DNA of 64,000 nucleotides from a virus (Duplodnaviria; Heunggongvirae; Uroviricota; Caudoviricetes): IMG/VR virus record IMGVR_UViG_3300028048_000050, positions 19,494 to 83,493 of that record; one strand, written 5' to 3'. The notes below the pieces were generated by a model. The model was not told where the DNA came from and ran no database searches. It saw nothing but the letters and a program-made list of their open reading frames with translations. This document shows, piece by piece, positions 1-64,000 of the stretch. Each line of letters opens with the position of its first letter. Position 1 is the first letter of the stretch. Made by a program: the position numbers and the translations under genes.

Positions 1-585
1 AGTAATTAGTTTATATTGCATCTTACCATCATCTCCTTCTTCTACTTTGGTACAGAAGATATAAGTAAATAGACCCTCAAGAGTTACTTTTTCTGCCAAA
101 AGCTTTCCAACAGTTTTAATAACATATTTAGGATCAATTTCCGTTCCAACATTCTCACTATGAGTTAAGAAACACATAGTACAGTCTTCACGCATTTGTT
201 CTGAATATCTTAAGATTTCCATGAGATGCTGAGCTAATTCACTAAACTTAGTATAACCAGTTTCCGTAGCTCTATCAACAAATTCATAACTCAATATATA
301 CTGCATATCATCAAGAACAACAGTTTTAATATGAGGCATTTTAGTGTTAATAATCTTTAGAATCTTAAGAATTTGTTCCCAATTAGAATGAACAAAATAA
401 TTACCAGAAATTTCCTTTGTTTCTTTATTAATGGTAAATTTCTTATATTTACTCTTCCAAGCTCTAAATGGGAGAGGTTTACCAGTTGTACTGATAATAA
501 AAGTAGTTTCAGGATTCATATTCCTTAAACTTGTACTTTTTCCAGTACCTGATTCTCCGTAAATACACAGAGTTTCACAAGCCAT
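1..585 (-). CDS. RecA-fold ATPase, 3' end cut by the window edge (possibly Sak4-like or an NTP-binding protein)
   Basis: Hand translation of the minus strand starting at the ATG at 585-583 gives MACETLCIYGESGTGKSTSLRN... with a Walker A motif (GESGTGKS) and a Walker B-like VVLDD. The reading frame is open to position 1. Confidence 0.55.
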   Translation of the reverse strand, partial: MACETLCIYGESGTGKSTSLRNMNPETTFIISTTGKPLPFRAWKSKYKKFTINKETKEISGNYFVHSNWEQILKILKIINTKMPHIKTVVLDDMQYILSYEFVDRATETGYTKFSELAQHLMEILRYSEQMREDCTMCFLTHSENVGTEIDPKYVIKTVGKLLAEKVTLEGLFTYIFCTKVEEGDDGKMQYKLIT

Positions 586-586
586 A

Positions 587-1690
587 TTAAATCATCAATT
601 TAAATTTATTATTTGTAGTATTATCTTCTTTAATTTCTATTTCATCTTCATCTTCTTTATTTTTTAGTAAATAATCTGGTGTTATGTATTTATCATAGTC
701 ATAAATATCATTAGGTAAAGGTAATTCTGCCCAAACATTAATTCCTCCATGATAATTAACAGCAACTTCTACATCTGAACTACCAAATCTTGTTTTTAAG
801 AATTGAATAATTCTAATGTGATCTCCTAATTTCTTTATATCATATCCTCGATAAGTATTAAGTTTATCTCTATTAGGACCATAAAGAGCCATAATTACTT
901 CAGCAGCATCAGCAATATCTCCAGTTTCTTTTAAATCAGATAATTGAATTCCAGTTCTACCTGCTTTAAATCTTTCAATATTACTTTGATCTCTATTAAT
1001 TTGCTGAATAATAGTTGGAGATATTCCACACATATTTCTTAAAGTTACTAAATATGCAGTAGCTGTATCCATTTCTCCTTTTTTATTTCTTCCATTAGAA
1101 GGTTTCAAAAGTCCGGCATGGTCTATTACTACTTCATACAGCATATCAGGATTATCAGGATAATATACTTTTCTGTTTTCTAATTCTTCAAAAGTTCCAA
1201 ACTTTTCAAGTTTCTGCATTAATATTGCATATAGTTTGTCAGCATTTAAAGATTTATCATAAACATGAATTTTCTTTTCAATTTTATTAAGCCATTCAAG
1301 AGAATCTAAAATTATCTGATAATTTTCATCATTTAAGATATATCCTTTCTTTCTAGAAAGAATTTCAGTAATAGTCAATTCTTTATGATATTTTTCAAAT
1401 ATATATGTGGAAAGTAATTTTCCAAATATAATAGTTGCAGGCATTTCTAAACTAAAATAGGAAACATAAAAGTTATCATCATCAAGATGTTCCATTAATG
1501 GGCGATATACATAAGAATATAAAACAAACGAGGATTTTCCTTGACCAGTACCAGAAGCTAGCACAGTCATAGTTCTTTTAGTTACTCCATCAATTATAGA
1601 TTCTGTTTTAGGTAATCCCATAGAATAACCTTGAGCTTTTCCCTCTCTACCTGAATCCACCTCTTTAAGAAGTGCTTCAGTTATTGTCAT
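587..1690 (-). CDS. DnaB-family replicative helicase (C-terminal RecA-like domain)
   Basis: 367-aa ORF. It has a Walker A motif ASGTGQGKSS, a Walker B motif VVIDHAGLL and the IIQQINRD motif, all typical of DnaB- and gp4-type helicases. Confidence 0.65.
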   Translation of the reverse strand: MTITEALLKEVDSGREGKAQGYSMGLPKTESIIDGVTKRTMTVLASGTGQGKSSFVLYSYVYRPLMEHLDDDNFYVSYFSLEMPATIIFGKLLSTYIFEKYHKELTITEILSRKKGYILNDENYQIILDSLEWLNKIEKKIHVYDKSLNADKLYAILMQKLEKFGTFEELENRKVYYPDNPDMLYEVVIDHAGLLKPSNGRNKKGEMDTATAYLVTLRNMCGISPTIIQQINRDQSNIERFKAGRTGIQLSDLKETGDIADAAEVIMALYGPNRDKLNTYRGYDIKKLGDHIRIIQFLKTRFGSSDVEVAVNYHGGINVWAELPLPNDIYDYDKYITPDYLLKNKEDEDEIEIKEDNTTNNKFKLMI

Positions 1691-1829
1691 AGTTCACTAA
1701 CCATGTCAATATGTACTATATTCCAATGTTCATCTTGAATATTCTGAGCAGCCTCTTCTTCTGAATTAGCATAACACCATTCTTTATCATAATCACCACT
1801 TTTAGTAGTAAATCTTACTAAATATTTTT

Positions 1830-2447
1830 TCATATTAATTGTGTGGCTTCAAGATTAATATTAATGGAATTACCTTCTTTAAAAGCCTTTAAAGCTTCAT
1901 ATGCTCTATCTACAATAAATCTATCAAGTGTAGTAAAATTATATCCATTTTCAATTCCCCATTTGATATTTTCAAGAATCTCTTGGTGAATTTCTGGATT
2001 ATTTTTAATCTGTTTGGTGTATTTAGCAAAAGCATCTTCTAAAGAATTAAACTTATGACTAACGCTTCTTAAATTAAATACTTGACCATTTACTACACAA
2101 GATTGTGGATAAGTATAAAATAATTCCTCTCCCATTTCATATGCACTTCTATAATATTTCTTGAGAAAGTTCTGATTAAATTGAACATCTTCCGGAATAA
2201 ACAGAGTTCCTTCCTTTGGAATTTTATATGCTTTAACAATAACTCCTTTAGATTGAATAGATTCTAATATTAATCTTAATTGTCCATTAAAAATTTCATT
2301 AAATTGTTGGAGATATATATAATCTCCATCTTGGGCTAATAATATAACCTTGATAACAAATAATTCTGTTGGATTTAATTTATAATCTCTCATTAAAATT
2401 AATTCATTATCAATGTTATGATTTAAATATTTCACAGCATAATACAC
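1830..2447 (-). CDS. hypothetical protein
   Basis: 205-aa ORF in the same-strand gene block. Confidence 0.4.
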   Translation of the reverse strand: MYYAVKYLNHNIDNELILMRDYKLNPTELFVIKVILLAQDGDYIYLQQFNEIFNGQLRLILESIQSKGVIVKAYKIPKEGTLFIPEDVQFNQNFLKKYYRSAYEMGEELFYTYPQSCVVNGQVFNLRSVSHKFNSLEDAFAKYTKQIKNNPEIHQEILENIKWGIENGYNFTTLDRFIVDRAYEALKAFKEGNSININLEATQLI

Positions 2448-2674
2448 TTATTAGCTGCTAATCGTGTTCTTCAGATTTCTCTGTGTTATTCAATGCATAT
2501 TTGTTAAGAAATTTATCTAATAGTTGTATGTATCTTTCATTAAACTTATCCAAATCATAACGCTCATTTAAATATTCATAAAATTGTCCTTTATCATCAG
2601 AACAATAACTTCTATTTTCTATTAAGAGCATTGTTTGGAGTTCTAAATACTCATTAGGAGTCATAGTAGGTTAA

Positions 2675-3937
2675 TTAAAATCTAAACATTAGTTCTCTAG
2701 GTTTTTGAACAGTAGTAGTAGGAATTTCTCCCCTAAGTACTTGATCTAAACCTTTTTCATCAATGGTTATATAGTTATCAGTTTTAGAATGAGAATCTTT
2801 AAACCATTTAGTTTCTTGTGTATTATTTAGAACTATGTAAAATATTTCAGCTACTTTGTCTTCAAATTTACGAACAACACGTCCTCTTCTTTGAGTAGAT
2901 TTTGTTTCAGAACTGTCAAATCCTAAAATTATAGCTACAGAAGCATCAGGACAATCAAAACCTTCATCAAGTTTTTTACAAGAATGTAATGTAGTTATAT
3001 TTCCAGTTATAAAATCTTCTAACATTACTCTTCCTTTCTTTTTTGAAGTTTTACCTGTATAAACATTTTGACCTCCTTCTATACTTTCTGCTATTTCGAC
3101 ACTATTACTAAAAGTTATAATTTTAGAACCTTGTTTAGCTTCTATTATTTTTCTAGCAACCTCTACTTTTCTTGGATGATTATATATAAAAGACTTTCTA
3201 GCAGTCATAGTTCTCATAAATTCTGCTGAATGATAATTAATAGATTGAAGAATTTGTTTCTTCATATTTTCATCATTACCTTTATATAATTCATCTCTAT
3301 ATTTTAATTTATTTTTCCAACCTTCTCCTTTTCTAACCATTGACATTGCTAAACCAAAATCAAATTGGAAAAATTCAAAATGTTTTAACCATTCTGTATG
3401 TAGAGATTTATAATAATCAATGTTATCAACATCAATAAGAACCTGATATTCCTTATATTGAGAAATCCATCCATTTACTAAACATTCTATTGTAGAAACT
3501 TCATCAGCTACTGGACAATATTTCTGTATAAGAGCGTGTTTACCGTCAAGTCTTTCAATAGTTGCTGTCAGTCCTAAAATTAATTTGTATTTTACTTGTT
3601 GAAATACTTTACTAAATTCGTCAGCTCCAGTTCTATGTATTTCATCTATTATTAACATATCACACATCCAAGAATGTTTAATACAAGTATTAATAATAAC
3701 TACTTCTACATTAAACTGGAATCCCCATTCGTCTATATGACCTAACCATTGAACTTTTAAAGCCTCAGTTGGAACGACAACAAGAATCCTAAATTGAGGA
3801 TATTTCTTTAATAAAGCCTTAATTGCTGTTAAAGCACATCTTGTTTTGCCATATCCTGTACTTCCTACAATAGTTCCTTTACCTTTGAGAGCTAACCATT
3901 TCTTTACAGATTCTCGTTGTCGTTCAGTTCTAGTCAT
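2675..3937 (-). CDS. SF2 DEAD/DEAH-box helicase
   Basis: 420-aa ORF. Motif I is GSTGYGKT and motif II is DEIH, followed by TAT-like and C-terminal helicase motifs. Confidence 0.65.
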   Translation of the reverse strand: MTRTERQRESVKKWLALKGKGTIVGSTGYGKTRCALTAIKALLKKYPQFRILVVVPTEALKVQWLGHIDEWGFQFNVEVVIINTCIKHSWMCDMLIIDEIHRTGADEFSKVFQQVKYKLILGLTATIERLDGKHALIQKYCPVADEVSTIECLVNGWISQYKEYQVLIDVDNIDYYKSLHTEWLKHFEFFQFDFGLAMSMVRKGEGWKNKLKYRDELYKGNDENMKKQILQSINYHSAEFMRTMTARKSFIYNHPRKVEVARKIIEAKQGSKIITFSNSVEIAESIEGGQNVYTGKTSKKKGRVMLEDFITGNITTLHSCKKLDEGFDCPDASVAIILGFDSSETKSTQRRGRVVRKFEDKVAEIFYIVLNNTQETKWFKDSHSKTDNYITIDEKGLDQVLRGEIPTTTVQKPRELMFRF

Positions 3938-4116
3938 GCTTTTCTAATGTATAAGGTCTTACGTTTAATCCTGTTAAAACGTAAACACCTTTATTTTCAT
4001 AAAATCCTTTTATATCAATTCTGTAAGGATTATTACCTAATATATAGGGCTGTTGTTCAGTGATACAAATAGGAGAATTATCTGGAACATCGGAAAGCAT
4101 CTCTATTAATTCTTTT

Positions 4117-4971
4117 TTAGTCATTTAAGTTTACTCCCTTATTTTTAGCAACAAGTTCGATTTGCTTTTGAAGTTTTCTCCAGCTATAAATATGACCATC
4201 AACTTCACGTTGGAATCTTAACAATACCTTATTTCTTAAAGTAGTAAGTTGTTCTGTAGTCATATCAGAATACTTCTGCTTTTTAGGTAAGATAAGAATA
4301 GCTCTCATTTCATGATAGGATAAACCTTTTTCACTAAATTTGAGGTTTAGTTTCTCTGGAAGATGTAACTTCTCTTTAGCAATCTTTAATCTTTCTGCAT
4401 TAGAATTACCTTTAAGTTCATTTTCTTCAGCCTTACTAAACCATAATCCCATCTTAGTAATAAAGGTCATTGTCAAGTGCTGCTTATTGAAAGCACCAAG
4501 ACAATCTAAACATCCATCCATTACTTCTGAAATATTAATGTCATCAAATTCAGAAGGAAGATCCGATGTAATATTAGTAATTGGTCCGTCTTCAATTTCT
4601 GGATTATTAGCTTTAAACTCTCTCAAAGCTAACCATAAAGACTTTCTACGTATATCATTTCTTCCATCCTTTAGATAACTGTTCTCAAAATACCTCAAAA
4701 GCAACTCCACATTACATTTATTAATTTGTTCCGTTACTTCATCTAATACATTATATCTACCAAGGTTTTTGGGATCATCGTTATGAAGCATCTTTTCACA
4801 ATGCTCATAACATTTTTTAAGTTGTTCTGGAGTCATATCGACTATTCTAATAGAATCCTGAACATATTTATCTCCTTCCTTTCTCTTTTCTCCTTTCCAG
4901 ACAAAAGATGAAAAGTCGTTCTTTTTAGCATTTAATGCCTTCTGTAAGGCATCTCCTAATACATTATTCAT
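4117..4971 (-). CDS. hypothetical protein
   Basis: 284-aa ORF that overlaps its neighbours by only a few nucleotides. The antisense ORF at 4340..4678 is rejected. Confidence 0.45.
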   Translation of the reverse strand: MNNVLGDALQKALNAKKNDFSSFVWKGEKRKEGDKYVQDSIRIVDMTPEQLKKCYEHCEKMLHNDDPKNLGRYNVLDEVTEQINKCNVELLLRYFENSYLKDGRNDIRRKSLWLALREFKANNPEIEDGPITNITSDLPSEFDDINISEVMDGCLDCLGAFNKQHLTMTFITKMGLWFSKAEENELKGNSNAERLKIAKEKLHLPEKLNLKFSEKGLSYHEMRAILILPKKQKYSDMTTEQLTTLRNKVLLRFQREVDGHIYSWRKLQKQIELVAKNKGVNLND

Positions 4972-4983
4972 TTAATAAATCTT

Positions 4984-5307
4984 TCATATAATAATATCTT
5001 TTTTAGAATTATCTTGTTCTTTTACAAATTTATTAAATATTAAATTAGTAAAATTATATTTTACAATAGAATCAGCAGATCTATCATAATATGTATCTAC
5101 TCCTCCTGTCACACTATCATATGTTAAATATCCAATATCACCTACTTCTGGAATATAAGATTCCCAATTAGGCCATACTGTAACCATACAATAGTTGCAA
5201 CCAAAAGGAGCTTTGTCTAGGTTTTTAAATACCAATGTTTGATAACTCATTATATCAGCTTCTTTTACTAGAAGCTCACAATGAATTGTCAAGGTATCCA
5301 TTACCAA
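4984..5307 (-). CDS. hypothetical protein
   Basis: 107-aa ORF. Confidence 0.35.
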   Translation of the reverse strand: MVMDTLTIHCELLVKEADIMSYQTLVFKNLDKAPFGCNYCMVTVWPNWESYIPEVGDIGYLTYDSVTGGVDTYYDRSADSIVKYNFTNLIFNKFVKEQDNSKKDIII

Positions 5308-5603
5308 CGTAATTTATTGGACGGAATGGTATCAAGTTCTGTTGGAATTACATACCATCTACACATATCTTCTATGTGCTCATCATATAAATCCTCTATA
5401 GAACGTCCTGTAATCTTGGATTCTTTACTAATAATATCAAATGAAGGCAAACCATATTTTCCTTCATTCTTATAATAGAATGATGTTACAGCGTTCTTAG
5501 CTATACGAAGAGCTTCTTGTTCTCCTCTATTACAATTTCTTGTAAAACGATATTTAACTCCGAGAGTTTTACCAATAGTTCCGTAATAAATATTATATGT
5601 CAT
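5301..5603 (-). CDS. hypothetical protein
   Basis: 100-aa ORF. Confidence 0.35.
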   Translation of the reverse strand: MTYNIYYGTIGKTLGVKYRFTRNCNRGEQEALRIAKNAVTSFYYKNEGKYGLPSFDIISKESKITGRSIEDLYDEHIEDMCRWYVIPTELDTIPSNKLRW

Positions 5604-6019
5604 AAAATTAAACCTAATATAAATAAAAGAATTCCACCAATAGAAGAACCTATAATGATTCTTTTTTGGTTCTTTTTAAGTTTTTTAATTTGTTCAGAAT
5701 TTTCCGTAACTTTATTATCATAAGTTTTTATTTCTACTTTTTGAATAGAATCTGTTTTGACATAAAGTTCATTTAATTCTTCCAATGATTTAATTTGTTG
5801 TTTTAGTAAAGGATTTTCATTACTCAATTTCTGATGTTCCAAGAATATGATAGCCGTGACTTGCTGCGTACTCAAGGATATACTGTCTTGTGAATGACTC
5901 ACTAAAGGAATCAGGTTGAGTGATAATAGTATTAACCCTTTCTTGATAATGTTTCTCATTTGTAATAATTTTAATATGAGTAGAATCAATAACAGTTCTA
6001 ATACTGTCTTTCTGATCAT
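5600..6019 (-). CDS. hypothetical membrane protein (overlaps 5820..6176 by 200 nt, so only one of the two is likely real)
   Basis: 139-aa ORF with a C-terminal transmembrane-like segment IIIGSSIGGILLFILGLIL. Confidence 0.25.
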   Translation of the reverse strand: MIRKTVLELLLILLILKLLQMRNIIKKGLILLSLNLIPLVSHSQDSISLSTQQVTAIIFLEHQKLSNENPLLKQQIKSLEELNELYVKTDSIQKVEIKTYDNKVTENSEQIKKLKKNQKRIIIGSSIGGILLFILGLIL

Positions 6020-6176
6020 TTAAAGAGTCAATCTTTAGTTCTAACTCAGTAATTTTTTTGTAAAATTTGTCATCATCTATTTTTGGAGTGGAGAAATCAG
6101 CAACTTTTATATAAAATCCTATTAACAACAAAACAATAATAATAATTATTATTATAGTTTTTTTATTGTCTTTCAT
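5820..6176 (-). CDS. hypothetical membrane-anchored protein
   Basis: 118-aa ORF with an N-terminal hydrophobic segment TIIIIIIIVLLLIGFYI. The overlapping 5600..6019 ORF is an alternative or spurious call. Confidence 0.35.
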   Translation of the reverse strand: MKDNKKTIIIIIIIVLLLIGFYIKVADFSTPKIDDDKFYKKITELELKIDSLNDQKDSIRTVIDSTHIKIITNEKHYQERVNTIITQPDSFSESFTRQYILEYAASHGYHILGTSEIE

Positions 6177-6481
6177 TCTCCTGTATCAAATTTTTCAGGT
6201 AATGTTTCTCTACAAAGTTTAACAATTTCTTTATAATTTTTTTGAAACTCTACTAAAAATTCTTTTAATGTAACATTATCTTCTTCCCACTTTTTAGCAG
6301 TTCTTTTATGTACTATTTTATTTAAACAATGTGAAAGTGTTAAACCATATAAAGTATTACCTGGTTCAATCTCATATTTACCTGTATCTCGTTTCTTTAC
6401 TCTTTTCATGAAAGTAAGATCATACTTTTCACTATCAGATCCAGAACGTTCCATTATAAAATCAGGTTCTACGATTTTCAT
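6173..6481 (-). CDS. hypothetical protein
   Basis: 102-aa ORF. Confidence 0.35.
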   Translation of the reverse strand: MKIVEPDFIMERSGSDSEKYDLTFMKRVKKRDTGKYEIEPGNTLYGLTLSHCLNKIVHKRTAKKWEEDNVTLKEFLVEFQKNYKEIVKLCRETLPEKFDTGE

Positions 6482-6577
6482 AGTTACTTATTAAGTGAGC
6501 CGGGCTTCATGTGTATATGACCACTTTCTTTATTTTGGCCTCCACGTGCTTCCCAAGCTTTAATTCGTGCTTCTAGA

Positions 6578-7084
6578 TTAAGCTTCCTCTTCTTGTACTT
6601 CATAGTCATCTAGATTTAATTCGTATCCATATTCATCAAGACGATTAAGATATTCTGGATTATGTTTGCGAATACCTTCTAAATCCATATAAATTTTATT
6701 ATCAATCTTATTTATTTCCTCAGCAACAGCATTTAAAGTAATACTAGCAGCTTTATAAAATTTATACAGAATGTTTCTCTTTTTGAAATTAGCATTAAGT
6801 TTAGCCTTCATGAAAGCGATATTGTTACCAACAGTTTCATCAAATGCATCCTTAATGTTAGGTTGAGATATTCCAGTACCAACAACTAGACATCCATTTA
6901 CGACGTTACCATCAACATCTTCAACATCCTTATCTAAGGACTCCCAAATTTCATTCCATTCCTTAGCACTACGCTCTTCAGCAGCACCAATACGATTAAT
7001 CATCTTGTAGATGTCCTCTACACATACCTTGGTAATCTTGTTACCTTCCCGACTTGTTCTAATCGGCAGTCTTACATTGTCCAT
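6578..7084 (-). CDS. hypothetical protein
   Basis: 168-aa ORF. Confidence 0.4.
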   Translation of the reverse strand: MDNVRLPIRTSREGNKITKVCVEDIYKMINRIGAAEERSAKEWNEIWESLDKDVEDVDGNVVNGCLVVGTGISQPNIKDAFDETVGNNIAFMKAKLNANFKKRNILYKFYKAASITLNAVAEEINKIDNKIYMDLEGIRKHNPEYLNRLDEYGYELNLDDYEVQEEEA

Positions 7085-7870
7085 AATACTATAAATTTAA
7101 TTAATTTTACTTAAACTGAATGTATCAGTTATTAATATATCTCTAGTTAAATATTTTTCATAGTTAATTTCTGTTAAATAAAAATTATTTACCAAAAATT
7201 ATCATTAGAGAAGCAGTAATTGTTCCACATATTACAATTAGCTCAAATATGTCTATTTCAAAGTTTTTACCTATTTTCATTATAACACATTTTTAAAATG
7301 TTCTTGTACTTTCTTATGAAATTTAAGATATTGATCCCATAAGCTTTTCTCTACATCTTCTAAAGAAGTATCTTTACCATAATAAGGAATTAATTCATTT
7401 CTTATGAAATCAAGTTTCCTAAGACATTGATTTTCTAAAGCAATTCCTTCTCGAACCTCTCTTTCTACATCTTTCATATTACAATATAAAATGAAATCCT
7501 ATTATTATTACTTATAACAAATCCTAAACTTGAATAATATTTTTGGTATTCTATTAAATAAGTAATATTTTCTTTAACTTCTTCTACTTCGTCAGGATCT
7601 ATTATCACATCAAAACATTTACCAGATTTATAAAACTCTGGTTTAACAGAATAACCACGTTCTTCTAACTCATATATTAAATCATTTACAATATTGAGTA
7701 GATTATAAGTATATATCCAATGATTATATAATCTATCTTCAAATGTCATAATTCTCCTCCTTCTTCTAAAATATCAACTTCACTAGCGTGTAAACCGTAC
7801 TTTCTCATTTTTTCTAAAGTTTCATTTTTCTCTTTAGTATGAAAATCAGGAAAGTTCCATTTTAATTTAA

Positions 7871-8305
7871 TCATAATATCATACTCGATTCATTAGCTGC
7901 TAATTTATCAACATAGTTATTCCAAACCATATCAGTATTTCCTTCTTTTTGGTGTCCATAAATATGACGATAACTAATAGGTTCTTTAACAAATTTTTGA
8001 GTTTCTTTTAATTGCTTTTTAATTGTTGCAATTAATTTTTTATTCTTTTTAGGATTCCAACTTTCATTAAATATACATCCTAAAGCATATTCGGAATCTG
8101 AAACAATTTCTAAAGAATCAATAGGTTTTTTAATAGCTCTAAGACTTATAAATATAGCAAACAATTCCATTATATTATTTGTTACATTTTTAAATGCCTT
8201 AGAATACTCTAAAACTTTCTTTCCATTCTTTAACCAAACTATTCCTATTCCTCCATTTTTGTTAGCTCTACAAGAACCATCTGTAAATATTTGATATGTA
8301 ATCAT
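7871..8305 (-). CDS. rnhA: ribonuclease HI
   Basis: 144-aa ORF. It carries the FTDGSC...GGIG...ELFAI...SDSEY...GHQ motifs of RNase H1. Confidence 0.65.
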   Translation of the reverse strand: MITYQIFTDGSCRANKNGGIGIVWLKNGKKVLEYSKAFKNVTNNIMELFAIFISLRAIKKPIDSLEIVSDSEYALGCIFNESWNPKKNKKLIATIKKQLKETQKFVKEPISYRHIYGHQKEGNTDMVWNNYVDKLAANESSMIL

Positions 8306-8727
8306 TTTAATAAATGTTTATAATAATAATTTCTCCAATTATTAACTCCATTTCTACTAATCCAATCAGCAAGACAATTAAATTTATATTTAAGTCCATT
8401 TCTATTTGAACAATGACCTTTTACATATATAAATTTAATATTTTTATACCCTTTCTTATTTTTAAATTTGCCTATTTGAAATCTATCATCAGTATGTACA
8501 ATGATATCAATGGCATTATATTTACTTCTTATATAGTATATAGATTCTTTTATTGCATCACGTTCTGCATAATAAGAATGAAAATATTTTTCTACCCTAT
8601 TATAATAAATATCTAGTATATGAGAATCAACAACAATTACTCCAACCTTAGTAGTGCGTTTAACTCCGTCTTTATATATAGAAGTATCTTTAGAAGAAGC
8701 ATCTGTATAAATATGAAAAGTTTTCAT
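8302..8727 (-). CDS. RNase H-like protein (second copy, in tandem)
   Basis: 141-aa ORF with IYTDAS...VGVIVV...AERDAI...HTDD...GH motifs. It overlaps the rnhA gene by 4 nt. Confidence 0.5.
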   Translation of the reverse strand: MKTFHIYTDASSKDTSIYKDGVKRTTKVGVIVVDSHILDIYYNRVEKYFHSYYAERDAIKESIYYIRSKYNAIDIIVHTDDRFQIGKFKNKKGYKNIKFIYVKGHCSNRNGLKYKFNCLADWISRNGVNNWRNYYYKHLLK

Positions 8728-8886
8728 CTAATTAATTTAATAATTAATCATATAAATTAGTTTTATACTCTTCCATATCCTCTGGAACAAACCAACAATT
8801 CTTTTGAGGATCAAAACCCACTTCTTCAGAATATCTAGGATTTAACATATAATCCTGGATTTCTGGCCATCCTACTTTAATATATT

Positions 8887-9219
8887 TCATATAAACGTAT
8901 CAACTTCAATAATTCTAGAAATAAAATACATGTTTTCTTCTTCATATTTAGAAGAATTTAACATATAACCTTCACTAGTTTTACCACAAGCTTCAGAATA
9001 TATTTCTCCTTTATTTACTTCTTGGAAATTATTATATTCTTTTTCATACTCATTTTTAGATACTTCTTCAGCTTCTTCTAAAGTATCATAATCTCCAATC
9101 AAAGTTCTTCCAGACTCTGTAGGATAATTCCATTCATTAACTACTATATAATATTTCATTTTTATTACGAGTTTCATAACCACAATTATCACATACATAC
9201 AAATCACAAAACATTCCAC
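8887..9219 (-). CDS. hypothetical protein
   Basis: 110-aa ORF. Confidence 0.3.
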   Translation of the reverse strand: MECFVICMYVIIVVMKLVIKMKYYIVVNEWNYPTESGRTLIGDYDTLEEAEEVSKNEYEKEYNNFQEVNKGEIYSEACGKTSEGYMLNSSKYEEENMYFISRIIEVDTFI

Positions 9220-9461
9220 ATTTTACGTGAATTGTATCTTTTTTACACTTAGGGCATTTCATAGGCACAAAAAAAGGTGGTCATTTCTGATCACCTACAA
9301 GATTTATAAATTTACGTTCACCTTTAAAATTCGTATACCATAATACAGTATGTTTTCCTCCTATATAATCTGTATAAGAGTCAATCCATGGATGTGTATA
9401 AGTTATCACAGCCCATAAAATAAGTAAAATTATCCAAACCATAATATTTAGTTTTAGTTAT

Positions 9462-9540
9462 GTGCGACCACTGGGAATCGAACCCAGGTCTTCGGATTAG
9501 AATGTTATATTTACCTAGTCATTTATAATACATTTATCAA
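9462..9540 (-). tRNA. tRNA-like 3' fragment (T-arm CTGGG-TTCGATT-CCCAG plus acceptor 3' strand; no matching 5' strand found)
   Basis: The reverse complement of gtgcgaccactgggaatcgaaccc shows a T-arm. No pairing 5' acceptor strand lies within 150 nt. Confidence 0.25.
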
Positions 9541-10597
9541 AGGAAAAATCATCTAAGTAATGTACTCCTTTTTGTTGATTATTTGAAGGAGGAGTTACTC
9601 TAACAGTCAAAGATTTTCTGCTTCCTATCTCTTCTATAGGGATTAATATACTTTTATTTAATGGTTGTATATAATAAGCAATATAATCTACATCATTTTC
9701 GTATGTAGTATAATGCTTATTCGTAGTATGATTAGTACTACTAGCACAAGGACATACAATAGAATTATTTTCAGTTACTTGTGCACAATATTTTATCTAT
9801 ATTTTGTTTAATTTACCATTAAACTCTGCTATTAAATCATATCTAGCTGTATCACCAAATGGTAATGAGCACTATACTCCTCTTTTAACAAATTCAGCTA
9901 ATATAACAGCTTCTCCAACATTTCCTTTTTCTTTTGAAATCATATTACATAAACATAATAAATACATGAGGTGCTTCCACACGGTACTGACCCGTATTCC
10001 CGAAATTAAAAGTTTCGTGCATCACCTTAATGCTTTGGAAGCTAAATTATCTATCACGGGCTTTACCCCTAAGCTATGGACGCAACAAGAAGAGAAGATA
10101 TACTTCTCTTTAATCTTAATGGATACTTATAGTATCAATTAATAAAGAATCAATAGAATCTGTAATTTCAACAGAATCAATTGAAATAGAATCAGACACT
10201 TCTGATTGCTTAGTAGAATTACCTCCACAAGCAAACATTAACATCATTGCTGCTAATATAAACAAAATTTTCTTCATTTTCTCTCAAATTTTAAATAAAA
10301 ATAATCATCTATTAAATAAATGGAAGTAATCCAGCATTAATTGCAGGACCATACATCTCCATAACACCCTCCATATAAGCGTGTCCAACTCTTTTAATGA
10401 AATTTTTTACTTTTCTAGCCATAATTTTATTACAAATTTAAAGTTTATAATTTAATTATCTAATTCAATTTAAATATATCATTTTAATCTAAAAATCAAA
10501 TGTGTACGAACACTTCTTGACATAGATCAATTGATATAAATCAAGTGAACTAATCTATAAACATTTAAGTTATGTAATATCATTATTTTAGGTTTTA

Positions 10598-10672
10598 GGG
10601 TGATTAGTGGGCCACGATCCCACGACCTACAGAGCCACAATCTGTTATTCTACCTACTGAACTATAACCACC
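10598..10672 (-). tRNA. tRNA-His (GUG)
   Basis: Hand fold: acceptor GGTGGTT/AATCACC, anticodon stem ACAGA/TCTGT, loop TTGTGGC. Confidence 0.55.
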
Positions 10673-10684
10673 ATATAATTATTG

Positions 10685-10756
10685 CGGGGATAGAGGGAAT
10701 CGAACCCACACCGAGTGGTTAACAGCCACCTGCTACGACCTTCGAGCTATATCCCC
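10685..10756 (-). tRNA. tRNA-Asn (GUU)
   Basis: Acceptor GGGGATA/TATCCCC. Anticodon arm GGTGG-CTGTTAA-CCACT. T-arm TGGG-TTCGATT-CCC. Confidence 0.6.
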
Positions 10757-10767
10757 AAATATTTTGT

Positions 10768-10838
10768 ACTCCTACAAGGACTCGAACCTTGATAGCCGGA
10801 TTAAGAGTCCGGTGCATAATCCCTTCTGCCATAAGAGC
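10768..10838 (-). tRNA. tRNA-Lys (CUU)
   Basis: Anticodon arm CCGGA-CTCTTAA-TCCGG. T-arm CAAGG-TTCGAGT-CCTTG. The acceptor has two G.U pairs. Confidence 0.5.
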
Positions 10839-10843
10839 ATTAG

Positions 10844-10915
10844 AGCAAGTAACCAGAATCGAACTGGCATCTTCAGTATGGCAAACTGAAGCACTAACCA
10901 TTGTGCTATACTTGC
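10844..10915 (-). tRNA. tRNA-Gly (GCC)
   Basis: Acceptor GCAAGTA/TACTTGC. Anticodon arm TTCAGT-TTGCCAT-ACTGAA. Confidence 0.6.
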
Positions 10916-10919
10916 ATAG

Positions 10920-10991
10920 AGCAGCATAAGAGACTCGAACTCTCTCCTTGACCTTGGAAGGGTTACATGCTACCATTAACACCAATGCTGC
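10920..10991 (-). tRNA. tRNA-Gly (UCC), tentative
   Basis: Acceptor GCAGCAT/ATGCTGC. Anticodon arm TAACC-CTTCCAA-GGTCA has one A.C mismatch. Confidence 0.45.
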
Positions 10992-11143
10992 ATTAAAAAC
11001 TATAGTATACCATTTAAAACAACTATTGAGAACTCTAGTTTAACGTTGTTTAGAGCTTTGGTACCCTCAACTCGGACATTAGTAATCTTGGTGAAGTTCT
11101 CATAAACGCAGTACACCTCAACTAACATAAACTATAGTTTTTG

Positions 11144-11223
11144 TAGGACTAAAGGGACTCGAACCCTCACTCCGTGGAATATGCTCCTAAGGCATACGTG
11201 TCTACCAGTTCCACCATAGTCCT
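11144..11223 (-). tRNA. tRNA-Leu (UAG), class II
   Basis: Anticodon arm TATGC-CTTAGGA-GCATA. It has a long variable arm and a T-arm GAGGG-TTCGAGT-CCCTT. Confidence 0.55.
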
Positions 11224-11231
11224 ATACCATT

Positions 11232-11483
11232 TTATTCTAAATTAAGTTTTAATCTACACCAATCACTAAATTTCATTGCTTTATCCAAACAGAAAATTTC
11301 AAAATCATTATCTACTGGATCATCACCAGTAATTATATAATATGCGAATCCCCATATTGGAGTAGTTGCAAGAAGAAATAATGTTCCTATAATTCCAAAT
11401 AATAGAGAACAAAAAGTTACTATACCAAATAAAAATCTTTTAAAATAAATCATTGTGGATAAATTATATCTGATTGTTTCCAA
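11232..11483 (-). CDS. small membrane protein (paralog of 17661..17867; shares the YYIITG(D/N)DP motif)
   Basis: 83-aa ORF with a hydrophobic core. The motif is shared with the ORF at 17661..17867. Confidence 0.4.
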   Translation of the reverse strand: METIRYNLSTMIYFKRFLFGIVTFCSLLFGIIGTLFLLATTPIWGFAYYIITGDDPVDNDFEIFCLDKAMKFSDWCRLKLNLE

Positions 11484-11929
11484 GTTAAATTTTCATATCG
11501 AAAAAGAATCTTTTTAGTAGGAGTTTTTTCAAAAGAAGAGATTTTTACAAAACCAAGATATTTCATTAAGAAATACTCTTCTTGTAACATACCTTGAGGC
11601 TTGTGGTCATAAAAAGCAGCAGGAACATTTCTATATCTCTTAAAATATTCCGGATTATCATATACAATACTACGAACTAAATCTTCGTGTTCGCAAGATT
11701 TACATTTATGAATAGTTCCATCAATTTCTACAAATCCTGTAAAAGGAAACCTATCTCCTAATTCAGTTTGAATTGGAATATCCCAAAGATTTTTTAATGT
11801 TTCTTCTGCTTTATCTGCTCTTTTACTAGCCTCTCTATAAGCTAAAGAATAATCTTCATCACCATAAGGAACATTATAACACAAATGTTGTTGATGGTTT
11901 AAAATTCTTTCTAATTTAAAAATATTCAT
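11450..11929 (-). CDS. hypothetical protein
   Basis: 159-aa ORF. Confidence 0.4.
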   Translation of the reverse strand: MNIFKLERILNHQQHLCYNVPYGDEDYSLAYREASKRADKAEETLKNLWDIPIQTELGDRFPFTGFVEIDGTIHKCKSCEHEDLVRSIVYDNPEYFKRYRNVPAAFYDHKPQGMLQEEYFLMKYLGFVKISSFEKTPTKKILFRYENLTWKQSDIIYPQ

Positions 11930-11941
11930 AATTAATTTTTC

Positions 11942-12289
11942 TTAAATTTTTTCTAATCTAACTTCAATTACTCCACCCTGCCAATTAGAGAGAAACATAT
12001 TTCCACCACATTTCTGTGATAACCATAATGGAGATTCATCAGTAAAAAATTCACTTCCAAATAAATCATTTAATTTCTTTTTAATGCTTTTTATTTCGGA
12101 ATTGAGTTCTTTTATCTTATCAGCATGTTTCTTTTTATTAAGAGTAGATACTTCTAATTCAAGTTCTTGTTTATTTTCATTCCATCTCTTATAAATATTT
12201 TCATAATCCGAATGTGCTATAAGATTCTTTACTTGAGATACTCCATATTTAGGATATGTAATCCTATAAATACCTAAAACTTTTTCCAT
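11942..12289 (-). CDS. hypothetical protein
   Basis: 115-aa ORF. Confidence 0.4.
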   Translation of the reverse strand: MEKVLGIYRITYPKYGVSQVKNLIAHSDYENIYKRWNENKQELELEVSTLNKKKHADKIKELNSEIKSIKKKLNDLFGSEFFTDESPLWLSQKCGGNMFLSNWQGGVIEVRLEKI

Positions 12290-12299
12290 ACATTAATAT

Positions 12300-12390
12300 T
12301 TTTAGCGGAGAGGCTGGGTTCCGACCCCAATCCAATAATTTGAACGTGAAGTTTAGCAGACTACCCCTACTCCTTGCAGGTTGCTCTCTC
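12300..12390 (-). tRNA. tRNA-like element, non-canonical (acceptor GGAGAGA/CCTCTCC, T-loop-like GGGTCGGAACCC)
   Basis: The two ends can pair and there is a T-arm-like hairpin. No standard anticodon arm was found. Confidence 0.2.
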
Positions 12391-12517
12391 CTTATTATAC
12401 TTACATTCCACTATCCCGTACAACTGTAATCTTTTAGCCTTGATTGGGTGATACTAAACTATTCGTTGCCTACGGTAACTTCTCCTAATTTAATAGGTGT
12501 TTCCTTCTGTATTAGAG

Positions 12518-12603
12518 CGGAAGCAGAGGGACTCGAACCCACAAGTCGTTTCACCGACCACTTGTTTTCAAGACAAGCCGACTACCAATTATCACATACT
12601 TCC
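12518..12603 (-). tRNA. tRNA-Ser (UGA), class II
   Basis: Acceptor GGAAGTA/TGCTTCC. Anticodon arm CTTGT-CTTGAAA-ACAAG. Long variable arm. Confidence 0.55.
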
Positions 12604-12735
12604 ATTTCTATTACTTTCAATAGGATTTCCTTTTTTAACAGGTATCAACAACTTCCTGTCCTATATCAATAAGTAATAGATTTTCAACAATTTTGTTTTA
12701 ACGTTAAAAATTGTGTAAAAAACGTGTTGAATTGG

Positions 12736-12807
12736 TACTCCTGATAGGATTCGAACCCATATTTCAAGATTCGTATTCTTGTGTCCTTTCCTTTGAACGA
12801 CAGGAGC
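12736..12807 (-). tRNA. tRNA-Arg (ACG)
   Basis: Acceptor GCTCCTG/CAGGAGT. Anticodon arm CAAGA-ATACGAA-TCTTG. Confidence 0.55.
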
Positions 12808-12808
12808 A

Positions 12809-13126
12809 TTAATAAGGAAATAATTGTTCTGGATCTTTAAAATCTTTTAATAAATAAGGAGAAACATAATATTTTCCTATTTTATAATCAGCATATTTAA
12901 CAGTTTTCTTTTGTAAATATACTTTAGTATCTTCATTAGTTTCTGGATATAACCACCAATAATATATATCTAAATCATCAGTTGGTTTATTTCCAAATTT
13001 AGAGATTAATTTAGGAACAATATGCTCCTCTTCAAATTCTACATAATCTCCTCTTTCACCATGAACTATTCTATTATAGCCATTGGCAAAGAGTGTACCA
13101 TTCTTTAAATATATATTTTGTTTCAT
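12809..13126 (-). CDS. hypothetical protein (start moved to the MKQNIYL... methionine because the upstream part of the ORF overlaps tRNA-Trp)
   Basis: The ORF at 12809..13174 minus its tRNA-overlapping N-terminus. Confidence 0.35.
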   Translation of the reverse strand: MKQNIYLKNGTLFANGYNRIVHGERGDYVEFEEEHIVPKLISKFGNKPTDDLDIYYWWLYPETNEDTKVYLQKKTVKYADYKIGKYYVSPYLLKDFKDPEQLFPY

Positions 13127-13128
13127 AG

Positions 13129-13202
13129 CACTCCGGGTACGAATCGAACATACGCTTTCTTGATTTGGAGTCAAGTTACACTTCCAATTATGCTACCGAA
13201 GC
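13129..13202 (-). tRNA. tRNA-Trp (CCA)
   Basis: Anticodon arm CTTGA-CTCCAAA-TCAAG. T-arm GTATG-TTCGATT-CGTAC. Confidence 0.55.
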
Positions 13203-13302
13203 GTTTATAATTACACCTTCCATCGTGTATAGCTTTCCTATACCTTACTTGGGCATTGAAACTGTTTAGCCGGCTTTCCCCGTTGACCAGTGTAATTATA
13301 GT

Positions 13303-13373
13303 TGGGCAATCTAGAGTCGAACTAGAATCTAAAGTTTTTCAGACTTCCGCATTGACCACCTCTGCCATTACCC
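13303..13373 (-). tRNA. tRNA-Phe (GAA)
   Basis: Acceptor GGGTAAT/ATTGCCC (perfect). Anticodon arm GAAGT-CTGAAAA-ACTTT. T-arm TCTAG-TTCGACT-CTAGA. Confidence 0.6.
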
Positions 13374-13582
13374 AATATTACGTAGATGTATCCATACCAT
13401 CTACTTATCCTTTTTTAGTTAGTTTTTCTTATAGATTCAAAAACTACCTACGGCGATTTCCTTTCCTTCAAAAAACTCATTAACATTCGGTAACACGGAT
13501 CCTTAGTACCTATCACTTCTTATAGCCAAGTGAGAATCACTATAACAGCATTAATGTCTCGTTACCAGACAAGTTTGGATAG

Positions 13583-13664
13583 TGGGAAGAAGAGGACTCG
13601 AACCTCTGAACCTCGAAAGGAGGAGATTTACAGTCTCCAGCAATTGCCACTATGCGACCTTCCC
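13583..13664 (-). tRNA. tRNA-Tyr (GUA), class II
   Basis: Anticodon arm GGAGA-CTGTAAA-TCTCC. Long variable arm. T-arm AGAGG-TTCGAGT-CCTCT. Confidence 0.6.
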
Positions 13665-14118
13665 AATCTAGATTGTTAGTTACTAAGTACAATCTAGAAA
13701 ACTTATAATCTACCACCTTTCTCCTGGTTGATTAGTACAGATAGAATAAGATTAACAGCGCTCCTATGGAATTACCCAATGGTCTGTCACCTACATTTAT
13801 CTTAAAGATATTGGCGAACCTGACTGTAGAATCTCACTACAGAACCTTGACTCCCATCTTGCGACTGTCAATGCTTTATATAAGCTACCCATACTTGCAG
13901 GTTCAGGGTTTCTGATTCTTATTCTTATACCTACTACAAACCCTTTTTCAGTAACACGACAAATTGTATTTTCGAGATTCCTCGATCTTCCAGTAAACTA
14001 CTAAACTAACGGACTATCTTTTGTCGTACAAGATAGTGAACTTACGATTTCCCTAGAAAGCCGAAGTTTCTAGCCTTACGTCTATATAGCATTTGCAACT
14101 ACTATATAGCCAACAGTG

Positions 14119-14191
14119 AGCTTCCTGCCGGACTTGAACCGACGACTTCAGGATTACAAATCGAGCGTTCTACCAACTGAACTAAGGAAGC
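14119..14191 (-). tRNA. tRNA (anticodon loop TTTGTAA suggests Thr-UGU, but the anticodon stem does not pair, so it may be a pseudogene)
   Basis: Acceptor GCTTCCT/AGGAAGC and D-arm GTTC/GAAC are perfect. The anticodon stem CTCGA/TCCTG is non-complementary. Confidence 0.35.
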
Positions 14192-14288
14192 AAAAGGAGC
14201 TAACTCGTAGCTCCAATAATTAAAATTTAAACTATGCAAAAAATCAATTTACATGCCAGTTTCCCAACTAGCTCACAAAATGAAATAG

Positions 14289-14364
14289 TAGCGTAGACAA
14301 GACTCGAACTTGCACAGACTTCATCCCAAATGAAGGCGGATACCTATTACCGTTATACTACGCT
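14289..14364 (-). tRNA. tRNA-Pro (UGG)
   Basis: Acceptor AGCGTAG/CTACGCT. Anticodon arm CTTCA-TTTGGGA-TGAAG. Confidence 0.5.
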
Positions 14365-14371
14365 ATAATAG

Positions 14372-14445
14372 AATCCAGTGTTGGATTTGAACCAACGAAT
14401 ACTTGTTTTGCAGACAAGCCCTATAGACCACTCAGGCAACTGGAT
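14372..14445 (-). tRNA. tRNA-Cys (GCA)
   Basis: Acceptor ATCCAGT/ACTGGAT. Anticodon arm CTTGT-CTGCAAA-ACAAG. T-arm GTTGG-TTCAAAT-CCAAC. Confidence 0.55.
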
Positions 14446-14450
14446 ATATG

Positions 14451-14524
14451 TGGTGGCCGTGGGAGTTGAACCCACTATCTCCAGCTTATAAGGCTGGTGC
14501 TTATACCAGTTAAGCTTCGCCACT
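14451..14524 (-). tRNA. tRNA-Ile (UAU), tentative (AUA decoder)
   Basis: Anticodon arm CCAGC-CTTATAA-GCTGG. D-arm GCTT/AAGC. Both terminal acceptor pairs are mismatched. Confidence 0.4.
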
Positions 14525-14529
14525 ATTAG

Positions 14530-14602
14530 TTCTGACACCTGGGTATGATCCAGGGACCTCAATCTTATCAGGATTGTGCTCTACCTACTGAGCTATGTCA
14601 GA
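14530..14602 (-). tRNA. tRNA-Ile (GAU)
   Basis: Acceptor TCTGACA/TGTCAGA. Anticodon arm CAATC-CTGATAA-GATTG. The T-loop ATCATAC is unusual. Confidence 0.5.
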
Positions 14603-14724
14603 ATATGCTAGGACTTCCTCTACCTAGCTTTGCAGATTTTCCAATTTTGGCTGGAAGGTTTACCTACACTTATGCAGTAGGTCGCACGCAGGTTCTGCTT
14701 AACCTTACCCGAAAAGGATTATAG

Positions 14725-14797
14725 TGCTCGTAGAGGGATTCAAACCCCCGGCACACTGTTTTGAGGACAGCTGTTCTGATCGCTGAACTATACGAGC
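14725..14797 (-). tRNA. tRNA with anticodon UCA (opal/UGA-reading; suppressor- or Sec-like; C33 instead of U33)
   Basis: Canonical 73-nt cloverleaf: acceptor GCTCGTA/TACGAGC, D-stem GTTC/GAAC, anticodon arm GCTGT-CCTCAAA-ACAGT, T-arm GGGGG-TTTGAAT-CCCTC. Confidence 0.5.
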
Positions 14798-14841
14798 AAA
14801 AACCCTCTCACTAGGAGAGGGAAAAATTCAAATTATGAAAG

Positions 14842-15216
14842 TTACTTTATGAGTTGTAACTTTTTAAAAAGTTTATCATTATTCAAAACTGCTAGAGCAG
14901 TGATTTGATTATTCAAATCCGGTTCTTTAAATTCTGTATAATCGACTTCGAGAATATCTAATTTATCTTTCCATTTATTTATATCTACTGATAAATATAT
15001 TAAATAACTATTATTCCAGGTTTGTTTAGGATGATTAAGTAACCATTGAGCTACTACATGACCACCTTGAACACAACCATAAATAGAATTTAACTCTTTA
15101 TTAATCAGAACATACAGCCTACTCTCCGTAGTGGATGTAGTAGTCTTCGACTTTCTTTTGAAAAGCTTTCTTAGAATATTCATCGGGTAATGCTTTATAG
15201 GATTTCTTAATATCAT
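14842..15216 (-). CDS. hypothetical protein
   Basis: 124-aa ORF. Confidence 0.35.
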   Translation of the reverse strand: MILRNPIKHYPMNILRKLFKRKSKTTTSTTESRLYVLINKELNSIYGCVQGGHVVAQWLLNHPKQTWNNSYLIYLSVDINKWKDKLDILEVDYTEFKEPDLNNQITALAVLNNDKLFKKLQLIK

Positions 15217-15370
15217 CTTGAATAAACTTATCTATTTCCTGCACATTATGTTTTAGTAAATAATAAGCACAATACATTGGATGCATCCATACTCCGCAAT
15301 CACCAGTTTTCTTTTGTTCTGCAACTAAGTCTTTAATATTACTTTTAAATTTTAATACATTAGGTTTCAT
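15119..15370 (-). CDS. hypothetical protein
   Basis: 83-aa ORF that partly overlaps the previous one. Confidence 0.3.
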   Translation of the reverse strand: MKPNVLKFKSNIKDLVAEQKKTGDCGVWMHPMYCAYYLLKHNVQEIDKFIQDDIKKSYKALPDEYSKKAFQKKVEDYYIHYGE

Positions 15371-15563
15371 AATACAATAAATTAATTAAGTTAAAAAATA
15401 CTATCTACTTTAATATTCCGCTTAATTAATTATTGTCTGGACCTTTGTTACGAGTTCATATACGTTTCATAATCATTAATTTTAATAAATTTTAACTAAA
15501 TATCTCCCTTACTTGGGATTATAAATATATATTTCTTTGTTAGAAATCAAAAGTTAAAAATTG

Positions 15564-16142
15564 TTAATTAAACTTTCTATTTTTAAATCTTTTAACAATA
15601 TTTCTAGATGGAAGCTGTCCGCCCTGTTTCATCCATCTTTTCTATAAAGATAAAGCAAGTTTACCAATATTTGTTCCTTTATTAATTTTAATATTAGCTC
15701 CAGGAATAATATATCCTTCTGGAACGATATTTTTAGCATAAGATATAGGCTAACTTCTATCAATATAATAATATTCTCCTGTAGAATGATTTTGTCTCAT
15801 CCAATATTTTTTTCCATCTCTTCCAGTATATTCAATAGCACCCATTGGAACATTATATACAACATTATATTGAACCTTAGATTGAGGTTTTATTGTTTTT
15901 TTATTTTTTGATTTATTTAAAGATCCTGTTATAATAGGTTCTTTAACAGTATTTTCTGTTCCTCCTATTTTATTTCCCATAATTCTATCATTTCCACGAA
16001 TTTCATTAGAAGTAGGATTATTTCTTTCCCAACCTAAATGCTTTGGAGAATTATCTGTTGGTAATAGTGCAGACATTTCATTCATGTTATCCACAAATGA
16101 TTCATATGCAGAATCGTTTCCGGCTGCCTTAGAATTATACAT
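15564..16142 (-). CDS. hypothetical protein with two in-frame TAG codons (candidate TAG read-through; hexapeptide-repeat-like C-terminal extension)
   Basis: The 130-aa ORF ends at a TAG at 15750-15752. Hand translation continues in frame as PISYAKNIVPEGYIIPGANIKINKGTNIGKLALSL-TAG-KRWMKQGGQLPSRNIVKRFKNRKFN-TAA. Confidence 0.35.
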
Positions 16143-17041
16143 TCTTGTTACCCCATTAGCATCCGTCCAATTAAAATATCTCTATTTTTTATTACGAGCA
16201 TCATTCCACGCCTATTTAAATGATATTCCGTTCTAAGCCTTTAATAGTTTTTTACCCTATTTAAATCTCTATACAGGGTTTCTTGAAATTAATTTGTTCA
16301 TCTTAAATAAATTTTAACGTTAAAATAAAGAATTATCTACTTTAACTACTAATTTACTTATAAATGTTAAAATTTCAAAATTTTAATCTTCACATAAAGA
16401 TTCTATAAATTTCTTTACTCTTGGTCCTAATCTTCCCCATTTATTTATCTTAACAACAATAATATCAGGAATTAGTTCGTCTTCAGATTTTAAAGAACTA
16501 AATAATTCAACACCTTCTTTAAAATATTGTTCTAAAGAACGTATTTCTAATATTTCAATACTCTTCATATTCCTATATGTTTTTTACACGATTCTATATA
16601 ATAATTTTTTATTGTTTTGTATTCTCCATCATAATGTTTCCACTCAATTAGATGTTTTATCCATATTCTGTCTAATTTAGATGGATGTTTCTTTTTTAAC
16701 ACTCTTAATTTCATATTGTTAATTGTTTAAATTAAACTGGAGGTAGTCTCCAGTTAAATACTTGTGCATAAATTCCAGTCATGCCTTTGACTCTTCTCAA
16801 TTTTGTTAAGAGTTGCCCCAATCACCGATCGATTTAGTAATGATAGGCCAGTTTTCACTAGCCGGGACTAAAACCCTATTTTGTAATTATTACCAGGTTG
16901 GTCGGACACAACCTTATATAATTTTTCCATCAACAAATACAATGTTATGTGGAAAATCATATAATAAACTGAGAATATCATCATTATCATTTAATTGATA
17001 GTTATTAGGAACATTTACTTCTATTTGTAATTTTACTGTTT

Positions 17042-17428
17042 TCATTTAATTCCCAATTCTTCCTTAAATATTTCAAGAGCCTCTTTAGCATCTTTTTCTC
17101 TAAGGAAATAAGCTATACCAGGATATAAAACACTAGCATGTTTAATTATAGTCCACCCATCATAAGAATTTTTTCCTATAAAATATTTATCTTGATCAGG
17201 ATAAAACTTATCACTAGGTTTCTTATAAAATTCTGCTAATGTTTTTAAAATACCTTCTTCTTTAGGGATTTTAAATGAACCAACTATTAAAGATATTTCA
17301 GAATAAGATAGTCTATTTAATTCTTTTTCAGTAAAAGCTTGTAAAGCTAATTCTTTTAAAGTTGGATTATTACTAATATACCACTCTTTAGCTTTAAACA
17401 AAGATACTTTGATATTTCTTGTTTCCAT
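17042..17428 (-). CDS. hypothetical protein
   Basis: 128-aa ORF. Confidence 0.4.
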   Translation of the reverse strand: METRNIKVSLFKAKEWYISNNPTLKELALQAFTEKELNRLSYSEISLIVGSFKIPKEEGILKTLAEFYKKPSDKFYPDQDKYFIGKNSYDGWTIIKHASVLYPGIAYFLREKDAKEALEIFKEELGIK

Positions 17429-17430
17429 AT

Positions 17431-17664
17431 TTAAGAATTTAATAATGATGTAACAGTTACTACTTTAGTAGTTTCTTTAATTGCTCCAAATTTAGATTCA
17501 TAGTTTTCTGTAGCATCTGTAGAGGTCCAATCTACGGTATTAATATCAATACCAAAATGTCCTAGTGCATTAGCTACTTCCAAACCTTTTTTAATTGGTT
17601 CATCAATCATTCCTTGTTGATAAATACCATCTTTTACATTGATTACCTGTACAAAAATTTTCAT
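17431..17664 (-). CDS. hypothetical protein
   Basis: 77-aa ORF. Confidence 0.3.
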   Translation of the reverse strand: MKIFVQVINVKDGIYQQGMIDEPIKKGLEVANALGHFGIDINTVDWTSTDATENYESKFGAIKETTKVVTVTSLLNS

Positions 17665-17867
17665 AATTTTCTATCTATAAAATCAGTTATATTTTCACCT
17701 ACATTAAAGAAGAATGATGATATATCTTCACATAAAGGATCATTACCAGTAATTATATAATATATAGGTCCCCATAATAATGAAGATATTACAAAAGCAA
17801 TATTCAACATAATACATATAATAAATATAGGGCAACATATAAAAACTTCTATAAATCTTTTAAACAT
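17661..17867 (-). CDS. small membrane protein (paralog of 11232..11483)
   Basis: 68 aa. Shares the motif WGPIYYIITGNDP with the 11232..11483 ORF. Confidence 0.35.
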   Translation of the reverse strand: MFKRFIEVFICCPIFIICIMLNIAFVISSLLWGPIYYIITGNDPLCEDISSFFFNVGENITDFIDRKL

Positions 17868-18473
17868 CTTTATATTCGTTTTTTAATCTACAAAATATTC
17901 TTCTATCATCCATCTGAAGTTCAGGTTTTAAATCACAATTCCAAGGAAACCAATCAGTCCAAACCTTTCCTTCTTTTGACCAATATTCATATCGTTTTAA
18001 TGTCATTTACTTTTTCAAATATTACATATTTTTTATCCTTTCTATAAAAAGGAGTACAAACATGTCCATGATAGTAACAGGAAGAAGTATAATTTCTTTC
18101 TCTTCTATTCTTCCATCCGTTATACCAGCAACCTTTACAGGTTACTCCTAAATCTTTACTTTCTTTTACTAAAAGAACATTGGAACCTTCTTGAAAGGTC
18201 GAACCTATTGGATTAAACTTCATGCTTACTAAATTTCTTATTTTATATTAATTAGTCGTCTATGAAAAATAATAGCAAGGAGAAATACTAATCCAAGCCA
18301 ATGCCAGAAATCAGTAAAGAAAAATTCACATAAATATCTAGTTATTTCCATTTTTTATTGTTTTCTTCCATTACAAAAAATAGTCCTACAACGGTAATAA
18401 CCATTATAATACACATTAATACAAACCACATAATTAATTATTCATATATTTTTTAAATTCTTCTTATAGTTCT

Positions 18474-18866
18474 TTAAACATTGGAAAGATTTAGTGTGTC
18501 GAGTATTTCATTGATTCCATGCTTATAAGAAGCTAAACACATATCAATAAGAGAACTATTCTTCATACCATTAGCTTGTGATATTAGCCTTTGTTTGTAC
18601 GATTCAATCATCGATTCTGTATTCAAAAACTCGCTTAAAGGCTCTTCTTTTTGCCTCTTCTCATAAAGTCTGCCATCAGAAAATCCTTTAACATAATCAT
18701 AAGGTGGAGCATCTACTATTACAGGCTCTTCTTGCAAGGATTCTATATAAGATTTTAATTCATTCAACGTTTTAATCCTTCCAAGAACTTCATCAGTAAA
18801 GGGTTCATAATTTATTTCATTAAGCAACAATTCAATCTTTGCCAAGATTTTTTCTTTGTCTGTCAT
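18474..18866 (-). CDS. hypothetical protein
   Basis: 130-aa ORF. Confidence 0.4.
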   Translation of the reverse strand: MTDKEKILAKIELLLNEINYEPFTDEVLGRIKTLNELKSYIESLQEEPVIVDAPPYDYVKGFSDGRLYEKRQKEEPLSEFLNTESMIESYKQRLISQANGMKNSSLIDMCLASYKHGINEILDTLNLSNV

Positions 18867-19117
18867 ACTTCTTCTTTTTTCTGTACTTATTTAATTATTG
18901 GTTGAAATATCCAATATCCTAGCCCCATTATTATAGTAGTACAAATACCTACTATATCAATAAATAAGATAAAATAGGTAATATAAAACATACCATTGTT
19001 CTTAAAACCATACCATGACTAATTGCTATGCTTGTATCTATACATCTCAACAAAGAAAAGTATTATATGTAGTGTAATCCACACAACAATAAATCTAAAT
19101 AATACAATCTCCATAAA

Positions 19118-19432
19118 TTATTCTTCTTTCTGTGCTTTATTACTTACTGACATACCAAGCTCAAAGAAATGTTCCGCAATTTTATAAAAATCATTGAGGT
19201 AGATGTTCCCTCTTATATCACTTGTAAGTGTTCCCCAATAATTATCAGCATCTTCATACAAGTCCACCTCTTTCACTTCAAGGGTGTCGATATAATCAAG
19301 CAGCCTTCTTAATGTTAAGTCTTTGCCAACATTAACTATTACACTCTGTTCTGTAGTGTAACCATACTCAAGACTTATATTCTTTAGCTTGTTTATCTCT
19401 GCTACTAAAGCGTCTTTGTCTATCAGTCTCAT
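19118..19432 (-). CDS. hypothetical protein
   Basis: 104-aa ORF. Confidence 0.35.
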   Translation of the reverse strand: MRLIDKDALVAEINKLKNISLEYGYTTEQSVIVNVGKDLTLRRLLDYIDTLEVKEVDLYEDADNYWGTLTSDIRGNIYLNDFYKIAEHFFELGMSVSNKAQKEE

Positions 19433-19436
19433 AACA

Positions 19437-19739
19437 TTATAAGTTTAATATTTGTACGATATGAAGATTTTTAAGCATTTGCTTATGAGTTTTACCTTCC
19501 TCATCAGTCCATTGTAAAAGTTTGAAAAGTTTATTTGGTTTTCTGCCATGAGGATGAGGTGCTTCAATAACAATTCCTATAACTTCTGTTCCTTTTTGTT
19601 CTGGAACAATTTCGTTCCAACCACCAATATCGTCAGCCTGAATACCCTGACTATTAAAGAGATGGTATTTAGTCTTTACTGGCTTATAGCCAATAATAGC
19701 TTTAATTTTAGTCCCTATAGGAATTTCGTTTATTTTCAT
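19437..19739 (-). CDS. hypothetical protein
   Basis: 100-aa ORF. Confidence 0.35.
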   Translation of the reverse strand: MKINEIPIGTKIKAIIGYKPVKTKYHLFNSQGIQADDIGGWNEIVPEQKGTEVIGIVIEAPHPHGRKPNKLFKLLQWTDEEGKTHKQMLKNLHIVQILNL

Positions 19740-19762
19740 AGAAGTATTTATACTATTGTTTC

Positions 19763-20041
19763 TTATTCCTTTAAGTTATCTATGATTTCCTGAAAAGCCT
19801 CATAAGCCATGTCTAAAGCCCCAAGTTCTGCTCCTTCCTCAGATACTTCAAGACCAGTTGAATCATCGAACCACTTATGATATAGCTTATCAAGTTCTGT
19901 TTGAATTTTATAAATAAAGGCATCCTTGCGGACATACTCAATGTCACTATTAGTTATCTTTTTACCATGCCATGTTGTGCCAAGTTCTTTATTGGCTCTA
20001 ACATGAATATAAATATTTTCTGGTGCTTCGTTTGCTTTCAT
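19763..20041 (-). CDS. hypothetical protein
   Basis: 92-aa ORF. Confidence 0.35.
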   Translation of the reverse strand: MKANEAPENIYIHVRANKELGTTWHGKKITNSDIEYVRKDAFIYKIQTELDKLYHKWFDDSTGLEVSEEGAELGALDMAYEAFQEIIDNLKE

Positions 20042-20043
20042 AA

Positions 20044-20436
20044 TTATTCTCCTCTTAGTTTCTTCAAATCAGATAGCAACTTATTCAAGATTTGTTTCAT
20101 ACGAGAGTCTTTACTGGCGTCATCTGCTGCTCGATATAACCATGTAATCTGCTCTTCACTTGGCTTCCATCTAGATTCAAGAGATTTTAGCCAATCAGTT
20201 GTGAACCAATCATCATCATCGACAATCATTGGTTTAGGACTCCATTCTCCTGTTTTTCCTTCAACAACATTACCCATATAAAGGTTAAGAATCTTACCAC
20301 CAAATGATAGAATAAGAGTTAAATCGTGTTCTGCTTGCTCCAAAGTTAATACTCTGTCATATCTAATATTTATACTTCCATTGTCACGTAACGGATGCCT
20401 TGGATTTACATATTCAATACAAAATCTTGTTTCCAT
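20044..20436 (-). CDS. hypothetical protein
   Basis: 130-aa ORF. Its C-terminus resembles the C-terminus of the GNAT protein at 20444..21412. Confidence 0.4.
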   Translation of the reverse strand: METRFCIEYVNPRHPLRDNGSINIRYDRVLTLEQAEHDLTLILSFGGKILNLYMGNVVEGKTGEWSPKPMIVDDDDWFTTDWLKSLESRWKPSEEQITWLYRAADDASKDSRMKQILNKLLSDLKKLRGE

Positions 20437-20443
20437 AATTTTA

Positions 20444-21412
20444 TTATTTTAGTTTCTTTAAATCATTATAAAGCGAATTGAGTCTTGCTCCCATAGACAT
20501 AGCATTCTCTAATGCCTTCATCTGTTCATCACTTGGCTTCCAAGAGTATTTTTCTTTAAGGGATTCTAACCATTCCACATATACATCATTACCTAATCTC
20601 TTTAAATAAGAAGTCAAGCGTGAAATCTTATATTTATCTTCTTCACTCCAAGCAGGCTTTTGTCTAACAGGTTCATAAAGTTCCCAATTATCTTGTTCTG
20701 TAATATCACATATAATTCTGTCATTATACCAATACTTTCCACCTGTAATATCAGTAATTGTAAATGAGCCGAAATCATGTATATCAGAATTATTCTTTTC
20801 AGCAATAGTATCACCAACCTTAAACTTTGGTTCAGCTTTATCATCAGAATTCTGCTCACCTTGCTTTTCAAGCCAAATCTCATCTTTATCTTTGGTTGCT
20901 AAACTATTATACCCATATGTTCTGTATAATCTTTCAGCATCACTATCCTTTTTAGTTTTTAACCTAATAGCATAACAATTCAGACTCTTTGCTACTTCAT
21001 CTGTAACTTCAAGTATCTTAGTCCCGATTCCTTTATTACGGTATTCTTCGTTTACATAAAATCCTGACAAATATAGAACATTAGGTTCATCTTTATATGA
21101 ATAAAAACTAAACCTATACAATATATCTACATCTTCATCATTATTTTGACTAACCTGCTTTTCAAGCCAAGTCTGTACTTCTCCTATTGACACATTAGCC
21201 TTACACCATTCTATCTTAGAGGCGCAGCCAATAAGGTGTAGGATACCTTTTCTTATCCTTTCATCAGTTCTAGACTCTGCAAGTTCTGGGAATAAAGATT
21301 CAACACAGTCTACAATATCAGGAATTGTTTGATTAACCTCTATCGTATTCTTAGCACTTGTTAAAAGCTCATCATATCGTTTTGCTTTTTCTTCTATACT
21401 AAGTTCTTTCAT
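20444..21412 (-). CDS. GNAT-family N-acetyltransferase domain protein
   Basis: 322-aa ORF. It contains the GNAT acetyl-CoA motif segment VNEEYRNKGIGTKILE...AIRLKT.... Confidence 0.5.
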   Translation of the reverse strand: MKELSIEEKAKRYDELLTSAKNTIEVNQTIPDIVDCVESLFPELAESRTDERIRKGILHLIGCASKIEWCKANVSIGEVQTWLEKQVSQNNDEDVDILYRFSFYSYKDEPNVLYLSGFYVNEEYRNKGIGTKILEVTDEVAKSLNCYAIRLKTKKDSDAERLYRTYGYNSLATKDKDEIWLEKQGEQNSDDKAEPKFKVGDTIAEKNNSDIHDFGSFTITDITGGKYWYNDRIICDITEQDNWELYEPVRQKPAWSEEDKYKISRLTSYLKRLGNDVYVEWLESLKEKYSWKPSDEQMKALENAMSMGARLNSLYNDLKKLK

Positions 21413-21562
21413 AATTATTTTTCTTTATAATAATTCAAATCTTTTTTGTATTGTGAACTATTACGATATTTTTCGTAAGATTCTTTATAAGTATAAGAAG
21501 CTGCTCGTATTGTACCTCTATAAAACTTTTCCATAATGACAACAAATTTAATTCGTATATAG

Positions 21563-21847
21563 TTAATAATTAGGGTCAAAACAACTTCTCATATCTGCTT
21601 CATAATCAGGAGAGTAACCTTCAATATCGTCATAATCGTCATACATTTGTTCTCTAAGACCTAAACAATATTTGTAAGGACGATATATTTCTTTAACATT
21701 CTTAATACATTGATTATGTTGTTCTGGTGTTAAAGTAAAGTATGATACATTCTTTTCTGCCCATAATACATATTTAGGATTTATAGATATAATCGCATCT
21801 ACATCTTTTCCTTTATACATTCCAAAAGTAAATGTAGTCATAATCAC
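21563..21847 (-). CDS. hypothetical protein
   Basis: 94-aa ORF. Confidence 0.3.
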   Translation of the reverse strand: MIMTTFTFGMYKGKDVDAIISINPKYVLWAEKNVSYFTLTPEQHNQCIKNVKEIYRPYKYCLGLREQMYDDYDDIEGYSPDYEADMRSCFDPNY

Positions 21848-22275
21848 AACAAATTTAATTCTTTAAGTTTGAGTATCATTTCATAACAAGCATCAACAAA
21901 ATGCTCATACCTATTAGTTTCTATATTTTCAAATTCCCTGTAAGGATCAGCATATACAAGCTGGTACACATCGTCCTCTTTATTCATTTGCAAGTATGTT
22001 GAATAACCATCATCATCACACACTTCATAATGAAGTTGTTCTAGCAATGCTGCAAGGCTCCAAGCAGGAATAATATTTAAATATTTATTATTATAATCAG
22101 AGTCTTCATAAGGTATAGCCTTTATAGCTGGCAAATCAGGATTTTCTAAAATCCAAATCATATCCGCACTTTCAAGTGGCAGTATCTCTGCCAACTTCTT
22201 ACTCTGAGAAATGTCTGTATAACTCTTAATTGTTGCCATAATATTAATATGATCTACGTTTAAAATATTTATCAA
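21844..22275 (-). CDS. hypothetical protein (paralog of 41289..41609)
   Basis: The segments KSYTDISQSKKLAEILPLESADM and WSLAALLEQL are shared with the 41289..41609 ORF. Confidence 0.45.
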   Translation of the reverse strand: MINILNVDHINIMATIKSYTDISQSKKLAEILPLESADMIWILENPDLPAIKAIPYEDSDYNNKYLNIIPAWSLAALLEQLHYEVCDDDGYSTYLQMNKEDDVYQLVYADPYREFENIETNRYEHFVDACYEMILKLKELNLL

Positions 22276-22519
22276 TATATCCTTTTAATTCTTCTTCTGT
22301 AAATAAAGCCTCATCATTAATTCTATGTTGAGTATTAAACTTAGCATCGGTAGTTGTTGCTAAATATACAATCTTATTATTTTGAATTGGATTATTTTTT
22401 CCAAACCTCTCAATACTGATTTCAATTCTGTCAATGACAAGATTATGTATTTCTCCATCAACGAATCCAAATACTGAATCTCCAATATCGAACTTTGTTT
22501 TTACATTAATTATTGCCAT
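22244..22519 (-). CDS. hypothetical protein
   Basis: 91-aa ORF. Confidence 0.3.
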   Translation of the reverse strand: MAIINVKTKFDIGDSVFGFVDGEIHNLVIDRIEISIERFGKNNPIQNNKIVYLATTTDAKFNTQHRINDEALFTEEELKGYIDKYFKRRSY

Positions 22520-22525
22520 AGTTAT

Positions 22526-22957
22526 TCAAATTAAATTTTCTAAACAATACTTTATAGCTTCTTCACAAGCTGTTTCATATTTATCATAGAATATTTCGCA
22601 ATCACCTACACCATCATAATTAGAATCAAATATTTGCCAGATAAAATGTATTGTTTTCTCTACCTCACTATATGTTGGAGAAAGGTCAATATAAATATGA
22701 TGTACTTCTCTCAGCCACTTCATAACCACTGCTTGAGAGGGGCAATAACATTTAGGTTCAGGCACTCCTACTGGATATGAAGATATTGTTCCTGCTTTTA
22801 CAAGTTTGGTTTCTAATACCATTCTTTGAATTTCATACTCATCTTCATAGTCCTCTTCATTATATACTAATGAATGATATATATCATATTCTTGAGGAAA
22901 TCCTTTCTTTTTCAATAGTTTTGCTGTCTCAAAACTAACGTAATCTTCCGTAACCAT
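22526..22957 (-). CDS. hypothetical protein
   Basis: 143-aa ORF. Confidence 0.4.
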   Translation of the reverse strand: MVTEDYVSFETAKLLKKKGFPQEYDIYHSLVYNEEDYEDEYEIQRMVLETKLVKAGTISSYPVGVPEPKCYCPSQAVVMKWLREVHHIYIDLSPTYSEVEKTIHFIWQIFDSNYDGVGDCEIFYDKYETACEEAIKYCLENLI

Positions 22958-23249
22958 AACTTATATTTTTATTTCTATATATTTAATAACAATATTTAAA
23001 TTTTGCTTCACACCCATAAACTTTTTTATAATCTTTTCGTGTTATAGTTTCAACTCTATTGGGTCCGAAAAAATAGCAATATATAGAATCATTATGTGCC
23101 ACACGAACTTTCTTCAACACATAGAATATGTATACTCGTTTCAAATAATGTATAAATGGGGCTATTATCGTTATCCATAATAAAAGTAAAATAACTATAG
23201 CCCCTACTATTGCACAAATACTTACTATTAAAAACATATCATTCCATAG

Positions 23250-23606
23250 TTAATTATACATTCCTTCAGGTGCTTCTAATGCAAGATTCATAGGAATAAG
23301 ACCACGATAATCAAAATGATGAGCATTAAGCCAATCAATCTCATCCCACGCATCACAATCTTTTGTAAGACAGCAGTTAATATCTCTATATTCTTTCCAT
23401 TCTTCCTCAGTCATACTTGACATTGGTCGGAAATAGGGTTTTATGCTTTCTATACGAAATGAGTCTGAATCAACATCTAAATATACTTCATTCCCATCAA
23501 TACCCATTAAAATGCATGTCTCTTTTCCATAGAGACAAACTTTTACTTTATATGGCAATCTTGCACAAAGGTCTTTTATCAATAATTCTTTATCTTCTTG
23601 TGTCAT
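23250..23606 (-). CDS. hypothetical protein
   Basis: 118-aa ORF. Confidence 0.35.
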   Translation of the reverse strand: MTQEDKELLIKDLCARLPYKVKVCLYGKETCILMGIDGNEVYLDVDSDSFRIESIKPYFRPMSSMTEEEWKEYRDINCCLTKDCDAWDEIDWLNAHHFDYRGLIPMNLALEAPEGMYN

Positions 23607-23782
23607 AATTATTAATTCCCTTACTTATCAGAATCAAATTTAGTTCCAGTTAAAAGTTCCCAACAACATTTGAAACCTTCTTGATAAACATCCATAATTA
23701 ATTCAGTTACAGCATTTGTCTTAGGAATAACTTTCATAAGACCTTCATGCATTTTATTTCTTAATTCTTGTTCTGTCATAAT

Positions 23783-24085
23783 TTAATCAAGTTCGTCTTC
23801 AAAAAATATTTCTTCAACACTTATTATACCATTACACTCTTGAAGTGTTTCTTCATCTTTCCAAGCCATTATACTAAACACAACTTGGGTTTTATTTCTT
23901 ATTACATTTCGTGGAGTAATTTCTAATATAGGTTCTTTTAGATTACACCAATCTACTATATTAGAAAATATACAATCTATTTTTTCAATAGCTTTTTCTT
24001 TTGAATGATAATAAAATGGACCCCAAGTAAGAAATGTATGGTCAGGATAAATTATATCTCCTTCTACTTTAAAATATCTATTCAT
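23783..24085 (-). CDS. hypothetical protein
   Basis: 100-aa ORF. Confidence 0.35.
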   Translation of the reverse strand: MNRYFKVEGDIIYPDHTFLTWGPFYYHSKEKAIEKIDCIFSNIVDWCNLKEPILEITPRNVIRNKTQVVFSIMAWKDEETLQECNGIISVEEIFFEDELD

Positions 24086-24392
24086 CTTTTATTTCTTTAT
24101 AATAAAAATTCTCATAACCACAAGGAACAATATTTAACCAACGTACTCCACAATCTTGATGTCGAGAATCAAAGAAAGCACATTCATTACAATTCTTTCC
24201 TTCAACCATTCTAAACTTTTTACCAAATATTTTAATAGTACTAAAGGCTTCTTTAAGAGGTTCTTCAAGAGGTTTTAATAATTCATTTATTCCTTCTTCT
24301 ATAGTTTTATTTAATTTCTCCTCCATTTCTTTATTTATTCTTCCTTGTTCAAAAATTTCTTCCAAAGACGGAGGTAAAAATATTGCGTTCAT
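24078..24392 (-). CDS. hypothetical protein
   Basis: 104-aa ORF. Confidence 0.35.
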   Translation of the reverse strand: MNAIFLPPSLEEIFEQGRINKEMEEKLNKTIEEGINELLKPLEEPLKEAFSTIKIFGKKFRMVEGKNCNECAFFDSRHQDCGVRWLNIVPCGYENFYYKEIKDE

Positions 24393-24417
24393 ATATTTAA
24401 AGCTTTAAATTTTTTTA

Positions 24418-24684
24418 TCATTCCATAAAATCTATAGTTTTTATAGGTTGTCTAATAAAAGAATTGGTATATCCAGATTCTTTTTTAATAATATAAGGTT
24501 CTCCACAATTAGGACAATCTACAGATTCTTGATAACAATAATAATGTGTACCACCTATACGTCCGTTAGCATCACTATTACTGCGTTTAATTATATCTCT
24601 TTCTGTATATTCAAATTTACAGCCACATTTTTCACAAGTATGTATAGTACTTGGAATAGGATTAGGGTTTTCTAATATTTTCAT
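24418..24684 (-). CDS. small zinc-ribbon protein
   Basis: 88 aa with cysteine pairs CEKCGC...CPNCG. Confidence 0.35.
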   Translation of the reverse strand: MKILENPNPIPSTIHTCEKCGCKFEYTERDIIKRSNSDANGRIGGTHYYCYQESVDCPNCGEPYIIKKESGYTNSFIRQPIKTIDFME

Positions 24685-24839
24685 AATTCACTTAAATCTT
24701 TCTTAGCAAATTCTTTTAATTCCAAAATAGCTTTTTCTAATTTTTCTTCTTTTTCTTCTAATTTAGATCTTAAAGATTCTGGAATATTATTTATATTTAA
24801 TTTTTCCATAATTTTAATTATTTTAAAAAATTTTAAGGG

Positions 24840-24880
24840 AAGCCTAACCTCACGGTTTGACTTCCCTCACTTACACTTTT
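24840..24880 (-). terminator. hairpin GGGAAG-(loop)-CTTCCC followed by a T-rich run, downstream of the tRNA sub-cluster on the minus strand
   Basis: The sequence gggaagcctaacctcacggtttgacttccc is flanked by an A/T run. Confidence 0.3.
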
Positions 24881-24911
24881 AAATCTATTAAATTACAAAG
24901 ACATACGTCGT

Positions 24912-24984
24912 AGTTCCATCCAGATTCGGACTGGAGATCTTCACTTTGTAGGAGTGACGTGTTTGACCAGCTACACCATGGAAC
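24912..24984 (-). tRNA. tRNA-Val (UAC), with C33
   Basis: Acceptor GTTCCAT/ATGGAAC. D-stem GTGT/ACAC. Anticodon arm TCACT-CCTACAA-AGTGA. T-arm TCCAG-TCCGAAT-CTGGA. Confidence 0.5.
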
Positions 24985-25003
24985 TATAAAAGAGATACTT
25001 TGG

Positions 25004-25077
25004 TAATCAATGTTGGAATCGAACCAACTACTTTCGGTTTAGCAAACTGATGTTCTAACCTAATGAACTAAATGATT
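25004..25077 (-). tRNA. tRNA with anticodon GCU (AGY-reading) but a class-I fold; a 3'-CCA is encoded
   Basis: Acceptor AATCATT/ATTGATT. D-stem GTTC/GAAC. Anticodon arm TCAGT-TTGCTAA-ACCGA. T-arm GTTGG-TTCGATT-CCAAC, then A-CCA. Confidence 0.4.
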
Positions 25078-25089
25078 GAAACATTATTG

Positions 25090-25135
25090 TGAGTATCTCG
25101 TTGTGGAGTCAGAGGGAGTTGAACCCTCGTCCAAA
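25090..25135 (-). tRNA. tRNA 3'-half-like fragment (T-arm GAGGG-TTCAACT-CCCTC plus TGACTCC); no partner 5' half found
   Basis: Reverse complement of ggagtcagagggagttgaaccctc. Confidence 0.2.
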
Positions 25136-25436
25136 TAGAGTTTATTCTATAAGAATTATACAAGCTTCTGTGTATTTTTACTAATCAGTCAATTAGAAGG
25201 ACCAACACTTCCTTGTTTTAAGACTTTAAAAGAGATCTTTGCTAATGTCTTGCTTGAAACTTTTAATAACTGAGTAAGTTTCCAACTCAGGCAGCCATTA
25301 ATTCTTTAGAATTAAAAGCTACAATTTTAATGTTTAATAAGTCGCCTTTTATTCTTTTATAGGTCTCTCCCTATTGTCAGTGCTTGTTCTTATTACCTTC
25401 ATCTATTGTCTATTTTCCTTTTGACCCCAAGTATTG

Positions 25437-25510
25437 CGGGATGTATGGGATTTGAACCCATGATATCTGCCGTGACAGGGCAGCGCCTTAGACCACTAGA
25501 CGAACACCCC
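25437..25510 (-). tRNA. tRNA-Asp (GUC)
   Basis: Acceptor GGGGTGT/ACATCCC. Anticodon arm CTGCC-CTGTCAC-GGCAG. T-arm ATGGG-TTCAAAT-CCCAT. Confidence 0.55.
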
Positions 25511-25612
25511 AAGTGGAGGATTAACTAGAATCTCCTCCTGTCCTGTATTATGTATGAAAAAATTTTTTGTAAACTAAGAAGCCGTTATGAACTTATCTAG
25601 TATTATTCATAG

Positions 25613-25685
25613 TACTCCCAGTAGGGATCTAACCTACGACCTGAATCTTAGAAGGATCCTGCTCTATACACTGAGCTATGGGAGC
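25613..25685 (-). tRNA. tRNA-Arg (UCU)
   Basis: Acceptor GCTCCCA/TGGGAGT. D-stem GCTC/GAGC. Anticodon arm GGATC-CTTCTAA-GATTC. Confidence 0.55.
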
Positions 25686-25689
25686 ATTT

Positions 25690-25755
25690 AAGATACTAAT
25701 TAAAACCTATTACCTTTATAAATTGTTTTGTTTTAATATTGTAAGTATCTTAACC
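25690..25755 (-). promoter_or_regulatory. imperfect inverted repeat (AAGATACTAA ... TTGTAAGTATCTTAA) directly upstream of tRNA-Arg(UCU); copy 1 of 3
   Basis: Arms aagatact and agtatctt enclose about 45 nt of AT-rich sequence. The same architecture occurs at 26150-26215 and 29448-29515. Confidence 0.35.
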
Positions 25756-25784
25756 TTTAAAACTTGGAATTAGTCAAAATGACC

Positions 25785-25857
25785 GTGGACCCACTGGTAG
25801 TCGAAACCAGATTCTCAGTGTGCAGAACTGAAGTAATAGCCGTTATACTATGAGCCC
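25785..25857 (-). tRNA. tRNA-Ala (UGC), with C33
   Basis: Anticodon arm TCAGT-TCTGCAC-ACTGA (perfect). T-arm CTGGT-TTCGACT-ACCAG. Confidence 0.5.
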
Positions 25858-26064
25858 AAACAACCTTATAGTGAGTAGAAATATATAGTCATTTTTCTAA
25901 TATATAAGGTTCTACTAGATGCTATCTAGGAATTTATTTGGACCTCACCATGCTCGTCACCAGAGTTATTTTCTCAATATAAGCCTACAGCTTTTACCAT
26001 TATAAACTGTTAAGGGGAATGCATCTATCTTTTACAACCTATGCTCCTATAAGGTTGGACTATG

Positions 26065-26139
26065 TCATCGGTAAGGGATTCGAACCCTTGATCTCCAGGA
26101 TGAAAACCTGACGTCCTAGGCCAACTAGACGAACCGACG
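26065..26139 (-). tRNA. tRNA-Glu (UUC)
   Basis: D-stem GTCT/GGAC. Anticodon arm TCAGG-TTTTCAT-CCTGG. T-arm AAGGG-TTCGAAT-CCCTT. Confidence 0.5.
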
Positions 26140-26149
26140 ATATTACAAG

Positions 26150-26215
26150 ATACTAAATCTAATAATTCAAACGAGCTACAAATATGAATAAAATTAAAGT
26201 TGTAAGTATCTTAAT
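26150..26215 (-). promoter_or_regulatory. inverted-repeat element upstream of tRNA-Glu (copy 2 of 3)
   Basis: caagatactaaat ... gttgtaagtatctta. Confidence 0.35.
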
Positions 26216-26246
26216 TTTAAAATTATGCCACGTTCCGAAAGATAGA

Positions 26247-26882
26247 TTATGCTGGTTCAGGCATATATTTCCAAATATAACCAAAAGCTTCTTGTTGTAT
26301 TCCATTACAACATCTTGTTATACCTACATGTGCTCCAGAGTTTTGTGTAATGTTATTTTCCTATAACCATTTCTAAGCTTCTCTAGAACCATAAAAAATT
26401 TGAATAAAATTACCAGCTAAATCATATTGAGCTATTAATTTAGAGTGTGCGTTACGGAGTTTTATTCCATGAGCTTTTAATACTTTGCTAATAGTTTCTT
26501 TAATACACCCCAATTTTTTAGAAATCTATTCTCTTGTATACCCTAATCTAGCTAATTCTATTATTTCATTGTGATCATACAATATTTTTCCGTCACCACC
26601 TTTAGTAGCATTATATCCGTTATGACCATAAGTCTATAATTCGTTTATCCAATAAACCTCCCTTTCAGATAATTTAGAATCATCTTCTATGTATTCAATT
26701 TCTTCTATCTTAAAATTTTCTATACCATATTTATTCATGGCATCATATAGAGGACGTTTTTCACATCTACTTCTCTAATAATCGTTTTGATGTTCCCTCC
26801 ATCTTTCATCTAAACTATTTATAGTTTTTCCTATATACCTTTTACTATTAATTAAGTTAGTAATACAATAAATATATCCCAT
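26247..26882 (-). CDS. GIY-YIG homing endonuclease with four in-frame TAG codons
   Basis: Hand translation of the minus strand starting at the ATG at 26882 gives MGYIYCITNLINSKRYIGKTINSLDERWREHQNDY-TAG-..., which is the classic GIY-YIG motif. It continues about 212 codons to a TAA. The ORF track splits it because of the TAGs. Confidence 0.6.
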
Positions 26883-26901
26883 TTTTTTAAATTTTTATTA
26901 G

Positions 26902-26974
26902 TCCCGAAAAAGAGAATCGAACTCCTGTCTCAGCATTATGAGTGCTGCGCTTTAGGCCGCTAAGCTATTTCGGA
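26902..26974 (-). tRNA. tRNA-Met (CAU), elongator-type (could also be Ile2/lysidine-type)
   Basis: D-stem GCTT/AAGC. Anticodon arm CAGCA-CTCATAA-TGCTG. T-arm GGAG-TTCGATT-CTC. Confidence 0.5.
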
Positions 26975-27061
26975 ATCTGTTCCACTGAACATTTTTCTCT
27001 AAAGGATACGCAGTTACTCGTCACGAGCTTCCGCAATTACTAATTAAATATTATTAAGGAG

Positions 27062-27136
27062 TTGCGAGGGTTGGAATCGAACCAACGTAGACCAGCTTAT
27101 GAGACTGGGCTGGCACCATCTCCAGTCTACCTCGCG
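27062..27136 (-). tRNA. initiator-like tRNA-fMet (CAU) with a C1xA72 mismatch
   Basis: Acceptor CGCGAGG/CCTCGCA (position 1 is unpaired). Anticodon arm CCAGT-CTCATAA-GCTGG. T-arm GTTGG-TTCGATT-CCAAC. Confidence 0.5.
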
Positions 27137-27139
27137 ATA

Positions 27140-27385
27140 TTATCTATTAAATGGATACCAATACCTAAATTCATCATTAAATGGATATTTCTTATCTATT
27201 AAGTCAGATTTCTTTAGTTTTCTTCCTAATGCTTTTTCCATACATTTATAACAAACAAACGTATTTCTTTTATTTTTAATATTAAAATAATTTAATACTT
27301 GTAACCATTTATCATTATTAAGCATTGGAGAAATGGAACTTGAATAATGCCAAGTTTCGTTACATATTTTACATTTACATATCAT
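27140..27385 (-). CDS. small Cys-rich (zinc-finger-like) protein
   Basis: 81 aa with the spacing CKCKICN...CYKC. Confidence 0.35.
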   Translation of the reverse strand: MICKCKICNETWHYSSSISPMLNNDKWLQVLNYFNIKNKRNTFVCYKCMEKALGRKLKKSDLIDKKYPFNDEFRYWYPFNR

Positions 27386-27558
27386 AATAATTAAACATTA
27401 AAGAAAGAATATTTAAGTCGAAGGAAGGCAGACTGTTACTTACTTTCGCTCCCATCTATATCCAAGACTAACTTTTTATTGTGCACTTCGTCTTGCAGTC
27501 AAGTTTACAGGTTTTCCCTGAATTCGCTCTTAACTACTATTCTTTCTTTTTATCTTTT

Positions 27559-28749
27559 TTAAAAAAGATTTCTTAAAACCATTGAGCTATATAAAGAAGG
27601 TTTATTATCAGCGTTTGTTATATAATAGTAATAATAACAATCATCATCAGCAGTAACAATAATCTTTTTCTTAAAGTCAATAGAAACTATTTCATCTTCG
27701 TTAAATTCGTCTCCAATTTTTAAGTTTTTAAACTTAATAGAGGAATCTACATATTCTCTTTGAACTGAATAGAAACTTCTACAGTTACTTAATTTATATT
27801 CTTCAAGTTCTCTCTTTTGTTCTTCAGATAATTGATCATAAGGAACTCCAGGACAAGGATGAGGCATAGGATTTAATACTCTTTCTGCTTCTTTAGCAAA
27901 ATTATTTATAGAGAATTTTTCTTTGTTTTCCAACACCTCGTCTTTATACATATAACCACGAATACATGTATATTCATAATTACATACACTAACATTAAAG
28001 AACTCTTTAGCTTTAGTTAATCCATCCATTCCATGAATATTAACTTCATTAACAATAGTCTTTAAAATATCAATAGTTGATATAGTTAAAGTATCTATAT
28101 AATCAATAAGTTCTTGACGAGCTTCTGGAACATGAAGATTATCATCAAGATATTCTTCAACTGTTTTTAACTCTAAGTTTCCAAACTTCCTAACATAACG
28201 AAGTCTTGAAGGTCTTCCAATAAGATTTTCGTTAATATTCATTTCATTAGAAGTAAGAAGGAATATCTTTCTATAAATAGAATTATATACTCCATCCATT
28301 ATTTGAAGAATTGTAGAATCAGCTTCTTTAAAATTTTTCTCGAATTCGTCAAAGAAAAGAACACAATCAAAATTAAATTTACCAATAAATTCAATCATGT
28401 CCTGATTCTGATCTCCCATATCTTTAACAATAATAATTGGAAGATTAAAATCATTTGCTAGAGTTTTAGCTGTAACAGTTTTACCTGTTCCTTTAGTTCC
28501 CGTTAACATAATACCAAAGTTTCCAGTGGTATTCTCATAGGTCTTTAAAACGTGTTTACAAAACTCTGTTTGAAGACCATACATTTTATAATCAAAGGTA
28601 AACTTATCAGCATATCTGTCAAGATACCATCCTGTCATTGATACTTCAATATTGTAAATACCTACAGGAATTTGTTTAACAGTACTAAAATTACCTTCTA
28701 CTCTTTGATAAGAGTTGTCTCTTTTTAACCAGCTTACTATTGTTTCCAT
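27559..28749 (-). CDS. AAA+ family ATPase
   Basis: 396-aa ORF. Walker A motif LTGTKGTGKT and Walker B motif VLFFDEF. Confidence 0.55.
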   Translation of the reverse strand: METIVSWLKRDNSYQRVEGNFSTVKQIPVGIYNIEVSMTGWYLDRYADKFTFDYKMYGLQTEFCKHVLKTYENTTGNFGIMLTGTKGTGKTVTAKTLANDFNLPIIIVKDMGDQNQDMIEFIGKFNFDCVLFFDEFEKNFKEADSTILQIMDGVYNSIYRKIFLLTSNEMNINENLIGRPSRLRYVRKFGNLELKTVEEYLDDNLHVPEARQELIDYIDTLTISTIDILKTIVNEVNIHGMDGLTKAKEFFNVSVCNYEYTCIRGYMYKDEVLENKEKFSINNFAKEAERVLNPMPHPCPGVPYDQLSEEQKRELEEYKLSNCRSFYSVQREYVDSSIKFKNLKIGDEFNEDEIVSIDFKKKIIVTADDDCYYYYYITNADNKPSLYSSMVLRNLF

Positions 28750-28772
28750 TTCGTTTTAAAATTGTTTATTTG

Positions 28773-28843
28773 TTGGGGCACCGAGACTCGAACTCAGTCA
28801 AACAGAGCCAAAACCTGTTGTGCTACCATTACACCATGTCCCA
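28773..28843 (-). tRNA. tRNA-Gln (UUG)
   Basis: D-stem GTG/CAC. Anticodon arm ACAGG-TTTTGGC-TCTGT. T-arm CTGAG-TTCGAGT-CTCGG. Confidence 0.5.
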
Positions 28844-28885
28844 ATATGCTACCTTTTTGTCCCCAGAGTAGGTAGCAACTCTGTA

Positions 28886-29386
28886 TTAATTAGTGATAAA
28901 ACCTGAATCCTTTAGAAGATCTTTAACAGCCTCTTCAACATCTAATTCTTTTTCGAGTTCTTTATACTCGTCAGTTGTTCTAAGGAGAATTGTTTTTAAC
29001 CCTTCTAAAGATTTTATGGCTAATTTATCCATAATATCAGGTACATTATTTTCTTTATGACTCTTTAATATTTCATATTCCATAGAATCAATAATAGAAT
29101 CAATCAATTTTGGACTTTTAATAAAACTATTACAAGTTTGTTGTAACATTGGATCAGTTCCATCAATATATACAGATCCTAAATAAGTGTCAGGTTCACT
29201 TATAATATCTGATGAAATACACATACCTGCACCAATAATACAACTAAACTCTGGACCATACTTTGCTTTTAAAGCATCAGCTAAATCCTTTAACCTATCA
29301 AGGTCTGCTTTAATTTCGTCATTTGTATACATACTATCTACTTTTTTAGTTAATAACTGTACCTCGAACAAGAATCGAACTTGCAC
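28886..29386 (-). CDS. hypothetical protein (its N-terminal region overlaps the tRNA-Leu 3' end by about 27 nt, so the true start may be downstream)
   Basis: 166-aa ORF. Confidence 0.35.
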   Translation of the reverse strand: MQVRFLFEVQLLTKKVDSMYTNDEIKADLDRLKDLADALKAKYGPEFSCIIGAGMCISSDIISEPDTYLGSVYIDGTDPMLQQTCNSFIKSPKLIDSIIDSMEYEILKSHKENNVPDIMDKLAIKSLEGLKTILLRTTDEYKELEKELDVEEAVKDLLKDSGFITN

Positions 29387-29445
29387 GTCCTTTTCAGGAC
29401 ATCGGATTTTAAGTCCGATGCGTCTACCTATTCCGCCATCGAGGC
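29360..29445 (-). tRNA. tRNA-Leu (UAA), class II
   Basis: Acceptor GCCTCGA/TCGAGGT. Anticodon arm CATCGGA-CTTAAAA-TCCGATG. Variable arm TCCTGAAAAGGACG. T-arm GCAAG-TTCGATT-CTTGT. Confidence 0.6.
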
Positions 29446-29447
29446 AC

Positions 29448-29515
29448 TTAAAGATACTTAAGATCCAACAAAAACATTATCAACAGAATTAAGAAAACTT
29501 TATTTTCATTGTAAG
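29448..29515 (-). promoter_or_regulatory. inverted-repeat element upstream of tRNA-Leu(UAA) (copy 3 of 3)
   Basis: aagatacttaagatcc ... cattgtaagtatcttgaa. Confidence 0.35.
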
Positions 29516-29569
29516 TATCTTGAATTGTAAAGTTATTAATAAGTTTTTTAAATTTACAGTTAAAAAATG

Positions 29570-29794
29570 TTAAGAATTCTTTGTAATATTTTTCTTGAGA
29601 TTTTCAATCTCTTCTTTCATTCTTTGACATTCTTCATTGTAAGTTCGACCTCTATGATAGATTTCTCTACCATTTCTGGTTGAATACCAAGGTTTCTTAT
29701 CTTCACCAGCTGCCTTAAACTTTTCATAAGCAGCCTCCAACCTTTTGAGCACAGCTTTTTCACGTGCTACTAATGAACCTTTTCCTTTTCCCAT
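29570..29794 (-). CDS. hypothetical basic protein
   Basis: 74-aa ORF. Confidence 0.35.
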   Translation of the reverse strand: MGKGKGSLVAREKAVLKRLEAAYEKFKAAGEDKKPWYSTRNGREIYHRGRTYNEECQRMKEEIENLKKNITKNS

Positions 29795-29799
29795 AATCT

Positions 29800-30315
29800 T
29801 TATTTATTTAATTGAAATTTATTATCAAATTCTTCTTTTTTATTTTCCCAATATTTAACCAAAGATTTAGCAGATTCTAATTCTTTATTAACATTTTTTG
29901 TTGCTTTCTCATAAAGTTTATTTTGAATAATTTCCCAAACATAATCAGGAACTTCTGAATATTCAATAAAATGATGATATGGACTATCTTTATATTCTTT
30001 ATACAAATAAGTATTTTTTAAGTCAGGATCATTAAAATAATATGATTCTAAATAATCTCCATCTCTATCGCTGTCATAACAATATTCTATACTTATTGTT
30101 GTTCCGTGAGTTTTAAAATCTTTATTTAAATGTTCAGTTAAATATATACGAGGGTAAAGATGATCATAATGTGATTTTGTAAAACGACCATCATTATTAA
30201 AAAAGTTAGCAAAAAACAAACCAACCTTTTCTTCAACAATAAATACATCATTAGTTGAATTTGGACAATACTTAAGTAATGTCTTAATGTTTTGTATTCT
30301 ATCTTTTATTTTCAT
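29800..30315 (-). CDS. hypothetical protein
   Basis: 171-aa ORF. Confidence 0.45.
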   Translation of the reverse strand: MKIKDRIQNIKTLLKYCPNSTNDVFIVEEKVGLFFANFFNNDGRFTKSHYDHLYPRIYLTEHLNKDFKTHGTTISIEYCYDSDRDGDYLESYYFNDPDLKNTYLYKEYKDSPYHHFIEYSEVPDYVWEIIQNKLYEKATKNVNKELESAKSLVKYWENKKEEFDNKFQLNK

Positions 30316-30329
30316 AATAATAAAAATTA

Positions 30330-30448
30330 GTCAGGAGGCCAGGATTCGAACACTGGGATACAGGCACCATAAGCAACGTTAAAATAGTATTATAAGTATC
30401 AATAATGATACTCTAAAACTACTGCGTGTTACCACTACACTACCTCCT
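30330..30448 (-). tRNA. 119-nt tRNA gene carrying a hairpin insertion of about 46 nt (AGAGTATC...GATACT-TATAATACTAT...) after an intact D-arm; the anticodon may be UAG (Leu-like) but the T-arm is degenerate
   Basis: Acceptor CAGGAGG/CCTCCTG. D-arm GTGT-AGTGGTAAC-ACGC. The insertion belongs to the conserved family described in the findings. Confidence 0.35.
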
Positions 30449-30545
30449 GGTAAATTAGGGTGTTTCACAACAGCCTAATCTTAAGAACTTTTCATTCGAC
30501 TTTTTAAAAATAACAACGATAACTAACTTATTGTAACAAGTAATG

Positions 30546-30678
30546 TTGGGGGACTGGGATTCGAACCCAGGACTTAGATTTATGAGATCCTTATTTTATT
30601 ATGCTTTAAGATGTTGTAGGTATCAAAATGATACTAATGCTTTTATTTTCTTACATGTTACCACTACACCATCCCCCA
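30546..30678 (-). tRNA. 133-nt tRNA gene with an insertion of about 59 nt between the D-arm and a Met-type anticodon arm (AGGAT-CTCATAA-ATCTA)
   Basis: Acceptor TGGGGGA/TCCCCCA (perfect). D-arm GTGT-AGTGGTA-ACAT. T-arm CTGGG-TTCGAAT-CCCAG. The insertion contains AGTATCATTTTGATAC-CTACAAC. Confidence 0.4.
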
Positions 30679-30707
30679 TATAAAAGATACTTAAGTATTT
30701 ATTTATC

Positions 30708-30782
30708 GAAGAAAGATTTTCAGTCTTTTGCGTTTACCATTCCGCCACATTTCCAATCGGAAAAGAAGGGATTCGAACCCCT
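30708..30782 (-). tRNA. candidate circularly permuted tRNA-Phe(GAA)-like gene: T-arm plus acceptor 3' strand (30758-30782) sit directly upstream of acceptor 5' strand, D-arm and anticodon arm (30708-30754)
   Basis: Sense order: AGGGG-TTCGAAT-CCCTT CTTTTCC G ATT GGAAATG TG GCGG-AATGGTAAA-CGC A AAAGA-CTGAAAA-TCTTT. The 3' strand pairs 6 of 7 with the downstream 5' strand. No T-arm follows the anticodon arm. Confidence 0.3.
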
Positions 30783-30863
30783 ATTTCATTCATACGAATG
30801 AGATTGTAAGTATCTTATATTACTAATACGTTAGAAAGTTTTCTAAAAAAGGTTACTAAATGA

Positions 30864-30943
30864 TTACGTCAAATTACAAATTTGATGCTCTACCATTGAG
30901 CGATTCTGGCAAAAATGGAGCCCGAACTAGGAATCGAACCTAG
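30864..30943 (-). tRNA. candidate circularly permuted tRNA-Thr(UGU) gene: 3' half including an encoded CCA (30911-30943) lies upstream of the 5' half (30864-30910)
   Basis: Sense: CTAGG-TTCGATT-CCTAG TTCGGGC T CCA TTTTT GCCAGAA TC GCTC-AATGGTA-GAGC A TCAAA-TTTGTAA-TTTGA CGTAA. The reassembled 76-nt cloverleaf is canonical with a 6 of 7 acceptor stem. Confidence 0.35.
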
Positions 30944-31001
30944 AATGTATATATATTATTGTAAGTAACCTATTCACTTATGAAACGAAACTAAAACAGA
31001 T

Positions 31002-32984
31002 TTATTTCACTTCTTCAAAGGTTTTATTATCCTCTGTTTCCTCCGGTTTAGGAAGTTCTTCAGTCTTCTTATCGAGACCAAATACTTCTTTGAATTTGTC
31101 TTTGAAACCATTCTGAACGATGTCAAGACCAGGAGTAAACATTTCAACAAAACTCTTAGCAAACTTTGCACCAGTTGTAGCATCACCATAAACAGTGACA
31201 TTACCAAGTTGGATATGTTCAAGCATCTTCTCAGAAGCTTCAGCAATACCCTTATACTGGTCAACCATCTTGTATTGAACAAGTAAGTCGGGATTACCAC
31301 CGAATGATTCAACCATCTTCTGCAAAGCAAGTGCTGGAGCCATTTCTCTCTTAGTAAGAGCATCAGCTTCTGCAAACAACAGAGCCTTTTGACCTTCAGC
31401 TTCAGCTAACTTGATATTCTTGGTACCTTCAGCCTCAGCATTTTTCTTAATACGAATAGATTCTGCTTCAGCTTCTGCCTCTTTAAGAATACGCTGTTTC
31501 TCAGCTTCAGCCTCAAGAATTGCTTTCTCTTTAACAGCTTCAGCTTCGATGATGGTCTTCTTCTTAGCCTGCTCAGCAGGAATAACTTGTTCAGCATTTA
31601 ACTTAGCTTCATTAGCTTTAGCTTCAGCCTGATTAACTTCCAACTGACGTTCTTGTTTAGTCTTAGCAGCTTTCATATCTGCTTCAATCTTAGCAACCTG
31701 AACAGTCTTATCAGCATCAGCTTCTGCTTGACCTGCTTTAGCTCTTGCTTGAGCCACCAGAATCTTTGCATTTTGTTCTGCTACACCAGCATCCTGATCA
31801 GCTTTAGCTTTACGAATCTGCTTTTGTGATTCAAATTCAGCTTGCTTAGCTTCCTTTTCCTGAGTTGCCTTAACAATCTCAGCTTCCTTCTGCTGATTAG
31901 CTTGAGCAATACGAGTCTGCTTTAAAGCTTCCTTCTCATTCTCAGTAGCTTCTGCATCAGCATTAGCCGTAGCTACAGCTTTACGCCATTCAGCTTCAGA
32001 TTCAGCTTTAGAAGATTCTCCTAATGCTTGCTGCTTTGCCACTGCTGCAACTTTTCTTGCTTCGGCTTCTGCTTTCTTAGATTCAGCATCTGCATCAGCA
32101 TTTGCTACAGCTGCCGTCTGAAGAGCCTTCTGATTAGCAATACCAGTCTGCTTGTCCTTCTCAATTTCAGACAATTGAACCTCCTTAGCTTTCTGAGTTT
32201 CAGCAATCTGAGTCTCCTGTTCTTTCTCAATTTCTGCTACTCGAACAGCCTGCTCCTGCTTAGTCTGAGATACAGTAGTCTCTCTTTCCTTATCAGCCGT
32301 TGCTACTTGAATTTCTTGTTCTTTACGGATCTTAGCCTTTCTAATAGCTCCATCCTTCTCCTTATCAGCAATATCAGCCTCTGCATTTGCACGAGCCTCG
32401 GTTTCCTTCTTCTTACTTAAGTTCTTGATATAGTCTTGTTCATCAGTAATTTCCTGAATATTAATATTAGTTATATCATAACCAATCTTATTCAATTCAG
32501 TACCAAGACTATCCTTAACCTTAGTCTTAAAGGCATCTCGATTTGAGTTAATATCTTCAATAGACATTGAAGCAATAATCAATCTTACTTCACCTTCTAG
32601 AATAGTCTTAATTTGTCTAACAATTTCATCAGCGTTAGCACTTAAGAAACGAGCCGCGGCGTTTTGTTGAATATTAGGATCTTGAGAAACAGCAGTAGTT
32701 AAAGCCACTTTAACGTGAGTTTGAATCATACCACTATCAGGACCAACAACTTCTGAGTTAATTTGGAAAGGTCTTAATGACATTGTTTTATAATCCTGAA
32801 TAACAGGCCACACAAATACACCTCCACCTGGATAAATCTTAGCAGCAGATTTACCACTAACTTTACCAAATACAACTAAAAGTTGATCACTTGGACATTT
32901 GCGATAACGAGACAAAAGCCCAATAATAGTTAAAATCACTAGGAGTACAACAACTCCCACGATAATTAATGTTGTTAATGTCAT
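31002..32984 (-). CDS. flotillin-like SPFH/band-7 domain protein (YqiK-like) with a long Glu/Ala/Lys-rich coiled-coil
   Basis: 660-aa ORF. N-terminal transmembrane segment LIIVGVVVLLVILTIIGLL, an SPFH-like domain, then about 350 aa of AEAEAKK repeats. There is no TAG codon in 660 codons. Confidence 0.55.
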   Translation of the reverse strand: MTLTTLIIVGVVVLLVILTIIGLLSRYRKCPSDQLLVVFGKVSGKSAAKIYPGGGVFVWPVIQDYKTMSLRPFQINSEVVGPDSGMIQTHVKVALTTAVSQDPNIQQNAAARFLSANADEIVRQIKTILEGEVRLIIASMSIEDINSNRDAFKTKVKDSLGTELNKIGYDITNINIQEITDEQDYIKNLSKKKETEARANAEADIADKEKDGAIRKAKIRKEQEIQVATADKERETTVSQTKQEQAVRVAEIEKEQETQIAETQKAKEVQLSEIEKDKQTGIANQKALQTAAVANADADAESKKAEAEARKVAAVAKQQALGESSKAESEAEWRKAVATANADAEATENEKEALKQTRIAQANQQKEAEIVKATQEKEAKQAEFESQKQIRKAKADQDAGVAEQNAKILVAQARAKAGQAEADADKTVQVAKIEADMKAAKTKQERQLEVNQAEAKANEAKLNAEQVIPAEQAKKKTIIEAEAVKEKAILEAEAEKQRILKEAEAEAESIRIKKNAEAEGTKNIKLAEAEGQKALLFAEADALTKREMAPALALQKMVESFGGNPDLLVQYKMVDQYKGIAEASEKMLEHIQLGNVTVYGDATTGAKFAKSFVEMFTPGLDIVQNGFKDKFKEVFGLDKKTEELPKPEETEDNKTFEEVK

Positions 32985-33005
32985 AAAAGTTTTTAATTAA
33001 TGTTA

Positions 33006-33524
33006 TTATGAAATAATATAATACGCTCCAAAATAATCAGTAATAGTTACCATGTCGCCAACACTGTGATAATGATTGGATTTAGCATCATATTCTAATG
33101 TACCATTACCATTATATACAGTAATTATAGATTTATAATATTCTCCATCTTTACCTTTAGTAGCATAAATTTTAGCGGCTCTTCCTACCAAATCTTTACC
33201 AGAATATATAGTAGGTTTATGCTCTAATTTCATCATAAACTTATATACAAAGAGTAACATTATGAAGAATATTAAACCTACTACAAATGCTATAATATAA
33301 TCATACCATACTATAACATGAGCAGTCATTAATTTAGTTGATAACCAACTGAAAAATCCCATTAAGAAATGAGTAGCACCTTTAAATGACACAACATCAC
33401 CTAAATCAACATCTCCATCAGCATCCATATCTAAATCAAAATCTCCGCCTACCCAACTAAGGATAAAACGGATTATGAATACTGCATAGAGAACAATTGT
33501 AATTCCATAAATAATTTGTTCCAT
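33006..33524 (-). CDS. YqiJ/NfeD-like membrane protein (partner of the flotillin-like gene)
   Basis: 172-aa ORF. N-terminal transmembrane segment plus an acidic DFDLDMDADGDVDLGD segment. It sits immediately upstream of the flotillin-like gene, as in the bacterial yqiJK operon. Confidence 0.45.
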   Translation of the reverse strand: MEQIIYGITIVLYAVFIIRFILSWVGGDFDLDMDADGDVDLGDVVSFKGATHFLMGFFSWLSTKLMTAHVIVWYDYIIAFVVGLIFFIMLLFVYKFMMKLEHKPTIYSGKDLVGRAAKIYATKGKDGEYYKSIITVYNGNGTLEYDAKSNHYHSVGDMVTITDYFGAYYIIS

Positions 33525-33549
33525 ATTGTTAAATTAAATTAAACATTTG

Positions 33550-33625
33550 TGAAGGGTAAAGGAATCGAACCTCTGTCCTCTATGCCGAAGCAGTCGAATA
33601 ATCCTAACCACTAGACGAACCCTTC
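33550..33625 (-). tRNA. tRNA-like gene with a non-canonical anticodon region (a UUCG-type hairpin instead of a 7-nt loop)
   Basis: Acceptor GAAGGGT/ACCCTTC. T-arm AGAGG-TTCGATT-CCTTT. Confidence 0.3.
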
Positions 33626-33779
33626 AAATAGATGTGAATTCCACTTCACATCTGTTACTACTTTTAACTGTTATTCGTCAATAACATCCACTCAGTAGCC
33701 CTCAATTTTTTCTTTAACGGAATCAAAAACATATAAAACAACCGAAAGCTGCTTACATCGAACTTTTAGATGGGAATTG

Positions 33780-33904
33780 TGGGGGAGGCTGGACTCGAAC
33801 CAGCGAACCTTTTCTTTCAACAAAAATGCTATACCTGTAATTTATATTATAGTATTGTAAGTAACTTAAGTTACTAGAAAATTCTCTAACTTAGCTACTC
33901 CCCC
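33780..33904 (-). tRNA. 125-nt tRNA gene with a family insertion of about 45 nt (AGTAACTTAAGTTACT-TACAATACTATAATAT...) lying between D-stem strands GCTA...TAGC
   Basis: Acceptor GGGGGAG/CTCCCCC (perfect). Downstream arm TTTTT-GTTGAAA-GAAAA. T-arm GCTGG-TTCGAGT-CCAGC. Confidence 0.4.
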
Positions 33905-34101
33905 AATTAAAAAGTCACAGATTCCACTCTATGACTGTTGTACACAACACTCGAGTTACATGTACCTCCACCCATTACAACTTATTGAAGGGCTTCTCAA
34001 GTCACGACCATTGAGTCGATCATTTTGTTCTATCTTTAACGTGATTAACAAACAAATCACGGGGCATTTATTTTACATCGGATGGGTCCAAACGATGGGA
34101 G

Positions 34102-34211
34102 CGGCGAGGGTGGGAGTCGAACCCACTTTTTCAAATTTGACATATTTGCGTTAATAAATTTGATGTTGTAAGTAACTAAACAGATACTCATTTCCGTTTA
34201 ACTACCTCGCC
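34102..34211 (-). tRNA. 110-nt tRNA-Asp(GUC)-like gene with a family insertion between the D region and the anticodon arm
   Basis: Acceptor GGCGAGG/CCTCGCC. Anticodon arm CAAAT-ATGTCAA-ATTTG. T-arm GTGGG-TTCGACT-CCCAC. The insertion contains GAGTATCTGTTTAGTTACTTACAAC. Confidence 0.4.
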
Positions 34212-34287
34212 AAATGCCTGTCTATTCCAGGCTGTCACTAAATCAAGTGGTTAATTACATAAACTAACATAAAGTCTCACGACTTGG

Positions 34288-34412
34288 TGCCAGGGGTTGG
34301 AATCGAACCAACAACACTTTGTTTCATAGACAAATACTCTATCCTTTTGAAAATTATAGTATTATAAGTAACTAATAAAATTACTAAAATCAATTTATTG
34401 AGTTACCCTGGC
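34288..34412 (-). tRNA. 125-nt tRNA gene with a D-loop insertion (AGTAATTTTATTAGTTACT-TATAATACTATAATTTTCAAAAGGATA) flanked by a perfect D-stem ACTC/GAGT; the anticodon loop reads CTATGAA (AUG?); 3'-CCA encoded
   Basis: Acceptor GCCAGGG/CCCTGGC (perfect). Anticodon arm TTTGT-CTATGAA-ACAAA. T-arm TGTTG-GTTCGATT-CCAAC. Confidence 0.4.
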
Positions 34413-34565
34413 AATTTAATCCAAACTCTCTAGAGAATAACAATTCATTACTTAGTAATAGGTCTACTATTATCCTATCATTCGGCTTGTCAATTTGAAT
34501 ACCTACGTTTATTCTAAATTACAAACTTAGTACGTCAATACTTCTTGTTATAGTTTGGATTAATG

Positions 34566-34685
34566 CGGCGGAGGCCGGATTCGAACCGACTATTTTAATT
34601 TATCAGATTAATTTTTTACCTTGAAATTATATGATAATATTGTAAGTAACTTGAGTTACTCTAAATTTACCATAAACTTCTCCGC
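34566..34685 (-). tRNA. 120-nt tRNA-Ile(GAU)-like gene with a family insertion on the 5' side of the anticodon arm
   Basis: Acceptor GGCGGAG/CTCCGCC (perfect). Insertion AGTAACTCAAGTTACT-TACAATATTATCATATAATTTCAAGGTA. Anticodon arm TTAAT-CTGATAA-ATTAA. T-arm GTCGG-TTCGAAT-CCGGC. Confidence 0.4.
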
Positions 34686-34749
34686 CAATTTGTCCAGAAC
34701 GCTTTCTGGACTTTCAATAACTAAAAACTTAAAACTATGAAATCTACTA

Positions 34750-34873
34750 AAAAGATTGCGGGGAGTGGAGGATTCAAACCTTCACTTCTGGATTGTGTCC
34801 CAGAAAATTGTAAAATATGATTTTGTAAGTAATAAATTCTGTTACTAAATACAATCGAGCCTAATCAATGCTC
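34750..34873 (-). tRNA. 124-nt class-II tRNA gene with a family insertion of about 32-39 nt inside the anticodon loop (stem ATTGT/ACAAT); anticodon identity ambiguous
   Basis: Acceptor GGGGAGT/ACTCCCC. D-arm GAGC-ATTGATTAG-GCTC (perfect). Insertion AGTAACAGAATTTATTACT-TACAAAATCATATTTT. Long variable hairpin TTCTGG...CCAGAA. Confidence 0.4.
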
Positions 34874-35014
34874 AAACTCCCCAAATGAGTACCTATTTTC
34901 ACAAACCGGTACTCTAAATACTAATTATATAAATACATTTGTTAAACATTATAATAGCTTATGAATATTATCATAAAATAAGTACTATTTTCACAAACCA
35001 GTACTTTTTAACTA

Positions 35015-35129
35015 GGAGGCCTGTAGGATTCGAACCTACACTATTAGTCTATCCTAAGGGAACACTTTCTAACCCGAAGCTTATTTACCTTTAAAGATAG
35101 TTGTGCTACCCGATTAACACTAAGACCTC
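35015..35129 (-). tRNA. 115-nt tRNA gene with a different insertion of about 40 nt (contains GCTTCGGG) enclosed by stem CTATC/GATAG; the loop begins TTTAAAG (UAA-like)
   Basis: Acceptor GAGGTCT/AGGCCTC. D-stem GTG/CAC. T-arm GTAGG-TTCGAAT-CCTAC. Confidence 0.3.
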
Positions 35130-35144
35130 AAATAAATATTTGAG

Positions 35145-35262
35145 TGGAGGGAGCTGGAATCGAACCAACATTATACTTTTTTACGCAAAGTTTTTTATTT
35201 AAATTAAAGATATTGTAAGTACATAAAAATATACTCATTTTAACCAATATTTTAATCCCTCC
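35145..35262 (-). tRNA. 118-nt tRNA gene with a family insertion (GAGTATATTTTTATGTACT-TACAATATC...)
   Basis: Acceptor GGAGGGA/TCCCTCC (perfect). Downstream arm ACTTT-GCGTAAA-AAAGT. T-arm GTTGG-TTCGATT-CCAGC. Confidence 0.35.
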
Positions 35263-35281
35263 AAATAAAGATACTAAATAT

Positions 35282-35353
35282 TCTACATGATGGAATCGAA
35301 CCACCTACACTCAGAATGAAAATCTAATGCTCTACCTAATGAGCTAATGTAAT
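35282..35353 (-). tRNA. tRNA-Glu (UUC) second copy; its 5' acceptor strand lies inside the conserved tail of an upstream family element (AAGATACTTATAATATTATAAATTACAT)
   Basis: D-arm GCTC-ATTAGGTA-GAGC. Anticodon arm TTAGA-TTTTCAT-TCTGA. T-arm GGTGG-TTCGATT-CCATC. Confidence 0.4.
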
Positions 35354-35403
35354 TTATAATATTATAAGTATCTTTAAAGACATTAAGATGAGTAAAGTAA
35401 TAG

Positions 35404-35480
35404 TGGAGAAGGAAAGACTCGAACTTCCAAACACTTATACCTAGAATTTTAAGCTGCTATACCATTTCGCATACTTCTCC
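35404..35480 (-). tRNA. tRNA (the loop CTTAAAA suggests a Leu-UAA type; the anticodon stem is unclear)
   Basis: Acceptor GGAGAAG/CTTCTCC (perfect). T-arm TGGAAG-TTCGAGT-CTTTCC. Confidence 0.35.
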
Positions 35481-35556
35481 AATTATGAATACCTATTCTC
35501 ACGAACTAGTATTCATTAAATAATTTTAAAAAATAAAAAAACATGATTAATATGTA

Positions 35557-35626
35557 GCGGAGGAGATAGGATTCGAACCTATGTTTTATGATTTGTGATC
35601 ATTGTTTTACCACTTAACTACTCCCC
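35557..35626 (-). tRNA. short (70-nt) tRNA, anticodon uncertain (loop TCACAAA)
   Basis: Acceptor GGGGGAG/CTCCTCC (one G.U pair). T-arm ATAGG-TTCGAAT-CCTAT. Confidence 0.35.
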
Positions 35627-35689
35627 CTAGGATTAGCGACAAACCCGTCTTACTAACCCATAGACTTTTGTATATTACATTTTACTATT

Positions 35690-35840
35690 TTAAACTAAAG
35701 CTATTTCAACCTCATGTACTGATCCACTATACTATATCCCCAAGTAGAATAGCTATTTTCACAAACCGCTATTCTCAATTTACAAATAATTCATTATCAA
35801 CTTCTTTTGCAATCTACAAGAGGGGATAAGGAGATTCGAA
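35690..35840 (-). tRNA. possible permuted or split tRNA locus: a 3' half (T-arm AGGAG-TTCGAAT-CTCCT plus TATCCCC, 35824-35840) sits about 75 nt upstream of a 5' half (GGGGATA TA GTAT-AGTGGATCA-GTAC..., at or below 35745) that pairs 7 of 7
   Basis: The acceptor strands are perfectly complementary but arranged in the reverse of the normal gene order. No anticodon arm was identified. Confidence 0.2.
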
Positions 35841-36018
35841 CTCCTGTTACAAGGTTTATCATAAAACATGATCGTAGAATAGTAAGTAACATACAGTAAA
35901 GCTGACCTATAAAGCTTTTGACCACGACATTAAAGCTAAACATCTAGGATTGAAGTAAAGCTAAATCATAAATCTAAAGCTACGGTCAATATAAAAATGT
36001 TATTTAGATTTCTATCTA

Positions 36019-36810
36019 TTATTTTTGTCCATAGATAAGATGTTTGAATAGATCGTCAACATTACATTCAACAGCTTCTCTATCATTAACCTTCTGTAAT
36101 GCTATATTAATAGCATCAATTAAAGATGAACGTCTCTTTAAGAGATTAGCACGCTGTTGATGTGTCCACTCACCAGTAAAGAACTGAGTAGTATAATCAC
36201 CAGTCTTAACCGTCTTCTTAATATCAGTTGTAATTGCACGATAATTAGAAGGAAGATGTTGAGGATCCAAATTAGGATCTTTTAAGATTTCCTGGTGTGT
36301 TTCAGTTGTACGAGTTTCACCTTCTTGACGTTCTGTCTCAAAGATATTACCTCTCTTAATATAATCCTCTTCAGTAGTTGGAACCCATACCTTAGTTTCC
36401 TCACGTACTGGGATTAAACTCAACATTGTAGCTAACTTATCATTCTCTACAATACCACGTAAACGAAGAAGAACTGTAGCAGAGAAAGGACCATATTCTT
36501 TTCCTTCAAAAACTAAAGGAACCGTTGGAGCATTTTCACCATTAGAAGCTTCAATAGCCAGTGTAGTATTAATATACTCAGAAGCTTCCTTTAAGAACCA
36601 ATCCATCTTCTCATTAACAGTAGTTACAATTCTCTCGTTAGCTACTTTGGTTTGGTCTACTTGATAACCATCAAGAGGTGAATGAGTCTTCAAAACTCCT
36701 CTAAAGGCTCCTTGTTTATTTTTAAAGAATGAAGTGTAATCTCCAATCATTGCAGCATAACGATTTGCTAACTTTTCTCGTAATGCTAATAGTGTATTTA
36801 ATTTATTCAT
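36019..36810 (-). CDS. hypothetical protein
   Basis: 263-aa ORF. Confidence 0.5.
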   Translation of the reverse strand: MNKLNTLLALREKLANRYAAMIGDYTSFFKNKQGAFRGVLKTHSPLDGYQVDQTKVANERIVTTVNEKMDWFLKEASEYINTTLAIEASNGENAPTVPLVFEGKEYGPFSATVLLRLRGIVENDKLATMLSLIPVREETKVWVPTTEEDYIKRGNIFETERQEGETRTTETHQEILKDPNLDPQHLPSNYRAITTDIKKTVKTGDYTTQFFTGEWTHQQRANLLKRRSSLIDAINIALQKVNDREAVECNVDDLFKHLIYGQK

Positions 36811-36862
36811 ATATTTTAAAAGTAATAATTAAAAAATGTTAAAAAATACAAGATACTAAAAC

Positions 36863-36933
36863 AAAATATTGTCGGGATTGAACCGACTCCCTAAAATTAA
36901 CAGTTTTATGCTCTACCCATGAGCTAAATAAAT
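36863..36933 (-). tRNA. tRNA-Asn (GUU) second copy, with a family element abutting its 5' end
   Basis: D-arm GCTC-ATGGGTA-GAGC. Anticodon arm TAAAA-CTGTTAA-TTTTA. T-arm GTCGG-TTCAATC-CCGAC. Upstream: AAGATACTTACAAAAATAAAGTTACAATTTATT. Confidence 0.4.
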
Positions 36934-36975
36934 TGTAACTTTATTTTTGTAAGTATCTTAGAGTCTATGTGCTAA

Positions 36976-37347
36976 CTATTCAACAGAATCTTTTTCTTCT
37001 ATACTCCAACTATCAACCCATTTGTCTAATGCTTTTATACATTTATCAGGAAGTTTCTGTGCTGTTGGATTTTCTTGTAAATAATCTATGGTTCCACCAA
37101 CTCCCCAAATAAGTAAAGCTTCTTTAGAAGTTGGAATAAATATTTTAAATATTAAACCACAAATAAAAATAGGAAAAGAAACTTTAAAAAATTTTACACC
37201 TACTTTTCTTACATCAGAATCTCCTTCTTCTAAACTTACTATCATTATAAAAATAGAAACAATAATAGCTATTATTCCTACAATAAATGTAGCAGTAGCA
37301 CAAGAACAAATAGAATCAAATCGAGTTATCCAATATAATTCATTCAT
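36976..37347 (-). CDS. hypothetical membrane protein
   Basis: 123-aa ORF with two hydrophobic segments. Confidence 0.4.
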   Translation of the reverse strand: MNELYWITRFDSICSCATATFIVGIIAIIVSIFIMIVSLEEGDSDVRKVGVKFFKVSFPIFICGLIFKIFIPTSKEALLIWGVGGTIDYLQENPTAQKLPDKCIKALDKWVDSWSIEEKDSVE

Positions 37348-37601
37348 ACTTCCATATCTCCTTCTTTCATCTTTTCAGTTTCTTTTTCTTTAGAGGAAGC
37401 TGCAGCTTTGTGTGCACGAGCAATAGCTTGTAGAAGTTTTCCCACAGGTTTAGAACCAATATGTCTTCCAGCTACACTAAGAGCACGAGCCTCTCTTAAA
37501 ACATGAGTAACTTTATTGATTCTTGAATTTATTCTATCAGGAGTTTTTGAATAATCTCCATAAGGTGTTTTCTTTTCCCAGTGTTGTTTTATTTTTGCCA
37601 T
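37344..37601 (-). CDS. hypothetical basic protein
   Basis: 85-aa ORF. Confidence 0.35.
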   Translation of the reverse strand: MAKIKQHWEKKTPYGDYSKTPDRINSRINKVTHVLREARALSVAGRHIGSKPVGKLLQAIARAHKAAASSKEKETEKMKEGDMEV

Positions 37602-37676
37602 TTCAAATTATTAATTAATGTTTAATAAAAGGATGGAAGGATTTCTCCTCCCATCCACACTAATAAGCAGTTATCA

Positions 37677-39488
37677 TTAGAGCGTATTCTTACGAACAAG
37701 CTCGTAACGATTTGAGCGATATATACTCTGTAAAGGAGTATAAACATCAAAGATATCCATATCCTTGAAGTTCACTAAGAACTGTTCAATTTGAGCAGGA
37801 TTGGCGGGAATATAAATCATATTCTCTATTCCTTCAAAATGGTTAGCCTGAGGAGAACCATAATTAGGAATTTCAATCATTACTATAAATGGAACAAATC
37901 CCATGATACGGCGGCAAGCGTTCTGGAAATCTAACATACTGCTACGAGCATTGTAACTGTTGTTAAGATCACCATCACTACAAATTGTCCAAATAGGATA
38001 GTTCTTGAGTTCATCAAGCATATCAGGATTCTCGTGAATAATATACTCAATACCTTCAGGAATAGAATTCAGTCTGGTTCCACCTCCCTGGAACACCGCA
38101 TCACAAAAATTAGAAATTCTCTTATAATTGTCATAGAAACTCAGAGTTCCATCGACAAGAGGCTTTCTATTAGTCTGAGCAACAGTAGTTCTTAAGAGAC
38201 TATTGGTCTTACGTCCTGTCTGGTCAATGAAAGAGTGCCAATGTGAATGGCTATTAAAGAAGCCAATCAGATTTCTAGCATCATCATCAGGATTCTTTAC
38301 AAGACATACTGAAGCAATGAACTTGGCAAAGTTGAAGGGAGCTCCACTCATAGAACCTGAATCATCAATGATGACCAGACTATTGTATGGAAGATTTACT
38401 CTATTCTGAATGAAAGACTCTAGTTTCAACTTATCTATATTACCTCTAAGAATATTGTCATAAATATCCTTGAAGTTAATAGCACCAGTTGTTACCTTGG
38501 CTTCTTTCTTCACCTTCTCAAGTTTAACCTTATCCTCTTCAGATGCTTGTCCTTGACGAACCTTCTCTTCGAGAACACGCTGTTCAGCTTGCTTCTGCTC
38601 CTTATAAGTTTCCCACTCCTTTACCCAAGGCTGGAACTTCTCCCACTTAGGAAGCATGTTAGAAAAAGCGTGTTCACTCTCCTTCTCTATTGTAGAATAA
38701 AGAATACGATTCTTTACTCTGAAACGAGCCTGTGCTGGAAGCTGATCAAACCACTTTAAGAACTCGTCTTTAGTGAATTCATTAATCTTTCCGGTAGTGA
38801 ACAGTACACTCTCAAGATCACCGTTGTATTGCTTACGCCACTCACGATAACCTTTAAAGAAAGCTACATCCCAACCCATCATTTTAGAGAGTTCAGCAAT
38901 AAATGCTGCTTTCTCTGCCATGATTTTCTTAGTCTCAGGAAGAATCTTCTTGTGACCTTGTCTCTTTGACATACGAGGAATAGTAAGGAACTTAGCAATG
39001 AGCAACTTATTAAATGGATTGGTTCCATTAATTACAGAATAAGTATACTCAAGAAGAGCCTTAGCATATTCTTTATCAGAGAAAGCGGAGTAAATCTTGA
39101 GAACCTTGTTACCCCTTGTCTGAACACGATTACGGAACAGAACATCAAAACATGAGTACTCATTAAAGAGCTGAGCATTCATGAATTTGATGAACTGATC
39201 TTTGTCGTGCTTCCACATCCATTGAACAATAAGGAAGAAAGCTTCACGATTAGCATTACCTCCATTGTCTACCTTCTGATTGTGGAAGATATTGTGTTGT
39301 CTGTTAGTAATGTCTCCAATACTAAAGAGAATAGTATAAAATAGTTCACGCTTCTCTTTAGAATCCTTTACTTCTGCCCATGCTCTATCAAGATAAGCAA
39401 TAGGACCATTACTCTGGAATAGATCCAGACAATTCTTCATTCCAAAGAATGGATTGTTATTTTCTTTGTTTAATTTTACTTCTACCAT
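37677..39488 (-). CDS. large protein with a C-terminal von Willebrand factor A (vWA) domain
   Basis: 603-aa ORF. It has the MIDAS-type motif VIIDDSGSMSG. There is no TAG codon in 603 codons. Confidence 0.5.
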   Translation of the reverse strand: MVEVKLNKENNNPFFGMKNCLDLFQSNGPIAYLDRAWAEVKDSKEKRELFYTILFSIGDITNRQHNIFHNQKVDNGGNANREAFFLIVQWMWKHDKDQFIKFMNAQLFNEYSCFDVLFRNRVQTRGNKVLKIYSAFSDKEYAKALLEYTYSVINGTNPFNKLLIAKFLTIPRMSKRQGHKKILPETKKIMAEKAAFIAELSKMMGWDVAFFKGYREWRKQYNGDLESVLFTTGKINEFTKDEFLKWFDQLPAQARFRVKNRILYSTIEKESEHAFSNMLPKWEKFQPWVKEWETYKEQKQAEQRVLEEKVRQGQASEEDKVKLEKVKKEAKVTTGAINFKDIYDNILRGNIDKLKLESFIQNRVNLPYNSLVIIDDSGSMSGAPFNFAKFIASVCLVKNPDDDARNLIGFFNSHSHWHSFIDQTGRKTNSLLRTTVAQTNRKPLVDGTLSFYDNYKRISNFCDAVFQGGGTRLNSIPEGIEYIIHENPDMLDELKNYPIWTICSDGDLNNSYNARSSMLDFQNACRRIMGFVPFIVMIEIPNYGSPQANHFEGIENMIYIPANPAQIEQFLVNFKDMDIFDVYTPLQSIYRSNRYELVRKNTL

Positions 39489-39759
39489 AAAATTTTAATC
39501 TGTTTTGTTTGTAAGTAAAAAAGTAAATTATCCTACCAAGTACTTTTTACGATCGAATTATTAGTACCTCCTCCACACCATTTAACTTGTCTTAAACCTT
39601 CTATGTTTCTTTAATACTGGCGATTTGTTTAGCCTCGGATAATTATATAAAAAGAAAGGAAGGGATTCACGTGGATTTATCTTTAGGATTAGAGTGCCTT
39701 CACTAGTAACCACGCATCGCACCACACTCCTGGTTTCCCTTCTACGAATCTTCTTTCTA

Positions 39760-40197
39760 TTAATTGAATTCCTCGACAGAATCCATTGCAGCAAGCTCAG
39801 CTTCCATCTCCTTGATACGATCTTCAGGTGTCTTGGTAGACTCCTTCAGAGCAGCAAGTTTCTTGGTAAGTTCAGCTTTCTTCTGCTTGTTAGCTTCAAC
39901 TTCCAGAGTCCAGCGCTTCCAACCCACAATTAGGTTGACAAGTTCCTTCTGAGCCTTAATACCTTCAAGAGCTTCGGTATCAGCCTCAATCCACTCATCT
40001 CTATCTTCGATATTACGAATTTTCTGAGTAAGAGAGGCTTTGATATTGTTCAAAGTCGTTATGCTGGTTGTATGGAGAAGCTCCACAATATTTAACTGCT
40101 GACCCATCTTAGTGGGAATTGTAACGTTGTTCATGGCAGCTTGTGCCACTAAATTTACGAGCTTACTAAAATGCTCCTTGGTGAAATTAATCTTCAT
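39760..40197 (-). CDS. coiled-coil protein
   Basis: 145-aa ORF. Confidence 0.4.
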   Translation of the reverse strand: MKINFTKEHFSKLVNLVAQAAMNNVTIPTKMGQQLNIVELLHTTSITTLNNIKASLTQKIRNIEDRDEWIEADTEALEGIKAQKELVNLIVGWKRWTLEVEANKQKKAELTKKLAALKESTKTPEDRIKEMEAELAAMDSVEEFN

Positions 40198-40398
40198 TTT
40201 TGTAATGTTTTTTAAATGTTTTTACTACTTCTTCGTTTGTTGTGTTACACTTTCGTGCAATATCTGGAATACATCTTTCAATGTACCCTATAAGTTCTTT
40301 GTTACTTGTAGCTGACTTGTTCATACAAGATACCTCCATGTTCTTGTTTAAACAATAAAGCTTCTGAATAAGATTCAAATTTATGAACCTTAAAATCG

Positions 40399-40638
40399 TT
40401 AGTACGGACTCGGTATCTCATAAAGCAATTCAGCTAATTCAGGGATTATAGCGAATCCTACCACTATTGATATTTCAGCTACAAAATCGTCTTCACCTTG
40501 AATAAAACCTTTGACAATACGATTTTGAGCGTAACACAGAACCTCTTCACCTCCCGCAATTAAAGGTTTGCGGGAGATAATAACGCAATCTAACTCCAAG
40601 TCGTTGGAAGTTAGTAATTTAGATCTTTTAAAATCCAT
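40399..40638 (-). CDS. hypothetical protein
   Basis: 79-aa ORF. Confidence 0.3.
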   Translation of the reverse strand: MDFKRSKLLTSNDLELDCVIISRKPLIAGGEEVLCYAQNRIVKGFIQGEDDFVAEISIVVGFAIIPELAELLYEIPSPY

Positions 40639-40886
40639 TTCAAATTGAATGTTTGTTTTGAATACTTGTTAATACGTTTAATACATGTTCTACAAGTTCA
40701 TCATCATAGAGATCACTTGTATCCACGAGATAGTCTTCAGCTTCAGATATAGTATCTGTAGCTACGGCATTAGCAACCAATGAGATTAGGTTGCACACAT
40801 TTTTTCTTTCGAATGGTTTCATAAATTTTAGTTATTAAAATATATATAAAATATTCCCCAGCAATTTAGCTGGGGCTATAAGAGAT

Positions 40887-41270
40887 TCAGAATAATTTAC
40901 ATTCTTTCGGAACAAGATAGTTATTGTTTCCTATCTTTTTCCACTTCCAATCAAAGTCTGCATTGTTTGGAAATTTGGGTTTCCAAGCATCAGAGATATC
41001 ACCACCACACCAAAGATTTGTAGTAGTAACTTCTCTACCATCTTTAAAACGGATAACAAACTTATCACCTCCAAATCCACGGAGAGGAGATGGATCATCT
41101 TCATCACCAATGGTATAGAAAGTACCATCGATAATTGCAACATCAGGATTACCTACTAAAGGTAACCTCTCACGCCATAGAGAACATTCAAAACATTCTC
41201 CATGCTCTTTCATACTGTTTTCATCAGACCGGGATTTACCTAGCTCCTGACCACAAATCGGACATTTCAT
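40887..41270 (-). CDS. hypothetical protein with an N-terminal zinc-ribbon-like motif CPICG...CFEC
   Basis: 127-aa ORF. Confidence 0.4.
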   Translation of the reverse strand: MKCPICGQELGKSRSDENSMKEHGECFECSLWRERLPLVGNPDVAIIDGTFYTIGDEDDPSPLRGFGGDKFVIRFKDGREVTTTNLWCGGDISDAWKPKFPNNADFDWKWKKIGNNNYLVPKECKLF

Positions 41271-41288
41271 ATCATTAATATTATAACT

Positions 41289-41609
41289 TTAAATTTCATT
41301 ATTTTCTTTTAACCAACAAACCATTTCAAATGCAGCATCAACTAAGTCCCAAGCTTTATCTATTAAATGATTAGTAGTTTCTATTCTACATTCAATTGTC
41401 CGTTTATACATATTAAAATTTGGTATCAATTTTAATAATGCAGCAAGACTCCAACAAGGTAAATCGTTTTCCATAGCAGGTGCACATATAGCAAAGTCTT
41501 GGTATTCCTTATCCTTTGCACCTAGATACATATAGCACATATCCGCACTTTCAAGTGGCATTATCTCTGCCAACTTCTTTGACTGTTCTATATCTGTGTA
41601 ACTTTTCAT
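41289..41609 (-). CDS. hypothetical protein (paralog of 21844..22275)
   Basis: Shares KSYTDIEQSKKLAEIMPLESADM and WSLAALLKL with the 21844..22275 ORF. Confidence 0.45.
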   Translation of the reverse strand: MKSYTDIEQSKKLAEIMPLESADMCYMYLGAKDKEYQDFAICAPAMENDLPCWSLAALLKLIPNFNMYKRTIECRIETTNHLIDKAWDLVDAAFEMVCWLKENNEI

Positions 41610-41772
41610 AATTCAAATTGTTTTGTTTGTTAATAAAAAGTTCAAGAGTAAAGCCTACTGGGCACAAACCTCTTGACCTTTCTCAAGTTGCGATCTTGGA
41701 AAGTTTTTCGGATAATCTAAATTTTAACCTCTTAATACCCGCCCAATAAGAGGACTTGCAAGTATGGATTGG

Positions 41773-42207
41773 TTACCAATTTCGAACTTTTAATGGTAAT
41801 ATATGATCACTTACATATTCACCTTCTTCATTCAAAAAATACACACTGTCTTTTGGAATTATACATTCCAGCATACATGTATCATTTCTTTCATAACAAT
41901 CTACTGCTACTAAATTGTCATTAAGTTTTAATATTCTAACATATAAAGAAGTTTGACCTTTTACTAGATTTACTTTACAATTCATAGAATATGAATGAAA
42001 TCCTGAACGTATTTTCCAATCTTCTGCACCACTCAAATATTTTGTGTGAGAAGGATTATCTAATTCTGCTATACGAACTTCATTCAATATATATGAATAG
42101 TTTTTATAATAAGATAGTAAAGATTTTCTAACTACTTTATATACAGGAATATCTTCAATTGCTCGTCTTAATCGTGCGTTTTCTTTATTTTGAGTTACCC
42201 AACACAT
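41773..42207 (-). CDS. MCW-family paralog 3 of 3
   Basis: 144 aa. Starts MCWVTQ...EDIPVYKVV. Third member of the tandem triplet. Confidence 0.45.
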   Translation of the reverse strand: MCWVTQNKENARLRRAIEDIPVYKVVRKSLLSYYKNYSYILNEVRIAELDNPSHTKYLSGAEDWKIRSGFHSYSMNCKVNLVKGQTSLYVRILKLNDNLVAVDCYERNDTCMLECIIPKDSVYFLNEEGEYVSDHILPLKVRNW

Positions 42208-42614
42208 TTTACTTTTACTGGTTTAATTTTGTTACTAACATACTCACCCTTATGGTTTAAATAATATATAGAACCTTTCGGGATTACGCACTCTAATATA
42301 CAAGCATCCATGTATGCATCTAATCTATATAATTCACCATGAAACATATGAAATACCGTAATAATTGGTTCGGATAATGTTTCTGTGATTGCAGTTTTAC
42401 ACTCTTGATTAGAATAAGAATGGAATCCTTCCTCTATGTAAAATACTTTACACGGACTATACATAGGAACACTTATTTCAGTCTTAAACACTTCTCCAAT
42501 TGAATAGTGAAAATTTCGGTAATAAGCCGTAAGATTTCTTTTCACTATTTTAAATACGGGAATATCTTCCTCAGCTAATTTAGACTGAGGTGTCATACTT
42601 ACTGTCCAACACAT
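42195..42614 (-). CDS. MCW-family paralog 2 of 3
   Basis: 139 aa. MCWTVS...EDIPVFKIV...EGFHSYS...CVIPKGSIYYLNHKGEYVSNKIKPVKV. Confidence 0.45.
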   Translation of the reverse strand: MCWTVSMTPQSKLAEEDIPVFKIVKRNLTAYYRNFHYSIGEVFKTEISVPMYSPCKVFYIEEGFHSYSNQECKTAITETLSEPIITVFHMFHGELYRLDAYMDACILECVIPKGSIYYLNHKGEYVSNKIKPVKVKCVG

Positions 42615-43009
42615 ATCGGCTTAATTTTATTACTTACATACTCACCCCGGTTATTCAAATAATATTGAGCACCTTTTGGGATCACACATTTCATAACAGT
42701 AGCATTTACATAATGGTCTAATCTTATATTATTATAAAGTACTGAAATGTACGTATTAATAGAATCACCATTTAATGTTATTACTTTACATTTTTCAGTG
42801 GAATAAGAATGAAACCCTTCATTTATTTGATATTGACACATCCATATATAACCTAAAGGTGTTCCTAAATTGGTTGTATAAACCATATTTAATGAGTAAT
42901 AATAAAAGGGTTGATAATAAGCACTATGATCCTTTTTTACTACTTTAAATACTGGTATATCTTCGGAAGCAATTTTTAGCTCCGGTATTGAATGAGATTC
43001 CCAACACAT
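42599..43009 (-). CDS. MCW-family paralog 1 of 3
   Basis: 136 aa. MCWESH...EDIPVFKVV...EGFHSYS...CVIPKGAQYYLNNRGEYVSNKIKPICV. Confidence 0.45.
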   Translation of the reverse strand: MCWESHSIPELKIASEDIPVFKVVKKDHSAYYQPFYYYSLNMVYTTNLGTPLGYIWMCQYQINEGFHSYSTEKCKVITLNGDSINTYISVLYNNIRLDHYVNATVMKCVIPKGAQYYLNNRGEYVSNKIKPICVGQ

Positions 43010-43213
43010 AATTTCAAATTGTTTAAAGTTTGTTAATTGTTTGTTTAAAAATATTGGAGTATCTCAGTGAAGAGGTCTTCTTATATAGGTATTCTATTAA
43101 GCCTAATCAATTTTATATTATGTTTAGGCTTTAAAATTTCTATATATCTACAAAGCTACCAAACATGCTATCCGGACATACCGGTCCAATATTATAAGTG
43201 TAGATTCTTATTG

Positions 43214-43317
43214 TGGATAAGAGAGGATTCGAACCTCTAACCTCCTAGTAAAATCTAGGGCTCTACCCGACAAAAACAAGGTGCGAAGGATAGTCGGAGC
43301 CGTTGAGCTACTTATCC
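43214..43317 (-). tRNA. tRNA-Lys (UUU) with a GC-rich hairpin insertion of about 33 nt in the D-loop
   Basis: Acceptor GGATAAG/CTTATCC (perfect). D-stem GCTC/GAGC encloses AACGG-CTCCGAC...GTCGG-GTA. Anticodon arm CCTAG-ATTTTAC-CTAGG. T-arm AGAGG-TTCGAAT-CCTCT. Confidence 0.45.
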
Positions 43318-43330
43318 GTTAGAAGACAAA

Positions 43331-43398
43331 CAGGACTCGAACCTATACTAAAACCTTTCGGTCTTGTGCTACCAATTACACTATTGTCCAACTTTAGA
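43331..43398 (-). tRNA. tRNA-like gene (D-stem GTG/CAC, T-arm ATAGG-TTCGAGT-CCTGT; the anticodon region is a GAAA tetraloop hairpin)
   Basis: Hand fold. The acceptor stem pairs 6 of 7. Confidence 0.25.
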
Positions 43399-43644
43399 AT
43401 CCTGATAGCTATCGTTTCCTTCTTCTATCTTCATATGGTCTAAAGTTTTAAATAAAAATTGGCACTAAGATATTGCATGAGTTGCCAAGTCATACGTCAC
43501 CATCACTTCACCTAGGATGGAAGGTATTAGTAGGGAAGCAGTTTGTACCTGCATTCTGTAATAGTCTATCCTAAAGAAAGTTGGATCAGCTAATCCTGCT
43601 TGCTAGGCACTTCTTTAGGCTATCAGCGTTCTAACATTTAAACT

Positions 43645-43718
43645 ATTCCCTAAAGTAGCCAGAGTTGGATTCACACCAACGACCTTTCAACCTCCCGTTG
43701 AACGCTCTTATAATATCT
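43645..43718 (-). tRNA. tRNA-like gene (acceptor AGTCAGA/TCTGGCT, D-arm GCTC/GAGC, loop CGGGAGG, T-arm GTTGG-TGTGAAT-CCAAC)
   Basis: The cloverleaf is canonical except that G33 and the T-loop are unusual. Confidence 0.3.
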
Positions 43719-43952
43719 GAGCTATCTGACTAAAATGAAGACATAAAAGATTTTGAGGAAAACTGTCTTCTACTCTCTACAAGATTTAGAGTCAAGTGAG
43801 TGGTATTTTCCAAAGATTAGTTATCTGGTTTCATCGGACGTCTAATGCTTTATATCCAGATATACTGAAGACCTACTAACTAGTATTCGAATATAGGAAC
43901 TTATCAGTCTGTACTTATCTCGTATTATCGGAGAACTCAACAGCTAATCTTT

Positions 43953-44264
43953 TTATTTTAAAAGTTTTTCCGTTTCTTCTTTTGTAAGTTCTTTTACGAA
44001 AATACCTGCTATTTCGTAATAGACATAGGTATTTCCATTTTCTTCAACTATAAGGTTCCATTGAGGAGCCTTACAATCAATAGAAGGATGTTTAATCACT
44101 TCTTTAATGGTAACCACATTGGAAAATATATCTACCACTTTTTGACCAACTTCGAAGAGATATGGTCTATTTATCATATCTTCGAAATCTTCAGTATGGT
44201 TCCAGAAGTCTCTGGCTATTACTGAAGAACCGTCTTTCTTCATATTAATTGTATATTCTTTCAT
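43953..44264 (-). CDS. hypothetical protein
   Basis: 103-aa ORF. Confidence 0.35.
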   Translation of the reverse strand: MKEYTINMKKDGSSVIARDFWNHTEDFEDMINRPYLFEVGQKVVDIFSNVVTIKEVIKHPSIDCKAPQWNLIVEENGNTYVYYEIAGIFVKELTKEETEKLLK

Positions 44265-44311
44265 ATTGTTATCGTTATTAGTTATTAAAAAATGTTCAGT
44301 AAAAGCATCGG

Positions 44312-44797
44312 CTAATCTTTTAGTTTATAAGGATTTTTTGGAGGATTTAATTCCTCATATTCCTCTACTAATGTTTTAGCTTCCTTGTAAATAGCTTTCA
44401 CATTATAATGAAGAACTCTCTTGTATTGATTAAGAACTATATCATAAACTGATATGTCTTTATCATACATTTGAGTTTTTTGGTCCTCCCATTTAGGCAT
44501 GGGAAAAGTCCAAAGTCCATAGACATTCCCTAAAAAGACTTCATCTGGAGTCATTTTAGAAATATCTTTAGTTCTAAACATTCCCCACTCACATGGAGCA
44601 AGATTGTTATTTTGATAACCTAAACCCCAAGCTTTTTTATGAAGTTCCAATACTCTTTCTAGAGATTTGGATGCACTAATGCGTTCATCCAATTCTGGAA
44701 AATGTCCAACAAGGGACTTACATCTCTCATATTTTTCTTTTTCTTCTTTAAGAACTTCTTTAAAGAAGAATCTATTAAAAATGTTATTCTGTTTCAT
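44312..44797 (-). CDS. hypothetical protein
   Basis: 161-aa ORF. Confidence 0.4.
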   Translation of the reverse strand: MKQNNIFNRFFFKEVLKEEKEKYERCKSLVGHFPELDERISASKSLERVLELHKKAWGLGYQNNNLAPCEWGMFRTKDISKMTPDEVFLGNVYGLWTFPMPKWEDQKTQMYDKDISVYDIVLNQYKRVLHYNVKAIYKEAKTLVEEYEELNPPKNPYKLKD

Positions 44798-44971
44798 ATT
44801 GTTATTTGTTTGTGGCTATTAATAAAATTGTTCAGTAAAAGCAGCACGCCGAAAACCTGAACTCTCATTGACTAGAGTAGCTAATTCTAGTTTGAGATTT
44901 TTGAACCTTTGCATTTTTTAGTTCCTGCAATGATTTAATAGGAACACTCTAGAGTTCGGATTGGTTACCGA

Positions 44972-45220
44972 TTATGTTACTTGGAACTCTATTACTAGAG
45001 ATCCTTTAGTTCCATCTTCATTTACAAAAAAAGGACTAAACATATAACTGAGCTGTGTTAACTCAAAATGATCAGAAATGGTTAGACCGTCTTTACTTTT
45101 AAGTCTAACTTTTACCTCATGATTAAGAATATCTTTTAAAAGACCTCTTGCTCCTTCTACCTTTTTAAGAAATTCCTCGTTTGTCATAATATCCATTCCA
45201 ATAATAAGACAGATCATCAA
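44972..45220 (-). CDS. hypothetical protein
   Basis: 82-aa ORF. Confidence 0.3.
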   Translation of the reverse strand: MMICLIIGMDIMTNEEFLKKVEGARGLLKDILNHEVKVRLKSKDGLTISDHFELTQLSYMFSPFFVNEDGTKGSLVIEFQVT

Positions 45221-45359
45221 TATCTGTCTCTGATTCAGAGTAAAGATCCATCATAATATATCCCATTCCTCCAAAGCTTGCTCAGGAGTTAATCCTGAAG
45301 CTAGTTCTTGACGAACTTCAGCTTCAAGATTATACTTCCTTGCTATTTGGACTGCTTCT

Positions 45360-45830
45360 TTAGATGTTAGCATATCTCATGTATTTAGATTCTAACTCAG
45401 GATGATCCTTAAGTAACTGCTTGACATCTAGTCCTAAAGGACGAGATACTTTGTATCCTTTACTGAGAAGCAAATGAATTGCATCATTCACTTCTTTAGC
45501 TTCTGCAAAATTGTCCACTATTGGAGTTTTTATCTCCTTAGCAGATTTCTTAGAAGCTTTTCTAGAGGAGTTTTTATATCCTCTAGCGGTCTTGTAGCAA
45601 CCCTCAATGACACCTTTGTAAATGGGATCCTTAGGAATCCCATACAAACGAGATGTTCCCATTTTCTCATATGGGAACAATTTCGGGACAATAATCCCAG
45701 TTACCTGGGGATTGAATCCTAACTCTGCCATTTTCTCACCAATTTCCTGGCGAGTGAATGTTCTGTTTTTGTTTGACTGAATAAACTCATTTAAGTTCTT
45801 TGTCAACTCTTCAACGTTTACCTTTTTCAT
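45360..45830 (-). CDS. hypothetical basic protein
   Basis: 156-aa ORF. The antisense ORF at 45474..45722 is rejected. Confidence 0.4.
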   Translation of the reverse strand: MKKVNVEELTKNLNEFIQSNKNRTFTRQEIGEKMAELGFNPQVTGIIVPKLFPYEKMGTSRLYGIPKDPIYKGVIEGCYKTARGYKNSSRKASKKSAKEIKTPIVDNFAEAKEVNDAIHLLLSKGYKVSRPLGLDVKQLLKDHPELESKYMRYANI

Positions 45831-45971
45831 ATTGTTTTTTGTTTTTAAAAGTTAATAATAAAATTATTTGTTATATGAATAAACTAGTGAAATATATCCA
45901 CATCATAGCACACAATGTGAATAATACACCCCAAAAGTAATCTTGGGTACGGTTTGATAATCTAAACTTTT

Positions 45972-46211
45972 TCATAATGGAGTTTGACAAGTTGAATCAT
46001 AACTATCCGCAATTATAGCAGATATTCTAAATTCTTTTATTGCATCTTGAGGAGATAGCTTGGGATATTTCAATAATAAATATTGAATACCCTTTTGTGT
46101 TTTTAAAAAATCATTACATTGAGCGTTGATTTCTTCATAAACCTGAGATATTGGCTTAGCCAACATATTAGGTTCCATTCTTGGAATGTTTTTTAAAAAA
46201 TCTTTTTTCAT
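45972..46211 (-). CDS. hypothetical protein
   Basis: 79-aa ORF. Confidence 0.3.
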   Translation of the reverse strand: MKKDFLKNIPRMEPNMLAKPISQVYEEINAQCNDFLKTQKGIQYLLLKYPKLSPQDAIKEFRISAIIADSYDSTCQTPL

Positions 46212-47389
46212 ATTGTTATTCGTTTTAATATTTCATATTGTTTAGTTTTAAAAATCTCTCCATCCACCCCTACATGGATGGAGAGCAAACAAACTAACAA
46301 TTTCTCCCACTTATTTATACTCGTTTCTGGGCTACCTATATAGTATTACACTATTATGGCAAATCTGGACTTATTAGAACCTCCAGTAATCATCAGTGAA
46401 ATTCCGAGTTTTCAAATTGTTATGTTTCAGATTGTTAATTAAAATTTGCCGTCTATTCCGAGCTGCCAACACGTTTGACTTATTTTACTTCTCGTTGTGT
46501 GCTGAGAATTACCTTAATCTTGTTCAAGGATTTTGTTTTAACTTTGTTTCCCTCACTACGAATTCCAAGATGTCACGTAAGAATGGATGATCTATTTATA
46601 CTCTATCATCTTCGAGCAATTTTTGGAATCAGACATCAACACTTACTAGTCTTTCATCCTACTTTTCGTGTTCGCCATGTGTGCAACGACCAACTGCCTC
46701 CTCCTAGCCATATGAACTCCACCATTCAGTTGGTAACGAATGAAGTTCGGCTCGCCTTAATTTAAACTTAAAACTGAAAAATTCATATTAAAAAAATTAA
46801 TCCTCTCACGATTTTGAGGGTTAAAGCCTAATATTTCGACAGAGCCTCCTCGGATGTAAATAGGTCATTAATATTATCTTCTCACATATTGAAGATCGAG
46901 CTTAACATTCTAATGACCTCTTTTAGGTAGTTAAGTCTACTTACGTCAATCGATAGTGCCAGCTATCAACGATACGGAACACAACATACTGGCATATATT
47001 GTGAACATTCGCTAAGTATTTTCATGTGCATTTTATCGCATGCTGCTTTGTTCGCCCTTAGCTTCTAAAGCCTTTTTCATCTGCTTACCTAGTACGCAGT
47101 CCTAGAGCTTAAGTATATTAAATATTTTACATCGGATATACCTCGATGTCACAACCTATAGATTGTGAATTGTACCGATTTCCCCTCGCTACCACAAGGT
47201 CAGAGCTTTTTATTTATACTCCCTTCTCTGATTATAGGAGTTTAAGATATAGTCATCGCCGCAGCGAAGAATACCAAACCAAGCATTAAAAGAATCCAGG
47301 TAATACCTGTATATTTCCAGGTATCTGGAGTTCTTGACCCTACAATGACAGCTACGGCAAAAATTGCCATAGCTATCAATACTAGAATA

Positions 47390-47653
47390 TTACCAACTTG
47401 CATACCTACAAAGACCTTTGTTATACAAATCTTTCAGGAATTCAGCAGTCTTATCCTGCTGTTCCTTATTCTGATATGTAATTGGCCACTCCCAGCAGCC
47501 AAAACTTGCAGAGATACGAGGTTGTGGTTCACAACCTACGATATTTTTACAGATATGCTCATAATGGTCTTGTTGACGACCCATACCCGTCCATGGATCG
47601 CAATCAATTTCAATCGTAGTCTTATACGGGAAGACCTTTTCATTTTCTTTCAT
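47390..47653 (-). CDS. hypothetical Cys/Trp-rich small protein
   Basis: 87-aa ORF. Confidence 0.35.
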   Translation of the reverse strand: MKENEKVFPYKTTIEIDCDPWTGMGRQQDHYEHICKNIVGCEPQPRISASFGCWEWPITYQNKEQQDKTAEFLKDLYNKGLCRYASW

Positions 47654-47894
47654 ACTGTTGTTTGTTTATTTACTTCAGTTAATAACTCTCTAGCTTGTCC
47701 AACTGCGTTTATAACAGCATAGCCATTATCTTTATGTGGCATGCTTGCATAAATAATAGCGGACATAACGCCTAACAATTCCACTTTAGGTGGAATAGGC
47801 AAAAGTTCCTCAGGATAATTATTATTCATATTGCTTTGTTTGTTTTGTTAAAAAGGTGTCCCACACTTTGTATAACGTGGTGGGACTTTACGTT

Positions 47895-48239
47895 TTATGC
47901 TATATTAAGTTTAGGCATATCCCATTGATTGATACCATGAGGATTTTGTTCAAACCCTTTGTATTCCCATTCCCAAGGATCCTCAGAAACTTCTCTCCAA
48001 GGCTGTGCAATACCATACTTTTTAGCTAACTTATTAGCGTGACGTTCAAAAGGAGATGTATGGATATACTTGCGTTGCATTTCTGGATATAACTTACAGA
48101 AATACTTATTAAAAAGTTCTCCAGCAATATCATTTTCTCCTTCAATGAAATCTGCACACAAAGTATGCATAATTTCTACTACTGTGTTAACTGCTTGCTC
48201 ATTAAGAGCAATAATTAATAATCTTTCTAATTGTCTCAT
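47895..48239 (-). CDS. hypothetical protein
   Basis: 114-aa ORF. Confidence 0.4.
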   Translation of the reverse strand: MRQLERLLIIALNEQAVNTVVEIMHTLCADFIEGENDIAGELFNKYFCKLYPEMQRKYIHTSPFERHANKLAKKYGIAQPWREVSEDPWEWEYKGFEQNPHGINQWDMPKLNIA

Positions 48240-48806
48240 AATTGTTAAGTTTATTTGTTTGTACGAATATATTTTTCGTTTCGTTCTGGCCTCATCAGCA
48301 AACCTTTTTTACGTCTTCCAGAATGACGGGAATTTTTAAGGATTTTAAATCCTTAGGATAATTCTCAACCAAATATTTTTTTAAAATTATAAAGGGTATT
48401 AGAATTAAATGGTTATACATTAGAATAATGTTACCAAACTTAAACTCGGTCAAAATCACCCTTTTTGAGATGATGTTGGTTTAAGTTTTGCAAGTTTGGG
48501 TGGGTTCGACGCCTGTGCCCGAGAGCATATCTCCCATAACAATTTTTTCAACAAATCATTATGTGAGAAACGTATTTTACCCACTAAACCCTTGTTATGA
48601 AGAAAGAAGACAGCTCATTCAAATCCCCTAAAATTTGAGTTGAACTGCCTTCATAATTCTCCACGGATAACACCTGGTCTGAATGAGAAATACATACTCT
48701 ATACCTATTTTATAAAAGGTTTCTGGAGCAACTTGTATTTCTCCTTCTTTAGAAAGTAGCTTAGTGGGAGATAGTAACCTCCCACGTAAGCATACTAAAC
48801 CGTTCA

Positions 48807-49373
48807 TCAAGCAGATGTCCAGTTAGCTGGCTTGTTCTCACCAACAAGACTCCACTTACCAATGTTGTTGTACTCAACATCCTTCTTAGTAGCCTTGTCA
48901 TTAGGAACACCGAAAGCACGAACAGGAACCTTGTCGTACTCTTCGCACTTAATAGTGCAGCCCTGAAGAGCCTTCATTGTCTCAGTCATGTCAGGATGAG
49001 CCTTACAATAATCGACAATGTCACCCGTTGGACGAACGATACGATCGCTTGTTACGTCCTTACCAGTCTCAGGATCAACTCGGAAAGCGAGCTTAGTCAG
49101 ACTGCTCGGGAAGAAGTTAACAATACGATTCTTTGAGGTGAGACACTTGATGTACTCAGCCACAACAGGCTTACCATCACGATCAACAACTGGCTGACCA
49201 CCACGCATAATACGCTGCTGCCAAATCTTGTAATCAGCACCTGTAGGAATTGTGAACTCCTCACCAGCCTCAATGTTGTTCAGCGTGTCGATTCTGAACG
49301 CTTTGCTGAACTTCTCAACTTCCTGCACATTGGAATTACCATTCTCAATGGCAAATGACTCTTGTAATGTCAT
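48807..49373 (-). CDS. hypothetical protein in the GC-rich island (start set at MTLQESF...)
   Basis: ORF with local GC of about 45%, compared with about 28% elsewhere. Confidence 0.45.
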   Translation of the reverse strand: MTLQESFAIENGNSNVQEVEKFSKAFRIDTLNNIEAGEEFTIPTGADYKIWQQRIMRGGQPVVDRDGKPVVAEYIKCLTSKNRIVNFFPSSLTKLAFRVDPETGKDVTSDRIVRPTGDIVDYCKAHPDMTETMKALQGCTIKCEEYDKVPVRAFGVPNDKATKKDVEYNNIGKWSLVGENKPANWTSA

Positions 49374-49476
49374 ACGCTTAAAAAATTTAAGTTTTGTCCC
49401 TTGAAAGGTGCCTGTAGTACACACCTTCCTTAGGACGATTTTGCTCTTTTTCTCTTGTTTACTACAGTAGTATAGA

Positions 49477-49935
49477 TTATAAAATCTCTACGTCTAACCA
49501 CTTCTCTGAGATGGACACACTATCAGAAGAACTTGAAGTGTACACACCTTTAAACTGATGCTCTTCATCCATCTCCTTCACACCATCCTCAGAATATCCA
49601 CGAGAGTAACGATCTGCTTTCTCCTGAGTAGAGAACCACTTTGGAGGATTAGCATACTTATACTGGACAGACACACGATCGGGATCATTTACCAGACTTA
49701 TACCGGTAATCTCGAGAATTGTCCAACCATTACGACTGTTACGATTAGTGAGATATTCCAAAGCAGCCTTCTCATCATTGATAGTAGCATCGGTAACAAT
49801 ACCATCAGCTAACTGCTTCAGAACTTCGTCACGACCACGCTCGATAATAACACTGAGACGATTAAGGAACAACTCCTGATCTTCAGCAAGTAAGCCTCGC
49901 AATACAAGCTGATTAATTTTTGAAACCTTTTTCAT
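49477..49935 (-). CDS. hypothetical protein in the GC-rich island
   Basis: 152-aa ORF. It has a long 5' leader carrying repeats of the GGCTTAGGTTT motif. Confidence 0.45.
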   Translation of the reverse strand: MKKVSKINQLVLRGLLAEDQELFLNRLSVIIERGRDEVLKQLADGIVTDATINDEKAALEYLTNRNSRNGWTILEITGISLVNDPDRVSVQYKYANPPKWFSTQEKADRYSRGYSEDGVKEMDEEHQFKGVYTSSSSDSVSISEKWLDVEIL

Positions 49936-50234
49936 TTTTAATTTCTCCTATTATTAAGTTTGTTTATGCCGCCAATACATGGCATACCATTGGTGACGTT
50001 ATTGGTTGTATGCCTACGGCTACATAGCCCTTTATACATTTGGCTTAGGTTTTTATAGGAAGGCAATTTTTCTTACTCCTTGCCCAAGGGAAGCCACTCT
50101 TTCGCATTGCGGACACCGTGGTTTTCGTCCATAGTAACATAGCCATTTATATAATTGGCTTAGGTTTAAAATATCCTCAAAGGATTAATAAAAGGTCAGC
50201 CCACCGTTAGGTGAGCCGACCGAAGAGAGACAGG

Positions 50235-50759
50235 CTATGCCTGGAACTCGATGGTGATAAACGGCGAGATGCGGTCGACCAACTTGCCTTTGTCATCCTT
50301 CGCGAATCCAGGGTTCTCTCGACAGATGAGAACTCTGGTGCCAAAGAAGGTGACGGCATGTTTGGCGACGCTTTCGACAGAGCCATTCAGCATAGCCGAG
50401 TCGTCAGTACGGCGCCCAAGTTTCAGGAGATGTTCTGTAAGAGCAGCCCTGAAATTGGAACCGTAGACGACCTTAGCCTCGCCTTTGGCATTGTAAAGAA
50501 CGTCCTTCTTGTGGAGAAGACGGTTCAAAGGCAAGTCTTCGCCGACAGAAGTGGTCAGAAGAATATTCTGAGCACTGTCAGCGTACTTGGTCTTTGAGAC
50601 CGAGCCGTCTTTACCGACTACCTCATAGGAGCCGAGTTTGTAACCTGTGACGGTGAACGTCACGTTATTCTGGAACACGCTCTGAGCGTGTCCAATGCGG
50701 AAGCCCTTGTTGGGGTCCGCAGGCGCTTCAACGAAGCGGATTTCTTGAACGTCTGCCAT
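50235..50759 (-). CDS. hypothetical protein in the GC-rich island (start set at MADVQEI...)
   Basis: ORF with a GC-rich codon bias. The antisense ORFs at 50211..50597 and 50251..50466 are rejected. Confidence 0.45.
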   Translation of the reverse strand: MADVQEIRFVEAPADPNKGFRIGHAQSVFQNNVTFTVTGYKLGSYEVVGKDGSVSKTKYADSAQNILLTTSVGEDLPLNRLLHKKDVLYNAKGEAKVVYGSNFRAALTEHLLKLGRRTDDSAMLNGSVESVAKHAVTFFGTRVLICRENPGFAKDDKGKLVDRISPFITIEFQA

Positions 50760-50897
50760 ATTATAGGGATTTAGACAGACCCGTGATGCGCACGTACGCA
50801 CGGTTACGATAACTATATAGTGTAACCGCAGAGTTACCCATAATATTTTATATATAGTATAGGCTTAGGTTTAAAAATAAAAGGGATAAAATCCCTT

Positions 50898-51140
50898 TTA
50901 AGCGAAGCAATTATGGATAGATTCTTCTTTCCATATCTTAATTGCTATGTTCACTATGGAACTCTTTGTTGGTCCTTTTTCATTAGGACTAACAAAGAAG
51001 TAAGCCTTAGCCTTACTAACTAAGTTGTTCCACTCTTTTTCTGGAATAACTACACCAGCACGAAGTGCTAAGGTGTGCATCTCAGAATCAGATAAATTCC
51101 AGAACGACTTTTTCTGAGACTGCTTGAAAATCTGTTTCAT
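50898..51140 (-). CDS. hypothetical protein (first gene of the minus-strand block, adjacent to the control region)
   Basis: 80-aa ORF. Confidence 0.35.
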   Translation of the reverse strand: MKQIFKQSQKKSFWNLSDSEMHTLALRAGVVIPEKEWNNLVSKAKAYFFVSPNEKGPTKSSIVNIAIKIWKEESIHNCFA

Positions 51141-51784
51141 ATGCTAAATAATTTAATAAATAAAGGACTGAGGAATTAACCTCAGTCCAAGAGCCCTATC
51201 TTTGCTACCCTCTCTCCGAATTCCAGGGACCGTCACGGAGGAATGAGGAAGATGGAACTGAAACTATTTCAGTTCTACTTATCTCCTAAATATATAATAA
51301 TTCTTTAGATTTACTTCTCAGGATGAGAAGTGGTGGCTTAGGTTTTCATTTTCCCACGCGTGACCACAGGGGGAGCCGAGGGGTAGTGTACCCCCTCCCT
51401 CACAACAAAAAAAATTTCAAAAAAATTTTAGAAAAAATTTTAGAAAATAAAAACCCTTATAAAAAATATAGGGGGGGGAATATAAAAATAACTTTCAAAA
51501 AATAAAAAAAAATAAAAAATTTTTATAGAGGTGTTAAACTCGAAAGGAAAAATTCAAGCCGGAAGGCCAATTAATTATAGTTATTTAATTATAGTATTAA
51601 TTATAGTTAGTGTCGAATTTTTTAATAGACCCATAGGTATTTTTTAACTAACCCATATTTATTTTTTAATTTACCCGTTGGATTTTTTAATTTAGTCCTA
51701 AAATTTTGAAATTTTCATAGAGGTGGATATTTTTAATATAAATAAAATTATAAAAATATGTAGTATGAATAGAATAAATAGTTT
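51141..51784. promoter_or_regulatory. divergent intergenic control region between the minus-strand block and the plus-strand late block: GGCTTAGGTTT motif (51335-51345), GC hairpin GAGGGG-tagtgtac-CCCCTC (51378-51397), G8 run, three TTAATTATAGT repeats (51569-51610), four direct repeats of about 21 bp NNNNATTTTTTAA(C/T)TA(A/G)CCC (51613-51698)
   Basis: No credible ORF. It is very AT-rich apart from the GC hairpin. The iteron-like direct repeats were seen directly in the sequence. Confidence 0.5.
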
Positions 51785-52321
51785 GTGATACTTCCAAATG
51801 AGGTAGTAGATTGTGAAGAAATTAGTCCAAAAACTTTGGTAGTTTATTGTGCTATAAAACAACATATGAATAAAGATACTTTAGAAGCTTTTCCTGGAAT
51901 TAAAACTATTGCTAAAGAAGCGGGATGTGGAGAAGATGCTGTAAGAAAAGCAATTAAAGAATTGGTAGATAATAAGTTTATACAACAAATAATAAGACCA
52001 GGTCAAAGTACAATTTATAAATTCTCTACAACAAAAAGTTTTGAACCTTTCTCATATGATTTTTTAAAAGATGATAAAATAAAGATTAGAGAAAAAGCAT
52101 ACCTTATGATGAATCAAAAAGATATGTATAATAAAGGAACTGGAATAGGAACAATTTCTTTCTCTACAAAAGAAGTGGCAAAAAGAACTAGAATGTCTGT
52201 TCCTACAGTATTAGCTTGTGAAAACACTTTAATAAAAGCTGGATATTTATCTAAACCTGATTCAAAATTAATAGATACAGAATCTGGAACACATCAAGAT
52301 TTAAGAATGTATTTATTATAG
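51785..52321 (+). CDS. putative winged-helix / HTH DNA-binding protein (regulator or replication-initiator-like)
   Basis: 178-aa ORF. It is the first gene in the plus direction after the control region and has no TAG codon. Confidence 0.4.
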   Translation: MILPNEVVDCEEISPKTLVVYCAIKQHMNKDTLEAFPGIKTIAKEAGCGEDAVRKAIKELVDNKFIQQIIRPGQSTIYKFSTTKSFEPFSYDFLKDDKIKIREKAYLMMNQKDMYNKGTGIGTISFSTKEVAKRTRMSVPTVLACENTLIKAGYLSKPDSKLIDTESGTHQDLRMYLL

Positions 52322-52525
52322 TTATATAATATGGCTGCTGTCACATATAGATAGACACAATAGAATACAGAGGATATACAAGAATTACAAAAAGATAATG
52401 CCATAATGAAAAAACAAATTGAAATATTAACCAGAGCTATATTTAAAGAAGAAAAAACTCCAGAAATTAAGATTTAACATTTTTTAAATTTGTCTTTTTA
52501 AAATAACAAATATATTAGTATTGTT

Positions 52526-52891
52526 ATGAAACAGGAAGAAATATTAAAAGCTCTCATAGAAGAGCTATTCGCAATGGACACACTACATCAAGAATATCAA
52601 GATAATGATTCTCATTTTGTAGTAGATTCAACAAGAGAAGGAAATACTTTAACTATTAAAGTACAACTTTTAGAAAATAAAGATAAGAAAGAATTTGAAA
52701 ATTGGTTACAACAAGTTGATGATGACCTTTTCCAAGAAGTTTTAGAGGAACTTGCAGAGAGAGAAGGTCTTACAGATTTAGACTCTCTTTACAAGACTGA
52801 AAATTACCAAAAAGTAATTGACAAAGTAAAAGCTAAAACTAAAGAAATAGCTGCTCGTAAGATTAAAAATCTTAAAAAGTTACTTTCTTAA
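52526..52891 (+). CDS. acidic hypothetical protein
   Basis: 121-aa ORF. Confidence 0.4.
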   Translation: MKQEEILKALIEELFAMDTLHQEYQDNDSHFVVDSTREGNTLTIKVQLLENKDKKEFENWLQQVDDDLFQEVLEELAEREGLTDLDSLYKTENYQKVIDKVKAKTKEIAARKIKNLKKLLS

Positions 52892-52907
52892 TAAGTAACT
52901 AGAGATT

Positions 52908-52995
52908 GCTCTGTGGTGTAATGGTTTAGCACAGCGGACTCTAAATCCGTAGCCCTCTGAAGGCGTAAGTGTGGGTTCGAATCCTACCAGGGCAA
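52908..52995 (+). tRNA. amber suppressor tRNA, anticodon CUA, class II (long variable arm; closest in arm sequences to this window's own tRNA-Leu(UAA))
   Basis: Acceptor TGCTCTG/CAGGGCA. D-arm GTG-TAATGGTTTAG-CAC. Anticodon arm GCGGA-CTCTAAA-TCCGT. Variable arm AGCCCTCTGAAGGCGTAA. T-arm GTGGG-TTCGAAT-CCTAC. Confidence 0.6.
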
Positions 52996-53196
52996 CAACA
53001 TTAATACAATTTTAGAATGGATACAAAATTATTTAAAGATTTATATCAAGCAAATATTGATGAAATTAAAGCTATAGAACAATTATCTATAGAACATAAT
53101 ATGTTAGATAATGGATATTACTTAAACTGGAAAGATAATTTAAATAAACTATCTATAGATTTAGATAGAGAATAATAATTAAATTTTAATGGGTGT

Positions 53197-53228
53197 AAAA
53201 AATTAAAGGCTCCTCAGGAAACTGAAGA
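53197..53228 (+). terminator. rho-independent terminator-like hairpin followed by a T-run
   Basis: aaaggctcctcaggaaactgaagagccttttttt. Confidence 0.45.
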
Positions 53229-53244
53229 GCCTTTTTTTGTTGTT

Positions 53245-53921
53245 GGTTTATAATTTAATGCTATATCAAATCCAGTCTAAAGAGTATTAGTAAGTGCGTT
53301 AGTAATATAATTAGTTTTTCGCTATTTTACTTGTTCATCTAAAAACTTTTTATAATTGTCATTAAATTCTTTCTATTTTGCTGCTATAGGAGCTTGTGCT
53401 AAATAATTAACATGATTTTTTACAATGGAACCTCCATTAGCATTAGGATTATCTGGATCAAAATGTAATTTAGACATTATTTTATCATAATTACTCTAAA
53501 CCTCATTTTCCTATTGTTGATTCTACATATACTACAAAGCAGTATTTGTCATAATATCTGAATAATTATTATTATAAGAAGATTCAGAATTACTTCCTCC
53601 TAACATAGAACTTATTCCACTAGCTGCTAATTTACCCCAATCACTGTTTAAAAAATTTCCAACTTTTCCTAAACTATTTGATATCCAATTAGTTTTAGTT
53701 CCATCAGAAGCTTTAATAATACCGCCTTCTTTATGCTTCCATTTTCTAGCATTAGCAGCAAATGTAGCTTTCTTTCTTATCTTTGGGTTAGAACTATTCT
53801 TACCTCTCTAAATACATTCATCTGTAACATTTCCTCCACACCATTTAGTAAATGTTCCTTTCTAAGACTCTTTGATATGGATTTTATGTCCTTTTTTAAA
53901 AATTTTTACGACGTCGTTCAT
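53245..53921 (-). CDS. minus-strand gene(s) with multiple in-frame TAG codons (hypothetical; possibly two genes)
   Basis: Hand translation starting at the ATG at 53921 gives MNDVVKIFKKGHKIHIKES-TAG-KGTFTKWCGGNVTDECI-TAG-RGKNSSNPKIRKK.... It continues through MSKLHFDPDNPNANGG... (second ATG at 53477) with further TAGs. The boundaries are uncertain. Confidence 0.3.
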
Positions 53922-54050
53922 AATTTAAAATATTTTTTAAGCTTAAAATTTAATTTTTTGTTATGTTAAATATTATTTATTTTGACATTACTAAATATAC
54001 TAATACCTTTGGATAAATACAAATATTTTTATATTACTACTAATTAAAAA

Positions 54051-54728
54051 ATGAATTTAAATTATTTTAACAGTGTGTGGAGAATGATTAACAGAATACA
54101 TCCAGAAACAAGGAGTATAATTATTATTTTACTATTTGGTTGGATTCTTTATTCTCAGATAACTGGAGTAACTGGTCAACAAATACATGACAGGTTTGAA
54201 CAAGAGATTGTTAGTAATAAAAAAGCTGAACAATACTCTATGGAAACCGGAGTTGAAATAAACCAGTAGGTCCAAGAAATAGCAGAAATAGATAAGGACG
54301 CTTTTGATGTATTACTTTTAAATTATCATAATAATACTCAAAGTTTGCAAGGTTATAAATATTTGTATTTATCTTGTCTCACAGAAGCTCCAAGATCATT
54401 AGATACTCCTACTTTACAAAAGTAGTGGAATAAATTAGATTATATATATTATGCAGATGAATTAGCTAAACTTCATAGACAAAGCTTTGTTTCTTTCTCT
54501 GATATAGAACAAATGGGATTGTAGTTACCTAAAATGTATAGATTAGTAAAAGCTAGTGATGCAAAAGCAATATCTTTCTTTACAATTGAAGGACATGATA
54601 ATCCAATAGGTTTAATTGTAGTATTTTATAGAGAGCCAAAGGTTTATGATAAACTTTATGCAGGGAGAATTCTTCCACACATTTAGAAACTAGCTTTGTT
54701 ATTAGACTATGAAAAAGCATAGAAATGA
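54051..54728 (+). CDS. hypothetical membrane protein with five in-frame TAG codons (holin-like position upstream of the endolysin)
   Basis: N-terminal transmembrane segment IIIILLFGWILYSQITGVTG. The frame stays open through TAGs to the TGA at 54726 and overlaps the amidase start as ATGA. Confidence 0.4.
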
Positions 54729-55339
54729 TTACAATTATTTTAGGTACAGCTCATTAGAAAAGCATCTAGGGTAAAAGTTCTCCAGATGGAAAATTTAAAG
54801 AATATAAATATTCTAGAGAAATATGCAAGGCTGTATGTGATATTCTACAAAGTATGGGTTATAGAACTATAATTGACATTGAAGATGACGACCTAGGACT
54901 ATCCCAATCTAGAGAATTATCACTAAGATGTAGTATTGTTAATGAATTAGTGAAACAGTATAAAAATTGTATATATGTTTCAATACATGTGAACGCAGCT
55001 GCTTCAGATGGTAAGTGGCATAATGCAACAGGTTGGGAAGTTTATACATCGGTTGGAAAAACAAAATCAGATGAACTTGCAACCTGTTTATATAATGCAG
55101 CAAAGTATAATGCAGAAAATAAGAAAATGCGTACCGATTACTCAGACGGAGATCCAGATAAAGAAGCTCATTTATATGTTCTTAAACATACTAATTGTCC
55201 TGCGGTATTAACCGAGAACTTCTTTTAGGATAACCAAAAAGATGTAGATTATTTAACTAGTGATGAAGGTTTTCATGCAATAGTTAGGCTTCATGTTGAA
55301 GGAATATTAAATTATATAGTAATAGAAGATAAATCTTAA
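54725..55339 (+). CDS. N-acetylmuramoyl-L-alanine amidase (Amidase_3 family endolysin) containing three in-frame TAG codons
   Basis: Hand translation gives MITIILGTAH-TAG-KAS-TAG-GKSSPDG...CIYVSIHVNAAASDGKWHNATGWEVYTS...NCPAVLTENFF-TAG-DNQKD.... This matches the Amidase_3 motifs SIHANA, GxEVYY and PAVLvElgFlsNpeD. The ORF track sees only 54854..55228. Confidence 0.65.
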
Positions 55340-55352
55340 AAATTTATGTTAT

Positions 55353-56264
55353 ATGGAAATGAATTATGATAAAATTAATGGTTCAGTAGGGTTTAGAGAA
55401 GCTGACCATTATTATGGAAATTTAAACGACCCTTCTATCAAGTATATTTCTGTTACTACTTTAATAGAAAAGTATGGAAAAGAATTTGATAGAGAATTTG
55501 TTAGTGCATATAAAGCACTAGAAAAGATAATGGATCCAGCAGACTGGAAAAAAGAAAAAGGTGGTATTTGGAAAAACCATAAGATTCCTGATGATTTCTT
55601 AGATGTATATAATATAACTAAAGAAGAGTTGAATAAAGTACAACAAGATATTTTAGATGATTGGGATAATACCAATAGAATAGCTTGTGAACGTGGAACT
55701 AAGATTCATGCTCAATTAGAGAATTCTTTTTATAATATAGGTAGTAATATTACTTTAAAGAAATTTGGAATCGGAGGAAAATTTGAATGTAAAAAAGATT
55801 ATAGTGAATTAGATTTAGAATATGGAGTTTATCCAGAATATCTAATATACTATGATAATGCTAAAATAGATTTACATCTTGCTGGACAAATAGATCTTAT
55901 AGTAAAGAATGGTAATGATATTTATATTATAGACCATAAGACTAATAAGAAGATAGATTTAAAAGGATTTTATAACAGTGCTAATCGTTCAACGGACAAA
56001 ATGAAATATCCATTAGGACATTTAGATGAATGTAATTTTAATCATTATCAATTACAATTATCTACCTATGCCTGGATGCTTCAGAAACTTAATCCAAAAT
56101 TTGTTATAAAAGATTTGATTCTTAATCACTATGATCATGATGGAAAGAATACTTTATATCATTGTTCATATTTAAAAGATGATGTTGAAAAAATGCTTAA
56201 GCACTATGCTAAGCAACAAAAACTTGAAAAACAAAAAGCTAAATATGCAAGAATACAGTATTGA
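55353..56264 (+). CDS. PD-(D/E)XK nuclease of the RecB/Cas4/YqaJ-like family
   Basis: 303-aa ORF. Motifs GQIDLIV, IIDHKTNKK and QLQLSTYAWM (a QxxxY motif). Confidence 0.5.
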   Translation: MEMNYDKINGSVGFREADHYYGNLNDPSIKYISVTTLIEKYGKEFDREFVSAYKALEKIMDPADWKKEKGGIWKNHKIPDDFLDVYNITKEELNKVQQDILDDWDNTNRIACERGTKIHAQLENSFYNIGSNITLKKFGIGGKFECKKDYSELDLEYGVYPEYLIYYDNAKIDLHLAGQIDLIVKNGNDIYIIDHKTNKKIDLKGFYNSANRSTDKMKYPLGHLDECNFNHYQLQLSTYAWMLQKLNPKFVIKDLILNHYDHDGKNTLYHCSYLKDDVEKMLKHYAKQQKLEKQKAKYARIQY

Positions 56265-56550
56265 TGAACGTAGAGCTATATGTTAGAAATGTCCTATCTT
56301 TAGTCCAGCTAGAGCTATATGTAATCCTAATTTATATTTAAATCCTGATACTAACGAAGTAAGTACCAGTCCTAAGGCAGGATATATTAGAGGATGTAAT
56401 TGCCACGTTTTGATAAAGATGAGGAATTTACATAATCATTGTATAGCGGGAAAATGGTAATAAAATATAAAGATACAAAAGGAGTTATTTATTATAAAAC
56501 ATTTGATGAATATAATAAATACTTAAAAGAGTTAGAAGCTCTTAAATAGA

Positions 56551-56766
56551 ATGAATCTCTTTACGAAGTTATTGAATATTATTGTTGGTAACTGGAGAAA
56601 TTTAACCGGTTATACTTCAGATGAACAAAAAAGAAGACTAGATATATGTAACAAATGTGAACACAAAATGAAATATATGGGTTCATATATATGTGATCAA
56701 TGCGGCTGTATATTAAAATCAAAAGCTAGTGTTGAATCAGAAAAATGTTTAATGAATAAATGGTAA
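56551..56766 (+). CDS. small zinc-ribbon protein
   Basis: 71 aa with CNKCEH...CDQCGC. Confidence 0.35.
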   Translation: MNLFTKLLNIIVGNWRNLTGYTSDEQKRRLDICNKCEHKMKYMGSYICDQCGCILKSKASVESEKCLMNKW

Positions 56767-56767
56767 T

Positions 56768-57352
56768 ATGGAACATCCAATTTTAAGCGAGAATGAAAAA
56801 ATAGCTATGAGAATGGCTGGTGAAAGTACAAGTAGAATTATGACTTTAGATGGTAGAAGTGCAGAAGAAATTATTGAAGAAAGAAATGCTAAAAAGGTTA
56901 ATGAAGAAATTGATTCTTTTGCAGAGAAATTTGAAAAGCACTCAACTAATTTAACAGAGTTTGCTGATAAGGTAAATAAGAATGTTGAAAACATTGAAAT
57001 TATGCCTATTGGTAATTATGTTCTTTGTAAACAATTTGATGAAAATCCTTTCCAAAGAATTGTACGTGATTCTAAGTCTGGACTTATTCTTGATTTAGGT
57101 GGAATGAAACCTGAATATAAGAATACAGACAATGGACAAATTGAAGAAGAAGAACAATTTATAAAGGTTGGTGTTATCCAAGAAGTTGGTCCAGAATGTA
57201 AATGGTGTAAACCTGGAGATACAATTTTCTACACTAAGCCTAGTGCAGTACCTGTTCCTTTCTATAAGCAAGGTCTACAGCTTGTATGTGAAAATAGAGT
57301 TCTTGCAGTTGTTAATGAAGGTTTAACTGAAAGATTTAGTAAATGTAAATAA
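56768..57352 (+). CDS. protein with a C-terminal GroES/Cpn10-like co-chaperonin domain (gp31-like)
   Basis: 194-aa ORF. The segments IMPIGNYVLCKQFDENP...SGLILD...KVGVIQEVGPEC...KPGDTIFY...RVLAVV follow the GroES fold pattern. Confidence 0.4.
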   Translation: MEHPILSENEKIAMRMAGESTSRIMTLDGRSAEEIIEERNAKKVNEEIDSFAEKFEKHSTNLTEFADKVNKNVENIEIMPIGNYVLCKQFDENPFQRIVRDSKSGLILDLGGMKPEYKNTDNGQIEEEEQFIKVGVIQEVGPECKWCKPGDTIFYTKPSAVPVPFYKQGLQLVCENRVLAVVNEGLTERFSKCK

Positions 57353-57354
57353 TT

Positions 57355-57573
57355 ATGGATGAAAAGATTTATTTTGTTCCTGGTTAGAAGGTAACCCTTC
57401 GCCAGGACATACCAAATAAACCTATTATGTTGGTACATAGAGTTGAACGCTCTATAATTAGAAATGAAGATAAGAATGCCTTACTTAAAGGAGTAAAGGT
57501 AAGATGGTTTACAGAAAACGGTTTCTTACAAGAAGCTGTATTCTCAACAAAAGATTTAATCTTAGTCGATTAA
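57355..57573 (+). CDS. small hypothetical protein with one in-frame TAG
   Basis: MDEKIYFVPG-TAG-KVTLRQDIPNKPIMLVHRVERSIIRNEDKNALLKGVKVRWFTENGFLQEAVFSTKDLILVD-TAA. Confidence 0.4.
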
Positions 57574-57575
57574 CT

Positions 57576-58355
57576 ATGGACACAAAAAAGAGTAAAAATT
57601 TAAAGAATGATTTTTATAATTGGTGTGAAAGAAATAATAAACAACCTAAATCTTAGGAAGAGGTTCAAGATTTATTAGTGACTTTTATAACTGAAAATAA
57701 AGAGAAATATCCAGAAGAATATGCTAAAATTCAAACTGCATAGAAAAAAACAACAAGAGCTCTTCATGGTGCTAAATTAAATTATTTTAAATCTTTAAAA
57801 CATCAATGTGCTGAAGATGAAGAAGTAGTTTATTACAAGAAAGGTGGTTCTGTAACTTGTGGTTGTAAAAAGAAAGAACAAGGAGGAGAAGTTCCTTCAG
57901 CTAAAGATGGTGCTGTAGCAAAATTTAAGAATAGAAAGAATATTCCAGCTCCTCAACAACAAATAAATCCTAATGATACTATTCATGTAAATGGACAAAT
58001 TAAAAGTTTAACTAATGAACCTATTAAAGATAAGAACAATACTTATAAACCTCTAACTCCAGAAGAATATAAAAAACTTAAGGATAAGGATAAGAATAGA
58101 GTGGATGAAAAAGATGCCGCTCGTGGAAGACAAGTACATAAATGTGGAGGTAAAGTAAAGAAAGGAGAAGACGGACTTCTTCCTATAAAGAATCCTAAAG
58201 GAAAACCTTCTAAGAATATTAATAGAGGAGGAACTAAAAGTAAACTTCCTGTTCAATCTAAAGGTTCAAAAATAAATAAAGATTGTGGAGGTTCTTCTAT
58301 TGTTTCTCAATTTAAGAAACATTTCTGGGGAGGAAAACTTGGACTTAAAAAATAA
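57576..58355 (+). CDS. lysine-rich basic protein with two in-frame TAGs (virion-internal or DNA-binding candidate)
   Basis: The frame is continuous from the ATG at 57576 through TAGs at about 57654 and 57741 to the TAA. The C-terminal part is the ORF at 58101..58355. Confidence 0.45.
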
Positions 58356-58387
58356 GAAATAAAAAAAAATAAAATGTTAATGTAAAT

Positions 58388-58963
58388 ATGAATATATGGG
58401 ATTATAATTAGAAAACTGGAAGAGCACAATTATTAACTGCTGATTTAGTTTTAATTGATGAATTTAAAAAATTATTAGAACCTTCCAGAAATAAATGTAA
58501 TGAGGATCCTTCTGGACTAGAACACATTAGAGCTGATAGAGAGTTTACTTATATATATTTAGCAATAGATTGGAAATCTCCATATGCTAATTATAGCAAT
58601 TAGGAAAAACATGAAGCTGCTTTAAAAGATGCTCATATTTCAGAAGAAGAATGGAATAACCCTGAATTTCGTGCTGCTTGTAGAAAGTATGTATCAATTC
58701 AAGATTCCAATAGATATGTAAGATTACTTCAAGCTGCTTAGGAGGTAACTGATAAGATTATTGATTATTTCCATAATGTGGATTTACAAGAACAAGATGA
58801 ACAAGGTAAATATCTTGTTAAAGTTAAAGATGTTCAAGCTGCTATGAAAGAGGCTGCTGATCAAATTGAAACTTTGAAACAAATTGAATCTCTTGTTAAG
58901 AAAGAAGTTATGGAGCAAAGTCAAATACGTGGTGGAGCTGTTGAAGGATTTATGCCTGATTAA
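58388..58963 (+). CDS. hypothetical protein with three in-frame TAGs (possible small terminase subunit, by position only)
   Basis: MNIWDYN-TAG-KTGRAQLLTADL...ANYSN-TAG-EKHEAALKD...LQAA-TAG-EVTDKII... then the ORF at 58778..58963. Confidence 0.4.
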
Positions 58964-61239
58964 TGGAGGAAATTAAAAAGAAAAGAGGTCGTCCACGTAA
59001 GAATCCTATACCAGAAGTTCCTGAGGAAGTTTAGTCTATAATTACTGAGGTTCAACAAAAACAAGAGGAACTTCAACAGCAAATAGAAGAAATAAAGCCT
59101 TAGGTTGTAGAACACAAAGAAGGTGAATGGGATGTCAAAATAGGAGACCCGATACCTTACTTTGATAAAAGACTTTCCTATGAATTAACTGGATATAGAC
59201 CTATTACAGAAACAGAAGGATTAGATTTTGATCCTTCTTGGTTTACTGAAGCTAGAGAAATATTCTTAAAGACAGAACAATATTGTTCTTATTATCCAGG
59301 CTCAAAACTTTATAGAGATTTCTGGAATGAAGAATATAGAAGATGTAAGGAAGGAATGACAGTTAATGGTTATACTATTACTGGATTTAACTATTACTTT
59401 CTTAATTATTATCAATTACCTAATACAGAACAAGATGTAGCCGGTGATAGCCGTTCTATTATATTTCCAAGATTCTTTGTATATCAATACGAATTCTTTC
59501 ATTACTTTGAATTATGTAGAAAGTTAAGAAAGAATATGACTGTAATGAAAAACAGAGGATGTGGATTTTCTGAGATACATGCTTCTATATTTGATAATTT
59601 CTTTAACTGTTTTAAAAATAGTATATGTCTTCTTACTGCTTTCGATGATAACTATGTTAAAAAAACTCTTGATAAAATTAATGCAGGAATAACTTTTACT
59701 GATGATAATACTCAAGGAGGAATGTTAAAACTTAGACAAGTTATTAATACAGCAACTAAGAAAAGAGCTTCTCACTATAAAGTAGTAAATGGTCAAAAAA
59801 TTGAAACAGGTTTCATGTCCCAAATTGAAGGAATTGTTGTAGATAAGGATAGAAAGATGAGAGGTGACCGTGTAGGTTTCTTATTTCTTGAAGAATCAGG
59901 TTCTAATCCTATACTTGAACGTTCCTTTATTAAAGCAGAAGAACTTGTAACTGTTGGTGGTAATAAAATTGGTATTATAGCAGCAGTAGGAACAGGTGGT
60001 GATGCCGGTCCTAATCTTGAAGGTTTAAGAAAAGTATATTATAATCCTAAAATGTTCCAAGTGCTTCCATTTAAACATAATTATACAGAAGATGGAGATT
60101 GGGTTGAAACTGCTTATTTTATACCTGCATATATTTCAATGAATAACTCAAAATTTGTTGGAAGTCGTGGTGAATATCTCATGGAAAAACAAAGAGAACA
60201 TTATGAACAAAGACGTGCAGATATAACTGATCCTAAAACTTTATTAGACCATAAAGCAGAGCAATGTTTCACAGCTGAAGAAGCCTTTGCAGCGGAAGGT
60301 GTAAATAAATTTAATAAACTTAAAATAGCTGAACAAATTATAGCTATTAGAATTAAAAAACAAGCTCCTCCTATTCAAAGAGGATATATGGAGTTTGTAT
60401 ATTCTGGTCCAGAAAGAAAAAGAGAAAATATTATCGGAGTTAGATTTAAACCTAATCCGAATGGGCCTGTTAGAATATTAGAAGAACCTTTATGGGAAGA
60501 CGGAAGTCCTATAATCCAAAATCTTTATGTAGCAGGAATTGACGGTATTGATATTGGACAAGCAGAAACTTCTAAAGAAACTAGAGATCCTTCTAAATTT
60601 TGTACTATGATAAAACGTAGAGTACATGGAATGAAGGAACCTATGTATGTGGCATATTATTTAGATAGACCTAATGATATTAGAGAAGCATACAAACAAA
60701 CAATGGCTTTATTATGGTATTATCAAGCCAAAGCTAATATAGAAGCAACTCGTTTGTCTGTTCTTACATACGCTCGTGATAATAAGTTTGCACATTTCTT
60801 TATGAAACGTCCTAGAGCTTGTTATGGAGGAGACGAAAGAAGAAGAACTAATGGACAATACGGTACTACAGCTACTACAGCCATGATTGAACATGGCACT
60901 GATTTAGTTGCTTCGTATGTAGAAGATTACTGTCATAATATATGGTTTATAGAATTTTTAGAATAGTTAAATCTTTATACTGATGAAAATAAAGGTAAAT
61001 TTGATATGGTTGCAGCGTGTCAAATGGCAGAAGTTGGAGATGAAGAGTTAAGTGATATTATTCCAAGAGAATATAAACCAGTTTCTAAGGAATTTAAAGA
61101 TATAGGATATTACACCGACGAAAATGGACATAAAAAATTTGGTGTAATACCAAAACAAAATGAAAACTCTGTTAGAGGACATATAAATACAGGATATGTC
61201 GAGGGTTATAATATAACAAGTAATTCAAGATATAGATGA
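58963..61239 (+). CDS. terminase large subunit-like protein (about 758 codons, three in-frame TAGs)
   Basis: The ATG at 58963 overlaps the upstream TAA. The N-terminus is MEEIKKKRGRPRKNPIPEVPEEV-TAG-..., with a second TAG at 59101. The body is the ORF at 59356..60966 (Walker-like VMKNRGCGFSE and LLTAFDD, plus an RNase-H-like nuclease motif LYVAGIDGIDIGQAETSKETRDPS). A TAG at 60964 joins it in frame to 61006..61239, which ends at a TGA. Confidence 0.5.
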
Positions 61240-61535
61240 ATGATATGGAAAAAGCCATTTTAGATATGATAGAGTGTAAATACAAATGTAAATATACTGG
61301 ACATATTAAAGTGACTAAATTAGGGAAGGGTGGGACTGGATATAAAGTTGTATTAGACTTTGACAATCTAGACAAACCTATATTACAAATATCTGCAGAT
61401 TTAAATGCAGAAGATTTTTTAAAATTTGTTGAACAAGAACTCGTCTCTAGACAATTACATAGAGTAAAATTCTTTAGGGGAGTTAAAATTTATCCGGAAG
61501 ATGAAGAAAGAAGAACTTGTTAGCAAAACTAATTT
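61236..61535 (+). CDS. small hypothetical protein (terminal TAG followed by Q-N-TAA)
   Basis: The ORF at 61236..61523 plus a TAG-readthrough of two codons. Confidence 0.35.
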
Positions 61536-63678
61536 AGCTATTTCTGAACTTGTTTAGGAAAAGACAGCTATATAGAAAGCATATAACTATTATAACTGTA
61601 AACGAGATAAGGAATAGTTTAAATACTTAGAAGAGAACTTTGGTATTGGGTAGCCAACAGCGGTTGAGTTTATTCCTTTAATCAGGAAACATATAGACGC
61701 TTTAGTAGGAGAATATTTAGATGTTCCAATTCTTCCAAAGGTTTCTTGTAAAGATACTGAAACTATTAATAATATATTTAGAGAGAAACAAGTAAAGATT
61801 GCTACAGAATGTTATAATCTCCTACAAAATAATCTCAAAAATAATCTCTTACGAATACTAGGTAGCAAAGATATGTAGGATCTAAATATAAAAGAATAGT
61901 TGGATAAACTTATAGAAGATATTAATGAAAACTTTATTTCGGAATATGAAATAGCTGGATAGAATGTTATAGAATATATAATTCAATCTAGAAATATTGA
62001 TTTAGTAACTAAATTAAAACAATTATTTATTGATTTATTAGTTTCTGGATTTACTTTTTATAGAGTTCTTCCTTCTTCTTCTGGACATAATATAAACATT
62101 TAGTGTTTAAATCCATTAGATGTTTTTCCAGATTTAAATTATGATTCTCCTTATATTAATGAATCATATAGAATAGTAGTTAGAAGTTTCTTAACTCGTA
62201 ACTAGATTCTTAGTAAATATGGAAAGGATTTATCTAAAGAAGACATTTCTAAAATAGAAGAAATGTGGACAGACTCTTTAGAAACTACTGGTTCTTATTT
62301 TGTAAGAAGTTGTAACCCAGATGGTACTCCTGCAACTGATGGTATAAGAGCTGGTGAAGAAGTTACTCCAGGTTTTCCTGAATATAGTTATTATAAAAGA
62401 GATCTTATTCCTGTATATGAAGTTGAATGGATCGAAACAGATAAGAAATTTGTAGAACAAAGATATTCTACTGTAAGAATTGGTTCTGAAATTTATATAC
62501 TAAAAGGAATAGATGAAAATGTAGTAAGAACTAAAGATGCACCAAATAAAGCAACACTTAGTGTTAATGGTGTATGGTTTAATAATAGAGGTAGAGAACC
62601 TTTCTCTATGGTTCAAAAATGTATGGTACTTCAAGACCGTTATGACCTATTACATTTTTATAGAGATAATTTAATAGCTCAATCTGGTTCTGTTGGTGAT
62701 TTTATTAATTTACCTACTTTACCAACTATTCTAGGAGATGATTTATCAGAAAGATTAATGAAGTGGAAAGCTTATAAGAAACAAGGTATGGCTTTAATTG
62801 ATACTTCTCAAGAAGGTCAAATAGGAACAGGTCAAGCTCCTTTAACTACTATATATAATGGGTATGACGATACTGTTAAAGTTCAAGCTATTCAAGCTAT
62901 TCAATTAGCTATTGATTCTGTAGAGCAAACAACTTCTTCAATCACTGGAGTATTTAGAGAAAGATTAAACGGAATATAGCAACGTGATGCTGTAACTAAT
63001 ATCCAAACAGGTATTAATAATTCATTTATAGTAACTAAACAATGGCATTATCAAATGGATTTAATAACAAGAGAAATTTTATTAGATTCTTTAAATTGTG
63101 CTAAAATAGTTTACAAGGACGGATTAACTGGAACATTAATATTAGGTAATAAGTTACAAAAAATATTTACTGCTTTACCAAAATATTTTACAGTTACAGA
63201 TCACGATATACATATAATTACTTCATCAGAAGTAGTAAAAGAAATGGAACAAATTAAGGCTGTTGTTCCAGAATTTATAAAGGGAGGAATTGTTTCTGCT
63301 GATATATTAATGGATATTATGACTGCTAAGAGTTTATCAGAAATGAAACTAAAAGTTAATAAAGCTATTAAGAAATAGAAAGCAGAAAATAATTAGATAC
63401 AACAACTTACATAGTAGGTTGAAGAATTACAGAATAATTTACAGCAAGCTCAACAACAACTTCAACAAGCATAGAGTAAAGTTGAATCTCTTAATGAAGC
63501 TAAACTTCAAATAGAAAGAGAAAAGAATCAAATGCAATTCTAGCTTGATGATTATAAGAATAAGACTGATAGAACATTTAAGGAAAGTCAAGCTGAAAAT
63601 GATACTAAACGTACTGAAATTGAGCTTATGTAGTTATATGATGGAAATCCTTATAATGATGAAGTTAAAAACGTATGA
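61501..63678 (+). CDS. portal-like large structural protein (about 725 codons with about 17 in-frame TAGs; the call is by position and size only)
   Basis: One frame runs from the ATG at 61501 (MKKEELVSKTNLAISELV-TAG-EKTAI...) through the ORFs at 62263..62979 and 63055..63378 and a Gln-rich C-terminal coiled-coil to the TGA at 63676. The only stops in the frame are TAGs. Confidence 0.45.
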
Positions 63679-63704
63679 ACTGCAAAAGTGTAATAACTTA
63701 TGAT

Positions 63705-64000
63705 ATGGATTGTAACACTATTATACATGATGTAAACTTTGATGAAAATTATGTATATATTTATGTGTTACAATTAAATAAATCTAATGAAATAATAACT
63801 TAGGTTGCTAAAAGAGAAAATATAGAGGATTAGGTTGTATTTGATATAGGTCAAGATGGATTTTATACTTTAATTACAGTAAAAGTTCCAAGAGATCCTA
63901 GTAAAGAATATTATTATAGAGACGGAAAAGTTTATCATATAAATGAAGAAGTTGATTTAGCTCTATTGTTAGAACTTAATCCTGAAGTTTCAGGACTTAT
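63705..64000 (+). CDS. hypothetical protein, 3' end cut by the window edge, with in-frame TAGs
   Basis: MDCNTIIHDVNFDENYVYIYVLQLNKSNEIIT-TAG-VAKRENIED-TAG-VVFDIGQDGFYTLITVKVPRDPSKEYYYRDGKVYHINEEVDLALLLELNPEVSGL.... Confidence 0.4.

Follow-up and report, generated by a model that had tools for sequence, protein, structure and literature searches.

The window analysed here, a 64,000-nt stretch of DNA, uses TAG as a sense codon in its late genes. Our overall reading, to which we assign a probability of about 85%, is that it is part of a ~179-kb crAss-like phage genome with two coding regimes. In this genome, TAG is avoided in the replication genes of the minus strand and in the tRNA array, which leaves them readable under the standard code, whereas the plus-strand lysis, packaging and structural genes, together with a few others, use TAG as a glutamine codon and only TAA and TGA as stops. 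Production of the full-length late proteins would be gated by a suppressor tRNA(CUA), and the extra arm of this tRNA would be a copy of the glutamine anticodon arm. Late-gene recoding in large crAss-like phages is an already known kind of system; the novel point is the extra arm of the suppressor tRNA, not the recoding itself.

TAG is a sense codon in the late block

On the plus strand from 51.7 kb onwards, intact genes are obtained only with TAG as a sense codon. Read in this way, coverage of 51-64 kb by plus-strand ORFs of at least 100 aa rose from 0.50 to 0.84, and treating TGA as sense left it unchanged. The late block held 71 TAGs in 7141 codons (9.9 per 1000), and TAG accounted for ~23% of the glutamine codons in the TAG-using genes. 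All 22 late genes stopped at TAA or TGA and none at TAG. A preliminary description of this DNA had proposed that some genes, chiefly late ones for lysis, packaging and virion structure, read TAG as sense, and that the phage encodes a suppressor tRNA(CUA). Both parts were supported, as was its view that the plus-strand block is readable only with TAG as sense. Standard-code calls did not explain the block equally well, the genes coming out fragmented, and re-calling with TAG as sense combined with profile searches recovered the amidase, terminase and portal genes in full frame, with Pfam or PHROG matches that in each case extend across TAG positions. The counts given earlier for these genes (three, three and 17 TAGs, each frame ending at TAA or TGA) were all confirmed.

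The recoded strand begins beside a 1-kb divergent intergenic region, where the GC skew changes sign (50-52 kb) and three iteron-like 22-nt direct repeats (51617-51688) lie just upstream of a replication-initiator-like gene (51758-52477, +; 239 aa; Pfam HTH_36, 5.7e-16; PHROG replication initiation). A scan for sigma-70-type promoters gave an outcome no better than chance. The initiator-like gene carries six TAGs, three of them among codons 1-8 and the other three towards the C-terminus; homologues align through these positions, and the public call is also 239 aa long. Two conserved ORFs without TAG follow, one of 121 aa (52526-52891, +) directly upstream of the tRNA(CUA) and one of 52 aa (53017-53175, +) directly downstream. 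A G+C-rich, terminator-like hairpin with T-run flanks (53205-53234), located between convergent genes, closes this short unit of initiator-like gene, ORF, tRNA and ORF. On the opposite strand, a conserved gene of 235 aa (53214-53921, -) contains nine TAGs, and its relatives have TAG, Q, N or R at these sites.

Further along the plus strand, a 225-aa ORF (54051-54728) contains five TAGs and a hydrophobic segment at its N-terminus; of 26 relatives, 25 have Q or TAG at its position 212. This ORF overlaps the start of an N-acetylmuramoyl-L-alanine amidase (endolysin) gene (54725-55339; Pfam Amidase_3, 5e-21; PHROG endolysin, 1.3e-41). The Amidase_3 match spans residues 4-195 of 204; the three TAGs, at 54755, 54767 and 55226, are conserved among close relatives, and the stop is TAA. 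Next come a PD-(D/E)XK exonuclease gene without TAG, identified by profile match (55353-56264), and five ORFs within 56245-58355: 56245-56460 (one TAG), 56551-56766 (none), 56768-57352 (GroES-like, none), 57355-57573 (one) and 57576-58355 (two). An ORF of 191 aa with three TAGs (58388-58963) precedes the terminase large subunit gene (58963-61239; 758 aa; PHROG 6681, 1.7e-66, residues 99-705), which has TAGs at 59032, 59101 and 60964, stops at TGA and gave tblastn matches to crAss-like phages. The block continues with an ORF of 98 aa and one TAG (61236-61532), the portal protein gene (61501-63678; 725 aa; PHROG 6547, 7e-45; 17 TAGs, stop TGA) and a gene starting at 63675 that runs off the window at 64000, with two TAGs inside the window and seven in the full 210-aa gene.

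Fragmentation under standard-code ORF calling is also what would be seen if the late genes were pseudogenes, or the TAGs assembly or sequencing errors, in a genome using the standard code throughout. We consider this almost inconceivable: the same TAG positions are kept in many independent contigs and alternate specifically with CAA/CAG, which contradicts it; the TAA or TGA endings are uniform (22/22); a matching tRNA(CUA) is encoded; and an identical public contig exists, already with code-15 gene calls.

TAG positions correspond to glutamine

Where relatives shared at least 85% identity, window TAGs were faced by TAG in 69% and by CAA/CAG in 18% of cases; conversely, the TAGs of these relatives were faced in the window by Q (48%) or TAG (48%). 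Among 19 TAG-free relatives, Q stood opposite 43.6% of window TAGs against a background of 3.8%, an 11.6-fold enrichment. Gaps lay opposite only 3.4% of TAG positions in alignments with TAG-free homologues, so that the preliminary description's concern that TAGs might fall in alignment gaps was not borne out. Among relatives, portal sites 39, 154 and 711 were exclusively TAG or Q, and terminase site 668 was TAG in 31, Q in 27 and E in 21 of 79. Because relatives place TAG, CAA/CAG or Gln opposite the window TAGs, the alignments indicate that TAG means glutamine (code 15) in the late genes.

A reading of TAG as tyrosine, leucine or serine has very little probability, even though portal site 19 faces mostly Tyr or Phe and the suppressor tRNA has 90 nt, a 20-nt variable region and A73. 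In bacteria, a long variable arm is a mark of Tyr, Leu and Ser tRNAs, and A73 together with CUA resembles the classical tRNA-Tyr amber suppressor. Nevertheless, opposite window TAGs in the TAG-free relatives, Tyr was depleted (1.7%), Leu was rare (0.9%) and Ser was absent from the twelve commonest residues listed, against the 11.6-fold enrichment of Gln. Close relatives with a short tRNA(CUA) share the TAG sites and swap them with CAA, and the tRNA body, with U1:A72 and a 4-bp class I D arm, is tRNA-Gln-like. Glutamine is also what mass spectrometry found at TAG in crAss-like phages (PMC9523058) and what 28 of 29 phage tRNA(CUA) inserted in E. coli extract (PMC12636597).

A glutamine-type suppressor tRNA with an extra arm

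The suppressor tRNA(CUA) was called by ARAGORN at 52907-52996 (+; 90 nt), within one nucleotide at either end of the 52908-52995 noted earlier, and is backed by its cloverleaf fold and by the Rfam tRNA model, whose match (52907-52995, 58.8 bits) puts the CUA arm in the place of the anticodon arm. This arm (52934-52950) has the stem GCGGA/UCCGU and the loop CUCUAAA, with the anticodon at 52941-52943. The body is of the glutamine type (U1:A72, G2:C71, G10, A73 and a 4-bp D stem), and its D arm (GGUGUAAUGGU..AGCACA) resembles that of the window's own tRNA-Gln(UUG) (28772-28843, -; ARAGORN), which reads the standard Gln codons. Its place in the terminator-closed short unit, where the late strand starts, is conserved: the relatives' tRNA(CUA) of 73-75 nt are syntenic, directly after the homologue of ORF 52526-52891. 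The window tRNA would probably receive glutamine from the host GlnRS and, once charged, may outcompete release factor 1 at UAG.

Within the 20-nt variable region lies an extra arm (52952-52964) with a GCC/GGC stem and a 7-nt loop, CUCUGAA, that contains CUG at 52957-52959 and has the form of a tRNA-Gln anticodon loop. In a census of long phage tRNAs, YUGA occurred in the extra arm of 27 of 29 distinct tRNA(CUA) and of 9 of 96 others (Fisher 1.7e-17), and UCCAA, the Trp anticodon, in 21 of 22 tRNA(UCA) and none of 125 others (Fisher 1.5e-24); since the census sequences are related to each other, both tests overstate independence. One loop motif was found on at least 10 different stems. The 58-nt tRNA core including the extra arm was identical in L020, L023, L068, L081 and L082, and among terminase-matched loci 16 distinct tRNA(CUA) were short and four long. 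As far as the literature could be searched, no published description of an extra Gln-anticodon-like arm was found.

When the 17-nt CUA arm was deleted in silico, ARAGORN read the remainder as a normal 73-nt tRNA-Gln(CUG), whose 5-nt variable loop resembles that of the relatives. The molecule could accordingly be a tRNA-Gln(CUG) that has gained a hairpin ahead of the anticodon arm; it would then not read UAG, and suppression would fall to the host or to a second tRNA(CUA) at 35403-35480. This is improbable, as ARAGORN and the Rfam model both put the CUA arm at the anticodon position, the 5-bp stem of this arm is canonical and its loop reads CU-CUA-AA, the tRNA sits in the syntenic slot of the relatives' ordinary tRNA(CUA), and the alternative at 35403-35480 is structurally weak. 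Furthermore, by a crude coding-density test, the flanking DNA was recoded for the stop matching the first-arm anticodon at 13 of 18 CUA loci with a clear gain (3 further loci unclear). For the loci of the long tRNA(UCA), the corresponding count was 11 of 12 (10 further unclear).

We infer from these sequence patterns that the extra arm preserves synthetase recognition of the suppressor. As a copy of the cognate Gln anticodon stem-loop, it may keep the tRNA recognisable to anticodon-dependent Gln-tRNA enzymes after the change of the anticodon from CUG to CUA. Direct binding of the extra loop in the anticodon pocket would need non-canonical geometry: its stem is just 3 bp long, and a class I synthetase normally docks on the side of the tRNA that faces away from the variable arm. 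There is also a real but smaller chance that the arm contributes nothing to identity or decoding, being left over from a tandem duplication of the anticodon arm or simply a hairpin that stabilises the molecule. The loops CUCUAAA and CUCUGAA differ by one base, as duplication predicts, and most related phages have short suppressors without the arm. Such a view sits poorly with the retention of the loop motif while stem sequence and length vary (at least 10 variants), with UUG in place of CUG in L092, L096 and L118, with the Trp anticodon loop kept at the same place by a separate opal-suppressor family, and with a 58-nt core that stays identical although the terminases are only 46-55% identical to the window's.

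TAG is avoided in the long early genes

The early/replication block (587-50759, -) contains ~32 tRNA genes and encodes a DnaB-like helicase, a DEAD/SNF2-type helicase, a Sak4-like protein, an AAA ATPase, an SPFH protein and an acetyltransferase. As stated in the preliminary description, its long ORFs lack TAG: the eight longest (3315 codons) have none, even with only TAA and TGA as delimiters, where ~33 would be expected at the late-block rate. Avoidance of TAG leaves the replication genes and tRNA array readable under the standard code. The 72 standard ORFs of the block ended at TAA (45), TGA (20) or TAG (7). Six of the seven TAG ends are backed by TAA or TGA within 1-13 codons downstream, and the seventh lies within the recoded gene 15564-16301.

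Four minus-strand genes do carry TAGs: the gene at 53214-53921 described above, and three in the early block. The latter are a GIY-YIG homing-type endonuclease gene with five TAGs (26247-26882; Pfam GIY-YIG, 6.2e-13, residues 1-91, across two TAGs), a predicted ORF of 245 aa with seven (15564-16301) and a PD-(D/E)XK_5 endonuclease gene with three (9497-9967; Pfam PDDEXK_5, 1.4e-29, residues 10-143, across two TAGs).

Two further suppressor-type tRNAs on this strand had been missed earlier. One is the putative tRNA(CUA) at 35403-35480 (78 nt; ARAGORN; Rfam 38.3 bits), with G1:C72, a mismatched extended anticodon stem and the loop UUCUAGG; its L240 homologue has UUCUGGG (CUG). The other is an opal-suppressor-type tRNA(UCA) at 14724-14797 (74 nt; ARAGORN; 61 bits), with C33 and no extra arm. 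Despite this tRNA, there was no sign of TGA sense codons within the window.

Layout and possible timing

That TAG genes become translatable only after the suppressor has been made is a published hypothesis for such phages (10.1101/2021.08.26.457843), and the early/late TAG split fits it. If the suppressor does beat release factor 1, full-length endolysin, terminase, portal and homing endonucleases would appear only after it accumulates. The layout proposed earlier, with the tRNA ahead of the TAG genes, holds for the late genes, which lie downstream, and fails for the six-TAG gene 51758-52477, upstream of the tRNA. Likewise, the early/late split holds for the long TAG-free early genes and is broken by the TAG genes in the early block, including the two homing-type endonucleases. 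Since a six-TAG gene heads the tRNA's own unit and a weak tRNA(CUA) lies in the early array, a simple tRNA-first layout is not clean.

The recoding might instead be real and serve no timing function, a minority possibility in our judgement. The suppressor may have been captured, as a neutral ratchet, by an AT-rich genome already poor in TAG stops, or may have another purpose, for instance to keep out competing phages, to damage host translation or to escape defence. The rarity of TAG as an early-gene stop and the backing of 6/7 such ends would suit this account, as would the TAGs upstream of the tRNA and in the early block. So would retention of the unused tRNA(UCA); an unused tRNA(UCA) is likewise reported in Zeta crAss-like phages, with a proposed anti-host role (PMC12386605). 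A timing function is favoured by the strength of the split (0 TAGs in 3315 long early-gene codons versus 9.9 per 1000 late) and by the concentration of TAGs in lysis, packaging and homing-endonuclease genes, as the timing model predicts (10.1101/2021.08.26.457843).

Comparison with known systems

The closest systems are the code 15 (TAG to Gln) crAss-like phages, especially the large-genome Zeta and Epsilon groups (Borges et al., 10.1101/2021.08.26.457843; Peters et al., PMC9523058; PMC12386605; Yutin et al. 2021, through the summary in PMC10136315). Shared with the window are two opposed gene blocks with TAG-free replication genes, TAG-encoded Gln in the lysis, packaging and structural genes, a large array of tRNA genes (33 ARAGORN calls in the window), both CUA and UCA suppressor tRNAs with one stop actually recoded, early-gene TAG ends backed by TAA or TGA, and contigs of ~180 kb. 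Recoded homing endonucleases in early regions occur in the window (TAG) and, as reported for TGA, in Agate phages. The phage collection searched held no nearly identical record, and the best terminase identity to a deposited phage was 44-47%. The extra Gln-anticodon-like arm of the window tRNA is, as far as searchable, without mention in the crAss-like recoding papers.

In Jade phages, a 'code change module' of suppressor tRNA, TrpRS and RF1 lies upstream of the lysis cassette (10.1101/2021.08.26.457843). The window is similar in that its recoded lysis and late genes come just after a short unit that includes the suppressor tRNA. It differs in that the scanned window ORFs yielded neither a synthetase nor a release factor, and in that the first gene of the unit itself contains TAGs.

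With the classical E. coli supE (tRNA-Gln, CUG to CUA) and the 73-75 nt phage tRNA(CUA), the window tRNA shares CUA and the Gln-type U1:A72, G2:C71 and G10; those molecules have a variable loop of 4-5 nt, whereas here the region is 20 nt long and forms a hairpin with a loop that repeats the cognate anticodon loop. A long arm between the anticodon and T arms is shared with class II tRNAs (Leu, Ser, Tyr, Sec) and allo-tRNAs (PMC5389517). The window tRNA differs from these in its class I-like D arm with a 4-bp stem, its ordinary 7/5 acceptor and T stems, an extra loop bearing YUGA (present in only 9/96 other long phage tRNAs) and alignments that indicate Gln, not Ser, Leu or Tyr.

Late genes are intact when TAG is read as a sense codon

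On the plus strand between 51 and 64 kb, ORFs of at least 100 aa covered 50% of the sequence under the standard code and 84% when TAG was treated as sense. Treating TGA as sense, a candidate prompted by a tRNA(UCA) gene in the window, was rejected because it added only a few codons at gene ends and left this coverage unchanged. Three late ORFs were recovered as the preliminary description had drawn them, namely an amidase (54725-55339, plus strand; three TAGs, stop TAA), the terminase large subunit (58963-61239, plus strand; three TAGs, stop TGA) and the portal protein (61501-63678, plus strand; 17 TAGs, stop TGA). Profile matches spanned the TAG positions in all three: Amidase_3 aligned end to end (5e-21), PHROG 6681 covered residues 99-705 of the terminase (1.7e-66), and PHROG 6547 matched the portal (7e-45). 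The conserved late genes were whole only with TAG as sense, and ended at TAA or TGA. Furthermore, positions 51501-64000 were identical to the 179,005-bp ENA contig ERZ27252073 k141_1012300, whose stored gene calls already treat TAG as sense and predict identical proteins. The 22 late-strand genes of this public contig comprised 7141 codons, including 71 TAG, 227 CAA and 16 CAG, and none ended at TAG. For annotation purposes, gene calling in the late block of this genome requires code 15, the translation table that reads TAG as Gln.

To assign the amino acid, the codon opposite each window TAG was read from tblastn alignments of the late proteins to 80 related IMG/VR loci, which had been retrieved with the terminase. 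Among relatives at least 85% identical, this codon was TAG in 69% and CAA or CAG in 18% of cases, and the relatives' own TAGs faced Gln in the window in 48% and TAG in 48%. In 19 relatives without in-frame TAG in these genes, Gln stood opposite 43.6% of the window TAGs, compared with a background of 3.8%, and 3.4% of the TAG positions fell in gaps. Tyr and Leu were depleted opposite TAG in these 19, and Ser was not among the commonest residues. Portal sites 39, 154 and 711 were occupied by TAG or Gln only across 64-78 relatives, and terminase site 668 by TAG, Gln or Glu. The alignment of window TAGs with TAG or Gln in relatives argues that TAG is a glutamine codon (translation table 15). Decoding as Tyr, Leu or Ser, a candidate raised by the long variable arm of the suppressor tRNA, was ruled out by the codons and residues opposite TAG. 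This reading agrees with mass spectrometry on other crAss-like phages (PMC9523058) and with the insertion of Gln by 28 of 29 phage tRNA(CUA) in E. coli extract (PMC12636597). The core of the preliminary description, late-gene TAG recoding with a phage suppressor tRNA, is correct in view of the intact ORFs, the Gln alignments and the tRNA that was found; such recoding of TAG to Gln is already a known system in crAss-like phages.

Distribution of TAG between early and late genes

The eight longest minus-strand ORFs contained no TAG in 3315 codons, even when bounded by TAA and TGA alone; the late-gene rate would give approximately 33. These long ORFs include a DnaB-like helicase, a DEAD/SNF2-type helicase, an AAA ATPase and an SPFH protein. 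The 72 standard minus-strand ORFs ended at TAA (45), TGA (20) or TAG (7). Six of the seven TAG ends were followed by TAA or TGA 1-13 codons further on, and the remaining one was internal to a recoded early-block ORF with seven TAGs (15564-16301, minus strand). Recoding was concentrated in late, structural and lysis genes, and the replication genes were compatible with the standard code, with exceptions. A replication-initiator-like HTH_36 gene (51758-52477), the first on the plus strand and upstream of the suppressor tRNA, carried six TAGs through which its homologues aligned, and a conserved minus-strand gene (53214-53921) carried nine. Within the early block, Pfam matches spanned the TAGs of two further minus-strand genes, a GIY-YIG endonuclease (26247-26882; five TAGs) and a PD-(D/E)XK_5 endonuclease (9497-9967; three TAGs). 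Comparison of 53214-53921, 15564-16301 and 57576-58355 for paralogy gave no significant similarity. The early/late split is real, yet it does not strictly follow strand or position relative to the tRNA. Recoded homing endonucleases within early regions were noted earlier for TGA-recoded phages (10.1101/2021.08.26.457843).

Codon usage also differed between the blocks, CAG making up 36% of CAA plus CAG (119/335) in the early genes (587-50759) versus 7% (16/243) in the late genes (51758-64000 and the compared locus L083). In the late genes TAG (71 codons) appears to stand in for CAG. Downstream of its ATG, the replication-initiator-like gene reads TAG at codons 2, 5 and 8; a standard-code ORF within it begins with a GTG at 51785 and ends at the TAG at 52319. 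It is conceivable, if speculative, that the suppressor determines which of two products this gene yields, a shorter one in its absence and a longer one in its presence.

Genomic neighbourhood of the suppressor tRNA

ARAGORN called 33 tRNA genes in the window, 32 of them on the minus strand between 10.6 and 43.7 kb. The 33rd was the tRNA(CUA) that the preliminary description had located after a control region; its presence there was confirmed by ARAGORN (52907-52996, plus strand) and by the Rfam tRNA model, which scored 58.8 bits and aligned the CUA arm as the anticodon arm. The further suggestion that the tRNA comes first and the TAG genes after it holds for the late TAG genes, which lie downstream, and fails for the six-TAG replication-initiator-like gene, which precedes the tRNA. 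This gene is followed by a conserved 121-aa ORF, the tRNA(CUA), a conserved 52-aa ORF and a terminator-like hairpin (53205-53234), an order kept in close relatives, and the hairpin is common to the tRNA unit and a convergent minus-strand gene. A scan for promoters near the tRNA, limited to the sigma-70 type and thus blind to Bacteroidota-type and phage-polymerase promoters, returned 18 sites with 17 expected, a result no better than chance.

Just upstream of the replication-initiator-like gene are three 22-nt iteron-like direct repeats (51617-51688), and the sign of the GC skew changes in the divergent intergenic region of about 1 kb at 50.8-51.75 kb. Together, the repeats and the skew change suggest that this region is a likely replication origin.

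Phage-encoded tRNA(CUA) is frequent, though not universal, in code-15 phages. Gating of late translation by accumulation of the suppressor is a published hypothesis that would fit the division of genes seen here.

The suppressor tRNA has a Gln-like body and an additional arm

At the same position, relatives have a tRNA(CUA) of 73-75 nt, whereas that of the window is 90 nt. A hairpin (52952-52964; stem GCC/GGC, loop CUCUGAA) separates its anticodon arm, with loop CUCUAAA, from a five-base variable loop of ordinary appearance. Read as C32, U33, CUG, A37 and A38, the hairpin loop matches a tRNA-Gln anticodon loop in form. Judged by sequence and fold, the body is Gln-like, with U1:A72, G2:C71, G10 and A73; the weak first pair U1:A72, G2:C71 and G10 belong to the tRNA-Gln identity set of E. 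coli. As in the tRNA-Gln(UUG) of the phage, C:G occupies position 3:70 and A73 serves as discriminator; the D arms of these two tRNAs are nearly identical. The Gln anticodon YUG is absent from the anticodon arm, where CUA keeps U35 and loses G36, and CUG occurs in the extra arm only. By length, the 20-nt variable region is a long variable arm of the class II type. The D arm and identity features of class II tRNAs (Leu, Ser, Tyr) were nevertheless lacking, the D stem having four base pairs as in tRNA-Gln, and Ser, Leu and Tyr were not enriched opposite TAG, unlike what a class II tRNA would predict. When the 17-nt suppressor arm was deleted in silico, ARAGORN called the remainder tRNA-Gln(CUG).

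A 58-nt core of this tRNA is identical in phages with terminases just 46-55% identical to that of the window. In five loci (L020, L023, L068, L081 and L082) the same core is combined with different, compensated acceptor stems, and the window tRNA has an acceptor stem (UGCUCUG/CAGGGCA) similar to the one in the close relative L002 (1593-1666). The shared core in distant phages, together with the L002-like acceptor stem, suggests that the core has been exchanged between phages, possibly by gene conversion.

Most long suppressor tRNAs carry a cognate anticodon loop in the extra arm

The distribution of such arms was surveyed with an IMG/VR pattern scan that left everything free except the CUA loop and T loop. 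The 39 loci returned, plus loci already in the set, gave 29 distinct long tRNA(CUA), and 27 of them contained the loop motif YUGA in the extra region. These were built on at least 10 different stems, and in some UUG, the other Gln anticodon, replaced CUG. An analogous opal scan, serving to test the idea, yielded 22 distinct long tRNA(UCA) with Trp-like bodies, 21 of which carried UCCAA in the extra arm, usually within a loop CUCCAAA or GUCCAAA, i.e. the tRNA-Trp anticodon loop. No member of the CUA set had UCCAA, and no member of the UCA set had YUGA. In a comparison set of 96 further long phage tRNAs (Leu, Ser, Tyr and others), nine had YUGA and none UCCAA. Fisher tests gave 1.7e-17 for YUGA and 1.5e-24 for UCCAA, values that are indicative only as the sequences are not independent. 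After in silico deletion of the suppressor arm, ARAGORN recognized tRNA-Gln(CUG or UUG) in 17/29 and tRNA-Trp(CCA) in 11/22. The reversed order, with the cognate arm first and the suppressor arm second, was absent from the long tRNAs collected.

To determine which stop is recoded near each long tRNA, the flanking DNA was subjected to a crude coding-density test. For 21 tRNA(CUA) loci it indicated TAG in 13, TGA in five and no clear call in three; for 22 tRNA(UCA) loci it indicated TGA in 11, TAG in one and no clear call in 10. The first-arm anticodon therefore usually matches the locally recoded stop.

In six large phage contigs (L085, L093, L095, L106, L107 and L119), a short Gln-like tRNA(CUA) is paired in tandem with a long two-armed one, the two being separated by 5 nt. 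A long tRNA(CAU) in locus L120 (5587-5674) holds its own anticodon triplet in the extra-arm loop CAUAA, a single case that could be due to chance.

Possible role of the second arm

The class I synthetases GlnRS and TrpRS rely strongly on the anticodon, and in E. coli the changes from CUG to CUA and from CCA to UCA remove identity nucleotides. We tentatively propose, with a probability of roughly 0.4, that the window tRNA belongs to a group of 'two-headed' phage suppressor tRNAs, in which a CUA or UCA arm is joined by an arm in the variable position whose cognate anticodon loop (YUG-A for Gln, CCA-A for Trp) would serve synthetase recognition or act as a dual anticodon. The retained loop could restore recognition by GlnRS, TrpRS or another isoacceptor-specific enzyme despite the changed anticodon. 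Alternatively, the position beneath the D stem might be taken by either arm, allowing a single tRNA to read the normal codon as well as the stop codon. Three points weigh against a simple version of this idea: the variable arm is normally directed away from the class I synthetase binding face, the extra stem in the window has just three pairs, and the arm is missing from most relatives (16 short versus four long distinct tRNA(CUA) in the unbiased set of terminase-matched loci). The main rival explanation holds that the extra arm is a neutral relic of an arm duplication, an account at odds with a loop that is kept while the stems vary, and with the parallel Trp case in tRNA(UCA).

No description of a cognate-anticodon extra arm was found in the searchable literature, a scope outside which most subscription journals fall, and the second arm apparently defines an undescribed tRNA class, its novelty being probable rather than certain. 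The recoding literature has asked how host synthetases that read the anticodon charge a phage tRNA changed to a stop-reading anticodon, and why reassignments are limited to Gln and Trp. A copy of the cognate loop, if functional, would provide a simple, natural and testable answer to the question of identity retention. If it does work, the same design could also guide the engineering of suppressor tRNAs for genetic code expansion and for nonsense-suppression therapy.

Other unusual tRNA loci

A second tRNA(CUA) (35403-35480, minus strand) lies among the early-strand tRNAs, with an Rfam score of 38 bits, a mismatched extended anticodon stem and the 8-nt loop UUCUAGG. Since its homologue in locus L240 (3508-3586) carries UUCUGGG (CUG), it is an amber form derived from a Gln(CUG) paralogue in an odd tRNA family, and is a putative suppressor. 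If functional, it weakens the simple timing argument for the late genes. The tRNA(UCA) (14724-14797, minus strand) is well formed, with C33 in place of U33 and without an extra arm, and despite its presence there was no sign of TGA sense codons in the window. Unused suppressor tRNAs have been reported in Zeta crAss-like phages (PMC12386605).

Further irregular tRNA-like loci were seen on the minus strand. At 43322-43390, a tRNA-Gln-like body (U1, D arm AGUGUAAUUGGUAGCACA) has a GAAA tetraloop on a 5-bp stem in place of the anticodon loop; it scored 39 bits with the Rfam tRNA model and was given a 2-base 'anticodon' by ARAGORN. Beside the gene at 36019-36810, a Trp-like tRNA (35557-35627) has only the 5-nt loop CACAA. 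Its syntenic counterparts carry CCA in L241 (5249-5320) and L244 (5154-5227) and CUA in L245 (5148-5221), and the locus appears, from these sequences, to be a hotspot of anticodon change. Six minus-strand matches were detected by Rfam with no ARAGORN call. Three of 110-153 nt (34102-34211, 35015-35129 and 30758-30910) are possibly tRNA genes interrupted by insertions or introns, and the other three (33550-33625, 14289-14364 and 34574-34627) are 54-76 nt long.

Affiliation and comparison with known recoding systems

The terminase and portal are homologous to their crAss-like counterparts (PHROG 6681 and 6547); beyond these two, the conserved set of crAss-like phages comprises the major capsid protein, tail proteins, virion RNA polymerase and DNA polymerase. 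In tblastn searches the terminase was 25-30% identical to those of crAss-like phages and 44-47% identical to those of two unannotated human-gut phage contigs, and no near-identical phage turned up when 51-64 kb was compared with the phage collection by megablast. Contigs reach 183 kb among IMG/VR relatives with 93-98% terminase identity and about 190 kb among more distant ones.

The tRNA unit is similar in layout to the published 'code change module', which lies ahead of lysis genes. It differs in that its first gene itself needs the suppressor and in that no release factor, synthetase or amidotransferase was found by Pfam and PHROG scans of about 40 ORFs in the window, which represents 64 of 179 kb. 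The Zeta and Epsilon crAss-like groups are characterized by a large genome, a big tRNA array, CUA and UCA suppressors and one recoded stop (PMC10136315, PMC12386605). Placement in these groups is inferred from the size of the contig (179 kb) and the tRNA features. In its large genome, its approximately 33 tRNAs, its CUA and UCA suppressor tRNAs and its single recoded stop, the phage resembles the Zeta and Epsilon crAss-like phages.
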